From positions 47,518 through 111,517 of the forward strand of contig JBEKHW010000002.1 in NCBI GenBank assembly GCA_050012075.1: a stretch of DNA of 64,000 nucleotides, written 5' to 3'. A program made the position numbers and the translations under genes. The stretch is from Candidatus Omnitrophota bacterium. Its GTDB lineage: Bacteria; Omnitrophota; Gorgyraeia; Gygaellales; Profunditerraquicolaceae. Numbering within the stretch: position 1 is the stretch's first letter; every line of letters starts with the position of its first letter. Below are positions 1 to 64,000 of the stretch, one piece after another. Below the pieces are notes generated by a model. That model searched no databases and had not been told where the DNA came from. It saw only the letters and a program-made list of their open reading frames with translations.

Positions 1-22
1 AGGCAGCACCCTAGACGAATAT

Positions 23-1417
23 ATGAGCATTAGCATTGGGCATTCCAATATAGGAATATTTCTGTCGCCTTCCCCTCGCGGTCCAGGGATGATTAAGTCT
101 CCTCCTCTCGACATCGCAAATTTAGTTGCCATATTGAGAAATAATGAGTCGTTCGATGTTAAGCTTATTGATTCAAGGGCCCATGTTTTAAATGAGGATT
201 CGTTTTGGGAAAGAAAAGGGATTAATTTAAGCATATTTAATGATTTCAAAAGGTGTTTCGACCATCTTCTCGTAAAGCAAGACCCGTTAATAAGTTATAC
301 CTCCATAAAAATATTATCAGAAGTAAAGCCCGAGCATATGGAATTTATGATCTTCTCTGTTGCGGTTCTTGAGCAGTTTTCTTTGCAGTATCTTATTTCA
401 TCTCTTTGTATCGCCAGGCAGATGAAGGAAAAGTATCCGGGGATAAAAATAGTTTTCTTCGGTAATTGCCCTAAGAAGCACGCGAGAAAAATTATGGGAA
501 ATTTCAGTTTCCTTGATGCTTTCCTAGAAGATGGGAATGAGTATTCTGCCTTGCAATATATTAAGAATTATAAGAGGTGCTCTCCTATAGACGGGATTAC
601 ATATAGAGAAAAAAACAGGCTAATTTATTCACGTAAAGGCAGGAAGTTAGACTTGGATAAATATCCCGTTCCAGAATTTGCCTTGTTCGATCTTAAAAAA
701 TATAAATGCAATGGGAAACTGGTATTGCCGTATGAGATAAGCAGGGGGTGCATTAATGACTGTTTTTTCTGTTATTATATTCATAAAGGCAAGATGGCCT
801 ACAAAAACATAGATAAAGTCACGGATGAATTGAAATATTTATCGCGCAAATACGATACCCAATATTTCCACTTTATGGATGCGGAAATAAATTTTGACGA
901 TGATTATCTGGGGAAGCTGTGTGGAGTCTTTAATAAAAGGTTGCCTCATATACGATGGAGTGCCTTAGCAATACCCAATATAAATAATGAGCTGCTAGTA
1001 AAAATGAGGAAAGCGGGCTGCGTTCAGTTAAGGTGGGGTGTTGAATATGCATCAGAAAGGATGCTTAAGATTATTGGTAAGAAAACAAGTGTGAAAGAGA
1101 TAAAAGAGGTTCTTAAAAATGCCCATCATCTCGGTATCTATAATTATATAACATTGCTTACTGGGCTGGGGGTTGAAAGAAAAAAGGATATTGAGGATAC
1201 CAAGGGGTTTATCAAAGGGATGAGTCCGTATATTGACTCTATTAAAGAATGCGTTTGGGGGGAACTGGGGCATTTCAGTATCTTGCGCTTGGATAACCTA
1301 TTAAACAATAAACAGGGAAAGGAAATTACCCAGCGTCAAAAATACGGGCCCACTTTAAGGGGTTGCGATATAACCTCAGAAGATATAATAGATGTTATAA
1401 CGAGATTTGGCAGCTGA
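23..1417 (+). CDS. B12-binding-domain radical SAM protein (class B-like)
   Basis: CxxxCxxC motif CINDCFFC in the middle of the protein. N-terminal region resembles a cobalamin-binding Rossmann-like domain. The frame is open to the window edge, so the true start may lie upstream. Confidence 0.65.
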   Translation: MSISIGHSNIGIFLSPSPRGPGMIKSPPLDIANLVAILRNNESFDVKLIDSRAHVLNEDSFWERKGINLSIFNDFKRCFDHLLVKQDPLISYTSIKILSEVKPEHMEFMIFSVAVLEQFSLQYLISSLCIARQMKEKYPGIKIVFFGNCPKKHARKIMGNFSFLDAFLEDGNEYSALQYIKNYKRCSPIDGITYREKNRLIYSRKGRKLDLDKYPVPEFALFDLKKYKCNGKLVLPYEISRGCINDCFFCYYIHKGKMAYKNIDKVTDELKYLSRKYDTQYFHFMDAEINFDDDYLGKLCGVFNKRLPHIRWSALAIPNINNELLVKMRKAGCVQLRWGVEYASERMLKIIGKKTSVKEIKEVLKNAHHLGIYNYITLLTGLGVERKKDIEDTKGFIKGMSPYIDSIKECVWGELGHFSILRLDNLLNNKQGKEITQRQKYGPTLRGCDITSEDIIDVITRFGS

Positions 1418-1441
1418 CCATTGTTTTTTGGGTCAGTTTTT
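1414..1441 (+). terminator. putative intrinsic terminator overlapping the stop codon
   Basis: Stem CTGACC/GGTCAG (1414-1419 and 1431-1436) with a T-rich loop, followed by TTTTT. Confidence 0.35.
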
Positions 1442-1600
1442 GCAGGCAGTCGTAGATTTCTTTGACTTTTTCCATTCTGCAGGAGAGGTGGCTTTTCCAC
1501 TCTGGCTTTCCCAAGTCAACTTCATATTTCAGCTTTAATCTTAATGCGCAAGGTTCTCTTAAAACCAGATTCTTTTGAATGGACTGCTATTCAAATTTCC
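1440..1600 (-). pseudogene. degenerate duplicated 3'-terminal fragment of the adjacent SPASM radical SAM gene
   Basis: 1516-1600 aligns at about 75% identity with 1715-1800, and 1440-1515 aligns with 1620-1714. The minus-strand translation of the copy carries several stop codons. Confidence 0.5.
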
Positions 1601-2694
1601 TATATTGACTTTTGTTCGTAATATTTCCGTAATTCTTCGCAAGCATTCTCTATTTTCAGATATTCTTTCGTGTGGTCGCAAGAGCGGCATTTTATAAATG
1701 GCGGCCTACACGAATCAAGGTCATATTTTAATTTTAATCTTAATGCATGCGCCTTTTTCGAAAACCAGATATTTTTAAGCGAATCGTTTTTCAAATTGCC
1801 GGCTTTTAATTCGGTATTTCGATGGCAGAATATAATGCTCCCATCACTTGCGACTAGAACACGAAGCCAGGCGGCGAAGCATGATTTTAACTGAGGGTCA
1901 TTGTTCTCCTTGATGCCGATGAATTCTGTAATCTCAGCTTTTACTCTATATTTGCTACAGCTTACATTTTTTATTATTTTCTTGAACGCGTTGAATTCTT
2001 TTTCGCGCAGGAGTAGTTTTTTTGTATATGGCGTCGGACCCAATGCTACAAATCTTAAGCGCGGAATATTAAGAGAATCAGCAAATTCTAACATTGCTTC
2101 TAAATAGCTGTAGTTATTCCTGGTGATTACACAGTTTAACATTATATCTGGTTTGCCTTCCGTTATGCGCAAGGCAGAAAATAATTTTAGATTTCTAATC
2201 AGGTTGTGGTACGCTTTCTTACTGGAAGGGTGACATAGTTTAGAATAAACGTTTTCATCGTGCGCGCATATGTTAACCAGCAGCTTATCCGCTTTTGCAA
2301 AGCTTAAACGTAAGAAATCTTTGTCAAAAGTAAGATTGCTATTTAGCTGTAAAAAGAATCCCTTTTCTTTTATAAAATCAATTATTTCTGTGATTTTCGG
2401 ATGTAGGGAAATTTCTCCTTCTGCGGAAAGCGTAATTGAATTTATTGAAGATAGCTCTTTTACGTCTTTAATTATCTTTTTGATGCAAGATAAAGGCAGT
2501 ATATTACGCGGCGGGTTATTATTAATCAGGGGAGAATGAACCCAACAGAATTCGCATTTTAGATTGCATATCGAATTTATCTTTATGGTGATAGCTATCG
2601 GCCCCTTGGATACTCTATCAAGAAATATATCCATCAAGGGAAGAGATCGTTTGTGATTAGGCATATCAAGTAAGATTTTTGATTTATTGACCAT
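1600..2694 (-). CDS. radical SAM protein with C-terminal SPASM-like Cys-rich domain
   Basis: N-terminal CNLKCEFC (CxxxCxxC). C-terminal extra cysteines (CFAAW, FCHRN, CRPPFIKCRSCDH) are typical of SPASM/twitch auxiliary clusters. Confidence 0.7.
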   Translation of the reverse strand: MVNKSKILLDMPNHKRSLPLMDIFLDRVSKGPIAITIKINSICNLKCEFCWVHSPLINNNPPRNILPLSCIKKIIKDVKELSSINSITLSAEGEISLHPKITEIIDFIKEKGFFLQLNSNLTFDKDFLRLSFAKADKLLVNICAHDENVYSKLCHPSSKKAYHNLIRNLKLFSALRITEGKPDIMLNCVITRNNYSYLEAMLEFADSLNIPRLRFVALGPTPYTKKLLLREKEFNAFKKIIKNVSCSKYRVKAEITEFIGIKENNDPQLKSCFAAWLRVLVASDGSIIFCHRNTELKAGNLKNDSLKNIWFSKKAHALRLKLKYDLDSCRPPFIKCRSCDHTKEYLKIENACEELRKYYEQKSI

Positions 2695-2715
2695 GTTTTA
2701 TTATATAATAAACCT

Positions 2716-3675
2716 ATGCTTTTTCAAGGGTATTACCCAAAATCTTTTTGCCGGGAATACGTAGAAGTGATGGGCGCATCTACGCAGCTGTCCATGTTTA
2801 TGGCGACTGTGCTCGGAATAAAGCCGTTAATGGATGACTGGGTGCCGGTAGCCAAGCTCAATGAGTTTAAGAAGGTTTGCAGGAAATACGGCTTGAAGAT
2901 AAGGGAAGACGTTATTTTTAAAAGCATTCCAAAAGAGAATCTTTCGCCTTCTATCCTGGGCAGGGAGTGCATCACTACTACCAGCGCTTTCGCAAGCCCG
3001 TTAAATTCCGGTAGCAGAGGACAGGTCCATTTATTCATATCCAAAAGTAATTCTCTTTTAAGGAAAGGGATGTGGTATCCTGTTATCATCAAAAACAGGG
3101 TAATCGTTCAGCCGCGGATGGACAGCCTGAGATACGGATATGTTTTGGGGTATCCTGACTGCTGCATCAAATTCTTCCGGAAATATAACAACTGGATAAA
3201 ATACAGCCATCTTTATGAAATATACAGAAATACGCATAATAAACCCTCTTTTTTGTGCAATCCGTTTCTTAAAGATACGACCTTTTCATATATATATCAT
3301 ATGCCCTGCGGCTATGATTGCACGCAAACTATAAGATTAGCCGGCAAGTTAAGGAAAGCGATAAAGAGAAGGGAACCGGCATACGTGCAATTGGCTGATA
3401 AGCATCTTAAGATGCCTTTCTTAGTTTTTTACGAAAGGAAATTTTATTGTTTTTCAGGAAAGATTAACGGCGGGCTCCTGAGCTATGATAAAGTATATTT
3501 TCCTTCACCGGATAAAGCGCAGGATGCATACGGAAAGCTCCTGGCAGAAGGCGACCGTTTGGAGCTAGAAGGCAGAAAGTTGATCGTCTACCGTAAAAAC
3601 AAAAAGATTAAGATCGCAGATATTCCTCTTAATAATTTTGCCCCTGCGTACCCATTTTTGATACAGTTCTCTTAA
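2716..3675 (+). CDS. hypothetical Cys-rich protein, divergently transcribed from the SPASM rSAM gene
   Basis: 319-aa ORF, 22 nt from the divergent rSAM start. Carries GYPDCC and HMPCGYDC cysteine motifs. No family recognised. Confidence 0.45.
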   Translation: MLFQGYYPKSFCREYVEVMGASTQLSMFMATVLGIKPLMDDWVPVAKLNEFKKVCRKYGLKIREDVIFKSIPKENLSPSILGRECITTTSAFASPLNSGSRGQVHLFISKSNSLLRKGMWYPVIIKNRVIVQPRMDSLRYGYVLGYPDCCIKFFRKYNNWIKYSHLYEIYRNTHNKPSFLCNPFLKDTTFSYIYHMPCGYDCTQTIRLAGKLRKAIKRREPAYVQLADKHLKMPFLVFYERKFYCFSGKINGGLLSYDKVYFPSPDKAQDAYGKLLAEGDRLELEGRKLIVYRKNKKIKIADIPLNNFAPAYPFLIQFS

Positions 3676-3680
3676 AGACC

Positions 3681-5771
3681 ATGAAGATTTTACATATTAG
3701 TTGCAATAAATACCATCCCTGCCTATGGCGGATGATTAAGGTGCAGGCAAGGAATAACGATGTTTCTTTATTCCTGCTGAATTTTGGAGAATATAACAGT
3801 ACCTCGATAGGCAAAAAATATAATGAAGATGGTGTCCAATTTGTGGAAATAGATACGAAAAAAGCAGTGATTTATAATCAGGATAGCTCTTTAGAGGATG
3901 TTTTCCGTGATTTATTAAGAATATATAATCCCGATGTCATCCATATCCATGTTTTTTCAGGAATCAACCTTTTTTCTCTACTGGCTGTATCCTGTAGCCT
4001 GGAAATAAAGAAAGCGCTGACTTTGCATGACCATTCTCTTTTCTGTATCCGTGGCACAATGCATGATGGCCGCGGTGTATGCAGTATGGATTCATTTATG
4101 CAATGCTCATGCAGCACCAATCAGTATCATGCGAAGGCGAAAGACAGATCACCGAAGGAATTCAATCTTTATCGGGAAGAGCTATCCAGAAGGGTAGTTA
4201 ATATGTGCGATAAAATAATCTGTTGTTCTGATGCGCAAAAAGAAAAACTCGAGCAGCTATTCGGAAAAAATGAAAAATTTGTTACTCTTTACTACGGCGT
4301 AGGGTTGCCTAAAGTTCATAAGCGAATAAAGAAAAAGTCAGGTATAGCTACCTTCGGCTTTCTTGGTAATTTAGCTTCTTTAAAGGGTATAGAGATATTA
4401 GAAGAGGCGGTGCCTAAGCTATCGCAGCATAAATTCAGGTTGCTGATGGCTATACACTATCGAGATGATGCTCCTGACAAAAATGAATACTTAAAAAGGC
4501 TGCAGAAGTGTAATAACATAGAGTTGCTGCATAATGTTGAGTATAACGAGCTTTATACCAGGTTTTTCAGCCAAATCGACTGGTTAATTATTCCTTCTCT
4601 TTGGGAGGAGACCGGGCCGATGACCCTTTTTGAGGCATTTTTTTATAAAGTGCCGGTTATAATTTCCAATCGTAAAAGTATGGTTGAGAAGATCCGGGGT
4701 AACAGGAACTCCAGGGTCTTCAAAAATACCGATATGTTGGTAAGAATAATGAAGGGGATCATCTCGCGCAGAATCAGGAAAAAGATGCCCGATTCATTCA
4801 AGGCAAAGGGCATCAAGACCTATGCGAATGAAATCATAGCTTTGTATAGAGAGCTTCTTGTAAAAGAAGAAAAAACCCTTGTCCTGAAGACCGGTTATTT
4901 ATGTAATAATAACTGTATTTTCTGCGTAACCGGAGACAATACCCCGCGGGAATTCGTGAATTTCAGCTTCCTGGTAAAAACGCTGGAGAAATACAGGGGG
5001 CTTTATGAGAGGGTTACGCTTACCGGGGGCGAGCCGCTTTCACGGAAAGATATTCTTAATATCCTGGAATTCTGTTATAGGCTCGGATATAAGATCACCC
5101 TGCAGACCAATGCCAGGCAATTTGCCGATAAGGATTTCTGCCGGAGCATAAAATATTTAAACTTGGATATCATCACGCACCTGGAAAGCTACAAACCGAA
5201 GATACACGATGTAATTACCAGGGTACAAGGGAGTTTTTATGAGACGGTAAGCGCCATAGTTAATTTAAGGCAATATTGCGCGAGCATATCGGTAAAGATA
5301 ATGATGACAAGCTTGAATTACAGGCATATTCCAACTACCGCGCGCTGGCTAAAGAAATTAAAAGTGGATGAGGTATGGTTTGTTTACCTGACTCCCTACG
5401 GCCACGCGTTTACTTATTTTGATTTGATAACCCCGCATTATTCCGAAGTAAAGCCGTATATACGCCAGGCCGTGGAGCTGCTCGGAGGAAATAAAGGTCC
5501 CAAGATAGCCGTAGAGGGAGTCCCTTTTTGTTGCGTAAACGGGGGAATAAGAAAACTTATTCTTGATAAAAAGCAGGCGGACCAATATTGTAGATGCGGC
5601 GTATATCCTGCCGCTTCCGGAGAAAGCCGGTACTATTGCTTTCCGGAGAGGGAGAAGCAGAAACAGAAGTTTGGGCGGTGTAAGCTTTGTAAATTCGACA
5701 GCATATGCGAAGGCGTTTACGCAAGGTATGTAGAAAAAATGGGGGAGAGGGAATTTAATCCGGTGTTTTGA
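3681..5771 (+). CDS. fusion protein: N-terminal GT4-like glycosyltransferase plus C-terminal radical SAM/SPASM-like domain
   Basis: Residues about 1-400 have the GT-B/GT4 signature EETGPMTLFEAFFYKVPVI. Residues about 400-696 carry CNNNCIFC (CxxxCxxC), a GGEPL SAM-binding motif and a C-terminal Cys cluster (CCVNGG, CRCG, CKLCKFDSIC). Confidence 0.7.
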   Translation: MKILHISCNKYHPCLWRMIKVQARNNDVSLFLLNFGEYNSTSIGKKYNEDGVQFVEIDTKKAVIYNQDSSLEDVFRDLLRIYNPDVIHIHVFSGINLFSLLAVSCSLEIKKALTLHDHSLFCIRGTMHDGRGVCSMDSFMQCSCSTNQYHAKAKDRSPKEFNLYREELSRRVVNMCDKIICCSDAQKEKLEQLFGKNEKFVTLYYGVGLPKVHKRIKKKSGIATFGFLGNLASLKGIEILEEAVPKLSQHKFRLLMAIHYRDDAPDKNEYLKRLQKCNNIELLHNVEYNELYTRFFSQIDWLIIPSLWEETGPMTLFEAFFYKVPVIISNRKSMVEKIRGNRNSRVFKNTDMLVRIMKGIISRRIRKKMPDSFKAKGIKTYANEIIALYRELLVKEEKTLVLKTGYLCNNNCIFCVTGDNTPREFVNFSFLVKTLEKYRGLYERVTLTGGEPLSRKDILNILEFCYRLGYKITLQTNARQFADKDFCRSIKYLNLDIITHLESYKPKIHDVITRVQGSFYETVSAIVNLRQYCASISVKIMMTSLNYRHIPTTARWLKKLKVDEVWFVYLTPYGHAFTYFDLITPHYSEVKPYIRQAVELLGGNKGPKIAVEGVPFCCVNGGIRKLILDKKQADQYCRCGVYPAASGESRYYCFPEREKQKQKFGRCKLCKFDSICEGVYARYVEKMGEREFNPVF

Positions 5772-5787
5772 AGAGCGGAGGTTAGGG

Positions 5788-6249
5788 TTGCTGAAAAAAG
5801 TAGAGGATGATTTTACCGCAATATTAGGATTTAAGCCTTTGCATCGAGCCAATAAACTGAATGATTTTAGCGTGAGGAAGGATGTCATATTTACACTTCT
5901 TGCCGAAAAGATATTTGATAATCCCCGCTTGTTAGACCTCTTGTTGAAAAAGATAAAATATTGGCTGGTAGTTGAAAAGAGCGAACTTACTTATGCTATT
6001 GCCGGGTATGTTTATTACATTAAAGAAGATTTTACACAAGCAGAAAAATATTTCTTGAAAGCCCTGAATAAGAACAGGCAAAATTTAGATAACTGGTTCG
6101 ACCTTGCATTTAGCCTTTATCATCAGGAAGACGGCAAACACAAGCTGGCAAAAATAATTCTTTTTAATTTTGACTATTGCGCCAAGAAACTTAAGAATGC
6201 AACGGTAAACCTGAAAAGAATAGAGAAGGCCTTGAATAGCCGTGTCTAG
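5788..6249 (+). CDS. hypothetical protein, TPR-like helical repeats
   Basis: TTG start 7 nt after a GGAGG. TPR-like pattern AEKYFLKALNKN...WFDLAFSLY. Confidence 0.4.
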   Translation: MLKKVEDDFTAILGFKPLHRANKLNDFSVRKDVIFTLLAEKIFDNPRLLDLLLKKIKYWLVVEKSELTYAIAGYVYYIKEDFTQAEKYFLKALNKNRQNLDNWFDLAFSLYHQEDGKHKLAKIILFNFDYCAKKLKNATVNLKRIEKALNSRV

Positions 6250-6299
6250 CCATAACATAACCCTATGGGGTGTCTATGTTTTTGAAAGAAAAATAATCC

Positions 6300-6328
6300 T
6301 TGACAAATAAGTATAGAGCTGCTATATA
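6300..6328 (+). promoter_or_regulatory. sigma70-like promoter candidate upstream of the pilin gene
   Basis: TTGACA, a 17-nt spacer, then TATATA. About 135 nt of 5' UTR follows. Confidence 0.3.
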
Positions 6329-6466
6329 TAAAAAATCAAGGCGACTGGCGCAACAAAATGATCTGCCGGAAACAAACAAGTTATAATTTGTCAGATTCTT
6401 GAGGAATAACAGGACGGCAGAAGAAAGCGCCGAAGTCAATTTTACCTTAGAAAGGGGGGTTTCTTA

Positions 6467-6850
6467 ATGAACAGAAAAGGTTTTACGCTAGTTGAAATCA
6501 TGATTGTCGTTGCGATTATCGCTCTGTTGGCAGCTATTGCCATACCCAATCTTCTTTCAGCAAGAAGGACCGCGAATGAATCTGCGGCAAAGGCATCGAT
6601 ACGTAGCATTTCTACCGCAGCTGAAACATACGCTACTTCTCATAGCGGTGCGTATCCTACTGATGTAACTGCCTTGGCAGAGTTTATTACTACTGCTCCT
6701 AGCTATTGCGGCCAGGCCGTACAAGGTTATAACTATACTTGTACATTAAGTTCAGGCGGATATACTATTGTTGCAGCGCCGGTTACTCCTGGCACGACAG
6801 GAAATATAACCTGGACAGCTACTACAGGTGCAGCACTCACTCCACTGTAA
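6467..6850 (+). CDS. prepilin-type N-terminal cleavage/methylation domain pilin
   Basis: MNRKGFTLVEIMIVVAIIALLAAIAIPN is a classic G|FTLxE class III signal. RBS GGGGGG upstream. Confidence 0.8.
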   Translation: MNRKGFTLVEIMIVVAIIALLAAIAIPNLLSARRTANESAAKASIRSISTAAETYATSHSGAYPTDVTALAEFITTAPSYCGQAVQGYNYTCTLSSGGYTIVAAPVTPGTTGNITWTATTGAALTPL

Positions 6851-6871
6851 CAAGATATTTTGTACTTTAGT

Positions 6872-6908
6872 AAAAAAGGGGAAAGAGGTTCATTCTTTCC
6901 CCTTTTTG
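6872..6908 (+). terminator. rho-independent terminator
   Basis: Perfect 12-bp stem AAAGGGGAAAGA/TCTTTCCCCTTT with a 7-nt loop, then TTG. Confidence 0.6.
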
Positions 6909-6916
6909 TTTAACCT

Positions 6917-8893
6917 ATGATACTTAAAAAAAGAACATATTTTCTTATTTTTATTTTGATCTTTTTCTCAGTGCTGTCCGTGTATTCCAATACCCTGCGT
7001 AATCCTTTTATATGGGATGATAACGCGATTATTGTGCATAACAGCCTGATCCAGGACTGGCATCTATTGGGAAAGGCGTTTACGAGTGATCTCTTCTATG
7101 GCGTAGCTTCCGGCTCAAATTTTTACCGGCCGCTACAGACAATTTCTTATATGTCGGATTATTACTTCTGGGGCCTTAAGCCGTTAGGGTATCATATTAC
7201 TAATATACTTCTGCAGGCCGCACTTTCTTTTTTGGTCTTTATTTTTCTTTTTATGCTGTCTGGCAGAGCGGAAATCTCTTTTTTTAGTGCGCTTCTTTTT
7301 GCGGTAAACCCCCTGCACACAGAATCAGTGACTTACCTTTCCGGACGCGCCGAGATGCTGATGGGGATTTTCTTGCTGACATCATTTATCTTTTTTGTCA
7401 AGGGGCAAAATTGCCGGAAGAATTACCGTTTGCCGCTTTATTTATTATCAGTGGTAGCGTTCATTCTTGGTTTATTATCGAAAGAACTGGCAGTGGTTTT
7501 TCCGCTGGCCATACTTGCCTATCTTTTTTATTTTAGGAAATCTAACAAGGCAGCGATATCCTGGAAAACATCTCCATTTTTTGTTATTTCACTGGTTTAC
7601 GTTTTATTAAGGCTCACCTTGTTAAAGTTCCCTACTTTTAGGCCACCGACTTTGGCAGGCGTCCCGTTTCTTTTTAGGATGTCGGTTTTATTCAAAGCGC
7701 TGTTTATGCAGGCCAAGCTCCTGATTTTGCCGGTTAATCTGCATATGTCTTATCAATTAGTAATGCCGACGACTTTTTTAGGGATTTTCTTATCCTGGTT
7801 TATTTCAGGTGTGGTTGTAGTTTTTGCTGCATATATTTTACGCAATAAAAAGAAAAATGCCCTCTTCTGTTTTTTATTTTCCTGGTATCTGATTTTTCTT
7901 CTTCCGCAGTCAGGGATTTTGCCTATCAATGCCTTTTTTGCTGAACACTTTCTATATTTGTCTTCGATAAGTTTTCTTACAGGAGTTTTATTAATTTTAC
8001 AACGGTATTTAAAGAAACCATTATTTTTGTTTTCTTTTGTTTGTCTTTTTGCCGCTTACGGCGTCCTTACTTACGCCCGTAATCTTGAATGGTCTAGCCC
8101 CCTTGCATTCTTCCAGGGGATAGTGAAACTATCGCCTGGAAGCTTTCAGGGATACAATAACCTGGGTTTAGAATACGAAAAGAACGGGGATTATCAAAAA
8201 GCGATATCCTGTTACAAAAGGGCGTTACAGATAATGCCTGAACTTTTGGATGCGCACTTTAACCTGGCTAACCTCTATTTTAAGACCGGAAAATTAAAAG
8301 AAGCGCTGGATGAATACTCTGTTATTGAAAAGACTCACCCTGGAGATAAATCAGGGCAGGTGCAGAATAATATCGGTAATGTATTGGAGGCTCAAGGGTT
8401 ACCGCAGGCGGCCATAAAAAGATACAAGATAGCCTTGCAACTGGATAAAAACCTCTATTATGCCCATTTTAATCTCGCGCGTATCTATATGGGGCAGGGA
8501 AAAACCGGATCATCTGTTGAAGAGATAGTTGTTTCTCTGGGGTTACAGGTAGATAATGCAGAGACAGACGGGGTTATCATCCGGCAGATAATTACCCGTT
8601 TTCTTGAAGAGAAAAAAATGTTAAATTCCGCGGATATTTTTTATAATAATCTGGGAGCAAAATTAGCAGGAAGCGGAATTTTTTATGCGGCAGCTTCTGC
8701 TTTTAAGAGGGCGCTGGAGATCGAGCCGGCTTATGAAGATGCGCATTTTAATCTCGCTCTTAGTTACCTGAAGATGGGGATGAGGAATAGGGCAGTTTCG
8801 CAATTAAACTCTTTGCTCAAGATAGATCCGCAGCATCATCGCGCCAGGAGCCTTTTACTGGAGATAAAGAAAAATGTTAGCCGCAGTCAATAA
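6917..8893 (+). CDS. TMTC-like GT-C membrane glycosyltransferase with C-terminal TPR repeats
   Basis: N-terminal polytopic domain with FIWDD in the first loop, a DD motif typical of GT-C. C-terminal multiple TPR repeats (LGLEYEKNGDYQKAISCYKRAL...). Confidence 0.55.
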   Translation: MILKKRTYFLIFILIFFSVLSVYSNTLRNPFIWDDNAIIVHNSLIQDWHLLGKAFTSDLFYGVASGSNFYRPLQTISYMSDYYFWGLKPLGYHITNILLQAALSFLVFIFLFMLSGRAEISFFSALLFAVNPLHTESVTYLSGRAEMLMGIFLLTSFIFFVKGQNCRKNYRLPLYLLSVVAFILGLLSKELAVVFPLAILAYLFYFRKSNKAAISWKTSPFFVISLVYVLLRLTLLKFPTFRPPTLAGVPFLFRMSVLFKALFMQAKLLILPVNLHMSYQLVMPTTFLGIFLSWFISGVVVVFAAYILRNKKKNALFCFLFSWYLIFLLPQSGILPINAFFAEHFLYLSSISFLTGVLLILQRYLKKPLFLFSFVCLFAAYGVLTYARNLEWSSPLAFFQGIVKLSPGSFQGYNNLGLEYEKNGDYQKAISCYKRALQIMPELLDAHFNLANLYFKTGKLKEALDEYSVIEKTHPGDKSGQVQNNIGNVLEAQGLPQAAIKRYKIALQLDKNLYYAHFNLARIYMGQGKTGSSVEEIVVSLGLQVDNAETDGVIIRQIITRFLEEKKMLNSADIFYNNLGAKLAGSGIFYAAASAFKRALEIEPAYEDAHFNLALSYLKMGMRNRAVSQLNSLLKIDPQHHRARSLLLEIKKNVSRSQ

Positions 8894-8914
8894 TTTTTGT
8901 TATAATTCTTACCT

Positions 8915-9364
8915 ATGAAATCGAACAATAAAAACAAAGCTTTTACGTTAGTAGAGATTATGACGGTAATGGCAATCGTGGCGCTGTTAGTCTCTATGGC
9001 AGTCATAGAAACAGCTAAATTCAGAAGACAAGCAAATGAATCTACCTGTCAGGCTAACCTCAAGGCGATTGCTTCCGGTTTTGAGGTGTACGCGGCCCGT
9101 AACGCCCTGTCATATGCGCCTGAAGAACAGACTAACCTGCAGTTCTTAGTGGACAGCGGTTGTCTTAACCAGGACCTTACCGCAATGCCGCAGCTGGGTA
9201 ATTTCCGTTACACAGTAGCCGAAGTCGGCCCCGCTGGTTATGATATCAGGGCAATCGCGCTAAATTCAGCTTTGGCAGCGCATAATTATCAGGTTATTAC
9301 CGGCGGCACATTAAAAAGGACCGACAGTCCAGACCCTTCCGATTCCGATTTTAAGACTTTTTAA
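8915..9364 (+). CDS. prepilin-type pilin (Ala at -1)
   Basis: MKSNNKNKAFTLVEIMTVMAIVALLVSMA: FTLVE with Glu at +5. Confidence 0.7.
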   Translation: MKSNNKNKAFTLVEIMTVMAIVALLVSMAVIETAKFRRQANESTCQANLKAIASGFEVYAARNALSYAPEEQTNLQFLVDSGCLNQDLTAMPQLGNFRYTVAEVGPAGYDIRAIALNSALAAHNYQVITGGTLKRTDSPDPSDSDFKTF

Positions 9365-9387
9365 ACATAGTGTTATAGGTAGGAAAT

Positions 9388-19034: not shown

Positions 19035-19988
19035 GTGTTTGTCGACCAGGTAAAGATAAAGGTTAAAGCAGGAGACGGCGGCCGCGGCTGCCGTAGTTTT
19101 TACCGTGATAAATACATGCGTAACGGTATTCCTGACGGCGGAGACGGAGGTAAAGGCGCGGATATTATCGTAAAGGCCGATCGTAACCTCTATACGCTTC
19201 TGGATTTTAAATATAACAGGCATTTTACCGGCCGCCACGGTGCTCACGGTTCAGGCAATAATAGAAAAGGTAAGGAATCCCCCAGCGTAGTTATACGCGT
19301 TCCTATTGGCACCGTAGTGAAAGAGGTGCCGAGCCAGTGTATACTCCGGGATTTAAAAGAGGATGGCGAGGAGTTCGTAGTTGCAGCAGGCGGCAGGGGT
19401 GGATTAGGTAACCGTAAAGGAAGGGAATCTACTCTCGGTGAGCCGGGCCAGGACAAGGAACTGGTTTTAGACCTTAAGCTTATCGCAGAGGCAGGGGTTA
19501 TCGGGTTTCCGAATGCGGGTAAATCAACCTTTATCAGCGCTGTTTCTAATGCCCATCCAAAAGTAGCGGCTTACCCCTTTACAACCAAGATTCCGGTATT
19601 AGGGGTTGTGCACGGGCACGGTAAAAGTTTTGTGATCGCGGATATACCAGGGCTGATAGAGGGATCTTCGCGTGGCAAGGGATTAGGGGATAAGTTTTTA
19701 AGGCATATTGAACGCACAAAGATCCTTATTCATATAGTGGATATGTCAGGGATGGAAGGCCGCGATCCGCTGGATGATTATAAGATTATAAGCCAGGAAT
19801 TAAAGAATTACAGTAAAGAGGTAGCGAGTAAAAAACGGATTATTGCCGCGAATAAAATGGATTTGGAAGGTGCGCAAGAAAATCTGAAAGAGTTCAAAAG
19901 AGCGGTTAAAAAAACAGTTTATCCTATTTCAGCGTTAAACAGGGAAGGCCTGGAGGAGATAATTGAAGCAGTTGCAAAAAGAATATAA
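19035..19988 (+). CDS. obg: GTPase Obg
   Basis: GTG start. FVDQVKIKVKAGDGGRG Obg fold plus G1-G4 motifs (GFPNAGKST, DIPG, NKMD). Confidence 0.9.
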   Translation: MFVDQVKIKVKAGDGGRGCRSFYRDKYMRNGIPDGGDGGKGADIIVKADRNLYTLLDFKYNRHFTGRHGAHGSGNNRKGKESPSVVIRVPIGTVVKEVPSQCILRDLKEDGEEFVVAAGGRGGLGNRKGRESTLGEPGQDKELVLDLKLIAEAGVIGFPNAGKSTFISAVSNAHPKVAAYPFTTKIPVLGVVHGHGKSFVIADIPGLIEGSSRGKGLGDKFLRHIERTKILIHIVDMSGMEGRDPLDDYKIISQELKNYSKEVASKKRIIAANKMDLEGAQENLKEFKRAVKKTVYPISALNREGLEEIIEAVAKRI

Positions 19989-21030
19989 GAGGATTGTCGT
20001 CAAGATAGGCTCAAGCCTCATGTATCAGGAAGAAGGCGGGTTTAGCCGTGCTAAAATCGGCGAAATTGTTTCCCAGGTTGCGGAATTGAGCTCTGCGGGC
20101 AAGGAGATAATATTGGTTTCTTCCGGTGCCATTGCGCTTGGTATGTCCATTTTAAAACTGCATACCCGTCCTAAGGAATTATCGGTATTACAGGCAGCGG
20201 CAGCAATAGGCCAGCATGAGCTCATGGATATTTATCGCGATTTCTTTAAGGAAAAAGGGCTTAACTGCGCGCAGTTGCTTTTGACCTGGGAAGATTTTGA
20301 CAATCGCAGGCGTTATCTAAACGCTAAAAATACTATTTCTACCCTGCTTAAATTGAAAAGTATACCTGTCGTTAATGAGAACGATACCGTATCTATCGAG
20401 GAGATTAAATTCGGCGATAATGACCAGCTTTCTGCGTTAGTAGCTACGCTTATCAACGCCGATTTATTAATTATACTTTCCGATGTAGATGGTCTCTTGG
20501 ACAGCGATAAGAAAGTTGTGTCTATGGTAGAGAAGATAAGTCCCCAGTTGAAAGCGCTCGCCTGCCCTACCAGCAAAAAAACCTGCGTGGGCGGGATGGT
20601 TACAAAAATAAAGGCAGCAGAGATCGCGGTAAGCGCTGCTATACCGTGTATCATAGCTAACGGTAGGAAAAAGAACGTCATTAAGTCGTGCGTCTTAGAG
20701 GCGCACAATACCGGCACCCTTTTCTTGCCAAAGATTACTTCGCTAACAGCAAGAAAACGCTGGATAGGGTTTGGCGCCAAGGCCAAAGGAAATATTATTG
20801 TTGATGAAGGCGCCAAGAAAGCGGTCTTTAATAACAAAAGCTTGCTTTCTGTAGGAGTGGCGGCATTACGGGGCGATTTTAAGAGTGGAGATATCGTCAG
20901 TATCTGTGATAAGGAGTGTGTTGAGTTTGCGCGGGGTAAAGTGGCGGTTAGCGCCAAACAATTAGAAAGTGTTAAAGGCAGGCGTTTTGAGAAAGAGATC
21001 GTGCATCGTGATAATATCGTAGTGCTATGA
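19963..21030 (+). CDS. proB: glutamate 5-kinase
   Basis: IVVKIGSS N-terminus, amino-acid kinase fold and C-terminal PUA-like domain. Overlaps the obg 3' end. Confidence 0.85.
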   Translation: MKQLQKEYKRIVVKIGSSLMYQEEGGFSRAKIGEIVSQVAELSSAGKEIILVSSGAIALGMSILKLHTRPKELSVLQAAAAIGQHELMDIYRDFFKEKGLNCAQLLLTWEDFDNRRRYLNAKNTISTLLKLKSIPVVNENDTVSIEEIKFGDNDQLSALVATLINADLLIILSDVDGLLDSDKKVVSMVEKISPQLKALACPTSKKTCVGGMVTKIKAAEIAVSAAIPCIIANGRKKNVIKSCVLEAHNTGTLFLPKITSLTARKRWIGFGAKAKGNIIVDEGAKKAVFNNKSLLSVGVAALRGDFKSGDIVSICDKECVEFARGKVAVSAKQLESVKGRRFEKEIVHRDNIVVL

Positions 21031-22292
21031 ACCTAAAAGAGGAACTTACAAATTTAGCTAAAGGCGCACAAGAGGTAGCCCGACAGTTAGTGAACCTGCC
21101 TTCACAGACCAAAAATAAGGTTCTTGAGGAGATGGCAGGAGCGCTTATCGCTAAGAAAAAAAAGATTCTGAATGCAAATGCCAGGGACCTGCGCAAGGCA
21201 AAGACAGATAAGTTATCCGCGGCTTTTATCGATAGGCTTACTCTTTCCGAGAAAAGGCTCAAAGAGATGTCTGATTCGTTATTGAAAATTGCAGAGCTCG
21301 AGGATCCTGTGGGGAAGTTGATAAAAGAATGGAAGGCGGAAAGCGGCCTTTCCATAAACAAAGTGCGCACTCCTATAGGGGTTCTGTTTATTATCTATGA
21401 ATCAAGGCCCAACGTTACCAGCGACTGTATCGGCTTGTGTTTTAAGGCGGGTAATAGCGTTATATTGCGCGGAGGTAGCGAATCCCTGAATTCAAACCTC
21501 GCAATATTTGGCGTGTTAAAGGAAGTGCTCAGGAAGAATAATATACCGGAAAATGCGGTGAGTATGGTTTCCACAACCGAGCGCCGGGCAGTAGATATAC
21601 TGCTTAAATTAAACGACTATATCGATCTGGTTATGCCGCGCGGAGGCCAAGGCCTGATTAAGCGTGTGGCCGAGCTCTCGCGCATACCCGTTATTAAACA
21701 CTACAAAGGGATATGCCACGTATATGTTGATGAGTGGGCAGATTTGAATATGGCAGAGAAGATTTGTTTTAATGCCAAGGTAGAGCGTCCAGGCGTATGT
21801 AACGCCATGGAAAGCATGCTTGTGCATAAAGACGCGGCTGTGCGTTTCCTGCCCGGTATGCTGAAGAAATTCCTGGAGGCAGGCGTAGAAATACGCGGCT
21901 GCGACATTACCATAAAGATCAGCCGCGGTGCAAAGGGCGTAGTTAAGGCAAAAGAAGAAGATTATTCTACCGAATACCTGGATTTGATCCTTTCGGTAAA
22001 AGTTGTCGAGAATATCGATGAGGCGATAAGGCATATCAATCATTACGGCTCACATCACTCTGATAGCATTGTTACCGATGATAAGGAGAGCGCCGCAAGA
22101 TTTCTTAAGGAAGTTGATTCCGCCTGCGTTTACGTTAATGCCTCAACCCGTTTTACCGACGGTAATCAATTCGGCATGGGAGCTGAGATAGGCATATCCA
22201 CGGATAAACTGCATGCCCGGGGGCCTATGGCGCTTGAAGAACTGACGACTTATAAATACCAGATCCATGGTAGTGGGCAAATAAGAACATAG
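21027..22292 (+). CDS. proA: gamma-glutamyl phosphate reductase
   Basis: ALDH-fold protein with ATGA overlap to proB. Typical ProA length and motifs. Confidence 0.85.
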   Translation: MNLKEELTNLAKGAQEVARQLVNLPSQTKNKVLEEMAGALIAKKKKILNANARDLRKAKTDKLSAAFIDRLTLSEKRLKEMSDSLLKIAELEDPVGKLIKEWKAESGLSINKVRTPIGVLFIIYESRPNVTSDCIGLCFKAGNSVILRGGSESLNSNLAIFGVLKEVLRKNNIPENAVSMVSTTERRAVDILLKLNDYIDLVMPRGGQGLIKRVAELSRIPVIKHYKGICHVYVDEWADLNMAEKICFNAKVERPGVCNAMESMLVHKDAAVRFLPGMLKKFLEAGVEIRGCDITIKISRGAKGVVKAKEEDYSTEYLDLILSVKVVENIDEAIRHINHYGSHHSDSIVTDDKESAARFLKEVDSACVYVNASTRFTDGNQFGMGAEIGISTDKLHARGPMALEELTTYKYQIHGSGQIRT

Positions 22293-22380
22293 AATTACGT
22301 CGTGCGTCTTGCGTTGTGCATCGTGAGTTCTTTAAACGTAGAACGCATAGCGCATAACGCAAAACACATAACCAAGTGCT

Positions 22381-22947
22381 ATGAAAATAGGTATATTAGG
22401 CGGCACATTTAATCCCGTTCATACCGGACACTTAATCCTCGCAGAGGAGGCAAGGGAGAAATTAGGCCTGGATAAAGTCATATTTGTGCCTGCATTCCTG
22501 CCGCCGCATAAAGATAACGGGGATATAACGAGTGCCGCTGACCGTTTAAAGATGGTAAAACTCGCCATAAAGGACAACAGGTATTTTTCCTTTTCTGACA
22601 CAGAGATAAAAAGAGCGGGCCGCTCTTACACTATAGACACTATCCGGCAGCTTAAAGAGAAATATACTGATGATGAGTTGTATTTTGTTATCGGTTCAGA
22701 CCTACTGAAATATCTGGAGGAATGGAAAGACCTGAACCAGATCCTGGAGATGGTTAGGTTCATTGTTGCGACGCGCCCAGGTTATCCGTTAGACAAAATT
22801 CCTTCTTATATCAAAACAATGGCTATCCGGGCAGTGGATATATCCGCCTTTGAGATACGCGAAGCGATAAAAGAGAATAAGTCTTTCCGTTACCTTGTCC
22901 CGGATGGGGTTTATAAATATATTACAAAAAAAGGACTCTATAAATGA
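22381..22947 (+). CDS. nadD: nicotinate-nucleotide adenylyltransferase
   Basis: MKIGILGGTFNPVHTGHL (HxGH nucleotidyltransferase). Confidence 0.85.
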   Translation: MKIGILGGTFNPVHTGHLILAEEAREKLGLDKVIFVPAFLPPHKDNGDITSAADRLKMVKLAIKDNRYFSFSDTEIKRAGRSYTIDTIRQLKEKYTDDELYFVIGSDLLKYLEEWKDLNQILEMVRFIVATRPGYPLDKIPSYIKTMAIRAVDISAFEIREAIKENKSFRYLVPDGVYKYITKKGLYK

Positions 22948-23588
22948 GAATAAAGGTAGCGCCGTCATTACTGTCTGCTGATTTTGCAAATCTCGCCCGG
23001 GAGATAAAAAGCGTAGAACGGGCAGGGGCAGACCTTTTGCATATCGATGTAATGGATGGGCATTTTGTACCCAATATCACAATAGGCCCGGTTGTGGTAA
23101 AGTATATCCGCAGGATTACGGATCTTACCTTGGATGTGCATCTTATGATTGAGAATCCCCAAAGATACCTGGAATCGTTTATTCTGGCGGGAAGCGATAT
23201 GATTACCGTCCATATTGAGGTTGTCTCTATGGCCGGGCTAAGGGCTATGAGCCGAAAGTTAAGGGCTAGAAAGATTAAATTTGGGATTTCTCTGAATCCG
23301 TCGACGCCTTTATCGAAAATCAAGGAGGCTCTTGCCTACGTTGATTTTGTCCTGGTTATGTCGGTAAATCCGGGCTTCGGAGGGCAGAAGTTTATTTCGG
23401 GAGTTGTTACTAAAATAAGAAAGTTACGCTCTGTATTCGATAAGGATATCGCCGTAGACGGCGGAATAAATGAACAGACCGCAAAATGCGTAATAAAAGC
23501 AGGCGCGAATATTCTTGCGGCGGGCTCCTATATTTTTGGGTCCAGGAACAGGAAAAAAGCCATAGAAAGGATAAGGAATGCAGGCTAA
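22944..23588 (+). CDS. rpe: ribulose-phosphate 3-epimerase
   Basis: VAPSLLSADFANL...HIDVMDGHFVPN. Confidence 0.9.
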   Translation: MRIKVAPSLLSADFANLAREIKSVERAGADLLHIDVMDGHFVPNITIGPVVVKYIRRITDLTLDVHLMIENPQRYLESFILAGSDMITVHIEVVSMAGLRAMSRKLRARKIKFGISLNPSTPLSKIKEALAYVDFVLVMSVNPGFGGQKFISGVVTKIRKLRSVFDKDIAVDGGINEQTAKCVIKAGANILAAGSYIFGSRNRKKAIERIRNAG

Positions 23589-24957
23589 TACACCAATTAA
23601 GTTTGGCACCGACGGTTGGCGGGCGATTATTGCGGATACCTATACTTTTGAAAACGTAAGAATTATTTCCCAGGCAGTGGCTGATTATCTGGGGAGCGGA
23701 AAGCGTGTCGCCGTAGGTTTTGATACGCGTTTTCTCTCCGGAGAATTTGCTTATGCCGCGGCAGAGGTTCTGGCTAATAATGGTATAAAGGCGCTTTTAT
23801 CTGATAGGCCGATACCCACTCCGACTTTAAGTTTTGCGGTAAAGAACAGGTCTATGGACTTGGGGATAATGATTACAGCGTCGCACAATCCTGCCGAATA
23901 CAATGGTTACAAGATCAAGGTTTCTTCAGGCGGTGCCGCAGGGTCTGAGGTTACAGCCAAGATAGAGTCCCTGTTACTGAAAAACCCGGTTAAGGCAGAT
24001 AAGCACACTGGTAACCTCATTAAGAAAGAAGACATTACCATAGATTACGTGCGTTTTCTACGTTCTTATATAGACCTCAAGATCATCAGGAACAAGAAAT
24101 TCAAAGTCCTGGTTGATGCCATGTATGGTTCCGGCCATAGTTTTGTTGCCGAGGTATTAAAAGGCACAAAGATAAAAATAGAATTTATGCGTGATACCGT
24201 TAATCCCTCTTTTGGAGGAAGGCGGCCGGAGCCGGTGGAGGAAAACTTAGAAGAACTAAAAGAAAGGGTAAGAAAGGAAAAATTTGATTTGGGTATTGCT
24301 TTGGATGGAGACGCAGACAGGATTGCGGCAGTTGCCCCCGGAGGAATTTTCATCCATCCGCAAAAAATCCTGGGGTTACTCGTGTTACATCTTAACCAGG
24401 ATAGGCACCTAAGCGGCGGTATCGTAAAGACGATATGCGGCACGACGATGGTAGACCATATTGCCGATTTCCTTAAAATCAAACTATATGAGACTCCGGT
24501 GGGATTTAAATATATCTCTAACCTTATGGAAACAGAAGATATCGTAGCAGGCGGAGAAGAGGCAGGCGGCATGGGGGTTAAAAATTATATTCCGGAACGC
24601 GACGGCAGTATGGCCGGGCTATTGTTGCTGGAGATGATGGCTTACCGCAATAAAAATATTTTAAAGATTTTGAATGAAATGGAAAAACAATTCGGCAGAT
24701 ACTATTATCTCCGCTGCGACCTTAAGTTAAAAGAGCACAGAGAGCCGAAAGCAGACGACCTCCCCCGTGAACTTCTGGGTAAAAAGGTGGTCAATATCAA
24801 GGATTATGACGGCGTAAAACTTATTCTCTCCGATGATAGCTGGCTTATGTTCCGGGGCTCAGGCACAGAGCCGATAATGCGTATTTATTCTGAAAGTAAG
24901 AGCCTTAAGCAGGCAAAGGCATTATTGAAGCTTGGCGAGAAGATAATTTTGAGCTAA
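23578..24957 (+). CDS. alpha-D-phosphohexomutase (phosphoglucomutase/phosphomannomutase family)
   Basis: Active-site Ser loop TASHNPAEYNGYK and Mg-binding DGDADR. Confidence 0.75.
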   Translation: MQANTPIKFGTDGWRAIIADTYTFENVRIISQAVADYLGSGKRVAVGFDTRFLSGEFAYAAAEVLANNGIKALLSDRPIPTPTLSFAVKNRSMDLGIMITASHNPAEYNGYKIKVSSGGAAGSEVTAKIESLLLKNPVKADKHTGNLIKKEDITIDYVRFLRSYIDLKIIRNKKFKVLVDAMYGSGHSFVAEVLKGTKIKIEFMRDTVNPSFGGRRPEPVEENLEELKERVRKEKFDLGIALDGDADRIAAVAPGGIFIHPQKILGLLVLHLNQDRHLSGGIVKTICGTTMVDHIADFLKIKLYETPVGFKYISNLMETEDIVAGGEEAGGMGVKNYIPERDGSMAGLLLLEMMAYRNKNILKILNEMEKQFGRYYYLRCDLKLKEHREPKADDLPRELLGKKVVNIKDYDGVKLILSDDSWLMFRGSGTEPIMRIYSESKSLKQAKALLKLGEKIILS

Positions 24958-25554
24958 TTGATGCTTTATTATGTAGGAAAATTTCTCTGTTTTTTGATAT
25001 ATGGCACGTTTTTGCATCTGCGGGTAGAAGGACGCCAGAATATCCCGCGGCGGGGAGGTTTTATTATCGCCTCCAATCATATCAGTTATCTTGACCCGCC
25101 AGGCGTCGGAGTTGCCTGTCCGCGCAGGTTAAGTTACATGGCAAGGCATGATTTATTCAGTAATCATTGGTTTTCTTGGGCTCTTCCTTCTATTGGTTGT
25201 TTCCCGGTGAAAAGGGGCTCCGCGGATATATCCGCCTTAAAAGAAGCAATACGCCGGGTGAACAACGGAGGAGGATTACTTCTTTTTCCCGAGGGGGCGC
25301 GCCAGGAGGCTCATATTGCAAAAGAGCCGGAGGCGGGAATAGGTTTTCTGGTAGCGAAATTAAATGTTCCGGTTATTCCTGTTTACGTAAGAGGAACAGA
25401 AAAAGCGTTATCCAAGGGTTCCAAGTTTATAAAACCTGCGAAGGTTTCTGTTTGCTTCGGCAGACAAATTCAGATAGAAAGGGGGAAGTCGTACCAGGAG
25501 ATAGCATCTACGGTAATGTCGCACATAAGGGCTTTAGGCCTAGAACACAAATAA
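24958..25554 (+). CDS. plsC: 1-acyl-sn-glycerol-3-phosphate acyltransferase
   Basis: NHISYLD (HX4D) and FPEGAR motifs. Confidence 0.75.
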   Translation: MMLYYVGKFLCFLIYGTFLHLRVEGRQNIPRRGGFIIASNHISYLDPPGVGVACPRRLSYMARHDLFSNHWFSWALPSIGCFPVKRGSADISALKEAIRRVNNGGGLLLFPEGARQEAHIAKEPEAGIGFLVAKLNVPVIPVYVRGTEKALSKGSKFIKPAKVSVCFGRQIQIERGKSYQEIASTVMSHIRALGLEHK

Positions 25555-25575
25555 GTGAGTCCGCCAAAGTTCTGT

Positions 25576-25745
25576 GGCGGACGAACTTATCCCCCCGCGT
25601 TTTTGTATAGCAGGGGGGTTAATTCACAGACGCTTATAGACAATTAAAATAACAAACGCTATGTCTTACGTCCCCAGCACTTATTTGCTTAAGTTAAAGT
25701 CAGTTCAAATAAGTGCTGGGTTCCGTAAGCCATCTGTTCATTAAA
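25576..25745 (+). repeat. intergenic conserved element family A, copy 1 (candidate structured RNA / repeat)
   Basis: Shares GCGGAC..TTATCC, TAATTCACAGACGCTNATAGACAA, ACGCTA and TCTGTTCATTAAA boxes with 60645-60778. Its two hairpins, CCCCCC/GGGGGG and CCCAGCACTTATTTG/CAAATAAGTGCTGGG, are replaced by different but still self-complementary sequences in copy 2. Confidence 0.45.
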
Positions 25746-25760
25746 AGGAGAAATACTCAA

Positions 25761-27302
25761 ATGTCCGATACAAGAAATGAATTAGAAGAGCTTTATAATC
25801 AAAGCATAAAGTTGATTCGCGAAGGCCAGATAATTACCGGAAAGATAGTTTCCGTTGGCCGTAAAGAAGTTTTGGTGGACGTGGGGTTTAAGTCCGAAGG
25901 GATCGTCCCGCTTGCAGAGTTTACGCAACATGATTTAGAGGTAGGCAAAGAACTGGAATTCTTTGTGGATTCCCTTGAGAACGATGCCGGGGGTATCGGA
26001 TTATCGCGCGAGAAGGCGATACGTATACACGGCTGGGATAAAATCGTAAAATTCTCCCAGACGGGTGAATTGACCGACGGCAGGCCTGTCAAGAAAGTAA
26101 AAGGCGGATTCCTGGTAGACGTGATGGGTATCGAAGGATTCCTGCCCTCATCGCTTTCTGCTTTTAAAAATGTGCCTGACAGGGAGATTATGAATAAGTT
26201 CTTTAAATTCAAGATTGTCAAAGTAAATAATCTCAGGCGCAGTATTATCGTAAGCCGCCGCGAGGCCGTGCAGAAGGAAAGAGACGAGGTTAAGGATAAG
26301 CTGTGGCAGGAGTTTAAGATAGGAGATATACGTACAGGCACGGTAAAGGCAATTACTGATTTCGGCGCTTTTGTCGATATGGGTGGAGTCGACGGGCTAC
26401 TGCATATTACCGATATGTCCTGGTCTAAGATCAGCCATCCTTCTGAAGCGGTTGCCATAGGCGACAAGATAGAGGTAATGGTTCTTAATTTTGACAAAGA
26501 ACATGGCAAGGTTTCCTTGGGTCTAAAACAGAGATTGCCTGATCCTTGGCAGGAGATAGACACAAAATTCAAAGTAGGCGATAAGATAAAAGGCAAGGTA
26601 GTTAATATCGTTGCATACGGTGTTTTTGTGGAATTGGATAAGGGTATCGAAGGCCTGATACATATCTCGGAGATATCCTGGACCAAACGCGTCTCTAATC
26701 CAAATGAAATGTTTGCCGTAGGGGATATGGTAGAGACGCAGGTATTGAATATCGATAAGGATGCGCGTAGAATCTCCCTTAGCCTTAAGCAACTGGAAGC
26801 TAATCCCTGGCTTGAGGCCGAGGCAAAATACCCTGTAGGCACAAAGGTATCGGGAAAGGTGAGAGGGTTTGCCGAATACGGCGCTTTTGTGGAACTGGAT
26901 AACAGCCTCGAAGGTATGATTCACGTTTCTGATATTTCCTGGACAAAAAGGATAGCGCATCCCCAGGAGGTATTAAAAAAAGGACAGAAGGTGGAAGTAG
27001 TAATCCTTACCGTAGATGCGCAAAACCGGCGCATTTCCCTTGGGCTCAAGCAGCTGCAGCCGAATCCCTGGCCGGAAATATCGGTAAAATATCCTCTGGA
27101 TACTGTATTAGAGGTAGAGGTAATCAGCCTTACTGATTTCGGCGTGTTCGTGAAATTAGAACCGGAGTTGGAAGGGTTGGTTTACTCAAGCGAGATTGAT
27201 AAGGAAGTAGCTGCTAACCTTAAAGCCGGAGATAAGATTAAGGTGAAGGTGATAAAGGTTGATACGGAGCAAGCAAAGATTGGTCTTAGCGCAAAGATAT
27301 AA
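25761..27302 (+). CDS. rpsA: 30S ribosomal protein S1
   Basis: Multiple tandem S1 domains. Start chosen at the ATG preceded by AAGGAG rather than the upstream in-frame ATG at 25713. Confidence 0.9.
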   Translation: MSDTRNELEELYNQSIKLIREGQIITGKIVSVGRKEVLVDVGFKSEGIVPLAEFTQHDLEVGKELEFFVDSLENDAGGIGLSREKAIRIHGWDKIVKFSQTGELTDGRPVKKVKGGFLVDVMGIEGFLPSSLSAFKNVPDREIMNKFFKFKIVKVNNLRRSIIVSRREAVQKERDEVKDKLWQEFKIGDIRTGTVKAITDFGAFVDMGGVDGLLHITDMSWSKISHPSEAVAIGDKIEVMVLNFDKEHGKVSLGLKQRLPDPWQEIDTKFKVGDKIKGKVVNIVAYGVFVELDKGIEGLIHISEISWTKRVSNPNEMFAVGDMVETQVLNIDKDARRISLSLKQLEANPWLEAEAKYPVGTKVSGKVRGFAEYGAFVELDNSLEGMIHVSDISWTKRIAHPQEVLKKGQKVEVVILTVDAQNRRISLGLKQLQPNPWPEISVKYPLDTVLEVEVISLTDFGVFVKLEPELEGLVYSSEIDKEVAANLKAGDKIKVKVIKVDTEQAKIGLSAKI

Positions 27303-27308
27303 TAGAAG

Positions 27309-28484
27309 ATGAAGAAGGTTGATGTTAATAAACAGCTGGAGATAATCAGGCGAGGGGCGGTTGAGATAATCTCAGAGGATGAACTGAGAAAGAAACTCGA
27401 GCGCTCCCTGGCTCGTAACACACCGCTTAAGGTCAAGGCCGGATTCGACCCGACGGCACCCGACATACACCTGGGACATACCGTGCTACTTAGGAAAATG
27501 CGGCAATTCCAGGAATTAGGGCATGAGGTTTATTTCCTTATCGGCGATTTTACCGGCCAGATAGGAGATCCTACCGGCAGGTCGGAAACAAGAAAACAGT
27601 TAACCAGGGAAGAGGTTTCTAAGAATGCTGCTACTTACAAGAAACAGATATCCAAGATTTTAGATATCGAAAGGCTGAAAATTGTTTTTAACAGCAGCTG
27701 GTTTGAAAAAATGTCGGTGTTGGATATGTTAAAGCTTACTGCGCATGCGACAGTTTCTCAGATGCTGGCCCGGGCAGATTTTAAGAAAAGATTGTCAAAG
27801 AATGAAGACATCTCGCTCCTGGAGTTTATGTATCCGCTCTTACAGGGGTATGATTCGGTGAAGCTTTCGGCGGATGTAGAGTTAGGCGGCACAGACCAGA
27901 TTTTTAACCTTTTGGTGGGAAGGGATATGCAGAAGGATTTCGGCCAAGAGCAGCAGGTGGTTATCACCATGCCGCTTTTAGAGGGCACTGATGGCGGCCA
28001 GAAGATGAGCAAATCCTACGCCAATTATATCGGGATAAATGAGCTGCCCACAGAAATATTCGGCAAGGTTATGTCCATTCCCGACGAGCTCATGTTTAAA
28101 TACTACGAACTTCTTACGGATGAAGATTTAGGCAGCGTAAGGAAGATGCATCCTAAAGATGCCAAAATCAGGCTCGCCAAGATTATCATCGGCCAGTATC
28201 ACTCCGAGAAAGATGCCGATAAGGCAGCTCTGGAGTTTGAGCGGGTTTTTGCCCAGAAAGGATCTCCTTCTAGTATGCTGCTTTACCGGCTTACCGGGGA
28301 AAAGAAGCTTATCGATATCATCATTGAATCCGGGCTTGTATCCAGCAAGAATGAAGTCCGGCGCCTTATCGCCGGAGGCGGGATTTACCTCGACGGCGAG
28401 CGGATCGATAAGGAAGATGCTGTTATTAATAAAGCAGGCGTGCTTAAAGTCGGTAAACGCCGTTTCCTGAAGCTTGAGAAATAA
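27309..28484 (+). CDS. tyrS: tyrosine--tRNA ligase
   Basis: HLGH (HIGH) and KMSKS motifs, plus a C-terminal S4-like domain. Confidence 0.9.
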
Positions 28485-28587
28485 CTACTCACCCTCCCGT
28501 TACACTTTCCTTCCCATGAGATACAAATATTCCGCAAAAATCTCGTTTTGAGGCGGATATTTGCATTCTTTTCCAGCAATTAACTCT

Positions 28588-28615
28588 TTGCAATCAAAGG
28601 ATTTAATGATATAAT
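28588..28615 (+). promoter_or_regulatory. sigma70-like promoter upstream of rmlA
   Basis: TTGCAA, a 16-nt spacer, then TATAAT. Confidence 0.4.
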
Positions 28616-28632
28616 AATTTTTTAAATTATAG

Positions 28633-28690
28633 TTCCGCGCATAGCGCGGAGTAAAATAAACGATACCTCTGGTGTATATCGTTTATTTTA
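28633..28690 (+). promoter_or_regulatory. conserved double-hairpin leader element (family B, copy 2)
   Basis: TCCGCGC-ATA-GCGCGGA hairpin, then AAATAAACGATA...TATCGTTTATTT hairpin, then AAAGGGAG RBS. Same architecture as copy 1, with compensatory G/A and C/T changes in both stems. Confidence 0.4.
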
Positions 28691-28705
28691 AAGGGAGAGC
28701 AAGGT

Positions 28706-29569
28706 ATGAAAGGTATAATTTTGGCAGGAGGAAAGGCGTCCCGGTTGTATCCTATCACGCGCGGGGTCTGTAAACAGATGCTGCCTGTATATGACAAACC
28801 GATGATTTATTATCCGTTATCCGTGCTTATGTTGGCAGGAATCCGGCAAATATTGATTATTTCTACCCCCAAGGATACGCCACGTTTTAGAGATGCTTTA
28901 GGTAGCGGCAATGATTTAGGGATAAAATTGAGCTATGCTGTGCAGGCAAGCCCCAAGGGTATTGCCCAAAGCCTGGTTATCGCCGAGAAATTTATCGGTA
29001 ATGACAGCGTTTGTCTTATCTTGGGAGATAATATATTTTATGGAGATAGGCTTGCGCAAATAGTCCAGGAGGCCGCAGTCCTTAAGCAAGGTGCTACTGT
29101 ATTCGGTTATTATGTAAAAAACCCTTCGCAATACGGCGTGATACAGTTTGATAAATACTGTAAGGTCATTTCCCTGGAAGAAAAGCCCCGTAATCCCAAA
29201 TCTAACTGGGCAGTATGCGGTATTTATTTTTATGATAATAGGGCGCCTCTCCTTGCCAGGAAACTTAAACCCTCAAGAAGAGGGGAAATTGAGATTACCG
29301 ATTTAAATAAGGTGTATCTTAAACAGGGCAGATTGAATGTGAAATTGTTAGGCCGGGGGTTTGCATGGCTTGACGCTGGGACTTATGATTCTCTTATCGA
29401 CGCCTCCATATTCATCCGCACTATCGAAGAGAGGCAGGGTTTAAAGATAGGCTGCGTTGAGGAAATCGCATATCGTATGGGCTATATCACTAAAATGAAA
29501 TTACGCAGCCTTGCCGGGAAAATAAACACAAGCTACGGGAAATATCTAGAAGGAATACTGAATGAGTAA
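28706..29569 (+). CDS. rfbA: glucose-1-phosphate thymidylyltransferase
   Basis: MKGIILAGGKASRLYPIT. Confidence 0.9.
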   Translation: MKGIILAGGKASRLYPITRGVCKQMLPVYDKPMIYYPLSVLMLAGIRQILIISTPKDTPRFRDALGSGNDLGIKLSYAVQASPKGIAQSLVIAEKFIGNDSVCLILGDNIFYGDRLAQIVQEAAVLKQGATVFGYYVKNPSQYGVIQFDKYCKVISLEEKPRNPKSNWAVCGIYFYDNRAPLLARKLKPSRRGEIEITDLNKVYLKQGRLNVKLLGRGFAWLDAGTYDSLIDASIFIRTIEERQGLKIGCVEEIAYRMGYITKMKLRSLAGKINTSYGKYLEGILNE

Positions 29570-30386
29570 GAGCAGGATTCTTGTCTTGGGCAGGGGTTAC
29601 CTTGGAGAGAAAGTGGCGCGGGAGCTGGGGGCTTCTATTACAGGCAGGCATATTTCTTCTTATGCTGGCGCCGAGAGCGAAATAAAAAAGTTTAGGCCAA
29701 AAGTTATAATAAACTGCATAGGGGTAACTGGCAGAAGAAACGTTGACGATTGCGAGCTAAAGAAGGATAAGGCCCTGGTAGCCAATTCTTTTCTGCCTTT
29801 AATCCTGGCAGAAGTTGCTTTACGCAATAAAATGCGTCTTGTGCATATAAGCAGCGGTTGTATTTTTCATTACGATTACAGTAAAGATTCACCCATTACG
29901 GAAGAAGACGAACCCGATTTCTTCGGACTCTTTTATTCCCGGACAAAAATTTATTCTGAAGCACCCCTTAAGATGCTTTCCGGTAAATACCCTATCCTTA
30001 TTGTCAGGCTCAGGATTCCTTTGGATAATAAACCTCATCCAAGGAACCTCCTTACGAAACTGATAAAATACAAAAAGGTGATTAACATACCGAATTCTGT
30101 TACTTACCTGCCTGATTTTATCAAGGCGTTAAAGCACCTTATCCGGATAAAAGCCTGCGGGATATACAATGTAGTAAATAAGGATGGGTTGTTTTATCCC
30201 GACCTCATGCGAGTATATAAAAAATACGTACCCGGTTTTGACTATAATGTCGTTTCCTTCCCAAAGTTAAATCTGGTAAGGACTAATCTGATACTTTCTA
30301 CGAGAAAGCTGGAAAAGAGCGGCTTCAAAGTAAGGCCGATAAAAGGGATTCTTGAGGAATGCGTAAGAGAATACGTAAAATATTAG
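29562..30386 (+). CDS. RmlD-like sugar-nucleotide reductase (dTDP-4-dehydrorhamnose reductase family)
   Basis: Rossmann N-terminus ILVLGRGYLG and YSRTK (YxxxK). 274 aa. Sits between rmlA and rmlB. Confidence 0.5.
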   Translation: MSKSRILVLGRGYLGEKVARELGASITGRHISSYAGAESEIKKFRPKVIINCIGVTGRRNVDDCELKKDKALVANSFLPLILAEVALRNKMRLVHISSGCIFHYDYSKDSPITEEDEPDFFGLFYSRTKIYSEAPLKMLSGKYPILIVRLRIPLDNKPHPRNLLTKLIKYKKVINIPNSVTYLPDFIKALKHLIRIKACGIYNVVNKDGLFYPDLMRVYKKYVPGFDYNVVSFPKLNLVRTNLILSTRKLEKSGFKVRPIKGILEECVREYVKY

Positions 30387-31348
30387 TAACCGGAGGCGCC
30401 GGATTTATCGGCAGTGAATTTGTCAGGCAGGCAGTAAAAGGCGGCCTTGAGGTTACGGTTATCGATAAGCTTACTTATGCCGGTGATTTAAGGCGGCTTA
30501 AGGGGATACCTTTAAGATTTCATAAAGCCGATATCTGCGATAAGAAAGCGATAGAGCTGGTTATTAAACGCCGGAATCCGGATACAATAGTAAATTTTGC
30601 CGCTGAATCTCACGTTGACAGGAGTATTTTAAAGCCGCAGGATTTTATCGCTACAAACGTAACCGGAACGCAGGTTTTGCTGGATGCCGCTAAGAAGCAT
30701 GCCGTAGGGCTTTTTTGCCAGATTTCTACCGATGAAATTTACGGGGATATTAAAAAGGGAGAGTTTACGGAAAAGTCGCCTTTAAACCCAAGTTCTCCTT
30801 ACGCAGTTTCTAAGGCCGCGGCAGACCTTCTGGTTAGTTCTTATATCCGTACTTACGCCACGCCGGCAATTATTGTAAGACCGTCTAACAATTATGGCCC
30901 ATGGCAATATCCTGAGAAGCTCATTCCTCTAGCCATATTGAAAATATTGCGTAAAGAAAAGGTTCCTATTTATGCGCAGGGAAAAAATGTGCGCGAGTGG
31001 CTTTATGTAGAGGATTGCGTAAGAGGTATCCTCCAGATACTCCGGAAAGGAAAATCCGGTTCAGCTTATAATCTCGGCAGCGGTCAAGAAATGCAAAACA
31101 TAGAGGTAGTAAGATTACTCCTTAAGGAAATGAACGTAAGCCAGTCTTTGATTGAGTTTGTAAAAGACAGGCCCGGACATGATATAAGATACCGGCTTAA
31201 TTCCGATAAACTCCGTGATGAGATAGGATGGCGGCCAAAGGTAGAGTTTAAAGACGGCATTAAATACACAGTAAAGTGGGGCGTTCTGCATAAGGATTGG
31301 CTGTTAAGTAAGTGGTCTGGTATCAGCTGGCTTTACAGGAAAAGATGA
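30359..31348 (+). CDS. rfbB: dTDP-glucose 4,6-dehydratase
   Basis: ILVTGGAGFIGSEFVR and YAVSKAAADLLV (YxxxK). Confidence 0.9.
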   Translation: MRKRIRKILVTGGAGFIGSEFVRQAVKGGLEVTVIDKLTYAGDLRRLKGIPLRFHKADICDKKAIELVIKRRNPDTIVNFAAESHVDRSILKPQDFIATNVTGTQVLLDAAKKHAVGLFCQISTDEIYGDIKKGEFTEKSPLNPSSPYAVSKAAADLLVSSYIRTYATPAIIVRPSNNYGPWQYPEKLIPLAILKILRKEKVPIYAQGKNVREWLYVEDCVRGILQILRKGKSGSAYNLGSGQEMQNIEVVRLLLKEMNVSQSLIEFVKDRPGHDIRYRLNSDKLRDEIGWRPKVEFKDGIKYTVKWGVLHKDWLLSKWSGISWLYRKR

Positions 31349-31620
31349 TTTACAAAATTATAGGCTTAGTCGCAGCTACGCTTACCATGTTTTCATTTGT
31401 GCCGCAGATTATAAAGGTGATAAAGACAAAATCCGCGCATGATGTCAGTATAATTACACTCATCCAGCTTTCTCTGGGTGTAACCCTGTGGATTATCTAC
31501 GGACTGTATCTTAGGGATTTTATAATAGTGTTTGCCAATAGCGTGACACTCATCACGTTATTGATAATTTTGACGCTTTATCATAGATACGGAAGGAGAA
31601 AAAGCGCATTATGTCGGTAG
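31345..31620 (+). CDS. SemiSWEET / PQ-loop sugar transporter half-unit
   Basis: About 90 aa with 3 TM helices and the PQ motif ([12 protein letters not shown]). Start taken at the ATGA overlap with the rfbB stop. Confidence 0.55.
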
Positions 31621-32666
31621 TCCTCATAACCGGTTCATGCGGCCTTATTGGTTCGCAAACTGCGGGTTTTTTTGCCGAGAAAGGGTTTGACATAGCCGGA
31701 ATAGATAACGATATGCGAAAGTACTTTTTCGGTAAAGATGGCAGTATCGTCGGTAATAAAAAACGGCTGCTAAAAAAATATAAGAACTATAAACATTTTG
31801 ATGCCGATATAAGAGATGACGGCAGGATAGATAAGATATTCAGGAAATTTTCAAAAGATATACTTTTGATAGTGCATACCGCAGCTCAACCTTCCCATGA
31901 CTGGGCTGCAAGAGAGCCGAAGACGGATTTTAGCGTAAATGCCTGCGCTACTTTAATAATGCTTGAGGCGTTCAGGAAGCATTGCCCCAAGGCAGCATTT
32001 ATATTTACCTCGACGAACAAGGTGTACGGTGACCTGCCGAACACTCTGCCTCTGGTAGAACTGGAGAAACGCTATGAATTGCCGCAGGGCCACAGGTATT
32101 ATAGAGGCATAGATGAGTCAATGAGTGTTGATAACTGTTTGCACAGTCTTTTCGGCGCATCAAAACTGGCTGCCGATATCCTGGCTCAGGAATACGGAAG
32201 GTATTTTGGCCTCTCTACCGCCATCTTCCGGGGCGGCTGCCTTACAGGTCCGGCGCATTCCGGTGTCGAGCTTCATGGATTTCTTTCATATCTTGTAAAA
32301 TGCTGCGTTAGCGGGAAAATTTATAAAATATACGGCTACAAGGGCAAGCAGGTCAGGGATAATATCCATTCATATGACCTGGTGAATGCCTTTTATCATT
32401 TCTTTAAGGCGCCAAGGACCGGGGAAGTATACAATATAGGTGGCGGCAGATTCGCCAATGTTTCTATATTAGAGGCAATTGATATATGCCAAAGGATCTC
32501 CGGAAAAAAGTTCAGCTATGAATACACGGATAAAAACAGGGTAGGCGACCATATCTGGTGGATAAGCGATGTCTCCAAATTCAAATCGCATTATCCCCAG
32601 TGGCAGTATAAGTACGGTATCGAAGATACTATGCGCCAAATATACGATGCCCAAAATGAAGCCTAA
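31611..32666 (+). CDS. NAD-dependent epimerase/dehydratase (CDP-paratose 2-epimerase-like)
   Basis: [13 protein letters not shown]ossmann fold and [11 protein letters not shown] (YxxxK). About 350 aa with an extended N-terminal insertion, as in CDP-tyvelose/paratose epimerases. Confidence 0.6.
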
Positions 32667-34482
32667 TTACATATTAGGAATATCGGCTTTTTACCATGAT
32701 AGCGCAGCCGCGTTGATTAAGGATGGAGAAATAATGGCTGCTGTCCAGGAAGAACGCTTTAGCCGCAGGAAACATGATCCAGGGTTTCCTGTTAATGCGG
32801 TAAACTGGTGCCTGAAAGAAAACGCCATTACCGCGCAGGACCTTGATTACGTAGTATTCTACGATAAACCCTTCATAAAATTAGAAAGAATATTGGAAAC
32901 CGCTATGCGTTTTGCCCCTTCAGGAATAACCCAATTCATGCAATCAGTGCCTGTATGGTTAAAGGAGAAAATATGGGTCAGGGATATCATCTCAAAGAGT
33001 TTAGGTTACAAAGGAGAGATTCTTTTCTGTGAGCATCATGAATCTCATGCGGCCTCGGCATTTTATCCTTCTCCTTTTGAAGAGGCGGCGTTTTTGACTA
33101 TAGACGGCGTGGGGGAATGGGATACAGCCAGTTTTGGAATAGGTAAAGGCAGGGAACTCAAAATCCAGCATTCTTTGAGATTCCCGCACTCTCTTGGCCT
33201 GCTTTATTCAGCGTTCACATATTATACCGGTTTCAAAGTGAATTCCGGGGAATATAAATTAATGGGGCTTGCGCCATTTGGTGAGCCGGTTTATAAGGAT
33301 TTGATACTGAACGAACTGTTGGATTTAAAAGAAGATGGTTCTTTCCGGCTGAATATGAAATATTTTGGATTCTGCAATGGCCTCAGGATGACAAATCTGC
33401 GGTTTGATAAACTTTTTGGCACAAAGCCTAGAAAGCCGGAAACAAAAATCAGGCAGATAGATATGGATTTGGCCAGCTCTATCCAGCAGGTAACCGAAGA
33501 GATAATGTTACGGATCGCCCGCCATGTATATAAAGTTACCGGAAAAAACAAACTTTGTTTAGCAGGCGGCGTAGCCTTAAACTGTGTCGCAAACGGCAGG
33601 ATTTTACGCGAAGGGCCGTTTGAGGATATCTGGATACAGCCTGCCAGCGGAGATGCGGGAGGGGCATTGGGCGCGGCCCTGGCAATATGGCACAGGTATC
33701 TTGGCAAGGAGAGAAAGATTGCTTCAGCCGGGGATTCATTAAAAGGTTCATTTCTTGGCCCGGCGTTCACCGATGACGAGATAGAGGAATTCCTGAAAAA
33801 AGAGAAGGTTCCTTATGAACATATTGAAAGAGAAAGGCTGGTGGATTCTACTGCGGAGTTGATTGAAAAGCAGCATGTAATCGGCTGGTTTCAGGGCCGC
33901 ATGGAATTCGGCCCGCGCGCATTGGGGGCCCGTAGTATCATAGGAGATGCCAGGAACCCGAAAATGCAATCCAGGATGAACCTTAAGATTAAATTCCGGG
34001 AATCCTTTCGGCCTTTTGCCCCGACTGTTTTAAGAGAGCATACCTCAGAGTGGTTTGCGTTAGATAGAGCAAGCCCCTATATGCTGCTTACTGCCCCGGT
34101 GAAAAAAGAAAAAAGGCTGGAAGAGCAAAAAGAGAAAGAGGGGCCCAGAGGCCTGGATAAGTTAAAGATTTTCCGTTCGCCTATACCAGCAGTTACCCAT
34201 GTAGATTATTCCGCAAGGATACAGACCATAGAGCGCCGGGATAACGGGATTTACTATGATCTGGTCAGCGCTTTTTATAGAAGGACCGGCTGCCCCGTAA
34301 TTATTAATACTTCTTTTAATATACGAGGGGAGCCGATTGTCTGTACCCCGGAAGAGGCGTTCCGTTGTTTTATGCGTACGGATATGGATTATTTGGTTAT
34401 AGGCTCATTCCTGCTTGATAAAAGTAAGCAGAGGCTTTTAAATGAGAAAATCAGGCCGCTGGAATACCAGGAGCTGGATTGA
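32647..34482 (+). CDS. carbamoyltransferase (NodU/CmcH family)
   Basis: [21 protein letters not shown]ae1/YgjD-like N-terminal domain plus a C-terminal carbamoyltransferase domain. Start chosen at an internal ATG overlapping the upstream stop. Confidence 0.8.
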
Positions 34483-34703
34483 TGGAGAAGGGCAAGCTCT
34501 TTAAATTCCTTCCCGATCTTATAGCCAGGATATTAAGCTTTATTGTGCTGACGCTGACTTTTTATCTGATAATTACGCCGCTAGGCATATTTCGCAGGTT
34601 GATACAGGGAGATTTCTTTGGAACGGGTATGGGCGCTTTACAGAGTTATTGGGTAGAAAAAAAAGAAGAATCTTCCATAGGTAGATACCATCGACAGTTT
34701 TAG
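34482..34703 (+). CDS. small 2-TM membrane protein downstream of carbamoyltransferase (possibly SxtJ-like)
   Basis: TGATG overlap with the carbamoyltransferase stop. Hydrophobic helices LIARILSFIVLTLTFYLIITPLGIF. The family assignment rests on recalled gene-neighbourhood patterns only. Confidence 0.35.
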   Translation: MEKGKLFKFLPDLIARILSFIVLTLTFYLIITPLGIFRRLIQGDFFGTGMGALQSYWVEKKEESSIGRYHRQF

Positions 34704-34715
34704 GCAGGAGGGTGA

Positions 34716-34874
34716 ATGGGCAAAATTTATCTGCTGAAGGAATTATGGGATTTTATGAAAATCAGAAAAAGATACTGGCTATTGCCGATTATTATTATTC
34801 TGACAATCTTTTCCATATTGATAATTTTTACCCAATCATCGGCAGTTGCGCCTTTTATATATACCCTATTCTAA
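34716..34874 (+). CDS. DUF5989-like small membrane protein (SxtK-like), absent from the ORF track
   Basis: 52 aa: MGKIYLLKELWDFMKIRKRYWLLPIIIILTIFSILIIFTQSSAVAPFIYTLF. GGAGGG RBS 5 nt upstream. The C-terminal ...SAVAPFIYTLF matches the recalled consensus of small proteins found downstream of carbamoyltransferases. Confidence 0.55.
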   Translation: MGKIYLLKELWDFMKIRKRYWLLPIIIILTIFSILIIFTQSSAVAPFIYTLF

Positions 34875-34875
34875 A

Positions 34876-36141
34876 ATGCCAAATAAATCTGAAATTATTT
34901 CTGGATTCTGTGACAGGATTGTTTATTGCGCGATAATCCTGCTTCCTTTTGTGGCGAGTTTTTCCTCTGCCGGGGTGGACGCCATGATCGGCATATCGGG
35001 ATTTTTCTTTTTGCTTAAAAAAATATTAAGGAAAGACCATTCTCCGGTAAATATCCCCATCTTAGGCGCTTTCATATGCTTAATAGTAATTTCCCTTGTC
35101 TCATTCTTTAATACCATAAATTTGAAATCAAGCATACATGGTATAGAGAAGCTGTTGAAGTATGGTATTTTATTTGTAACAGTGGCTGATTCGCTAAAAG
35201 ACAAAAAGCATCTCAAATGGATTTTGTTTGCTTTGATTTCAGGATTGGTTATGGCTTCCCTGGACGGTTTTTATTCGATGGTATTCGGAAAGGACCTATT
35301 CAGGCAGATGCCGCCTAATTATGTAATAGGGTTGATTCGTATCAGGGCCGCTTTTCCCGATGCCAATCTATTTGCAGGATACCTGGCTTTATTTTCTCCG
35401 GTATTGTTAGGAATTACACTTTATCATGTCAAGGGCCGCTTAAAAGGCATTATGCTTCTGGTTTCAGTCCTGGTTCTGGTCAACCTTATCTTTACCTTGT
35501 CGCGCAGTGCTATTTTCGGCGTATGGCTGGCCTTATTATTTATGGGGATACTGAAAAGGGATAAAGTAATTATTTTTTTGCTTATACTTTCGCTTTTAAT
35601 AACCCCTTTTATTATGCCGCGCCAGATTAAGGGATGGATAAACAGCTCGAATTCAATCTGGGAAGTTCTTTTAAATGGCGATAGTCAAAGCGCAGGGAGG
35701 TTGCCTCTTTTTAAGGTCGCGCTGGAAATGATTAAGTCCCATCCGTTTATCGGAGTAGGTGTCAATACCTTCAGCATTAACTTTAAAATCTATAAAGCCA
35801 TTGGTAAAATAGATTTTCCTTATCCAGGGGACTGGTATGCCCATAATATCTACCTGCACCTGCCTGCTGAAATTGGACTCGTTGGCCTTGCGATATTTTT
35901 ATATATGTTATTCCTGATTTTTAAGACATGGGTAAAGTTTAACCGAGAGACGCAAGACGCTTTCCTGAAAATTTCAGGCATGGGTATCATTGCCGGGATA
36001 ATCGCTTTTCTTGTTAATGGCTTAACCGAAACAAACCTTTATAATCCAAAAGTCGCCACCTTATTATTTTTTATGATCGGTTTATTCTTCGGTGTGAATA
36101 AAATCGCCAAGGGGGTAGTTTATGAAAAAAAACAAAACTAA
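34876..36141 (+). CDS. O-antigen ligase / O-antigen polymerase-like membrane protein (Wzy_C family)
   Basis: Polytopic protein with TLSRSAIFGVWLALL and a large periplasmic loop. Start chosen at the ATG 2 nt after the small ORF's stop. Confidence 0.55.
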   Translation: MPNKSEIISGFCDRIVYCAIILLPFVASFSSAGVDAMIGISGFFFLLKKILRKDHSPVNIPILGAFICLIVISLVSFFNTINLKSSIHGIEKLLKYGILFVTVADSLKDKKHLKWILFALISGLVMASLDGFYSMVFGKDLFRQMPPNYVIGLIRIRAAFPDANLFAGYLALFSPVLLGITLYHVKGRLKGIMLLVSVLVLVNLIFTLSRSAIFGVWLALLFMGILKRDKVIIFLLILSLLITPFIMPRQIKGWINSSNSIWEVLLNGDSQSAGRLPLFKVALEMIKSHPFIGVGVNTFSINFKIYKAIGKIDFPYPGDWYAHNIYLHLPAEIGLVGLAIFLYMLFLIFKTWVKFNRETQDAFLKISGMGIIAGIIAFLVNGLTETNLYNPKVATLLFFMIGLFFGVNKIAKGVVYEKKQN

Positions 36142-36907
36142 AGTTGTGATTCTTTGTGGAGGCAGGGGAACGCGTATTAGCGAAGAAACAGAGGTAATGC
36201 CTAAACCCATGATTCAGATAGGTGGCAAGCCCATCCTCTGGCATGTTATGAGGACTTATTCGCATTTCGGTTTTAACGATTTTATTATCTGTCTCGGTTA
36301 CAAGGGGTACGCGATTAAGGAATATTTCGCGAATTATTTCCTGCATTCTGCCGACGTTACGCTTGATTTAAGCACTAACAGCATGAAAGTCATCGGTTCA
36401 AAAGCCGAACCCTGGAGGGTGACGCTTATTGATACCGGACCCGATACACTGACTGGAGGAAGAATTAAAAGAGTAGAGGAATATATCGGTAAAAATACAT
36501 TTATGCTTACTTACGGTGACGGGGTGGGAAACATCAATATAAAAGAGTCGATGGACTTTCATAGGAAACACGGAAAATTAGCTACGATAACAGCCGTTCA
36601 GTTAGAAGGGAGATTCGGCGCCATTGAGATTAAAGGGCAAAATACGGTGGCTTCTTTCTGGGAGAAGCCCAAAGGTGATGGCGCCTGGATTAATGGCGGT
36701 TTCTTTGTCCTTGAGCCGGGTATCTTTGGTTACATTAAAGGCGATTGCACGTGGGAAAAAAAACCTTTGCAGAACTTGGGCAAAGACGGCCAACTCAAGG
36801 CGTTTAAACATAACGGATTCTGGAAATGCATGGATACATTACGGGATAAAATAGAATTGGAGCGGTTATGGGAGAGCGGGAAGGCGCCCTGGAAGCTAGA
36901 ACGGTAA
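36122..36907 (+). CDS. rfbF: glucose-1-phosphate cytidylyltransferase
   Basis: VVILCGGRGTRISEETEVMPKPMIQIGGKPILWHVM. Confidence 0.85.
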   Translation: MKKNKTKVVILCGGRGTRISEETEVMPKPMIQIGGKPILWHVMRTYSHFGFNDFIICLGYKGYAIKEYFANYFLHSADVTLDLSTNSMKVIGSKAEPWRVTLIDTGPDTLTGGRIKRVEEYIGKNTFMLTYGDGVGNINIKESMDFHRKHGKLATITAVQLEGRFGAIEIKGQNTVASFWEKPKGDGAWINGGFFVLEPGIFGYIKGDCTWEKKPLQNLGKDGQLKAFKHNGFWKCMDTLRDKIELERLWESGKAPWKLER

Positions 36908-38394
36908 ATCCTCTTTTTATTGCCGTCGTTCTGGGTATATCGGTTATTTTGGCTATTTTTATTTTACAGTATGGTAACATGCATGCTGATAGAAGATTAG
37001 CCGTCTCCGGCATAATAGTGAATGTTGCCTGGCAAATGCATTTGGGTTACAGGCCTTACCATGATTTTCTCACTAGTATTCCGCCGCTTTTTATAATGGG
37101 TTGTAAATATGCTTTTGATTTATGGGGGGTACGCTGGAATTCCTTGACTATTCTTACTCTCATATTTGCAGAAATTACATATCTCTCGCATGTGGCAATA
37201 CTCTATAAAATGAGGATTGGGAATTGGTGGAGCATTTTTCTGCCATTTACAGTACAATCCTTGACACTGCTTCTTTTTCCACGGTGGTGGTTTAACCAGA
37301 TTACTTCTGTTATAGGATGTCTTTTTATTTCCGCTTCACTATTATTATATAAGAAGCCTAAAGAAAATTTCAGTCAACTGGTTTTTTTGTTTATAGCCGC
37401 TTTTTTGTTGCTTACGAAACCGAATGTCATGATACCACTGGTGTTATTTACATTCCTGGTTTTTATAAGCATCCCGGGTTTCCGTCTTCTAATAGTCAAG
37501 CTGCTGGTTTCCGCGGCTCTTTTGGCCACACTTTTATTGCTATCGGCAAAAATTAATCCCTTTGAAGTTTTCTCAAGTTATATATCAGCTTCTGCTCCGG
37601 CCTCATTTAGATTACTTAAGCATCTTTTCTACTTTTTCCCTTTCGTAAATCATTCCTGGGAGCAGATTTTTATACTTTTTATCTTTTTTGTTCCTTGTCT
37701 TTTTGGCCTGGGGATCATTTTAGATTACGTTTTTAAGGCAGGTAAGAGTGCTATACCATATTTTGTATTGGCACTAGGAGGTGTAATAAGCGGTTTTGTC
37801 AGCATACTTACAAATCACGAGATCTTTCTTAATGGCATAGCAATAATTTTATTCAGTTTCGTTATTCCAATATTGCTCTTAAGGCCATATATGCCTGTGG
37901 GCCGGGATAGAATGCTAGTTTCTTATTTTTTGATGTTGAGCTTATTTCTCTTTACGGCAGATGGATTAATATCGATGAGGAGAAGATTAGAGTTAAAGCC
38001 TTCCTTAGTCCGGTTAGATTACCCTTTATTTTTTAAAGGCACGTATGCAACTCCCAGGTTAACCAGAATCCTGAAGCAGGTTGATGACGTGATTAAAAAG
38101 GAAGGATATGCCGGCCAATCAAATGCGAGTGTCTTCTTTGGATGGAATCTTGATTTCGCTTATGCGGTCTATGGAATACACCCTGCCATGAGGATGCCTC
38201 TATGGTGGGAGCCACAATTTAACACAAAGGAAATGATCCTGAGGTTTGAGAAGGAGCGTTTCAAAACAGCTGTTTTTTTTCGCGGAGAATACACTTATTT
38301 TCCTAAAGAATTAAAAGATTATTTGAATAAGGAATACGTGGTTTCTGATTATGGAGAGCTAACCGTGCATGAGTTGCGGCAGCAAAGTGATTAG
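36868..38394 (+). CDS. polytopic membrane protein of unknown function
   Basis: 508 aa with more than 10 TM helices. Start uncertain, as it overlaps the rfbF 3' end. Confidence 0.4.
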   Translation: MGEREGALEARTVNPLFIAVVLGISVILAIFILQYGNMHADRRLAVSGIIVNVAWQMHLGYRPYHDFLTSIPPLFIMGCKYAFDLWGVRWNSLTILTLIFAEITYLSHVAILYKMRIGNWWSIFLPFTVQSLTLLLFPRWWFNQITSVIGCLFISASLLLYKKPKENFSQLVFLFIAAFLLLTKPNVMIPLVLFTFLVFISIPGFRLLIVKLLVSAALLATLLLLSAKINPFEVFSSYISASAPASFRLLKHLFYFFPFVNHSWEQIFILFIFFVPCLFGLGIILDYVFKAGKSAIPYFVLALGGVISGFVSILTNHEIFLNGIAIILFSFVIPILLLRPYMPVGRDRMLVSYFLMLSLFLFTADGLISMRRRLELKPSLVRLDYPLFFKGTYATPRLTRILKQVDDVIKKEGYAGQSNASVFFGWNLDFAYAVYGIHPAMRMPLWWEPQFNTKEMILRFEKERFKTAVFFRGEYTYFPKELKDYLNKEYVVSDYGELTVHELRQQSD

Positions 38395-38408
38395 GGTGAG
38401 GTGAAGAT

Positions 38409-39389
38409 ATGGATAAGAATTTCTGGAAGGATAAAAAAATCCTGATAACCGGTTTTGAAGGATTCCTCGGGTCGAATCTGTCCAAGGCCTTACTTAAAAC
38501 AAAGGCAAAGGTGGTTGGCCTTGACATAAAAGTTTTGCGCAAGGAGACTTTATTTAATCAGGAAGATTACAGGAATATAACCGTATATAAAGGCAGCGTT
38601 ACCAATTACGGGCTTATTGAAAAAATCCTGCGTAAGCATTCTATAGACGTGGTTTTTCATCTGGCAGCAGAAGCTATTGTCGGCCGCAGCCACGGGGATC
38701 CCGTACGCGCTTTCCATGCCAATATCACTGGCACTTGGAGTGTTTTGGAGGCCTGCCGGAAGCAGGGGAGAATAGAGGCGGTTATTGTTGCTTCAAGCGA
38801 TAAGGCATATGGCGAACACGATAAGCTGCCTTATAAAGAAGGCTATCCTTTAGCCGCAAACCATCCTTACGATGTTTCAAAAAGCTGCGCTGATTTAATT
38901 GCCAATACCTATGCGCATACGTATGGCCTGCCGGTAGTTATTACGCGCTGTGGTAACATTTACGGCCCTGGCGATTTCAATTTTAGCCGCCTTATTCCTG
39001 ATATGATGAGGTGCCTTTTTAGGGACAAGACACTGCTCATCCGTAGCGACGGAAAATTTGTGCGTGATTATGTATATGTAGATGATATAGTAGAGGGATA
39101 TCTAAAGGCCGCAGAGCTTTTAAAAGCGCGCAATCTTGCGGGAGAGGCCTTTAACTTAAGCTATGAGAGGCCGATTACAGTGCTTGAGCTCTTGGCTAAG
39201 CTCGATACTTTGAAGGCTGTAACCAGGAAACCTAAGTATAAAATATTAAATCTGGCAAAATACGAGATAAGAAAACAATCCCTATTTTCCGGGAAGGCAA
39301 GGCGCATCCTGAAGTGGAAACCAAAATATAACCTAGAAGATGGCCTGAAGAAGACTCTGGCGTGGTATTTTAATTATTTTTCCAAATGA
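38409..39389 (+). CDS. rfbG: CDP-glucose 4,6-dehydratase
   Basis: MDKNFWKDKKILITGFEGFLGSNLS matches the RfbG N-terminus (NFW...TG..GF.GS). YDVSKSCADL (YxxxK). Confidence 0.75.
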   Translation: MDKNFWKDKKILITGFEGFLGSNLSKALLKTKAKVVGLDIKVLRKETLFNQEDYRNITVYKGSVTNYGLIEKILRKHSIDVVFHLAAEAIVGRSHGDPVRAFHANITGTWSVLEACRKQGRIEAVIVASSDKAYGEHDKLPYKEGYPLAANHPYDVSKSCADLIANTYAHTYGLPVVITRCGNIYGPGDFNFSRLIPDMMRCLFRDKTLLIRSDGKFVRDYVYVDDIVEGYLKAAELLKARNLAGEAFNLSYERPITVLELLAKLDTLKAVTRKPKYKILNLAKYEIRKQSLFSGKARRILKWKPKYNLEDGLKKTLAWYFNYFSK

Positions 39390-40129
39390 TGAGAGTGCAT
39401 TTTCTGGGAACGATGGGCTGGTATGATACGGAATTGGGCAATACCCTTTGTGTGCTCGTAGAAACTCCACGCGAATACGTTATTTTTGACGCTGGTAACG
39501 GCTTCGCAAAAGCCGACTCGTATTTAAGGAAAGATAAGCCGGTTTATTTATTCTTAAGCCATTTTCATCTTGATCATATAATAGGGCTGCACGCGCTCAA
39601 TAAATTTGACCTTCCGCAAGGCATCGATGTATTCGGGCCATCCGGGATAAAGAAGATGTTCAATCTTATTATTAATTCCCCGTATTCTAAGCCCCTAGCC
39701 AAATTAAAAACCAGGGTAAGGATAAAAGAGCTTTCTGGCAGGTTAAAACTTCCTATTGATATACAATTTAAGGAGTTAATCCATACCACTGTATGTTTCG
39801 GTTATCGGTTATCGTATAAAGGCAAAGTAGTGGCGTTTTGCACTGATACCGGCTTATGCAATAACCTCGCTTCATTGGCAAGGAATGCGGATTTGCTGAT
39901 CCTGGAATCGTCGTTGCGGCCGGGGGAACCTGACAGGGGCTGGCCGCACCTTAACCCGCAGCAGGCCGCCACAGTGGCAAGGAAGGGGTTTGCCGGGAAA
40001 TTGGCATTGGTTCATTTTGATGCCGCAGATTATTCGCGGGAAAGCGATATACAATCAGCGGGGACTGCAGCGCGGAAGATTTTTAAGAACACCATAACAG
40101 CAAGAGATGGCAAGTGTATAGAAATATGA
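39386..40129 (+). CDS. MBL-fold metallo-hydrolase
   Basis: FLSHFHLDHIIG (HxHxDH) motif. Confidence 0.6.
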   Translation: MMRVHFLGTMGWYDTELGNTLCVLVETPREYVIFDAGNGFAKADSYLRKDKPVYLFLSHFHLDHIIGLHALNKFDLPQGIDVFGPSGIKKMFNLIINSPYSKPLAKLKTRVRIKELSGRLKLPIDIQFKELIHTTVCFGYRLSYKGKVVAFCTDTGLCNNLASLARNADLLILESSLRPGEPDRGWPHLNPQQAATVARKGFAGKLALVHFDAADYSRESDIQSAGTAARKIFKNTITARDGKCIEI

Positions 40130-41337
40130 TTGCTTGTAAGCAGGAGATAAATATAAAAAATAACCGGTCATGTCCTGTTTGTGCTTCTGTAAAATGCGAA
40201 TCTTTAGGTAACCAGAAATTCGCAATTCCAAAAGGCCACCCTCTGCCTCAAGAATATAATATCGTAAGTTGCCGGAGGTGCGGTTTCGTATATGCCGATA
40301 CTCCTGCAATCCAGGAGAATTACAACAAATATTACCGCGAATTCTCAAAATATGAAGATTTGAAAATATCCTCTGGAGGAGGCATTAATAAGTGGGATTT
40401 AATCAGATTGAGAGATGCCACTGGCTTTATTTCAAGGTTTTTAAAAAACAAAAGTAGATCTATTCTGGATATCGGATGCGCTAACGGAGGCTTGTTGTCG
40501 GAATTAAAGAAAAGAGGATATTCTAATTTATACGGCATAGACCCTTCCCCAAAGTGCGTTTCTAATGTTAATAAGTTGGGGATCAAGGCGTCCAGGGGGG
40601 ATATCTTTTCAGTCACGAAAAATGTAAAAGAAAGAAAGTTCGGCTGCATAATTCTTTCTCATGTCTTAGAGCATATCTGCGATCTGAATTTGGCCATCAA
40701 TAATACAGCTTCTATTCTAGATAAAGATGGCATGCTGTATATTGAAGTCCCTGATGCCGCGAATTATTCTGAATGTCATGTTGTCCCGTATTATTATTTT
40801 GACTGTGAACATATCAATCATTTCGATATTGCCGCCCTGGATAACCTTCTATTATCTAAGGGGTTTGAACGTCTTGGTTTTCGGGAAAAAAGATTAAGGT
40901 TCATCAATAAGTTTTACCCGGTTATTTCAGCGGTGTATTTAAAGAATCCAGTTTCTTCTGTTCGCGCGGTATCTCCTGATTTCAGGACTAAGAACATCGT
41001 TAAGAGATATATCGCTGAATCTATGAAGAAAAATACTTACCCGCAAATATCAAAACTCATTAAGGGCAGGCAGGAAATCGTAGTCTGGGGGGCAGGGTCT
41101 TTTACCCTCAGGTTAATGGAAAATAATAAATTGGCGCAATGCAATATCAAATGTTTTGTTGATAATGATGCGAAGAAATATGGGAGTTCCATAAATAACA
41201 TTCCCATTTGCCCTCCACTGGAGATTCTGAACAATTTCAGGGGGCCGATACTTATTTGTTCAGCGCTATATTCTAAAGAGATCGTCATTCAGATAAAGCG
41301 GATGGGGCTAGATAATGAGATTGTCGTTCTTAATTAG
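40114..41337 (+). CDS. NDP-hexose C-methyltransferase-like (TylCIII-type architecture)
   Basis: N-terminal Zn-ribbon (CPVCAS...CRRCGF), central class I SAM methyltransferase motif LDIGCANGGLL, and a C-terminal Rossmann-like extension (VVWGAGSF). Confidence 0.55.
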   Translation: MYRNMIACKQEINIKNNRSCPVCASVKCESLGNQKFAIPKGHPLPQEYNIVSCRRCGFVYADTPAIQENYNKYYREFSKYEDLKISSGGGINKWDLIRLRDATGFISRFLKNKSRSILDIGCANGGLLSELKKRGYSNLYGIDPSPKCVSNVNKLGIKASRGDIFSVTKNVKERKFGCIILSHVLEHICDLNLAINNTASILDKDGMLYIEVPDAANYSECHVVPYYYFDCEHINHFDIAALDNLLLSKGFERLGFREKRLRFINKFYPVISAVYLKNPVSSVRAVSPDFRTKNIVKRYIAESMKKNTYPQISKLIKGRQEIVVWGAGSFTLRLMENNKLAQCNIKCFVDNDAKKYGSSINNIPICPPLEILNNFRGPILICSALYSKEIVIQIKRMGLDNEIVVLN

Positions 41338-41391
41338 AAATGAAGTTATTGGTAAAACCGGATAACTTATTTACGAAAAGGAATCTCGCAG

Positions 41392-42270
41392 ATGGATATA
41401 TTGATTACTGGCGGTAGTGGGTTTATCGGAAGAAACCTCGTAGAGTATTTAAGCTTAAAGCATAAAGTCGCCGCACCTTCTCATGCGGAGCTGGAGCTTT
41501 TGGATGAAGATGCGGTTAAAGGATATTTCAAAAGTCGTAATTTCGACACGGTAATCCATGCCGCAATCCGTCCAGGCCACCGTAATGCGAAAGACCCATC
41601 CAACGAGTTGTATCAGAATGCAAGAATGTTTTTTAATCTTATAAGGAACTCGAGCTCATTTAAAAAAATCATTGTCCTGAGCTCTGGTTTGGTCTATGAC
41701 CAGCGGTTTTATATTCCGAAAATGAAGGAGGAATATCTCGGTACGCATATGCCTGCAGATGAAGGTGGGTTTTCTAAATATATAATTGCAAAGTATATTG
41801 GAAAAATGGATAATGCCGTGGAATTGAGGGTATTCGGGATATTCGGTAAATACGAAGATTATGCGATAAGATTTATTTCAAACGCTATCTGTAAGACCAT
41901 TTTTGATTTGCCTATCACCATAAAGCAAAATCGTAAATTTGATTATGTTTATATCGAAGATTTCTTAAGGATTACAGAACATTTCTTGCAAAACAGTGGC
42001 AAGTATAGATCCTACAATATTACGCCAGACAGAGCAGTAGACCTCTATGAGCTTGCAAAAACAATTCGCAAGATATCCGGTAAGGATTTCCCTATTAAAG
42101 TTGCCCGGGAGGGGATGGGATTAGAGTATAGCGGGGATAATGCGAGATTACGGCAGGAGATGCCAGTTTTTAAGTTTATGCCGGTAGAAGCTGCAATAGA
42201 AAAACTCTATGCGTGGTATTCAGAAAATAAATCAAGCATTAACAAAGAGTTCTTACTCTTTGATAAATAG
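41392..42270 (+). CDS. NAD-dependent sugar epimerase/reductase (GDP-fucose synthase / CDP-abequose synthase-like)
   Basis: ILITGGSGFIGRNL and ELELLDEDAVKGYFKSRNFDTVIHAA. YIIAKY (YxxxK). Confidence 0.55.
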   Translation: MDILITGGSGFIGRNLVEYLSLKHKVAAPSHAELELLDEDAVKGYFKSRNFDTVIHAAIRPGHRNAKDPSNELYQNARMFFNLIRNSSSFKKIIVLSSGLVYDQRFYIPKMKEEYLGTHMPADEGGFSKYIIAKYIGKMDNAVELRVFGIFGKYEDYAIRFISNAICKTIFDLPITIKQNRKFDYVYIEDFLRITEHFLQNSGKYRSYNITPDRAVDLYELAKTIRKISGKDFPIKVAREGMGLEYSGDNARLRQEMPVFKFMPVEAAIEKLYAWYSENKSSINKEFLLFDK

Positions 42271-42311
42271 AAAGATTCACTAAATTAGTCACAAAAAATG
42301 GGGAGGTTGGC

Positions 42312-43403
42312 ATGAATAAGGATATTTTTGAAGATTTGTTTGTCCTTGAATTAGCTAACAATCACTACGGAAAACTGGAGAGGGGGTTAAAGATTATCAC
42401 TGAATTCTCCAGGATAATCCGGTTCAATAATGTCAGGGCTTCGATTAAGCTTCAAATCAGGGATGTGGATAATTTCATACATAAGGCTTTTCGTAACAGT
42501 ATTGATATACGTTATATTAAAAAAACGCTGGACACCAAAATGCCCAAAGAGAACTTTGAAACTATGGTGCAGTTTATCAGGAAGAGCGGGTGCATACCAT
42601 CGGCAACGCCTTTTGATGAAAAATCCGTTGATTTTTGTTCTGAGCTGGGTATCCAGATTTTAAAAATTGCCAGCTCCGACTTAAATGACTGGGTGTTAAT
42701 AGAAAAAATCGCGAAGACCAAGAAACCGGTTATCGTATCCACGGGGGGCTCGTCCTTGAAAGACCTTGATGACTTAGTTGTTTTCTTTGAAAATAGGAAT
42801 ATCCCGCTTGCCATAAACCACTGCATAGCATTATATCCTTCTGAAGATTGCGAACTCGAACTCAATCAGCTAGATTTCTTGAAGAATAGATACCCAAACC
42901 ATACGATAGGCCTGTCTACTCACGAATATCACGATTGGGTTTCTTCAATAATGATTGCTTATGCTAAAGGCGCGAGGACCTTTGAAAGGCATATAGATAT
43001 AGATGACGGGCAATATGAAATTTCTCCTTATTGTTCTTTGCCGCATCAGGTAGATGCCTGGTTTAAGGCGTTCAAAAAGGCAAAAGAAATGTGTGGCGCC
43101 TCCGGTACATCTAAGAGAATGCCATCTGAGAAGGAAACTGAGTATCTCAATGCCCTTGTCAGGGGTGTATATGCCAAAAAGAATCTGCCTGAAGGATATG
43201 TATTTCATCATGAAGATATAGAGCAGGATATTTACTTGGCGATACCGTTACAGAAAGGGCAGATTTCCTGTAGAGAATTGATGAGTGGAGAAGTTCTATT
43301 GAGGGGATGCAAGAAAGATGAACCCATAACTATTGATATGATAGACAGCCCTTACGCTAACAATGAGGATTTAAAGAAGGTAATATACAGCAGGGGATTA
43401 TAA
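42312..43403 (+). CDS. N-acetylneuraminate synthase family protein (NeuB/PseI/SpsE-like)
   Basis: VLELANNHYGKLE TIM-barrel N-terminus plus a C-terminal SAF-like domain. Family-level call only. Confidence 0.45.
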   Translation: MNKDIFEDLFVLELANNHYGKLERGLKIITEFSRIIRFNNVRASIKLQIRDVDNFIHKAFRNSIDIRYIKKTLDTKMPKENFETMVQFIRKSGCIPSATPFDEKSVDFCSELGIQILKIASSDLNDWVLIEKIAKTKKPVIVSTGGSSLKDLDDLVVFFENRNIPLAINHCIALYPSEDCELELNQLDFLKNRYPNHTIGLSTHEYHDWVSSIMIAYAKGARTFERHIDIDDGQYEISPYCSLPHQVDAWFKAFKKAKEMCGASGTSKRMPSEKETEYLNALVRGVYAKKNLPEGYVFHHEDIEQDIYLAIPLQKGQISCRELMSGEVLLRGCKKDEPITIDMIDSPYANNEDLKKVIYSRGL

Positions 43404-43413
43404 GAGGCAGGGT

Positions 43414-45222
43414 ATGATAAAAGTTACAGATTATATAGCAAAACGGCTTGCCGATAGTGGAATCAGGCATATTTTTATGTTGACCGGCGGCGGGGCTATG
43501 CATCTTAATAATTCATTGGGGAAGGATAAATATCTCAAATGTGTTTTTAATCATCACGAACAGGCCTGCGCTATTGCTGCAGAGGGTTATGCCAGGATAT
43601 CCGCTAAGCTAGGAGTAGTTAATGTTACTTCCGGGCCAGGGGGATTAAATACTTTGACCGGAGTTATGGGGCAGTGGACCGATTCAGTACCCGTGTTATA
43701 TATATCCGGTCAGGTCAAACTCGAAACAAGTATCTCTTCTTGTCCTGATATCGGATTACGGCAGCTTGGCGACCAGGAAGTGGATATCGTCAACATAGTA
43801 AAGCCGATAACAAAATTCGCGATTATGGTTAAAAATCCTAACGAGATAAAAAGAATACTTGATAAAGCTATATACATAGCTACGCATGGCCGGCCCGGAC
43901 CGGTATGGATTGATTTGCCTCTTGATGTTCAGGGAGCCGTGGTTGATGAGAGTAAAATGCTAGGGTATGATAAAAAAGAGGCCGCCATATTTAATGATGC
44001 CGATCTCCTGACTAAAGTGCCGCAAGTAATTAAGTTGATTAAGGCATCGCATCGTCCGGTCATTTTAGCCGGATATGGTATCCGCATTGCGAATGCGCAG
44101 GAATTATTCCTGGAACTGGTAAATAAATTGAAGGTGCCGGTTTTATCTACCTTTAACGGCCAGGACCTTATAGCAAGCAATCATCCTTGTTTCATAGGAA
44201 GAATAGGTACCCAGGGAGACAGGGCGGGTAATTTTGCCCTTCAAAATTCAGATCTGTTATTATCAATTGGCTCACGAAATAATATCAGGCAGGTTAGTTA
44301 TAATTGGAAAACTTTTGCCCGGGAAGCTAAAAAAGTAGTAGTTGATATAGACCCTGCAGAGTTACAGAAAAGCACTTTAATCCCTGATATCGCAGTACAT
44401 TCTGATGCCAGGTATTTCCTGGAAAATATGTCCAAAGTTTTAGAAAAAACCGGTCTGCCAGGATGGAATAAGTGGTTACGCTGGTGCATTGAGAGAAAAA
44501 ATAAATATCCCGTGGTTATTCCTAAGTACAAAAAATCCAAGAAAATCAATCCGTATTATTTTATCAATCTTTTAAGCGAATGCATAAAAGAAAGAACTGT
44601 TGTCGTTACCGGAAATGGCACGGCAAGTGTATGCTATTTCCAGGCCGCCATGGTTAAGAAGGGGCAGAGGATTATAATGAATTCCGGTTGCGCGGCTATG
44701 GGGTATGATTTACCGGCTGCGATAGGCGCTTGTTTTGCCAGTAGCAAAAAAGATATTATTTGTATTACAGGAGATGGCAGCATCCAGCTGAATATCCAGG
44801 AGCTACAGACTATAATCCATCATAAACTGCCGATAAAAATATTTGTTTTAAATAATGACGGGTATATTTCCATAAGGCAGACTCAAAAGAGTTTTTTTGG
44901 TTTACCGTATGTAGGCTCCGGCAGAACGTCTGGATTGAGTCTTCCCGATATGGGCAAGATCGCAAAGGCTTATGGCATAAAATCATACACTATCGATAAA
45001 AATCACGGCATAAGGATAAAGATAAAACGCATACTTGATTGCAGGGGTCCGGTTATCTGTGAAGTAAAACTCGACGATAACTATAAATTCATGCCGAAAT
45101 TATCTTCAGAAAGAAAGCCGGATGGAAGAATTGTTTCTAAGCCTATTGAGGATATGTCCCCATTTTTAGAGCGAAAAGAATTTAAGGGCAATATGCTCGT
45201 ACCGCTGTATCGGGAGAAATAA
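43414..45222 (+). CDS. thiamine diphosphate-dependent enzyme (acetolactate synthase large subunit-like; YerE-like candidate)
   Basis: The three ThDP-enzyme domains, with the ThDP-binding GDGS...NNDGY motif near the C-terminus. Confidence 0.75.
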   Translation: MIKVTDYIAKRLADSGIRHIFMLTGGGAMHLNNSLGKDKYLKCVFNHHEQACAIAAEGYARISAKLGVVNVTSGPGGLNTLTGVMGQWTDSVPVLYISGQVKLETSISSCPDIGLRQLGDQEVDIVNIVKPITKFAIMVKNPNEIKRILDKAIYIATHGRPGPVWIDLPLDVQGAVVDESKMLGYDKKEAAIFNDADLLTKVPQVIKLIKASHRPVILAGYGIRIANAQELFLELVNKLKVPVLSTFNGQDLIASNHPCFIGRIGTQGDRAGNFALQNSDLLLSIGSRNNIRQVSYNWKTFAREAKKVVVDIDPAELQKSTLIPDIAVHSDARYFLENMSKVLEKTGLPGWNKWLRWCIERKNKYPVVIPKYKKSKKINPYYFINLLSECIKERTVVVTGNGTASVCYFQAAMVKKGQRIIMNSGCAAMGYDLPAAIGACFASSKKDIICITGDGSIQLNIQELQTIIHHKLPIKIFVLNNDGYISIRQTQKSFFGLPYVGSGRTSGLSLPDMGKIAKAYGIKSYTIDKNHGIRIKIKRILDCRGPVICEVKLDDNYKFMPKLSSERKPDGRIVSKPIEDMSPFLERKEFKGNMLVPLYREK

Positions 45223-45295
45223 CCAGAACTATATTCGGATTACAGTATTATAAGGATATGGCCAAGTAAATACGTATATTTACGGGGTTTAGAAA

Positions 45296-46606
45296 ATGGA
45301 AAAAGCCAAACAATTAAAAAGGGAAATATTTAAGAATGTAGCAAAGTTCTATAAAGCGAATAAGCAAAAGGATAGGTTTATTCCGGGAAAGACCCACATA
45401 AATTATGGAGGAAGGGTCTTTGATGAAGAAGAAATAATAAATCTCGTTGATTCTGCTCTTGAATTCTGGCTGACCGCCGGCAGGTACGCCCATGACTTTG
45501 AAGAAAAATTAGCTAAGTTTATAGGGGTAAAGTACGGTATCCTCACTAATTCCGGCTCATCGGCAACCCTTTTAGCTATATCGAGCCTGACTTCACCGCT
45601 ATTAAAGGAACGAAGGCTTAAGCCGGGGGACGAAGTCATCACTACTGCCTGTGGTTTTCCCACGACACTTAACCCTATATTACAGAACAATCTGGTTCCG
45701 GTTTTTGTTGATGTGGATTTGGGGACTTATAATATTCAGGTGCATAAAATTGAAAAGGCGATATCCAATAAGACAAAAGCAATCTTTATTGCCCATACCT
45801 TGGGTAACCCCGTAGATCTGGATCAGATTGCGAAGGTTGTGAACAAACATAAACTCTGGTTTTGCGAAGACAACTGTGATAGTCTGGGCTCAAAATATAA
45901 AGATAAATATACAGGAAACTTCGGGGATATTTCCACCTGCAGTTTTTATCCGCCCCATCATATCACTATGGGAGAGGGCGGGGCTGTTTTGACCAGCGAC
46001 CCGCTATTGAAGAAAATAATTATTTCTTTTCGTGATTGGGGAAGGGATTGTTATTGCGAAACAGGGAGCGATAATACCTGCAAAAAAAGGTTTAACCAGA
46101 AATTCGGAGATTTGCCTTATGGCTATGACCATAAATACGTGTATTCGCATATAGGTTATAATTTAAAAGTTACCGATATGCAGGCAGCTATAGGAGCGGC
46201 GCAATTAAAGAAATTACCGGGGTTTATTGAGGCGAGAAAGAAGAACTTTAAATTCCTCTATAATGTTTTTCAAAAATATGAGGATTGTTTTATACTTCCG
46301 CAGGCAGAGAAATATTCCGATCCAAGCTGGTTTGGTTTCCCGGTTTTAGTAAAAGACACAGCCCCATTTAATAGGGCGGATATCACTAGTTATCTGGAGG
46401 AGCATAAGATTGCTACAAGAATGCTTTTTGGCGGGAATTTATTAAAGCAGCCAGCTTATAAAAACATAAAGCACAGGGTAGTAGGAGATTTAAGAAATAC
46501 TGATTTAGTTATGAATAATCTGTTTTGGATAGGAGTTTATCCGGGGCTTACAAAGCCGATGCTATCTTATGTGGAGAGGATTTTACATAATTTCTTCAGA
46601 AAATGA
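45296..46606 (+). CDS. rfbH: CDP-6-deoxy-L-threo-D-glycero-4-hexulose-3-dehydrase (E1, DegT family)
   Basis: DegT-family N-terminus FWLTAGRYAHDFEEKLAKFIGVKYGILTNSGSSA. 436 aa. Cys spacing C-X57-C-X1-C-X7-C (..DNC...RDCYCETGSDNTC) is consistent with the E1 [2Fe-2S] motif. Confidence 0.7.
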   Translation: MEKAKQLKREIFKNVAKFYKANKQKDRFIPGKTHINYGGRVFDEEEIINLVDSALEFWLTAGRYAHDFEEKLAKFIGVKYGILTNSGSSATLLAISSLTSPLLKERRLKPGDEVITTACGFPTTLNPILQNNLVPVFVDVDLGTYNIQVHKIEKAISNKTKAIFIAHTLGNPVDLDQIAKVVNKHKLWFCEDNCDSLGSKYKDKYTGNFGDISTCSFYPPHHITMGEGGAVLTSDPLLKKIIISFRDWGRDCYCETGSDNTCKKRFNQKFGDLPYGYDHKYVYSHIGYNLKVTDMQAAIGAAQLKKLPGFIEARKKNFKFLYNVFQKYEDCFILPQAEKYSDPSWFGFPVLVKDTAPFNRADITSYLEEHKIATRMLFGGNLLKQPAYKNIKHRVVGDLRNTDLVMNNLFWIGVYPGLTKPMLSYVERILHNFFRK

Positions 46607-47304
46607 ATACGAAACTGACGATTATTATAGGCTGTTTTAATGAAAAACCTACCATCTTAAAAGCTATTGAAGAAGCCAAGGCATTAAAGATTGATAAGGA
46701 AATAATTGTTATAGATAACGGCTCAACCGACGGCACTAAAGAAATATTAGAAAGTTTGAAGGATGATAAGTCGCTTAAAATAGTTTTTCATTCCAGAAAT
46801 ATGGGTGCTGGATATAGCGCATGCGAAGGAGTTTATCTTGCTAAAGGTGCCTACCATTATGGCCCCGGAGCCGACCTAGAATATAAAATGGATGATGTTT
46901 ATAAGATGATAGATAAAATGGAGAAAGAAGATTTAGATGTTGTATTCGGCTCAAGGCTGGCAGATAGAAAGAATGTCTCTCGTATTGCCTTGATTAAGGA
47001 AAGGCCATATTGGCTTGGGTCTATCATCGCGACGTCTTTAATAAATATATTATACCGTAAGAATTTTACCGATATTATAGGTACAAACCTGATCAAAACC
47101 AGTGTTTTAAAGGAAATTAACTGTAAAGATTGCAGTCAGGCTTTTGCATTTGAGTTGGTAAGTAAGCTTTGTAAGGGCAGGTATAGAATCGGGGAAATCC
47201 CCGTTTATTACAAGCCCCGGACACATAAAGAAGGAAAAACCATACGAGTTTTTGATATGATCCCGGCACTTTTGGCGATCTTAAAGGTGAAGATTTTTGG
47301 TTGA
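46603..47304 (+). CDS. glycosyltransferase family 2
   Basis: IIIGCFNE...IIVIDNGSTDGT. Confidence 0.7.
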   Translation: MNTKLTIIIGCFNEKPTILKAIEEAKALKIDKEIIVIDNGSTDGTKEILESLKDDKSLKIVFHSRNMGAGYSACEGVYLAKGAYHYGPGADLEYKMDDVYKMIDKMEKEDLDVVFGSRLADRKNVSRIALIKERPYWLGSIIATSLINILYRKNFTDIIGTNLIKTSVLKEINCKDCSQAFAFELVSKLCKGRYRIGEIPVYYKPRTHKEGKTIRVFDMIPALLAILKVKIFG

Positions 47305-47317
47305 AGAGACATAAATA

Positions 47318-49408
47318 ATGTTGAACTCAATATTATTAAATTTAATCGTAATTGCAAGTGCAACAATTTTAGTTAAGTGTCTTTTCAAATTTAGCGAATG
47401 GTATGATTATATTCTTGCAGCTTTTATACTATTTTTTGCTCAAATAGTTTTGATTGAACTTTTCTTGGGTACTATCAAACTGTTTTATATTCGAGAAGTT
47501 TTTTTGGCACAGCTATTAATTTTTCTGATAATTTCCTTAATCTATTTTAAGAAAAAATCATCCCCCTTTATAAAACCGGATATAAGCTTTTTTATAAACA
47601 GTAATTTACTCCTTTTTGCTTTTTCGGTTTTTTTGGCATTTTTTTGTGTAAAGGCATTCGTTAATCTGATTAATCCACCGGTTAGCCCTGATAGTCTGCA
47701 GTATCATCTTGCCTTCCCGGCTGCTTGGATAAGAAGCGGAAGATTAGATAATCCATTTAATATATTTGGAGCAGTATTTATTTCTGGTCAGAGGTCATTA
47801 GAAACCAGCGGTATCTCTTATTTTCCCATCAATGCAGAGTTATTCTTTGCATGGCTTATGCTACCTTTAAGGAATGCCTTTTTGGCCGACTTAGGAGAGG
47901 CCCCATTTTATATTATCGGGATAATAGCGATATACTCAATACTAAGGAAATATGCAGTAAATAAAAGAATTGCTTTATTAAGCGGTTTTCTCTGGGTTCT
48001 TATCCCGAATATTTTTAAGCAGCTTAAAACGGGCTCCCAGATAGATGTAATATGTGCGGTGTTATTGTTTTTGTTAGTTGATACCCTGTTACTGCTTAAG
48101 CAGGAATTTACCTTCAAGAACGCAATCTTGTTTGGGATTTCTGTTGGACTTTTTGTGGGGACCAAGTTCACTAATATAATCTGGTTAGCTGCCTTAATCC
48201 CGCTAATCTTTTATTTATTATATAGGGGGGTTAAAACAAATAAGTTTGGGGTAGAGAAAATAGTTGTTTTATTTAGCAGTATTATCTTAATGGTTATTTT
48301 ATTTGGCGGCTATATGTTTATAAAAAACTTTATTTTTACCGGCAACCCTTTATTTCCTAACCAGATAATAATCTTTGGCAAGACCATATTTAGGGGTTTG
48401 TCGAATGTAGCTACTTATAAAGTGCTATATGCCGCAGGTGATACATTTAATTTGAAGAGGATATTTTTTGCAGAGGGTTTAGGCGCGCAGCTTTTACTCT
48501 TAATTTTACCTGGTATGTTTGGGTCACTAGTTTTCTTGGGATATTCAAGGAGAAGGTTACGTCCTTTTGGAGAGTATTTATTACTTTTTATTACTCCGTT
48601 TATAATGCTCATACTCTACAGGATTTCTCTTGATGTATATGCAGTGCGCTATCTTTTTCCACTTATAAGCATGGGGTTAATAACTGCTGTTATCTTTATG
48701 GCCCAATTACCTCGCGCAGATAAGTATTTTACGTTTATTTCATTCATATCAATTTCTGCTTCGGCTTTTGAATTAGCCCATCGGTACGAGCTTATTTTTT
48801 CGCTTTTACTTTCATTGGCATTATTTATAACGCTGGTCCTTTATAAGAAGCAAATTATTGCATTCTATAAAAGCAATGTGTCTGGTAAAGTTATGGTTAT
48901 TATATCAGTGTCAGTGTTAATATTTTTGGCGTATTTTAATGGGAAATATAATAAGGAAGAATTTAAACGTTACCCTTTCGGTCCTAGTAAAAAAGACCAA
49001 TGGCTGCAGATGGATATAGGAAAAAGCTGGCAGTGGCTTAATGAACAGACTAAAGAAGGCTCGCGGGTTGCCTATACCGGCTGCCAAGAGTTCTATCCTT
49101 TATTTGGTTCAAGGCTTAAAAATGATGTGAAATATGTTTCTGTCAATGAAAAGGAAGCCACCCCTTACAATAAACCAGATGGGTTATGGAGAAAAAATAA
49201 GAATTTCCATGCCTGGCGGGAGAATCTAAAAAGAGAAAAAATCGAGTATCTATATATTGCGCTTCCCTTCCCTGATAATAGGGAATCGGAAGGTCCTGCT
49301 AAGTTTCCCATTGAAGACGAGTGGGCCTTGTCGCACCCTGAAGATTTCCAGTTATTATTTAGTAATCCATTGTCACACATATACAGGGTTTTAATCCCTG
49401 CTAAATAG
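47318..49408 (+). CDS. large polytopic membrane protein, possible GT-C glycosyltransferase
   Basis: 696 aa with about 14 TM helices and a soluble C-terminal domain. Confidence 0.4.
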   Translation: MLNSILLNLIVIASATILVKCLFKFSEWYDYILAAFILFFAQIVLIELFLGTIKLFYIREVFLAQLLIFLIISLIYFKKKSSPFIKPDISFFINSNLLLFAFSVFLAFFCVKAFVNLINPPVSPDSLQYHLAFPAAWIRSGRLDNPFNIFGAVFISGQRSLETSGISYFPINAELFFAWLMLPLRNAFLADLGEAPFYIIGIIAIYSILRKYAVNKRIALLSGFLWVLIPNIFKQLKTGSQIDVICAVLLFLLVDTLLLLKQEFTFKNAILFGISVGLFVGTKFTNIIWLAALIPLIFYLLYRGVKTNKFGVEKIVVLFSSIILMVILFGGYMFIKNFIFTGNPLFPNQIIIFGKTIFRGLSNVATYKVLYAAGDTFNLKRIFFAEGLGAQLLLLILPGMFGSLVFLGYSRRRLRPFGEYLLLFITPFIMLILYRISLDVYAVRYLFPLISMGLITAVIFMAQLPRADKYFTFISFISISASAFELAHRYELIFSLLLSLALFITLVLYKKQIIAFYKSNVSGKVMVIISVSVLIFLAYFNGKYNKEEFKRYPFGPSKKDQWLQMDIGKSWQWLNEQTKEGSRVAYTGCQEFYPLFGSRLKNDVKYVSVNEKEATPYNKPDGLWRKNKNFHAWRENLKREKIEYLYIALPFPDNRESEGPAKFPIEDEWALSHPEDFQLLFSNPLSHIYRVLIPAK

Positions 49409-49411
49409 CCT

Positions 49412-50131
49412 ATGGATAAAAAACAACCAAGCAGCGAGGATATAATTTTGGATTACAACAGGATTTATTCCTCAAGCGGACTCAGGGCAAACTCCGCGTA
49501 TTACCGGTGGTTAATACGGTTGTTAAGGCCTAAGCCGGCCTCGACTTTGCTTGATGTTTCCTGCGGTGAGGGGTTTTTCTTAAGGGAGATTTCAAGAAGG
49601 GCAAAATCCGTCAAGACATTCGGACTGGATATCTCTGATACTGCCGTTTCTGTGGCTAATCGGAATTCGCCCGGCTCGGTGCTATTGGTAGCCGATGGAC
49701 AAAAGATACCTTTCCGCGATAAGGTTTTTGATTATGTAACCTGCCTGGGAAGCCTGGAACATTACCTTGAGCCGGAAAAGGGCTTGCGGGAGATATCCAG
49801 GGTTGCCAAGGAGAGCGCCGAGTTTTGTATAGTGCTTCCGAATTCCCTGAGCATAGATTTATTTTTGCACGTAAGGCGGGCAGGGGATAAGCCAGTTGAT
49901 GATTTCCAGATTTTAGAGAGAACAGCCACTAAAAGACAATGGATGCGATTGCTTGATAAAAACGGTTTCTTAGTGGAATCTGTATATGGCTCTAACTTAT
50001 GGCCTGAATTATTCCAGGAAGGAACCGTTAAGCTGAAGTCGCTATCAAAATATATCAGGAGGTCTTTGATAAAATATTTATGCCCTTTGAATCTGGCAAG
50101 GGAGTTTGTATTTATCTGCAGGAAAAAATGA
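49412..50131 (+). CDS. class I SAM-dependent methyltransferase
   Basis: LLDVSCGEGFFL motif I. Confidence 0.7.
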   Translation: MDKKQPSSEDIILDYNRIYSSSGLRANSAYYRWLIRLLRPKPASTLLDVSCGEGFFLREISRRAKSVKTFGLDISDTAVSVANRNSPGSVLLVADGQKIPFRDKVFDYVTCLGSLEHYLEPEKGLREISRVAKESAEFCIVLPNSLSIDLFLHVRRAGDKPVDDFQILERTATKRQWMRLLDKNGFLVESVYGSNLWPELFQEGTVKLKSLSKYIRRSLIKYLCPLNLAREFVFICRKK

Positions 50132-51087
50132 ACGAAGGCAAAAATATACTAGCAGTAAGGAATGACCGTTTTGGGGAGTTCCTTCTCAATATCCCGGCCC
50201 TGCGGGCGATTAAGGAGACTTTTCCGGAAAGCCGCTTAACCCTGGTTGTAAATAGCAGTGTTCTAGAACTGGCCAGGGCCGTAAGCCAAGCAGATGATGT
50301 GATCGTCTGGGATAATAGAAAACACTCCGTAAGAGAAATAATTAATTTTATTAGCCATCTGAAGAAGAAAGAAATTGACATCTGTGTCATCCTGAATCCT
50401 TCCCGCGAGTTCAATATTATCAGTTTCTTTTCCGGTATCCGGGTGCGCGTTGGCTACGGCAGGAAATGGGGATTTTTATTGACCCGTAGATTAAAGGATA
50501 CCAAATATCTTGCCAAAAAGCATGAGATTGACTATAACCTGGATCTGGTCGGGCTTATAGGATGTAGCACCAAAGATAGGGGATTACGTTTAAATATCCC
50601 TGCGGTGGCAACGGCAACATTAGAGGGGTTTGGCATAAAAGAGGCGGATAGGCCGGTAGCTATACATCCCTGGACAAGCGACTCCATCAAGCAGTGGCCT
50701 TTGGATAATTTTCGCAATTTAAGCTGTAGGATTGTTGAAGAACTGGGACAGAAAGTGGTTATTGTGGGAGGCAAGGAAGAGGGCGATTTGGGCCTGGAAT
50801 ATTTTGGTAATCTTGGAGAAAGCGTTATAAATTTAACCGGTAAAACCACCCTTTTGGAGTTGGGCGCTGTTTTAGCAGGATGCAGGCTCCTTATTTCAGG
50901 AGACAGCGGGCCGGTGCACCTGGCTTCCTGTGTAGGGACACCAGTTATTGCCATATTTAGAAATGATATCCCTGGGAAATCAGCAAGGCGGTGGGGCCCG
51001 GCCGGTAATGATAACATTGTTATTGAGAAGGGTGATTTGTTTGATATTTCTGTTGATGAGGTTTTTCAGAAAGTAAAAGAACGGTAG
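50128..51087 (+). CDS. glycosyltransferase family 9 (LPS heptosyltransferase-like)
   Basis: NDRFGEFLLNIPALRAIKETFPES and GDSGPVHLASCVGTPVIAIF. Start taken at the ATGA overlap. Confidence 0.8.
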   Translation: MNEGKNILAVRNDRFGEFLLNIPALRAIKETFPESRLTLVVNSSVLELARAVSQADDVIVWDNRKHSVREIINFISHLKKKEIDICVILNPSREFNIISFFSGIRVRVGYGRKWGFLLTRRLKDTKYLAKKHEIDYNLDLVGLIGCSTKDRGLRLNIPAVATATLEGFGIKEADRPVAIHPWTSDSIKQWPLDNFRNLSCRIVEELGQKVVIVGGKEEGDLGLEYFGNLGESVINLTGKTTLLELGAVLAGCRLLISGDSGPVHLASCVGTPVIAIFRNDIPGKSARRWGPAGNDNIVIEKGDLFDISVDEVFQKVKER

Positions 51088-51207
51088 GCCTGAGCAATAT
51101 GATAGTTGTTGCGACAGATGAGGCGGTCCTGGTCTGCTCCAAAGGCAAGGCGCAGGAAGTAAAAAAGATAGGCCAACTGCTAAAGGCAAGAAGGCGGTAA
51201 AACACTT

Positions 51208-52278
51208 TTGGAAAAATTTCTGATAATTAACCCTTTCGGCGTAGGCGATGTCATCTTTACTACGCCTGTGATTTCGGCCCTGAAAGAAAATTTCCCTGAT
51301 TCCTCGATTTACTATTGGTGTAATGACCGGGTGCACGGTATTTTTAAGCATGATACCAATATCGCCGGGGTTTTCCCGTTTTCGCGGGGAGATATCAAAA
51401 AAATAATGGAAGATTCTTTTCTGGAAGGAATAAAGAAATACTGGTGGCTGTTTAATAGCATAAGAAAAGCGAAGATTGATGTCGCGTTTGATTATTCCCT
51501 TGATTACCGCTATTCCCTGATTTCCTTTTTTTGCGGGATAAAAAAACGGATTGGTTTTGATTATAGAAACAGGGGCAGGTTTCTTACCGATAAAATTCCA
51601 TTACAGGGGTATTCCGGCCGGCATATGGTTGAATACTACCTGGAGCTGTTAAGATTTATAGAGGCTAACCCCGGAAATAAAAGCCTGTATTTATCTGTCC
51701 CCCAGAATAACAGGGAGAGGGCAAAGCATATACTTAAGGCATTTGGCGTGCGGGAGGGAGAACTTGTGGTTGGTATTACGCCAGGGGCAGGGGCAAGTTG
51801 GGGTAAAGATGCGAAATTAAAGCATTGGCCGCCGCTTAAATACGCCGAGCTCGCCGACCGTATAATCCGGGAATTAGGCGCTAAGGTTTTAGTGCTAGGC
51901 GATGAATCAGAAAAAGATATAACAGACACCATGACCAGCGCCATGAATAGCGCAGTTATAGATATGACGGGCAAAACTACCCTTTTAGAGCTGATGGCCT
52001 TTATAGGTAGCGTCAATCTTCTGGTGACTAATGACGGCGGGCCGCTACATATCGCCTCCGCGTTAGGGGTAAAAACCGTTTCGATATTCGGCCCTGTTGA
52101 CGAGAAGGTCTACGGCCCTTATCCGCCTTCGGCGCTCCATAAAGTGATAAAACATGATATTGGATGCCGGCCCTGTTACAGTAATTTCCGTTTACCGCCT
52201 TGCGATAAAGATAAGGAATGCTTAAATTCAATAAGCGCGGATGAAGTGTTTACGGCGGTGCGGCAACTTCTTAATTGA
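51208..52278 (+). CDS. glycosyltransferase family 9 (LPS heptosyltransferase-like)
   Basis: INPFGVGDVIFTTPVISALKENFPDS and NDGGPLHIASALGVKTVSIFG. Confidence 0.8.
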   Translation: MEKFLIINPFGVGDVIFTTPVISALKENFPDSSIYYWCNDRVHGIFKHDTNIAGVFPFSRGDIKKIMEDSFLEGIKKYWWLFNSIRKAKIDVAFDYSLDYRYSLISFFCGIKKRIGFDYRNRGRFLTDKIPLQGYSGRHMVEYYLELLRFIEANPGNKSLYLSVPQNNRERAKHILKAFGVREGELVVGITPGAGASWGKDAKLKHWPPLKYAELADRIIRELGAKVLVLGDESEKDITDTMTSAMNSAVIDMTGKTTLLELMAFIGSVNLLVTNDGGPLHIASALGVKTVSIFGPVDEKVYGPYPPSALHKVIKHDIGCRPCYSNFRLPPCDKDKECLNSISADEVFTAVRQLLN

Positions 52279-52289
52279 GGGTAAATCAA

Positions 52290-53408
52290 ATGAAGATAAA
52301 CGCGTTAAACCTTAAAAAACAAATTGCCCCTATCCGCCGGGAACTGGATTCGGCGATAAAAAGGGTAATTGATAATGTTAGTTTTGTGTTGGGTCCAGGT
52401 GTAAGCAAATTTGAAGAAACCGCGGCAAAATATTGTAACGTCAAATATTCAATCGGCACCTCAAACGGGACTGATTCTATATCTTTGGCTTTGCTTGCCT
52501 TGGGGATTAAGAGCGGCGAGGGAGTGATTTGTCCCGCATTTACCTATTATGCCACTGCAGGCGCCGTGGCGAATATCGGGGCTGTGCCTGTTTTTGCCGA
52601 TATTGATGGAGATACCTATAATATCTCTCCCGAAAGCATCGAAAAAGTTTTAAGCGGTAGAAATCGGCTTAAGATTAAAGCAGTTATTCCGGTGCATCTT
52701 TATGGCCAGTGCGCGGATATGGATGCAATCTTTCAAGTAACCAGGAAACATAAGATTATAGTAGTCGAAGATGCTGCTCAGGCATTCGGAGCGGAATATA
52801 AAGGCAGAAAAGCCGGGACACTCGGAGATTGCGGAGCGCTAAGTTTTTATCCGGGTAAGAATCTCGGGGCTTTTGGCGACGCCGGGATGATTTTAACCAA
52901 TAATAAAGCCGTTGCCGAGAGATTACGCATTTTGCGCAATCAGGGTAATAAAAATAAATACCAGCATCTGGTTTTGGGCCGCAATAACCGCCTTGATACG
53001 ATTCAGGCAGCGGTGCTGGATGTTAAGCTTAAATACCTGGATGAGTGGAACAGGAAAAGGCAAGAGATAGCGCGATATTATAACCGTAACTTATCCGGGC
53101 TTAATATTAAGACGCCGTTTGTGCCGGATTATACCACCCATATTTATCATCAGTATGTTTTAAGGTCGCCTGTTTCAAATAAGGATTTCATAGGCCGCCT
53201 ACAGGCAAAAGGAATTGATTCGCGCGTATTTTATCCACTCCCCCTGCACCTGCAAAAGTGTTTTAAATATTTGGGATATAAATCAGGCGATTTTCCTGAG
53301 GCGGAGGAAGCGGCTCAAAAGGTATTCACGCTGCCGATTTATCCTGAATTAAGCAAGAAGGAAAAAGATTATATTATTGCTTCAGTAAAAGATTTAATTA
53401 GGGTTTAA
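52290..53408 (+). CDS. DegT/DnrJ/EryC1/StrS family sugar aminotransferase (ArnB-like)
   Basis: PLP-fold protein with the Lys region GDCGALSFYPGKNLGAFGDAG. Start taken at the ATG after a GAGGG. Confidence 0.8.
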   Translation: MKINALNLKKQIAPIRRELDSAIKRVIDNVSFVLGPGVSKFEETAAKYCNVKYSIGTSNGTDSISLALLALGIKSGEGVICPAFTYYATAGAVANIGAVPVFADIDGDTYNISPESIEKVLSGRNRLKIKAVIPVHLYGQCADMDAIFQVTRKHKIIVVEDAAQAFGAEYKGRKAGTLGDCGALSFYPGKNLGAFGDAGMILTNNKAVAERLRILRNQGNKNKYQHLVLGRNNRLDTIQAAVLDVKLKYLDEWNRKRQEIARYYNRNLSGLNIKTPFVPDYTTHIYHQYVLRSPVSNKDFIGRLQAKGIDSRVFYPLPLHLQKCFKYLGYKSGDFPEAEEAAQKVFTLPIYPELSKKEKDYIIASVKDLIRV

Positions 53409-53415
53409 AGGCGCT

Positions 53416-54120
53416 ATGATAAAACAGAGTATATCCGTAGTATTGCCGACTTTTAATGAAGAGGGAAACATAAAGATCGCCTTGGGGAATATTTATAACT
53501 TTCTAAAAAGGAATTTTCTTGATTTTGAGATAATTGTGGTTGACGACGGCAGCAAAGACAATAGCTGGCAGGTGTGTTCCGGTATGAAGTCCGCATTAGG
53601 AGATACTTTAAGGATTACTCGCCACCAGGAAAATAGAGGATACGGGGCCGCATTAAGGACAGGATTATTTTCCGCTGAAAAAGATTTGGTATTTTATACT
53701 GACTCGGATAATCAGTTTGATATTACCCAGATTTTAGAATTCATTGAATGTATAGGAGAATATGATCTGGTAATCGGTTACAGGCAGGCGAGGAAGGATT
53801 CATTCCTTAGGATATTTGCATCTGGCGCTTATCGTAAGCTTGTTCATTTTATATTCGGGCTAAAGGTAAAGGATATAAATTGTTCCTTCAAGCTCTTCAA
53901 AAGAAGCTGCCTTTTTCAATTAAGCATTGACAGGGATGGTTTCTTTGTGGATACGGAGCTGCTCATTAAAGCAAAAAACAGTGGGTTTAAAATTAAAGAA
54001 TTGCCGGTAAGGCATTTTAGCCGGAAGCTGGGAAAAAGCACCGTGAAAGTATCACACGTGTTCACTACATTAAAGGACATCTTTTATTTGCATAACAAAT
54101 TGAAAAATGAAGACGCTTGA
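53416..54120 (+). CDS. GT2 polyprenyl-phosphate glycosyltransferase (ArnC/GtrB-like)
   Basis: ISVVLPTFNEEGNI...IIVVDDGSKDNS. No C-terminal TM domain. Confidence 0.7.
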   Translation: MIKQSISVVLPTFNEEGNIKIALGNIYNFLKRNFLDFEIIVVDDGSKDNSWQVCSGMKSALGDTLRITRHQENRGYGAALRTGLFSAEKDLVFYTDSDNQFDITQILEFIECIGEYDLVIGYRQARKDSFLRIFASGAYRKLVHFIFGLKVKDINCSFKLFKRSCLFQLSIDRDGFFVDTELLIKAKNSGFKIKELPVRHFSRKLGKSTVKVSHVFTTLKDIFYLHNKLKNEDA

Positions 54121-55354
54121 TTTGATCCTAAAATATAAAATAAGGACGGTATTGATAGTGTTTCTGTTTATGATTTCTTTAGGCCGCTACGAATATAAAA
54201 TGCCGAGAAGGAACTTTGCTGATTTCAATGTTTATTATTTCACCGCGCAAAAATTAGCGGTAAAAGCGAATATTTATGATGCCGAAGCTTATAGCAAGGA
54301 GAAGGTCGCCAATTTTAAGTATCCTCCAATCGCTGCTTTGGTCTTTTATCCTTTGGGTTATTTGTCAGAAAATCACGCGGCCATATTGTGGTTTTCCGTA
54401 AATTATATACTGATACTCCTGTTTTTCCGGTATGCCGCGTTTCTCATATTTGACGAGGAATTTGAGAATAGAAAGAGGAATTGGGTTTATTTTCTGACCT
54501 GTTTATTTACTTTAAGATTTTTTCTGCTTAATTTTGATGAAGGGCAGGCTAATATTTTGATGATGGCAAGTTTAACTTTCGGTCTATATATGTTGACAAA
54601 AGGAAAAGTATTTATTTCGGCTTTATTCCTTAGTTTTTCCTATTTTTTAAAATATATGTCCGTAGTTTTTGTTCCCTATTTTTTATATAAAAGAAAAATT
54701 AAGTTTGTTCTTTTAGTTTTATTAAGTTTATTCCTTTTTTTGCTTGTTCCCGCCTTTTTCTTTGGCTGGGATTACAACCTGTTTTTACAGAAATCCTTCC
54801 TGCCTTTTGTGTTTAAAACGTCTACCGATATCGGCTCAATGCAGGATTATCAAAATATGTCTTTGATGGCTATGCTGCTCAGACATTTTTCCAGGATAAG
54901 TTATTTTAATATAAATAGTACCGGATTGAACTGGCCGCAAGTAAAAATCGTATTTTTCGTTTTTGTTTCTTTTCTCTACATGCTAATTTTACTTAAACCA
55001 GCCAAAGTGTTTAAAAACATCCGGTTCTTAGAGTGTATTAATTTCGGTATGCTTTTTTTGAGTATGGCACTGCTTAATCCTCATGCCTGGAAGCACGCGT
55101 TCATATTCCTGCTATTCCCTTACATGGTTTGCTTATATTATTTATTCAAGACCAATAACCGGGACGTGTTTGTCTGGTTTTTGACGGTGTTGTCTTTCAT
55201 GCTGAATAACTGGCCGGATAAATTGTTTATAAGTTCCGTGTATCACTCTACGGGGATTTATTCGTTTATTACTTTCGGTACGCTTATGTTATATTGCGCC
55301 TTATGTAAAATAAAATTTTCACCTATAAATAAAGGGGGATTTATTAATGGATAA
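54107..55354 (+). CDS. polytopic membrane protein (candidate GT-C acceptor-side transferase paired with the ArnC-like GT2)
   Basis: 415 aa with about 11 TM helices. Immediately follows the ArnB-like and ArnC-like genes. Confidence 0.4.
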   Translation: MKTLDLILKYKIRTVLIVFLFMISLGRYEYKMPRRNFADFNVYYFTAQKLAVKANIYDAEAYSKEKVANFKYPPIAALVFYPLGYLSENHAAILWFSVNYILILLFFRYAAFLIFDEEFENRKRNWVYFLTCLFTLRFFLLNFDEGQANILMMASLTFGLYMLTKGKVFISALFLSFSYFLKYMSVVFVPYFLYKRKIKFVLLVLLSLFLFLLVPAFFFGWDYNLFLQKSFLPFVFKTSTDIGSMQDYQNMSLMAMLLRHFSRISYFNINSTGLNWPQVKIVFFVFVSFLYMLILLKPAKVFKNIRFLECINFGMLFLSMALLNPHAWKHAFIFLLFPYMVCLYYLFKTNNRDVFVWFLTVLSFMLNNWPDKLFISSVYHSTGIYSFITFGTLMLYCALCKIKFSPINKGGFING

Positions 55355-56111
55355 GATAAACCTGAGCGTAGTAACATTGACCAAAAACAGTGAAGGGATT
55401 ATTGAAGACTGCCTGAAGAGCGTCTCGGAGTGGGCAGGCGAGATAGTGGTTGTTGATGACATGAGCACTGATAAGACGCTGGATATCGTGAGGAAATATA
55501 CGGATAGAGTTTACAGTAAGAAATGGGAAAGAGAAGGAGCGCACAGGAATTTCGCCTATTCGTTGGCCAAGTTTGGATATATCTTAAGCCTTGATTCCGA
55601 TGAGCGTGTTACCCCAGAATTAAGGGATGAAATTATAGGCATATTTAAGGAGGGGCCAAAGTTCGTAGGTTACAATATACCCCACCGTAATTTCATTGGG
55701 GATTACTGGATTAGGTATGGAGGATGGTATCCTAATGCCAAGTTAAAGATGTATGATAAGAATAAATTCAGCTACGAGACGGAAGCGGAGTATCATCCGC
55801 GCGCATTACTGGAAGGAAAGACCTTTACCTTGCGGTCAGATATAATCCATTACGCCTATAGGGATTTCAGGAACTTGTTTTCCAAGCTCAATCACCAGAC
55901 TGATTTTGAAGCAAAGAAATGGGTCAGGGATAAAAGGAAGATGAGCTTTGGCCTGTGTATGGTCAAGGCCATCTCGAGGTTCATCAAGTTTTACTTTGTA
56001 AAGAAGGGCAGGAAAGATGGTTTTATCGGTTTTATGATGGCCCTGGCTTCATCTGCGTATCAGTTGATGACCTACGCTAAATATTGGGAACTGAAGAGGG
56101 AAGGGAAATGA
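55347..56111 (+). CDS. glycosyltransferase family 2
   Basis: LSVVTLTKNSEGII...IVVVDDMSTDKT. Confidence 0.7.
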   Translation: MDKINLSVVTLTKNSEGIIEDCLKSVSEWAGEIVVVDDMSTDKTLDIVRKYTDRVYSKKWEREGAHRNFAYSLAKFGYILSLDSDERVTPELRDEIIGIFKEGPKFVGYNIPHRNFIGDYWIRYGGWYPNAKLKMYDKNKFSYETEAEYHPRALLEGKTFTLRSDIIHYAYRDFRNLFSKLNHQTDFEAKKWVRDKRKMSFGLCMVKAISRFIKFYFVKKGRKDGFIGFMMALASSAYQLMTYAKYWELKREGK

Positions 56112-56659
56112 AGGCAGTTTTTCTTGACAGGGACGGTGTCATAAACCGATACCCGGGAGACAGGGAGTATGTAAAGAGCTGGAAGGAGTTTAAATTTCTT
56201 CCAAACGTAAAAGCCGCATTGGAGAAATTATCTGCCTGGGGTTATGCGATATTTATTATCTCCAATCAGGCAGGAGTTGCAAAAGGCATTTATTCCAGGG
56301 ACGCTTTGGAGGAAATGACACTGAATATGCTAAAGAAATTAGGTCCCCAGGTAAAGATTTCCGGGGTTTACTATTGTATCCATAGAGAAGAAGACGATTG
56401 CTCCTGCAGGAAACCAAAAACAGGGTCTATTGAAAAAGCCCTGCAGGAGCTTACAAATAAAGGTCATAAGGTCGATTTAAAGGAAAGTTTTTTTATCGGA
56501 GATACAATCAGGGATGTCGAGACAGGAGAGAGATCCGGCCTTAGGACAATCCTTGTCTTTTCCGGTAAAGAAAAACCGGATAATAAAGACAACTGGAAAA
56601 TCAAACCTGATTTTACTGCCCGCAGCCTTTATGAGGCAGTCGCAATAATTCTTAAATAA
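56108..56659 (+). CDS. gmhB: D-glycero-D-manno-heptose 1,7-bisphosphate phosphatase (HAD-IIIA)
   Basis: KAVFLDRDGVIN plus the Zn-binding CxH...CSCRKP motif. ATGA overlap. Confidence 0.75.
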   Translation: MKAVFLDRDGVINRYPGDREYVKSWKEFKFLPNVKAALEKLSAWGYAIFIISNQAGVAKGIYSRDALEEMTLNMLKKLGPQVKISGVYYCIHREEDDCSCRKPKTGSIEKALQELTNKGHKVDLKESFFIGDTIRDVETGERSGLRTILVFSGKEKPDNKDNWKIKPDFTARSLYEAVAIILK

Positions 56660-56661
56660 TA

Positions 56662-57777
56662 ATGAAAATTATCATCACCTACGCTACGGCTGGCGCAGGC
56701 CACCGTAAAGCAGCAGAGGCAATATATAACTCTTTAAAAAGGGCGTGCGGGGATAATGATATCCGGTTAATTGACGTATTGACGGATAGTTCTGGATCCC
56801 TTAAATTCCTTTATACTAAAGGATACCATCTTTTAATTACGCACCTTGTTTATTTCTGGTGGTTGGGTTTTTGGCTGACGAAAATCAGGCCTCTGCGCTC
56901 TTTTACGAGGGGTATCTCAGCAGCGTTTAATTACTTTAATAGCCGCCGGTTCAACTCTTTTTTAATCCGCGAGAATCCTGATATGGTCATCTCTACCCAT
57001 TTTCTTCCTTCAGAATTAACCGCAAAACTAAAACTAAGGAATAAAATAACCTCAAAGCTGTATACAGTCATCACTGATTTCGGAGTGCACCCTTTCTGGA
57101 TCTCTAAGGGCACAGATTATTATGTGGTTGCCTGCGGGTACACAAAAGAGGTATTGATAAGGGAAGGCATTTCTCCGTCGAGAATAAAGGAATTAGGGAT
57201 ACCGGTGGATGAAAAATTCTTTAAAAAATATGACAGGCAGGAAGTAGCCCTAATCCTGGGAATCGATAAGGATAAATTCACTGTTTTGTTAATGACCGGT
57301 TCATTCGGTATAGGGCCTCTGGAATATATCGCAAATATGCTGCACGATGAAGTCCAGGTTATTGTCGTCTGCGCCGGCAATAAAAAACTTCACGAGCGGC
57401 TCAAGAAGAGAAAGATCCCCAACGTCGTATCCTTTGGTTTCGTAAATAACCCGCAGGAACTTATGGCTGTATCAGATGTAATTATAACTAAGCCAGGAGG
57501 CCTCACTATTTCGGAAGTTATAGCCATGGAGTTGGTTCCGGTTTTTATTTCTGCTATCCCCGGACAGGAAAGCAAGAACGAAGAGGTCCTCATGCAATAC
57601 GGAGTAGGCATTATTCCGAAGGATAGAAAGCAAATAAGAGACATAATCCTGGATTTGAAGAATAATCCGCAAAATTTAGAAGAGAAGAGGGCTGCCGTAA
57701 GAAAGATTAAAAAATACGCTACCCTTCAGGAGCTATATAATGCTGTATGCCAAGATAACGCTAGGCCTTCCGGTTGA
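56662..57777 (+). CDS. GT28 MGDG-synthase-like diacylglycerol glycosyltransferase
   Basis: MKIIITYATAGAGHRKAAEAI N-terminus (MGDG_synth domain) plus a GT-B C-terminal domain. Confidence 0.6.
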   Translation: MKIIITYATAGAGHRKAAEAIYNSLKRACGDNDIRLIDVLTDSSGSLKFLYTKGYHLLITHLVYFWWLGFWLTKIRPLRSFTRGISAAFNYFNSRRFNSFLIRENPDMVISTHFLPSELTAKLKLRNKITSKLYTVITDFGVHPFWISKGTDYYVVACGYTKEVLIREGISPSRIKELGIPVDEKFFKKYDRQEVALILGIDKDKFTVLLMTGSFGIGPLEYIANMLHDEVQVIVVCAGNKKLHERLKKRKIPNVVSFGFVNNPQELMAVSDVIITKPGGLTISEVIAMELVPVFISAIPGQESKNEEVLMQYGVGIIPKDRKQIRDIILDLKNNPQNLEEKRAAVRKIKKYATLQELYNAVCQDNARPSG

Positions 57778-59632
57778 CGGGCCGTTTGATTATATTGTCC
57801 CGCCACCTTTAGAAAAAAAGATAAAAATAGGCGCAAGGGCCTGGGTTTCTTTCGGCGCCAAAAAGAAGGCGCTCGGTTATGTCGTGGGCCTTATTCACGA
57901 AACAGGAGTGCAGAATTTAAAAGAAATTTCCGGCATCATTGACGATGCTCCGATCCTTGACAGGAATATGCTTTCACTTACCAAAGAAATCGCAGATTAT
58001 TATTGCTGTTCATGGGGGGAAGCGATTGAAACAGCGATACCTGCCCTTCTGCGTGGTGGCAGGAGGATCCCAGATGTTTCCTTCCGTATCCAGGAACATA
58101 AGTTTTCCAAGGCGCAACGTCCGCCACAAACCATCGGCGAGCGCCCACCACAATACTTTGGCGGGCGCGTTATGCTGCTTTATGACCCCGGAATAAAAAA
58201 GAGATGGGATATTTATCTGGGTGAAATAAAATCTGCGCTGGCAAATAAAGAATCCGTCATAATCATACTTGCGGATGTTCCGGCCGTCATGGCGGCCAGG
58301 GAAACAATCGCCTCAAATATTAATGCGCCTGTTTCTGTCTTGTTCAGGAAAGAAAAAGGAGAGCTAGAGGAGTGGATAAAGATACGTTCTACGGGCCCTA
58401 GAGTAGTTGTTGGAACACGGTCCTCTATTTTTGCTCCCGTCGCCAAATTAGGGCTTATAATTATCGAAGAAGAACAGGAGCATACCTATAAACAAGACCA
58501 GGTCCCGCATTATCATGCCACAGGCGTTGCTTTTATGCGCGTAAAGACAGAGAAGGCAAAACTTATTTTATCTTCCGCGTCACCTTTACTAGAGACCTTT
58601 CTTCTGGCGCGAAAAAATAAGATTGACTATAAGTTTATTCCGCTGGGAGAGGATTTTCCGCAAGTAGATACCGTAGATATGAGCCAGCAATACCGTTTTA
58701 ACAAAGAAAAAGGCGCGCTTTTCTCAAAGTTTATGCTCGATGCTATTTCTGCGGTATTGGCTAGCCATGGTAAAGTACTTCTATTATTTAACCGCAAAGG
58801 TTTTGCCACGGTAGCTTATTGCCATAATTGCGGGAAAACCCTAAGGTGCCCCCGTTGTAGCATCAACCTGGTTTACCATTTCCAGGAGAATAAATTGACC
58901 TGTCATTATTGCACCTTTAAAATGGACCTGCCTAAGATATGCCCGGATTGCAATGCCGGCTATATCAAATTTTCCGGTGCGGGAGCCGAGAAGGTGGAGA
59001 GCGAAATATGCAGGATTTTTCCGCAGGCAAAGGTGGCAAGAGGCCAGACCGGCAAGAAAACAAATTGCGACGATGCCGATATATTTGTCGCAACGAGTTC
59101 TATAATTAAACAGGAGCCATGTCTTTTTGATCTCGTAGGGGTCCTTGGCATAGATAATTCGCTTAACCGGGTGGATTTTCGCGCCAGCGAACACGCCTTT
59201 GGTTTATTAAGCGGTTTGCTCAGGTTTACCCGTAAAAGAATGATAGTCCAGACGCAACTTGCGCACCACAATATTTTTGTCGCTTTAGCAAAAAAAGATT
59301 TAGAGAAGTTTTATGGTGAAGAACTCAAGCAGAGGAAACAGCTAAATTTTCCTCCATGGCGGCATATAGTTTACGTAAAAGTACGAGGCCCCCGGGAAGA
59401 GCGCGTCAAAGAAATAACCGCTACTCTCTCTGCGAAGTTGGAAGGCCCAACTAAACATACAAGATTAGTTTCGGTAGTAGTACCTCAACCTGCAAGGTTA
59501 AGGGGGAATTATTACAGGCATATATTGCTTAGCACCTCCGGTGTCAAAAAAGCAGTCATTTTCATAAAAAAAGTTTTAAAAGGCTTCCCGCATTCAGGTA
59601 TAATAGTGACCGTAGATGTCGATCCTGTTTAG
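57740..59632 (+). CDS. priA: primosomal protein N' (PriA) with degenerate Walker A/B motifs
   Basis: VVVGTRSSIFAPVAKLGLIIIEEEQEHTYKQ aligns with PriA motifs II-III. C-terminal Cys4 zinc region (CHNCG...CPRC...CHYC...CPDC). Walker A is GIKKR instead of GSGKT, and DExH is EEEQ. Confidence 0.75.
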   Translation: MLYAKITLGLPVDGPFDYIVPPPLEKKIKIGARAWVSFGAKKKALGYVVGLIHETGVQNLKEISGIIDDAPILDRNMLSLTKEIADYYCCSWGEAIETAIPALLRGGRRIPDVSFRIQEHKFSKAQRPPQTIGERPPQYFGGRVMLLYDPGIKKRWDIYLGEIKSALANKESVIIILADVPAVMAARETIASNINAPVSVLFRKEKGELEEWIKIRSTGPRVVVGTRSSIFAPVAKLGLIIIEEEQEHTYKQDQVPHYHATGVAFMRVKTEKAKLILSSASPLLETFLLARKNKIDYKFIPLGEDFPQVDTVDMSQQYRFNKEKGALFSKFMLDAISAVLASHGKVLLLFNRKGFATVAYCHNCGKTLRCPRCSINLVYHFQENKLTCHYCTFKMDLPKICPDCNAGYIKFSGAGAEKVESEICRIFPQAKVARGQTGKKTNCDDADIFVATSSIIKQEPCLFDLVGVLGIDNSLNRVDFRASEHAFGLLSGLLRFTRKRMIVQTQLAHHNIFVALAKKDLEKFYGEELKQRKQLNFPPWRHIVYVKVRGPREERVKEITATLSAKLEGPTKHTRLVSVVVPQPARLRGNYYRHILLSTSGVKKAVIFIKKVLKGFPHSGIIVTVDVDPV

Positions 59633-59693
59633 TTTCCGCCGGAGGCGGATCAGCCTACGGCTGACATGGTTCATAGTTGATAGTTCATAGCAG

Positions 59694-60635
59694 ATGAAAA
59701 TCATATTCTTTGGAAGCGATAAATTCGGAGTCCCGTCTTTAAAAGCGCTATCTTTAGCAGGCTATCATATTTCCTGCGTAGTTACCCAGCCGGACAGGCG
59801 TAAAGGCCGGGGTTTACATTTTGAAGGGACCCCCATTAAGGAAGCAGCCTTTGAGCTAGGGGTTAAGATTTTTCAACCCAGGGATGTTAATTCCAAAGAA
59901 TCATTAGAATACCTTAAAAAAATCGGCGCAGACCTTTTTATAATTATCGCTTATGGCCAGATTTTTTCTCAGGAAACATTGGATTTGCCGAGAATAATGC
60001 CGATAAACCTGCATGCCTCGCTTTTGCCGGCATACAGGGGGGCCGCCCCCATCAACTGGGCGATAATCCAAGGAGAAGGCAAAACTGGCGTAACGGTTGT
60101 CAAGGTTATTCGAAAAATGGATTCAGGACCGGTTATTTTGCAGGAGGAAGCGCCTATTATAAAGGAGGATTCGGTTATAACCCTCGAGGATAAATTAGCC
60201 CAGGTAGGCGCAAAGATCCTTATGGAAGCAATGGTGAAAATAAGTAATAAAAGTTATAAGCTGATCCAGCAGGATGAAAAGAAGGCTAGCCTTGCGCCAA
60301 AATTAAAGAAGTCCGATGGCGCGATCAATTGGGACAGTCCCCCAGAAGATATATATAATCTTATCAGGGGCTGTGCCGGCTGGCCCGGGGCATTCGCGTA
60401 TTACAACGGTAAATTATTAAAGATATATAAGGCAAAAATTAGTTCGCAAGTTCGCAAGTTCGCAAGTTCTAATCCCGGAGAAATCCTGGAAGCCTCCAAA
60501 GAAGGAATAGTTGTATTAACAGGGAAGGGTAACATTATCATAGAGGAATTGCAGATGGAAGGAAAGAGGATTATGAGCGCGGCCCAATTCTTAAGCGGGC
60601 ATAAAATATCCGCAGGCGAACGTTTCGGGACATAG
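59694..60635 (+). CDS. fmt: methionyl-tRNA formyltransferase
   Basis: MKIIFFGSDKFGVPSLKAL, HASLLPAYRGAAPI. Confidence 0.9.
   Translation: MKIIFFGSDKFGVPSLKALSLAGYHISCVVTQPDRRKGRGLHFEGTPIKEAAFELGVKIFQPRDVNSKESLEYLKKIGADLFIIIAYGQIFSQETLDLPRIMPINLHASLLPAYRGAAPINWAIIQGEGKTGVTVVKVIRKMDSGPVILQEEAPIIKEDSVITLEDKLAQVGAKILMEAMVKISNKSYKLIQQDEKKASLAPKLKKSDGAINWDSPPEDIYNLIRGCAGWPGAFAYYNGKLLKIYKAKISSQVRKFASSNPGEILEASKEGIVVLTGKGNIIIEELQMEGKRIMSAAQFLSGHKISAGERFGT
60441..60470 (+). repeat. in-frame 9-nt tandem repeat (AGTTCGCAA x3) inside fmt
   Basis: Direct reading of agttcgcaagttcgcaagttcgcaagttc. Encodes SSQVRKFASS. Confidence 0.6.
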
Positions 60636-60644
60636 ATTATACGT

Positions 60645-60778
60645 GCGGACTTATCCCACACCCAGCCAACAAACTTACATAGCTATGGTTATCTGGGTGT
60701 GCTAATTCACAGACGCTGATAGACAAGCAAATTACAGACGCTACAACCCCGAAGCTTCGGGGTTGTCTGTTCATTAAA
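60645..60778 (+). repeat. intergenic conserved element family A, copy 2
   Basis: Same conserved boxes as 25576-25745. Hairpins CACACCCAG/CTGGGTGTG and ACAACCCCGAAG/CTTCGGGGTTGT replace the copy-1 hairpins. Confidence 0.45.
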
Positions 60779-60785
60779 TTTTTAG

Positions 60786-60813
60786 TTGCATTTATGATTA
60801 GATATGCTACAAT
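60786..60813 (+). promoter_or_regulatory. sigma70-like promoter candidate upstream of the GalT-like pair
   Basis: TTGCAT, a 16-nt spacer, then TACAAT. Confidence 0.3.
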
Positions 60814-60887
60814 TTAGCTCTACAATCGGTACTTTGAAACAGGATTTTACTATGAATCATAAGCTATCAACTATGAACTAAACGAAA

Positions 60888-61913
60888 ATGCCAGAATTAA
60901 GAAAAGACCCTATTATCGGCAGGTGGGTAATTATAGCCACTGAGCGTTCAAAGCGGCCGGACCAGTTTTCTGGAGGCGACCAGAATGCGCCTGCAGAAAA
61001 AACCTGTCCTTTTTGTGAAGGTAGCGAGAAAGAGACCCCTCCTGAAATCTATGCCCTCCGTCCAAGGCATACAGCACCAAATACTCCTGGTTGGGAAATA
61101 AGGGTTGTCCCCAGCATTGCCCCGTTCTTGCGCATAGAGGGAGAACTGGAACGCAGGGGTAAAGGGCTATATGACCTGATGAACGGCATTGGCGCGCACG
61201 AAATTGTCATTGAGACCAACAAGCACACAGCCAATATGGCGGATTTAAGCGAAGAGCAGATTGTTAAGGTTATTGATACTTACATAGATAGAATAGTAGA
61301 TTTGGAAAAAGATGAACGCTTCAAGTATGTCTTGGTCTTTAAAAACTACGGCTGGACAGCCGGGGCCGGCAGGGTAAAACATTCACGCTCTCAGTTGATT
61401 GCCACGCCTGTTAATCCTAAACGCGTAAAGGAAGAATTATTAGGAGCCAGGACTTATTATGATTACCATGACCGCTGCGTATTCTGCGATTTAATCAGGC
61501 AGGAGTTGGCATCAAAGGAGCGTATCATATTGGATGTTGACGGCTTTGTAGCTATTACTCCTTTTGCGGCAAGATTTCCTTTTGAAGCATGGATTTTACC
61601 GAAAAAACATTCCTGTGATTTTACAAGCCTGGATACTCCAGGGAAACTTGGGTTAGCCACGACCATGAAAAAGGTTCTGGCAAAGCTGAAGAAAGGCCTG
61701 AATGACCCGCCTTACAACTATATTATCCATACCGCGCCTTTTAGAAGGGCAAAGGCAGGTTACTGGAAAAGTATTGATTATGATTATCACTGGCATATAG
61801 AGATAATGCCCCGCCTTACCCGCGTGGCAGGTTTTGAATGGGGGACTGGATTCTATATTTGCCCTTTACCCCCGGAAGACGCGGCTAAGTTTTTAAGAGA
61901 GGTTGAGGTTTAG
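60888..61913 (+). CDS. GalT-like (galactose-1-phosphate uridylyltransferase family) paralogue with HxRxQ in place of HxHxQ
   Basis: RWVIIATERS...CPFCEGSE Zn site. KHSRSQ aligns to the paralogue's EHPHTQ. C-terminal YHWHIE half-site present. Confidence 0.65.
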   Translation: MPELRKDPIIGRWVIIATERSKRPDQFSGGDQNAPAEKTCPFCEGSEKETPPEIYALRPRHTAPNTPGWEIRVVPSIAPFLRIEGELERRGKGLYDLMNGIGAHEIVIETNKHTANMADLSEEQIVKVIDTYIDRIVDLEKDERFKYVLVFKNYGWTAGAGRVKHSRSQLIATPVNPKRVKEELLGARTYYDYHDRCVFCDLIRQELASKERIILDVDGFVAITPFAARFPFEAWILPKKHSCDFTSLDTPGKLGLATTMKKVLAKLKKGLNDPPYNYIIHTAPFRRAKAGYWKSIDYDYHWHIEIMPRLTRVAGFEWGTGFYICPLPPEDAAKFLREVEV

Positions 61914-61915
61914 AG

Positions 61916-62917
61916 ATGTCTGAACTGCGCAAAGACCCCATCTGCGGAAGATGGGTGATAGTGGATACGGACCACCCGAATAAGCCGGAAGATTTTGAAT
62001 ACGAACCTCAGGCATATAAAGGCGGAGTGTGCCCTTTTTGTTACGGCAATGAAGCAATGACTCCTCCAGAAATAGAATCCATAAGGGACCCTTCTACCGG
62101 CCCTAATACCTCCGGTTGGCAGGTGCGCGTTGTCCCGAATAAATTTCCCGCCCTGCAGATTGAAGGGGATTTGGACAGGCGCGGGATAGGGATTTATGAT
62201 ATGTCCAGCGGCATCGGAGCGCATGAGGTCTTAATCGAGAATCCCTATCACCAGAAGGATATCCATGAGCTTCTGGATTCCGAGGTGGAGAATTTCTTGA
62301 GTATGTATTGCCGTAGGTCCCTAGACCTGGCAAAGGACAAGCGCTTTAAATATATAATGATTTTTAAGAATTTCGGCGCTGCTGCGGGCGCGTCTCTTGA
62401 GCATCCTCATACGCAACTTATTGCCCTGCCCATGATTCCTAAGAATGTATTGGATGAAATAAAGAGGGCGCACAGTTATTTTGAATTCCGCGAACGGTGT
62501 ATTTTTTGCGATATCGTCAGGCAGGAGCAGCAGGAGAAAGAAAGGATTATCCTTGAAAACGAGGATTTCCTGTCCTTTTGTCCTTTTGTTTCGCGTTTCC
62601 CTTTTGAAATATGGATCATACCAAAGAAACATAATGAGCATTTCTGCCGTATTTCCCAGAGTAATGAAATACCTGCCCTGGCGCGAATATTGAAAGCGAC
62701 CATCGCAGGATTAAAAGCCGTGTTTCCGAATCTTTCATACAATTTTATTATACACACGTCTCCTGTTAACGGGGATGGCGGAGTCGAAGGTTACCATTGG
62801 CATATTGAACTTATGCCTAAATTGACCCGCGTGGCAGGTTTTGAGTGGGGGACAGGATTCTATTTAGTACCCACCCCTCCGGAACTCGCAGCAAAATACC
62901 TGAGAGAAAAACAATAA
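61916..62917 (+). CDS. GalT-like nucleotidyltransferase with intact HPHTQ active-site motif
   Basis: RWVIVDTDHP...CPFCYGNE, FGAAAGASLEHPHTQLIALP, YHWHIE. Confidence 0.7.
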   Translation: MSELRKDPICGRWVIVDTDHPNKPEDFEYEPQAYKGGVCPFCYGNEAMTPPEIESIRDPSTGPNTSGWQVRVVPNKFPALQIEGDLDRRGIGIYDMSSGIGAHEVLIENPYHQKDIHELLDSEVENFLSMYCRRSLDLAKDKRFKYIMIFKNFGAAAGASLEHPHTQLIALPMIPKNVLDEIKRAHSYFEFRERCIFCDIVRQEQQEKERIILENEDFLSFCPFVSRFPFEIWIIPKKHNEHFCRISQSNEIPALARILKATIAGLKAVFPNLSYNFIIHTSPVNGDGGVEGYHWHIELMPKLTRVAGFEWGTGFYLVPTPPELAAKYLREKQ

Positions 62918-62996
62918 GTGAGCGCATAAGTTATGGAGATAGCGGTTTAAGTTAGTCAATCGACATAGCTTAGACCAGTTATAGCGGGCAAATTAA

Positions 62997-64000
<1,004 letters not shown>

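Follow-up and report, generated by a model that had tools for sequence, protein, structure and literature searches.

A NeuB-family synthase as candidate donor-supply enzyme in a putative branched-dideoxysugar operon of an uncultured Omnitrophota bacterium

A tightly packed surface-sugar operon on the + strand of an uncultured Omnitrophota genome (about 34846-50131) encodes what we judge, with a probability of roughly 60%, to be a pathway to an acyl-branched 3,6-dideoxyhexose, following the yersiniose/erwiniose/caryophyllose scheme with a different donor-supply enzyme. A NeuB-like gene appears to be a near-obligate partner of a YerE-like ThDP-dependent carboligase, replacing the pyruvate aldolase of related clusters. 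Gene spacing ranges from 51-bp overlaps to 74-bp gaps, which fits one operon, and every open reading frame listed in a first-pass annotation of the window (the whole 64-kb stretch of DNA analysed) was recovered in place on the + strand (Table 1). That annotation had proposed a branched or C-methylated dideoxy sugar pathway; its CDP-3,6-dideoxyhexose front end and YerE-like ThDP enzyme stand, while the NeuB-like role, the SDR role and the branch length are revised here.

Table 1 Features of the surface-sugar operon and an associated upstream gene
Feature	Position	Strand	Basis
CDP-tyvelose-2-epimerase-like SDR	31611-32666		Nearest solved relative CDP-tyvelose 2-epimerase, 124 bits vs 69 for next family
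RfbF, glucose-1-phosphate cytidylyltransferase	36122-36907	+	TIGR02623, 403 bits vs cutoff 300
508-aa multi-pass membrane protein	36868-38394	+	About 8 hydrophobic segments, C-terminal soluble part
326-aa extended SDR of NDP-hexose 4,6-dehydratase type, non-canonical RfbG	38409-39389	+	
MBL-fold hydrolase, RNase Z-like/phosphodiesterase-like	39386-40129	+	Lactamase_B_2
407-aa SAM methyltransferase	40114-41337	+	Methyltransf_23
292-aa extended SDR	41392-42270	+	Epimerase and RmlD_sub_bind domains
NeuB-family PEP-dependent synthase	42312-43403	+	Pfam NeuB
YerE-like ThDP-dependent carboligase	43414-45222	+	Three TPP domains
E1, CDP-6-deoxy-L-threo-D-glycero-4-hexulose-3-dehydrase (RfbH/DdhC)	45296-46606	+	NF011936, 717 bits vs cutoff 423
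233-aa GT2, possibly polyprenyl-phosphate sugar synthase	46603-47304	+	Glycos_transf_2
696-aa multi-pass membrane protein, possibly GT-C-type transferase	47318-49408	+	
239-aa class I SAM methyltransferase	49412-50131	+	Methyltransf_11; conserved at cassette end

Profile scores and motifs identify RfbF, E1 and the YerE-like ThDP enzyme at the sequence level, and subfamily assignment with HMMs returned neither a non-E1 DegT protein nor an IlvB-type ThDP enzyme. RfbF, correctly named at first pass, is 61% identical to its Salmonella counterpart. E1 carries both the His-for-Lys substitution (SFYPPHH, His221) and the iron-sulfur cysteines previously noted, in a pattern (C194-x57-C252-x-C254-x7-C262) identical to that of Salmonella RfbH, and the crystal-structure E1 sequence 3bcx scores 549 bits. 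The 326-aa protein, earlier named RfbG, is of the 4,6-dehydratase type but non-canonical: it falls under the TIGR02622 equivalog cutoff (205 vs 278 bits), is 28% identical to Salmonella RfbG, and scores 159 bits with solved dTDP-glucose dehydratases as against 125 and 122 bits with solved CDP-glucose dehydratases. In related cassettes the place beside RfbF and RfbH is taken either by this type or by canonical RfbG, and from this context we infer that it acts on CDP-glucose. A separate RmlB lies at 30359. RfbF would make CDP-glucose, the 326-aa SDR would dehydrate it to CDP-4-keto-6-deoxyglucose, and E1 would remove the 3-OH to yield CDP-4-keto-3,6-dideoxyglucose with electrons from a reductase encoded elsewhere. 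RfbH, RfbF and a 4,6-dehydratase occur in about 42 of 61 related loci.

The first-pass observation that the window lacks an AscD/E3 partner for E1 held across the full 64 kb: Fer2, FAD_binding_6 and NAD_binding_1 were absent from all open reading frames of at least 120 aa, and tblastn with Salmonella E3 gave no match at E <= 1e-3. The Salmonella ddh cluster, of the classical enterobacterial type, encodes E3; nearly all related loci lack it, so the gap in the window is not special. SpnQ-type E1 homologues reportedly function without a dedicated E3, in work by Hong, Zhao and Liu in JACS in 2006 and 2008. Like the window E1, SpnQ is a 3-dehydrase of the E1 type for which no partner reductase is encoded, a part presumably taken by general ferredoxin or flavodoxin reductases; its substrate, however, is a TDP-sugar and its setting secondary metabolism.

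For the ThDP enzyme, the YerE-type assignment made at first pass was borne out. Its closest solved relative is JanthE (PDB 8rph, Janthinobacterium sp. HH01; 412 bits, the alignment spanning a common C-terminal tail), followed by 5ahk (281 bits), whose deposited name is "acetolactate synthase II" and which we take to be PpYerE, and by AHAS at 254 bits or less. It has an HEQ motif (Glu49) and GDG-x26-NN at residue 453, the canonical GDG being CDG in JanthE. Carboligation to a ketone acceptor is established for JanthE and for ErwE. The locus of JanthE, a characterised YerE-like enzyme (PMC12188165), resembles the window in encoding RfbF, RfbG, RfbH and an SDR and in lacking E3, but its donor slot holds a DmpG aldolase and an acetaldehyde dehydrogenase of the ErwI/ErwJ type and no NeuB-like enzyme. 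The top NCBIfam names of the window enzyme are acetolactate synthases, and the SDR at 31611, earlier called CDP-paratose-epimerase-like, is tyvelose-epimerase-like; both would suit an ordinary abequose/paratose/tyvelose-type O-antigen cluster beside which an IlvB-type acetolactate synthase lies by chance. This we consider extremely improbable, as such a synthase is contradicted by the AHAS cutoffs, all of which are missed (best 399 vs 538), by the higher YerE-like scores and by the position of the gene inside a sugar operon, an arrangement conserved across phyla; a small AHAS subunit is also absent.

The NeuB-like protein scores far under the PseI and NeuB equivalog cutoffs, and its best solved relative, 3g8r (213 bits vs 79 for PseI), is a member of the same clade that carries a structural-genomics name only. 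Residues E13, K118, S121, S143, H204 and H227 are invariant across the clade alignment and align with N. meningitidis NeuB residues that we take to be catalytic, PEP-binding and metal-binding; judged from sequence, the NeuB-type active site is intact. The protein shares with the nonulosonic acid synthases NeuB, PseI and LegI the NeuB fold and the aligned PEP- and metal-binding residues, and it has a C-terminal SAF-like region. Its clade is separate, with 69-84% identity across phyla.

The first-pass annotation rightly reported this gene, which is however no leftover of the cluster. Of 59 NeuB-centred loci of 15 kb or more, 58 have a YerE-like ThDP gene no further than 4.5 kb from the NeuB-like gene (median distance 0.7 kb; adjacent in 21 loci). 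Comparative genomics also shows that the NeuB-like gene and the aldolase exclude each other: 21 of 32 ThDP-centred loci have only an HpcH/HpaI aldolase, seven only a NeuB-like gene, four neither and none both (Fisher p = 1e-4), and the aldolase is found in 0 of 69 NeuB-centred loci. The exchange is visible between locus L031 (SDR-ThDP-adh_short-DHQS-like-FGGY-NeuB-HAD) and loci L097 and L099 (SDR-ThDP-HpcH aldolase-adh_short-DHQS-like), the ThDP proteins of L031 and L097 being 77% identical despite the swap. ThDP proteins from the two types of locus do not separate into clades, which fits one shared donor, short of proof. In about one-third of NeuB-like/ThDP loci, rfbF, rfbG and rfbH are missing within 10 kb, so the acceptor there may differ or be encoded elsewhere.

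Such linkage and exclusivity are hard to ascribe to coincidence, as would be needed if the ThDP enzyme used pyruvate for a C2 branch and the NeuB-like enzyme served an unrelated ulosonic or nonulosonic pathway nearby. Pyruvate is the substrate of YerE (PMC9306805, PMC12247030) and is also accepted by JanthE in vitro (PMC12188165), and an aminotransferase resembling PseC is encoded 6 kb downstream (52275), although it scores 239 bits against a cutoff of 423. The poor match to PseI and NeuB nevertheless argues against this explanation, as does the window's lack of a CMP-ulosonic acid synthetase, a PseB-type dehydratase and a hydrolysing 2-epimerase; unlike in NeuB/PseI/LegI systems, neither a CMP-activating enzyme nor amino-sugar precursor genes are present. 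We regard it as unlikely.

In the branched-sugar pathway that we favour, we infer the chemistry from the donor step onwards. The NeuB-like enzyme would supply the donor by joining PEP and an aldehyde into a 4-hydroxy-2-oxo acid; the YerE-like enzyme would decarboxylate this and add the resulting acyl anion at the C-4 keto group, which would become a tertiary alcohol bearing a 3-hydroxyacyl branch. Many related loci may use a phosphorylated aldehyde. Of 61 such loci, 35 have an HAD phosphatase beside the NeuB-like gene, a type missing from the window, whose sole HAD protein is GmhB-like; de novo clustering revealed no conserved aldehyde-forming enzyme among neighbouring genes. The proposed reaction gives the same compound class as pyruvate aldolases and fits the donor chemistry of ErwE, MMAR_2332 and MyGE, which accept 4-hydroxy-2-oxo acids made by such aldolases (PMC9306805). 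With a NeuB-like enzyme in the aldolase slot, a branch longer than the two-carbon, yersiniose-type one of the first-pass annotation is expected.

The erwiniose, caryophyllose and gastriose clusters that Steitz et al. 2022 brought together in their 'unifying scheme' (PMC9306805), namely ErwE/ErwI/ErwJ/ErwF, MMAR_2331-2332 and MyGE/MygI/MygF, share with the window the CDP-4-keto-3,6-dideoxyglucose genes, a YerE-like ThDP carboligase, an NAD(P)H reductase, a 4-hydroxy-2-oxo acid donor enzyme and a surface-glycan setting. Their donor enzymes are pyruvate aldolases, either DmpG/BphI-like or HpcH/HpaI/citrate-lyase-like, as opposed to a PEP-dependent NeuB-family synthase, and for window-type clusters the branched sugar is a predicted one. 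The YerE/YerF pathway to yersiniose A in Yersinia pseudotuberculosis likewise proceeds by E1-dependent 3-deoxygenation and ThDP branching at C-4, but builds its C2 branch from pyruvate and has no need of an enzyme that makes the donor.

The NeuB-like gene needs the ThDP gene but not vice versa, a one-sided dependence compatible with every order that makes the NeuB-like enzyme rely on the ThDP enzyme. The NeuB-like enzyme might act second, extending a ThDP-made aldehyde branch or a CDP-released sugar to a higher-carbon, ulosonic-acid-type sugar, with the MBL-fold or HAD hydrolases of the cassettes releasing or dephosphorylating an intermediate. That order seems improbable to us: it leaves unexplained the pyruvate aldolases in the same slot of syntenic clusters, aldolases precede the ThDP step in characterised systems (PMC9306805), and a released ulosonic acid would find no cytidylyltransferase to reactivate it. 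Alternatively, the ThDP enzyme could be a 2-oxo acid decarboxylase feeding an aldehyde to the NeuB-like enzyme, the product being a free chain-extended keto acid; linkage does stay tight without nearby rfbF/rfbG/rfbH, as in Microcystis (L001) and Rhodocyclaceae loci. However, the ThDP protein groups with YerE-like carboligases, RfbH is found in 23 of 32 ThDP-centred loci with or without a NeuB-like gene, and in the window the ThDP gene sits between the NeuB-like gene and E1, leaving this a quite remote prospect.

After branching, the 292-aa SDR would reduce the branch ketone. It had been annotated as a 4-reductase/epimerase, but ThDP addition at C-4 would leave no 4-keto group to reduce, in which case it is better read as a side-chain (C-1') ketoreductase in the role of YerF. 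No solved structure is close (40 bits at most). This type immediately precedes the ThDP gene in L031, L097 and L099 and the NeuB-like/ThDP pair in L006, and it or an alternative type occurs in 46 of 59 NeuB-centred loci.

Methyltransferases would then decorate the sugar. The 407-aa enzyme, originally described as a TylCIII-type C-methyltransferase, reaches 16.9 bits for PF08484, under the 23.5 cutoff, and lacks PF08421; an N-terminal CxxC...CxxC is seen. Its family profile (A3) matches the D-mycarose 3-C-methyltransferase 4rv9 (E = 2.6e-13, profile 92-368), then KijD1 and TcaB9, tentatively pointing to a distant, collinear relationship with NDP-sugar 3-C-methyltransferases; homologues occur in 17 of 61 related loci. 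The 239-aa methyltransferase has a 68% identical counterpart at the same position in the sister cassette L006.

Delivery to the surface glycan would fall to the GT2 and the 696-aa membrane protein. The former matches PpgS and AglJ best among NCBIfam models, weakly and far under both cutoffs, and has a 77% identical counterpart at the same position in L006. The latter combines about 12 hydrophobic segments with a soluble C-terminal domain of some 150 aa; profile searches gave no family match, its L006 counterpart is 61% identical, and PMT_2/GT-C proteins adjoin a GT2 in related cassettes. The 508-aa membrane protein has no Pfam or NCBIfam match and no homologue in related loci, and homologues of the MBL-fold protein are confined to a few related cassettes (L004, L005, L006, L099, L136).

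At least 589 species genomes encode a relative of the NeuB-like protein; Microcystis and Singulisphaera sp. GP187 are among the organisms with the cassette. In the literature searched we found no description of a NeuB-like enzyme in the ThDP donor slot, an arrangement present in hundreds of genomes, and a donor-supply enzyme of the NeuB type would be a new part of the erwiniose/caryophyllose scheme.

The cassette is part of a bacterial chromosome region with a G+C content of about 42%, within a stretch in which every gene is encoded on the + strand and has envelope-glycan functions. All ORFs named in the first-pass annotation were found where it had placed them, and neighbouring cassette genes overlap by at most 51 bp or are separated by at most 74 bp. 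Outside the cassette, the glycan genes on this strand encode RmlA, an RmlD-like protein, RmlB, a SemiSWEET-like protein, a tyvelose-epimerase-like SDR, a carbamoyltransferase, a Wzy_C protein, heptosyltransferases, additional glycosyltransferases and GmhB.

Coordinates of features in the window and, where a locus is named, in related genomes. Single positions mark where a gene lies.
Location	Strand	Feature	Remark
23-1417; 1600-2694; 2716-3675	+; -; +	Two radical SAM proteins (one with a SPASM domain) and a DUF483 protein	Neighbours of the 3681-5771 fusion
3681-5771	+	696-aa fusion of a GT4/GT1 glycosyltransferase and a radical SAM domain	
~28706-57777	+	Envelope-glycan gene stretch	
28706-31348	+	RmlA, weak RmlD-like SDR, RmlB	RmlB at 30359
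31312-31620	+	SemiSWEET-like protein (MtN3_slv / PQ-loop), 102 aa, three helices	Between rmlB and the tyvelose-epimerase-like SDR
32569-34482	+	NodU/CmcH-type carbamoyltransferase	Within the glycan cluster
~34846-50131	+	Sugar cassette	
36122	+	RfbF	
38409	+	NDP-hexose 4,6-dehydratase-type SDR	
40114	+	Methyltransferase, 407 aa	
41392	+	SDR, 292 aa	
42312-43403	+	NeuB-like protein	
43414	+	ThDP enzyme	
45296	+	E1 (RfbH), 436 aa	
56084	+	HAD protein	GmhB-like
60888-61913; 61916-62917	+	Tandem paralogues of the GalT/HIT-like nucleotidyltransferase family	GalP_UDP_transf, DUF4921, DUF4931
L001 (CP020664.1, 1755149-1776246)		NeuB-like/ThDP cassette	Microcystis sp. MC19
L099:12850-14336		Short-chain dehydrogenase and DHQ-synthase-like pair	Example of the pair
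L170:4025-11833		E3, RfbF, RfbG, RfbH, tandem ThDP enzymes, DmpG/acetaldehyde-dehydrogenase pair	Pseudomonas extremaustralis

In the rml group, RmlA and RmlB scored above equivalog cutoffs, the intervening gene product is a weak RmlD-like SDR (47 bits against a cutoff of 224) and RmlC was not found among the window ORFs scanned; the dTDP-sugar made here may be other than rhamnose. The SemiSWEET-like protein is of a sugar-transporter type that is unusual in a glycan cluster, and the carbamoyltransferase suggests an O-carbamoylated sugar.

Within the cassette, RfbF passed its equivalog model (403 bits against a cutoff of 300), in agreement with its original assignment. The 436-aa DegT-family protein, proposed earlier as an E1 dehydrase, is a genuine one: it passed the curated equivalog NF011936 (717 bits against a cutoff of 423), scored 549 bits against the structure sequence 3bcx, and carries SFYPPHH at residues 216–222, aligned with SFYPAHH in the enzymes of Yersinia and Salmonella, so that His221 replaces the PLP-binding Lys of aminotransferases. 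Its [2Fe-2S] motif, C-x57-C-x1-C-x7-C (C194, C252, C254 and C262), has the spacing of C193, C251, C253 and C261 in Salmonella RfbH. The His-for-Lys replacement together with the iron-sulfur cysteines rules out an ordinary aminotransferase.

The gene first named rfbG does encode an SDR of the NDP-hexose 4,6-dehydratase type, with the YxxxK motif present as YDVSK, but the specific name did not hold, since the protein fails the RfbG equivalog (TIGR02622, 205 bits against 278). It is 28% identical to Salmonella RfbG and, among dehydratases of solved structure, closer to the dTDP-glucose than to the CDP-glucose enzymes. Its SSDKAYG segment, aligned with STDEVYG of the dTDP-glucose enzymes, holds an Asp-Lys acid/base pair that we take to be a mark of CDP-type dehydratases. 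We read the protein from context as a putative CDP-glucose 4,6-dehydratase, because the window encodes a separate, clear-cut RmlB and because, in related cassettes, SDR dehydratases of this type and canonical RfbG are alternatives beside RfbF and RfbH.

The ThDP enzyme, whose gene adjoins that of E1, contains all three TPP_enzyme domains (N, M and C), an HEQ motif with the catalytic Glu49 and a canonical GDG-x26-NN at residue 453. It scored below the cutoff of every AHAS NCBIfam model (best, 399 against 538 bits) and, in a comparison with solved structures, matched 5ahk, which we take to be PpYerE, at 281 bits and AHAS structures at no more than 254 bits, the 5ahk margin being small. Its top solved relative, at 412 bits, is the YerE-like carboligase JanthE of Janthinobacterium sp. 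HH01 (8rph; PMC12188165). The two proteins align through a C-terminal tail that they have in common, whereas JanthE has an unusual CDG motif where the window enzyme has the canonical GDG. The sub-cutoff AHAS models and the higher scores of the YerE-like structures rule out an IlvB-type AHAS, and the earlier likening to YerE is supported, the nearest characterised relatives of the enzyme being YerE-like and not AHAS. It is described here as a predicted carboligase that would add a 2-oxo acid to a ketone acceptor.

Among 80 metagenome loci chosen by similarity to the ThDP enzyme (ThDP-centred loci), 32 are at least 12 kb long; RfbH is present in 23 of these, and in 42 of 61 loci chosen by their NeuB-like gene (NeuB-centred loci). 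In several loci (L097, L099, L031, L004, L001 and others), the YerE-like ThDP gene has a conserved pair of genes next to it, one for a short-chain dehydrogenase and one for a DHQ-synthase-like protein. In the 32 ThDP-centred loci, they occur 16 and 13 times, respectively, alike with an aldolase or a NeuB-like gene.

The first-pass annotation had also noted that E3, the AscD/DdhD reductase partner of E1, is missing from the window, and this was borne out, with no Fer2, FAD_binding_6 or NAD_binding_1 domain in any ORF of at least 120 aa and no tblastn match in the window to an annotated E3 from a Salmonella rfb region (L086). With the same query, E3 was not found in 84 of 85 NeuB-centred loci, the remaining one giving a single weak match, nor in any of the 80 ThDP-centred metagenome loci. 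It is also missing from the JanthE locus and from an Azospirillum rfbFGH locus, and is present in a Pseudomonas extremaustralis relative. E3 absence is thus common for rfbH outside classical enterobacterial clusters and does not distinguish the window; the electron source for E1 presumably lies with proteins other than a window-encoded E3. In the P. extremaustralis locus, E3, RfbF, RfbG and RfbH are followed by two ThDP enzymes in tandem, of 572 and 610 aa, which may make two different branches or carry out two successive carboligations.

The NeuB-like protein is identical to one encoded on a 203-kb contig of a Candidatus Omnitrophota MAG. It matches PF03102 at 126 bits and falls far under the equivalog cutoffs for PseI (119.5 against 340 bits) and NeuB (114.3 against 400 bits). 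Its nearest solved relative is 3g8r (213 bits, compared with 79 bits for PseI), an uncharacterised structural-genomics protein. Residues E13, K118, S121, S143, H204 and H227 are invariant across an alignment of the clade and align with E25, K129, S132, S154, H215 and H236 of NmNeuB, which we take to be catalytic, PEP-binding and metal-binding residues. Neither a CMP-ulosonic acid synthetase (CTP_transf_3) nor a PseB-type gene was found among the window ORFs, and neither was seen in the called genes of three related loci (L001, L002 and L004). Homologues that are 69–84% identical occur across at least 12 phyla, in lineages that include Microcystis, CPR3, Myxococcota, Acidobacteriota, Planctomycetota, Verrucomicrobiota, Bacillota, Chloroflexota, Patescibacteria and Spirochaetota, and a genome scan placed relatives in at least 589 species genomes.

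The first-pass annotation had left the NeuB-like gene as an unattached remainder of the cassette; it is instead a near-obligate partner of the ThDP gene. In 58 of 59 non-redundant NeuB-centred loci of at least 15 kb each, a ThDP homologue (45–62% identical to that of the window) lies within 4.5 kb of the NeuB-like gene, at a median distance of 0.7 kb and directly adjacent in 21. RfbH, RfbF and a 4,6-dehydratase accompany them in about 42 of 61 loci, and an SDR reductase (46/59), a GtrB-like GT2 (44/61) and a HAD phosphatase (35/61) are also frequent. Reciprocally, a NeuB-like gene is present in only 7 of the 32 ThDP-centred loci; in the rest, the ThDP gene typically has an aldolase gene of the HpcH/HpaI family as its neighbour, in many cases together with one for a HAD phosphatase. 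Aldolase and NeuB-like gene are mutually exclusive: of the 32 loci, 21 carry the aldolase alone and 7 the NeuB-like gene alone, while no locus carries both and 4 lack both (Fisher p = 1e-4). Likewise, no HpcH-type aldolase was detected in 69 NeuB-centred loci or in the window, and no HMGL-like/DmpG domain among the window ORFs scanned.

The swap can be viewed directly in syntenic loci. One (L031) has the order SDR, ThDP, adh_short, DHQS-like, FGGY kinase, NeuB, HAD, and two others (L097 and L099) the order SDR, ThDP, HpcH aldolase, adh_short, DHQS-like, with the ThDP proteins of L031 and L097 being 77% identical. A division of the ThDP enzymes into clades by donor module was rejected, because proteins from NeuB-type and HpcH-type loci are intermingled as nearest neighbours; such interleaving would be expected if both routes made similar donors, while not proving it.

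The Microcystis sp. MC19 locus encodes the NeuB-like protein, ThDP enzyme, methyltransferase, SDR, HAD, FGGY, DHQS-like protein, GT2 and GtrA, and an IS1 transposase lies inside the cassette. Since rfbF, rfbG and rfbH are all missing from the surrounding 10 kb, its acceptor sugar may be different or encoded elsewhere.

In the branched-sugar pathways described by Steitz et al. for erwiniose, caryophyllose and gastriose (PMC9306805), a pyruvate aldolase makes the 4-hydroxy-2-oxo acid for long acyl branches, a YerE-like enzyme joins it to CDP-4-keto-3,6-dideoxyglucose, and a reductase completes the branch. The aldolase that supplies the donor in those clusters is of the DmpG/BphI or HpcH/HpaI type, whereas in the window this slot holds the NeuB-like gene. 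The JanthE locus has the order RfbF, RfbG, RfbH, JanthE, SDR, acetaldehyde dehydrogenase, DmpG-type aldolase, the last two corresponding to the ErwJ/ErwI pair of erwiniose (PMC9306805). A NeuB-type reaction on an aldehyde, PEP + R-CHO → R-CH(OH)-CH2-CO-COOH, would yield the same class of compound as the aldolase, so that the NeuB-like enzyme could be a PEP-dependent supplier of the 4-hydroxy-2-oxo acid for the YerE-like carboligase. Near-obligate linkage to the ThDP gene, mutual exclusion with pyruvate aldolases of two types and syntenic replacement argue that the NeuB-like enzyme replaces the aldolase as a predicted non-homologous substitute. We give a probability of about one half to the full reading, in which this separate and unusually conserved NeuB clade comprises PEP-dependent 4-hydroxy-2-oxo acid synthases, not sialic-acid-type enzymes, that feed YerE-like ThDP carboligases and have repeatedly displaced pyruvate aldolases.

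The donor, and with it the branched-sugar product, is predicted here from sequence and gene context. The frequent HAD phosphatase, and the FGGY kinase of some loci, suggest a phosphorylated aldehyde or product where they occur. De novo clustering of all ORFs from 60 loci yielded no conserved aldehyde-forming enzyme, and no families other than those already recognised. The HAD protein of the window was considered as a cassette phosphatase and rejected, being GmhB-like.

The 292-aa SDR, initially read as a 4-reductase/epimerase, has the YxxxK motif and no close solved relative. It lies upstream of the NeuB-like/ThDP pair, a position conserved in L006, L031, L097 and L099, and in several lineages an SDR is found directly 5′ of the ThDP gene or of the pair. 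Since addition at C-4 would leave no 4-keto group, the putative role of a side-chain ketoreductase (YerF) fits this protein better.

The assignment of the 407-aa protein as a TylCIII-type C-methyltransferase was upheld in part. The protein has CxxC...CxxC near its N terminus and a core of the Methyltransf_23 type, and its family profile collinearly matches the D-mycarose 3-C-methyltransferase 4rv9, then KijD1 (5t64) and TcaB9 (E = 2.6e-13 to 3.1e-9 for the three), with the 4rv9 match (E = 2.6e-13) spanning the SAM and C-terminal domains. However, PF08421 was not detected, PF08484 reached 16.9 bits, under its 23.5 cutoff, and the best profile match is a plain methyltransferase (3cc8), ahead of the sugar 3-C-methyltransferases, leaving C-methylation plausible though unproven. 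Just 17 of the 61 loci encode a homologue, which points to a variable decoration.

Among the remaining genes, the MBL-fold protein recurs in few cassettes. The GT2 (233 aa) and the 696-aa membrane protein (~12 segments) are conserved in a sister Omnitrophota cassette (L006) and are similar to the GT2/GtrA/PMT_2 sets found elsewhere among the cassettes, which suggests delivery of the sugar via a polyprenyl-phosphate intermediate. Neither the 508-aa nor the 696-aa membrane protein had a Pfam match, even at permissive thresholds.

YerE-type acyl-branched sugar clusters are known; what is new is the NeuB enzyme class in the donor slot. Full-text searches of one literature library returned no link between NeuB-like enzymes and ThDP-dependent branching; a computational survey from 2024 that covers over 200 YerE-like clusters, cited in PMC12247030, may mention it. 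If correct, our reading would explain what is done by a large clade of NeuB-family proteins now labelled "N-acetylneuraminate synthase" in databases, for a relative of which a crystal structure exists (3g8r), and a NeuB-like gene beside a ThDP gene would be no evidence for sialic acid biosynthesis. It would extend the ThDP-based acyl-branched scheme by a third donor route, PEP-driven and irreversible, and offer biocatalysis new enzyme pairs toward chiral tertiary alcohols. It would predict that many uncultured phyla, as well as bloom-forming Microcystis, have unknown branched sugars: Omnitrophota, Acidobacteriota, Planctomycetota, Microcystis and others would display on their surfaces higher sugars with long branches, of a widespread and undescribed class. 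In many lineages, their synthesis would pass through a phosphorylated intermediate and their delivery would follow a polyprenyl-phosphate/GT-C route.

Follow-up and report, generated by a model that had tools for sequence, protein, structure and literature searches.

The P1/P2 locus and its protein family

The window, i.e., the whole 64,000-nucleotide stretch of Candidatus Omnitrophota DNA that was analysed, carries on its forward strand two consecutive genes for GalT-like / ADP-glucose-phosphorylase-like proteins, here called P1 (60888..61913, 341 aa) and P2 (61916..62917, 333 aa); both were recognised as open reading frames with matches to Pfam, NCBIfam and PDB entries. The two proteins align along their full length with 49% identity (E 2e-121) and, as the initial annotation had pointed out, they share the motifs RWVI, CPFC..E, YHWHIE and TRVAGFEWGTGFY, with KHSRSQ in the first protein and EHPHTQ in the second. 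P1 is 100% identical to a public protein (P0001) that bears the NCBI name 'MAG: galactose-1-phosphate uridylyltransferase [Candidatus Omnitrophota bacterium]'.

The TAG stop codon of P1 (61911-61913) and the ATG start codon of P2 (61916-61918) are separated by 2 nt (junction at 61911..61918, + strand), and the 3' end of P1 contains a GAGG-rich stretch ahead of the P2 start; from this layout, translational coupling of the two genes is likely. Upstream of P1, alignment with relatives revealed the promoter-like elements TTGCAT and TACAAT, spaced by 16 nt (60786..60813, + strand). TTGCAT and an A/T-rich TAnAAT align across the window and two related loci (L001 and L002), and TTGCAT is also aligned in a third one (L003), whose slice ends early; these elements provide weak evidence for a promoter candidate. 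A consensus scan for promoters and terminators gave counts not above those of shuffled sequences, and the sole match in an Rfam scan of 60500-63100 was a sub-threshold rimP leader (24 bits versus 47). Directly 3' of P2, translation and BLAST identified gap, encoding glyceraldehyde-3-phosphate dehydrogenase (63012..64000, + strand), which runs off the window end.

Both proteins match the Pfam families GalP_UDP_transf, GalP_UDP_tr_C, DUF4921 and DUF4931_N, exceeding the gathering cut-offs of PF01087 and PF02744, and score above the cut-off of NCBIfam TIGR00209 (105.5 for P1 and 122.8 for P2, cut-off 102.1). The best PDB match of each, extending along the full length, is 1Z84 (At5g18200, the ADP-glucose phosphorylase of Arabidopsis), with E 7.6e-73 over residues 2-340 for P1 and E 1.3e-62 for P2. 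The Zn site formed by C40, C43, H104 and H165 (P1 numbering) shows conservation of 90% or more across P1, P2 and the outgroups, and a second metal site of the Cys-x-x-Cys/His kind in the C-terminal half (C197, C200, H241 and H301) is invariant. Judged from their sequences, P1 and P2 belong to the class I GalT / ADP-glucose phosphorylase branch of the HIT superfamily (IPR001937). The HxHxQ motif of this branch is present in P2 and absent from P1, which is, by the same reasoning, a structural member of the family without the family's defining catalytic feature. The public name galactose-1-phosphate uridylyltransferase is probably an over-annotation for both genes, since against PRK11720, the E. 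coli-type GalT equivalog, the two proteins reach only 125 and 131 bits, under a cut-off of 448.

The wider family is tied to glycogen/alpha-glucan metabolism: single-copy homologues from other phyla adjoin GlgA in 25 of 38 loci, GH57 in 13 and GlgC in 7, and natural fusions of homologues with GlgA and with GH57 were found. These glycogen gene clusters around the single-copy bacterial relatives fit an ADP-glucose-related role and, with the fusions, are indirect evidence for the phosphorylase reaction (ADP-glucose + Pi giving glucose-1-phosphate + ADP). The Omnitrophota pair lies immediately 5' of lower-glycolysis genes, with gap as its neighbour, and not beside glycogen genes, and a tblastn search of the window for glgA and GH57 gave no match.

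Arginine at the nucleophile position of P1

The motif H165-S-R167-S-Q169 of P1 is encoded by CAT TCA CGC TCT CAG (61380..61394, + strand). According to the alignments H165 binds Zn, R167 takes the place of the nucleophilic His and Q169 is kept. HMMER comparison with PDB sequences aligned 'vkHsRsQ' of P1 to 'msHsHsQ' of At5g18200, and the P1 Arg to Gly in 2H39, the entry of a nucleophile mutant ('msHsGsQ'); likewise, in MAFFT alignments of 121 and 141 family members Arg167 shares a column with the second His of HxHxQ. The two methods agree on what the initial annotation had read from the DNA, i.e., that P1 has Arg at the GalT nucleophile position, and no other His of P1 falls at the catalytic position in any of these alignments.

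In P1 one residue is inserted just before the first motif His, in the loop G159-A-G-R162-V-K164 (61362..61379, + strand). Such an insertion could suggest a shift in register, by which His165, normally a Zn ligand, or some other His would be the nucleophile and P1 a normal enzyme. Nevertheless, the insertion leaves the register unshifted, because homologues that carry it (L074, L076, L027, L028, L032 and L036) keep an intact HxHxQ in the same columns; besides, the four Zn ligands are conserved in P1 and Gln169 lies at +2 from position 167. This explanation is very improbable, and it was ruled out by the HMMER and MAFFT alignments.

The same loop is without the phosphate-binding Ser of the family 'GAS' sequence (E. 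coli Ser161, whose role in phosphate binding has been described; bioRxiv 10.64898/2026.09.13.751320, PMC5081055), this Ser being replaced by Gly plus the inserted residue, and it has gained basic residues at positions 162 and 164. In addition, S76-I77 (61113..61118, + strand) stand in place of the Asn-Lys pair of the family (E. coli Asn77, human Asn97): position 76 is Ser in 92% of the Arg-type P1 proteins versus Asn in 100% of P2 and 87% of the single-copy outgroups. Gln169 of P1 is 97% conserved.

Position 167 is occupied by Arg or Lys in 120/120 of the closest P1 homologues. Among the P1-type genes of GTDB species genomes it is Arg in 39 of 43 and His in four, and among metagenome P1 genes located upstream of P2 it is Arg or Lys in 69 of 71, the pattern search giving no read-out for the other two. 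Arg167 is encoded by five different codons (CGT, CGC, CGA, CGG and AGG). The dN/dS values are 0.03-0.06 for P1 and 0.03-0.07 for P2, as calculated for pairs with dS up to about 1.4, given that pairs below about 85% identity have saturated dS and were left out. P1 evolves more slowly than P2, with a mean pairwise distance over 27 genomes of 0.435 versus 0.541. P1 has lost a catalytic residue while purifying selection has been kept, and the recurrence of HxRxQ in relatives, which the initial annotation had proposed to look for together with purifying selection, is confirmed.

These data bear directly on the idea that Arg167 is a recent inactivating mutation, or a sequencing error, in a decaying duplicate. 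CGC is a single transition away from CAC, and nothing beyond this one substitution speaks for the idea; against it, Arg or Lys recurs in over 200 independently sampled orthologues, with synonymous differences among the codons, the dN/dS of P1 is about 0.05, and P1 is the more conserved protein of the two. The probability of this explanation is practically nil; a strain-specific mutation or a pseudogene is ruled out by the conservation, the codon variation and the dN/dS values.

In a neighbour-joining (NJ) tree the P1 and P2 clades are not sisters, although the deep nodes are poorly supported, with bootstrap values of 36-45%, and P1 shares more identity with single-copy proteins of other phyla (54-58%) than with P2 (49%). 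Therefore, the description of the two genes as tandem paralogues applies only in a broad sense. The four P1-type genes with His167 nest among the Arg forms with 100% bootstrap (NJ), from which it follows that the nucleophile was lost or regained more than once. Considering the family as a whole, the combination of H167, N76, R20 and R23 is a hallmark present in 87 of about 125 representatives (50% identity).

Complementary changes in P1 and P2 and a proposed mixed dimer

Apart from the nucleophile region, P1 retains elements that in GalT act on the neighbouring subunit. Its N-terminal arm E19-R20-S-K-R23-P24 (60942..60959, + strand) corresponds to the ERAKRP sequence of the family and aligns with 'phRakRp' of E. 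coli, so that R20 and R23 are equivalent to Arg28 and Arg31 of E. coli and to Arg48 and Arg51 of the human protein; R20 is 100% and R23 92% conserved. Its C-terminal loop T311-RVAGFEWGTG-F322 (61818..61853, + strand) aligns with the Lys311-Gln323 region of E. coli, and its A, G, F, E, G, G and F residues are 100% conserved across P1. In human GALT, Arg48 is on 'the opposite chain' from Gln188 (PMC5081055), and GalT structures indicate that the arm and the C-terminal loop act in trans, the sugar-1-phosphate-binding loop reaching the neighbouring subunit (PMC5081055; bioRxiv 10.64898/2026.09.13.751320). By analogy with the E. coli and human enzymes, Arg20 and Arg23 of P1 would also function in trans.

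P2 shows the opposite pattern. Its motif E162-H163-P-H165-T-Q167 (62399..62416, + strand) is a canonical HxHxQ in which H165 is the predicted nucleophile, and His is 100% conserved at this position in 40 P2 orthologues; N75-K76 (62138..62143, + strand) correspond to the nucleotide-side Asn-Lys kept in the family. In the N-terminal arm D17-T-D-H20-P-N-K23-P24 (61964..61987, + strand), both family arginines are gone. Position 20 is H in 41%, N in 18% and K in 15% of the P2 orthologues versus R in 95% of the outgroups, and position 23 is K in 44%, G in 18% and R in 8% versus R in 82% of the outgroups. The C-terminal loop of P2 is as conserved as that of P1 in the unfused pairs.

The co-occurrence of P1 and P2 is obligate in both directions. 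Searching GTDB genomes with P1, a P2-type gene was found directly downstream in 38/38 loci with enough downstream sequence, and searching JGI metagenomes with P2, P1 was directly upstream in 71/71 loci with usable upstream sequence; no metagenome locus with at least 1100 nt upstream of P2 lacked P1. In 31 of 38 related loci the P2 start codon lies -8 to +4 nt from the P1 stop, the two usually overlapping. The gap gene follows P2 in 36/36 related loci with enough downstream sequence, and in two loci (L085 and L086) pgk, tpi and secG come after gap. A mirror-tree comparison of P1 and P2 gave r = 0.92, with a partial correlation of 0.86 when controlling for the flanking genes fmt and gap.

From these observations it is proposed that P1 and P2 form an asymmetric heterodimeric nucleotidyl-transferase or phosphorylase with one canonical site, built by complementary losses, a reading that we regard as probable. 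In this family each active site is built from two chains, one contributing the cis elements (the Zn-held HxHxQ with the nucleophilic His, the Asn and the phosphate-binding Ser) and the other the trans elements (the two arginines of the ERAKRP arm and the GFE/GYE C-terminal loop that holds the sugar-1-phosphate). P2 would be the catalytic subunit, with all the cis elements kept and the arm arginines gone, and P1 a non-catalytic one that contributes the arm arginines and the loop, its own His and Asn having changed to Arg167 and Ser76, and its Ser to Gly plus the inserted residue. The arm of P1 (R20 and R23) would reach into the P2 active site in trans, and, because the losses are complementary, a single canonical site (P2 cis and P1 trans) would exist only in the P1:P2 dimer. 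This site would run through the ping-pong reaction usual for the family, with a covalent His-NMP, and its substrate would probably be an NDP-glucose such as ADP-glucose. The second pocket, made of P1 cis and P2 trans elements, would be non-canonical on both sides and unable to form the histidyl-nucleotide intermediate. Nevertheless, it probably still binds a ligand, because Arg/Lys167, Ser76 and Gln169 are strongly conserved; this would probably be a phosphorylated ligand bound without turnover, with a regulatory or structural role. The initial annotation had offered a pseudo-enzyme or regulatory partner, or different chemistry, as readings of P1; the complementary losses of P1 and P2 favour 'partner', and different chemistry is less likely.

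Further, indirect support for the mixed dimer comes from a fusion lineage with three members (P0121, P0271 and P0272; 596-599 aa, 52-56% identity with P0121), whose genes occupy the P1/P2 slot upstream of gap-pgk-tpi. In unit 1 of the fusion the CPFC Zn site, the NKFP region and HxHxQ are gone, while the ERAKRP arm, the C-terminal half and a perfect AGFEWGTG loop are kept; unit 2 is P2-type (EHPHTQ), with no arm and a relaxed loop. BLAST did not assign unit 1 to either the P1 or the P2 clade. An AlphaFold2 model of P0121 had a pTM of 0.70 and a mean pLDDT of 75, and it does not confirm the proposed packing, since the arm and both trans loops have pLDDT <50. P0133, a diverged protein in the P1 slot, has lost a Zn His and the Gln and keeps the arm and the C-terminal half. 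P0133 and P0128, both of the Arg type, each come with a partner in the same priA-fmt gene context.

The gene linkage, the co-evolution and the likely coupling of translation would also fit a tight partnership without a mixed dimer, in which P1 is a stand-alone ligand-binding or regulatory protein, e.g., a homodimeric nucleotide-sugar sensor, and P2 a homodimeric enzyme of the same pathway; moreover, three other nucleophile-less homologues (P0126, P0132 and P0184), from other lineages, occur without an adjacent intact copy. However, this arrangement leaves unexplained why P2 lost exactly the arm arginines kept by P1, and why the fusion retains only the trans-acting parts of unit 1 and drops the arm of unit 2, and it demands a P2 homodimer without two residues that are conserved in 82-95% of the single-copy relatives. 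For these reasons it is considered unlikely.

It could also be argued that P1 is itself active, either on its own as a homodimer or together with P2, and that its chemistry involves no covalent histidyl-nucleotide. Arg/Lys167 might, for instance, stabilise the transition state of a direct in-line attack, the attacking group being phosphate, water or a sugar-phosphate and the target a bound nucleotide-sugar or dinucleoside polyphosphate. The pocket is indeed not decaying: residues 167 (Arg/Lys, 100%), 76 and 169 are kept at the levels given above, basic residues were gained at 162 and 164, and position 167 is only His, Arg or Lys within a highly conserved P1 clade that shows a dN/dS of about 0.05 and diverges less than P2. 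Conservation also extends to the P2 loop predicted to complete the P1 pocket; this and the conserved pocket residues of P1 would be just as expected if that pocket had real activity. On the other hand, to our knowledge every characterised member of the class I GalT-like branch uses a His nucleophile, which speaks against an active P1. This mechanism has been described for GalT and for Apa2, and At5g18200 is on record with a nucleophile mutant (bioRxiv 10.64898/2026.09.13.751320; PMC5081055). In addition, with a degenerate arm in P2, the P1 pocket would receive neither of the trans arginines. P0133 has shed further pocket residues and unit 1 of the fusion the whole N-terminal catalytic half, both nevertheless keeping the arm and the C-terminal half. 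An active P1 is thus quite improbable.

Within the proposed heterodimer, a further possibility, more doubtful than otherwise, is that the cationic pocket of P1 (Arg/Lys167, residue 162, Lys/Arg164, Ser76 and Gln169) acts as an allosteric sensor that gates the catalytic site, a nucleotide-sugar or sugar-phosphate being bound there without turnover. If this were true, the pocket would couple NDP-glucose or alpha-glucan turnover to the downstream gap-pgk-tpi genes, the switching between His and Arg in some lineages would mean that the site has been converted repeatedly from catalysis to sensing or back, and P1 would be the first member of the HIT/GalT superfamily described with a regulatory pseudo-active-site.

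Comparison with known systems

Class I GalT-type enzymes are textbook homodimers in which each active site borrows residues from the partner chain; human GALT is the enzyme of galactosemia. The closest known structure is that of At5g18200 (PDB 1Z84, 1ZWJ and 2H39), whose Zn sites, ARAKRP arm, HxHxQ region and GGFEIGTG loop align with P1 and P2. This protein is a homodimer with two identical active sites (bioRxiv 10.64898/2026.09.13.751320), in contrast with the two differing chains of the Omnitrophota pair, where P1 is without the nucleophile and P2 without the arm arginines. The GalT enzymes from E. coli and human (1HXP, 1GUP and 5IN3) are a distant match (E about 1e-21) with the same fold and the same composite site across the dimer interface, and equivalents of E. 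coli Arg28, Arg31, Asn77, Ser161, His164, His166, Gln168 and the 311-323 loop could be identified in P1/P2. They differ in that the metal site of the C-terminal half of P1 and P2 has Cys-x-x-Cys, as in At5g18200 and unlike GalT, and in that GalT is a homodimer whereas P1:P2 is proposed to be mixed. The Omnitrophota pair resembles a natural dissection of the shared GalT site, with the trans parts in one chain and the cis parts in the other, and this split has been held over a long evolutionary span under strong selection.

A heteromer of catalytic and non-catalytic paralogues is known in plant ADP-glucose pyrophosphorylase, which has a small catalytic and a large modulatory subunit. The likeness lies in a paralogue without catalytic residues that is under purifying selection and always accompanied by an active one. 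The fold and the chemistry are unrelated, and in the P1/P2 case neither paralogue is complete, and their losses complement each other, since the ancestral enzyme already had an active site divided between its chains. A survey of the literature on HIT/GalT pseudoenzymes, heterodimers, DUF4921/DUF4931 and GH57 with GalT revealed no comparable case. If confirmed, the P1:P2 dimer would be the first heteromeric, half-of-sites member of the class I GalT family, a natural system that separates the cis from the trans contributions to catalysis, and a clear case in which two paralogues have become locked together by complementary degeneration.

Absence of His from the nucleophile position is not exclusive to P1, as it was observed in 14 of 139 representatives (50% identity). 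Examples of such motifs, from metagenome proteins, are HPVSY in P0126, HPVSK in P0184, HTYSY in P0256 (the upstream side of which ends at the contig end) and HSYSH in P0132. These proteins belong to the same broad family as P1 and differ from it in having Val, Tyr, Ile, Ser, Cys or Leu instead of Arg or Lys, and in their gene contexts; judging from their sequences, P0126, P0132, P0184 and P0256 look like independent losses of the nucleophile.

Two GalT-like genes and the residue at the nucleophile position

The two tandem GalT-like genes of the initial annotation were confirmed as exact open reading frames of the + strand, i.e., P1 at 60888-61913 (341 aa) and P2 at 61916-62917 (333 aa), the latter starting 2 nt past the P1 stop. 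The proteins are 49% identical over their full length (E 2e-121), and share matches to NCBIfam TIGR00209 and, in Pfam, to the N- and C-terminal domains of GalT, to DUF4921 and to DUF4931_N. The cut-off for an E. coli-type GalT equivalog (448 bits) was far from reached, with 125 and 131 bits for P1 and P2, and neither protein is such an equivalog. The best solved structure for both is At5g18200, the Arabidopsis ADP-glucose phosphorylase (PDB 1Z84), aligned over the full length with E 7.6e-73 and 1.3e-62; since this is the closest structure, our best guess for the substrate is an NDP-glucose, probably ADP-glucose. A protein from a Candidatus Omnitrophota MAG at NCBI, 100% identical to P1, is named 'galactose-1-phosphate uridylyltransferase', a public name that is probably wrong for the whole GalT-like group. 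P2 has the sequence features of the family and P1 lacks the defining nucleophile.

In the structure-database alignment, SHSHSQ of At5g18200 pairs with KHSRSQ of P1, and the Gly of the nucleophile mutant of this enzyme (entry 2H39) falls in the column of the P1 Arg; P2 has the canonical motif, EHPHTQ. Ahead of the first His, P1 has one extra residue. A shift of register is hardly credible, given that two MAFFT alignments (121 and 141 relatives) agree on the Arg column, and it was ruled out because relatives that share the insertion hold HxHxQ in the unchanged columns. The register is thus secure, and the claim that Arg replaces the nucleophilic His in the first paralogue stands on the PDB and both MAFFT alignments.

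The 120 closest homologues of P1 (78-100% identity) have either HxRxQ (114) or HxKxQ (6). Among the 80 loci examined in GTDB species genomes there are 43 P1-type genes, 39 with Arg and 4 with His at this position, and in unfused pairs position 167 is occupied by Arg, Lys or His (the last in four genomes) and by nothing else. Five codons (CGT, CGC, CGA, CGG and AGG) encode the Arg among relatives, therefore it has been kept through many synonymous changes; in pairs with dS of about 1.4 or less, P1 has dN/dS values of 0.03-0.06 and P2 of 0.03-0.07. P1 evolves more slowly than P2, with a mean pairwise distance of 0.435 versus 0.541 in 27 genomes, and its identity to the window copy is the higher one in nearly every genome. 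A recent, strain-specific inactivation, with P1 as a decaying copy, has practically no probability, being ruled out by the conservation, the codon variety, dN/dS and the slower evolution; the recurrence in relatives and the purifying selection that the initial annotation had proposed to look for were both found. In a bootstrapped NJ tree with the motif column left out, the four His-bearing P1 genes share their groups with Arg forms (L033 clusters with L027, L028 and L032, and L036 with L064, L034 and L039, both at 100%), which implies at least three changes of state at position 167; by the simplest count, Arg was gained once and reverted twice (CGT to CAT).

Linkage of the pair and its neighbourhood

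In a search with P1, every P1-bearing locus that extends far enough downstream (38 of 38) proved to have a P2-type gene with intact HxHxQ as the next gene. These loci are from Omnitrophota or from MAGs labelled Planctomycetota or PVC; 38 remoter loci (Nitrospirota, Zixibacteria, Ignavibacteria and others) have one HxHxQ gene each. The reverse search, with P2 as query in JGI metagenomes, gave 80 loci; in 71, P2 is immediately preceded by a P1-type gene (complete in 67, truncated where the contig ends in 4), the remaining nine have less than 500 nt of upstream sequence, and none of the 80 has room for P1 and lacks it. HxR/KxQ was read in 69 of these 71 genes, the pattern search being unsuccessful on the other two. 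The pair is obligate. In 31 of 38 loci, P2 starts -8 to +4 nt from the P1 stop, and a stop and a start within a few nucleotides are the usual arrangement for translational coupling. A minority of loci (L008 5030-5438, L009 5030-5300, L004, L022 and L026) shows 120-410 nt between the genes and no overlap. The P1 and P2 distance matrices correlate with r = 0.92 (partial correlation 0.86 once the share due to fmt and gap is taken out), a value that is supportive only, pairwise distances being non-independent.

The conserved order is priA-fmt-P1-P2-gap, with gap after P2 in 36 of the 36 loci with enough sequence. The Omnitrophota pair heads gap(-pgk-tpi), in contrast to the single-copy homologues of other phyla (38 loci, L042-L080), which belong to glycogen gene clusters and lie beside genes for the glycogen synthase GlgA (25), GH57 enzymes (13) and GlgC (7); the GalT-like domain is also found fused to GlgA (P0143, 814 aa) and to GH57 (P0172 and P0202, about 860-875 aa). 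The 64-kb window itself has neither glgA nor a GH57 gene. Compared with the window copy, the gap gene downstream of P2 (63012-64000 in the window; L001-L041) is either about 76-90% or about 54-64% identical, two classes that are out of step with the P1, P2 and fmt distances (r about 0.27), which suggests that gap was replaced or transferred within Omnitrophota. In the diverged lineage of P0128, a CBS-domain protein (441 aa; L087, 2168-3493) lies between fmt and the P1-type gene, and LPG_synthase_TM and DHquinase_II take the place of gap downstream of P2. Upstream of P1, an element formed by TTGCAT, 16 nt and TACAAT aligns across related genomes; a generic promoter scan gave nothing above background. 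The 252-nt fmt-P1 spacer includes a GC-rich hairpin of 10 bp with a weak T tail, ACAACCCCGAAGCTTCGGGGTTGT (60743-60766), that may be the fmt terminator; an Rfam scan of 60500-63100 gave a single, sub-threshold match (rimP leader, 24 bits versus 47).

Complementary losses and a putative mixed dimer

At5g18200 and the class I GalTs are homodimers with active sites between subunits, and completion of the pocket needs dimerisation (preprint, bioRxiv 10.64898/2026.09.13.751320). The glucose-1-phosphate site of human GALT is formed by Lys334, Phe335, Val337, Tyr339, Glu340 and Gln346 of one chain, and Gln188 and Asn173 of the other; Arg48 (E. coli Arg28) is on the chain opposite Gln188, and UDP-glucose contacts in E. 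coli GalT are Arg28, Arg31, Gly159 and Ser161 (PMC5081055). P1 and P2 are predicted to work in the mode of these class I GalTs and ADP-glucose phosphorylase.

Comparison of Arg-type P1 (n=39), P2 (n=40) and single-copy outgroups (n=38) revealed 71 positions with a conservation of 90% or more in each group, including both Zn sites, Gln169 (E. coli Gln168) and the G-F-E-x-G-x-G-F loop. The residues changed in P1 but conserved in P2 and the outgroups are all located around P1's own pocket: position 167 (E. coli His166; P1 165 aligns with His164) is Arg/Lys in P1 and His in 100% of P2 and outgroups; Asn-Lys at 76-77 (76 is E. coli Asn77) is Ser76-Ile77 in P1 (Ser 92%), with Asn in 100% of P2 and 87% of outgroups; and the Ser of the 'GAS' loop (E. 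coli Ser161), present in 100% of P2 and 74% of outgroups, is replaced in P1 by Gly and one inserted residue, often Arg. The N-terminal arm is kept by P1 and lost by P2 (DTDHPNKP in the window). Position 20 of the arm, in the motif ERAKRP (E. coli Arg28), is Arg in 100% of P1 and 95% of outgroups versus H 41%, N 18% and K 15% in P2; position 23 (E. coli Arg31) is Arg in 92% and 82% versus K 44%, G 18% and R 8%. His167, Asn76, Arg20 and Arg23 together are the family norm (87 of ~125 representatives).

A P1:P2 dimer would have one wholly canonical site, formed by the cis residues of P2 with the arm and loop of P1, and a second site non-canonical from both sides; a P2 homodimer would miss both arm arginines, and a P1 homodimer the nucleophile, at both sites. 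From these sequence patterns we favour the proposal that P1 and P2 act as a heterodimer with complementary half-sites, i.e., two different chains in contrast to the homodimers of At5g18200 and class I GalTs. The earlier reading of P1 as a pseudo-enzyme or regulatory partner is supported by the obligate pairing and the complementary losses, and is here sharpened into this half-site model. It is quite improbable that P1 has independent chemistry of its own, and unlikely that it is a stand-alone binding protein.

A lineage of natural fusions supports the proposed heterodimer. P0121, P0271 and P0272 (596-599 aa, 52-56% identity with P0121, from independent samples) have two GalT-like units each, and the two that were placed on contigs are both directly upstream of gap-pgk-tpi-secG. 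Unit 2 is clearly P2-type (EHPHTQ) and begins at its CPFC motif, therefore it has no arm; its loop is relaxed (GFEWSTGS, GFERETEI, GFELATGS), and the pocket that this loop would serve is the dead one. Unit 1, of P1-type or other descent, is devoid of the CPFC Zn site, the NKFP and GAHE regions and the HxHxQ motif, and retains the invariant arm VERAKRPNDF, the entire C-terminal half and a perfect AGFEWGTG loop. This is the pattern expected if the trans elements were the sole contribution of the P1-slot unit. Confidence in the AF2 model of P0121 is only moderate (pTM 0.70), and its arm and loops stay under pLDDT 50. Another double GalT-like fusion, P0159 (871 aa), has HxHxQ in both units (HAHSQ, HPHSQ) and a long, low-complexity N-terminus.

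No paper on a HIT/GalT superfamily member that is heteromeric or has a pseudo-subunit turned up in a literature search of incomplete coverage, which amounts to absence of evidence and no more. Other enzyme families commonly include dead-paralogue partners.

The P1 pocket and other nucleophile-less proteins

No decay of the P1 pocket is seen in unfused pairs: Ser76 and Gln169 are conserved, its loop has gained basic residues at 162 and 164, and the P2 loop that would complete it is still conserved. The partner P2 arms in the His-bearing P1 lineages are also degenerate (EIDKAKNP, LYDQIKSP), therefore the pair already lacked the trans arginines of this pocket in its ancestral state. The pocket probably still binds some phosphorylated ligand, without covalent catalysis; a true allosteric role is conceivable but doubtful. 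Diverged P1-slot proteins lose more pocket residues, such as P0133 (HSRSH, one Zn His changed to Asn), and P0128 has HVRSQ and a longer insertion, which shows that some lineages can do without this pocket.

In the GalT-like family as a whole, the His is absent in 14 of 139 representatives (50% identity). Nucleophile-less proteins with no adjoining intact copy were seen at L081 (P0126), L089 (P0132), L090 (P0184) and L084 (P0256), the last cut by the contig end on its upstream side. In these four the nucleophile is replaced by Val or Tyr, and they lie in unrelated surroundings, i.e., a universal stress protein and type III pantothenate kinase, a baeRF-family protein, and AIRC with Ni_insertion (LarB/LarC-like).
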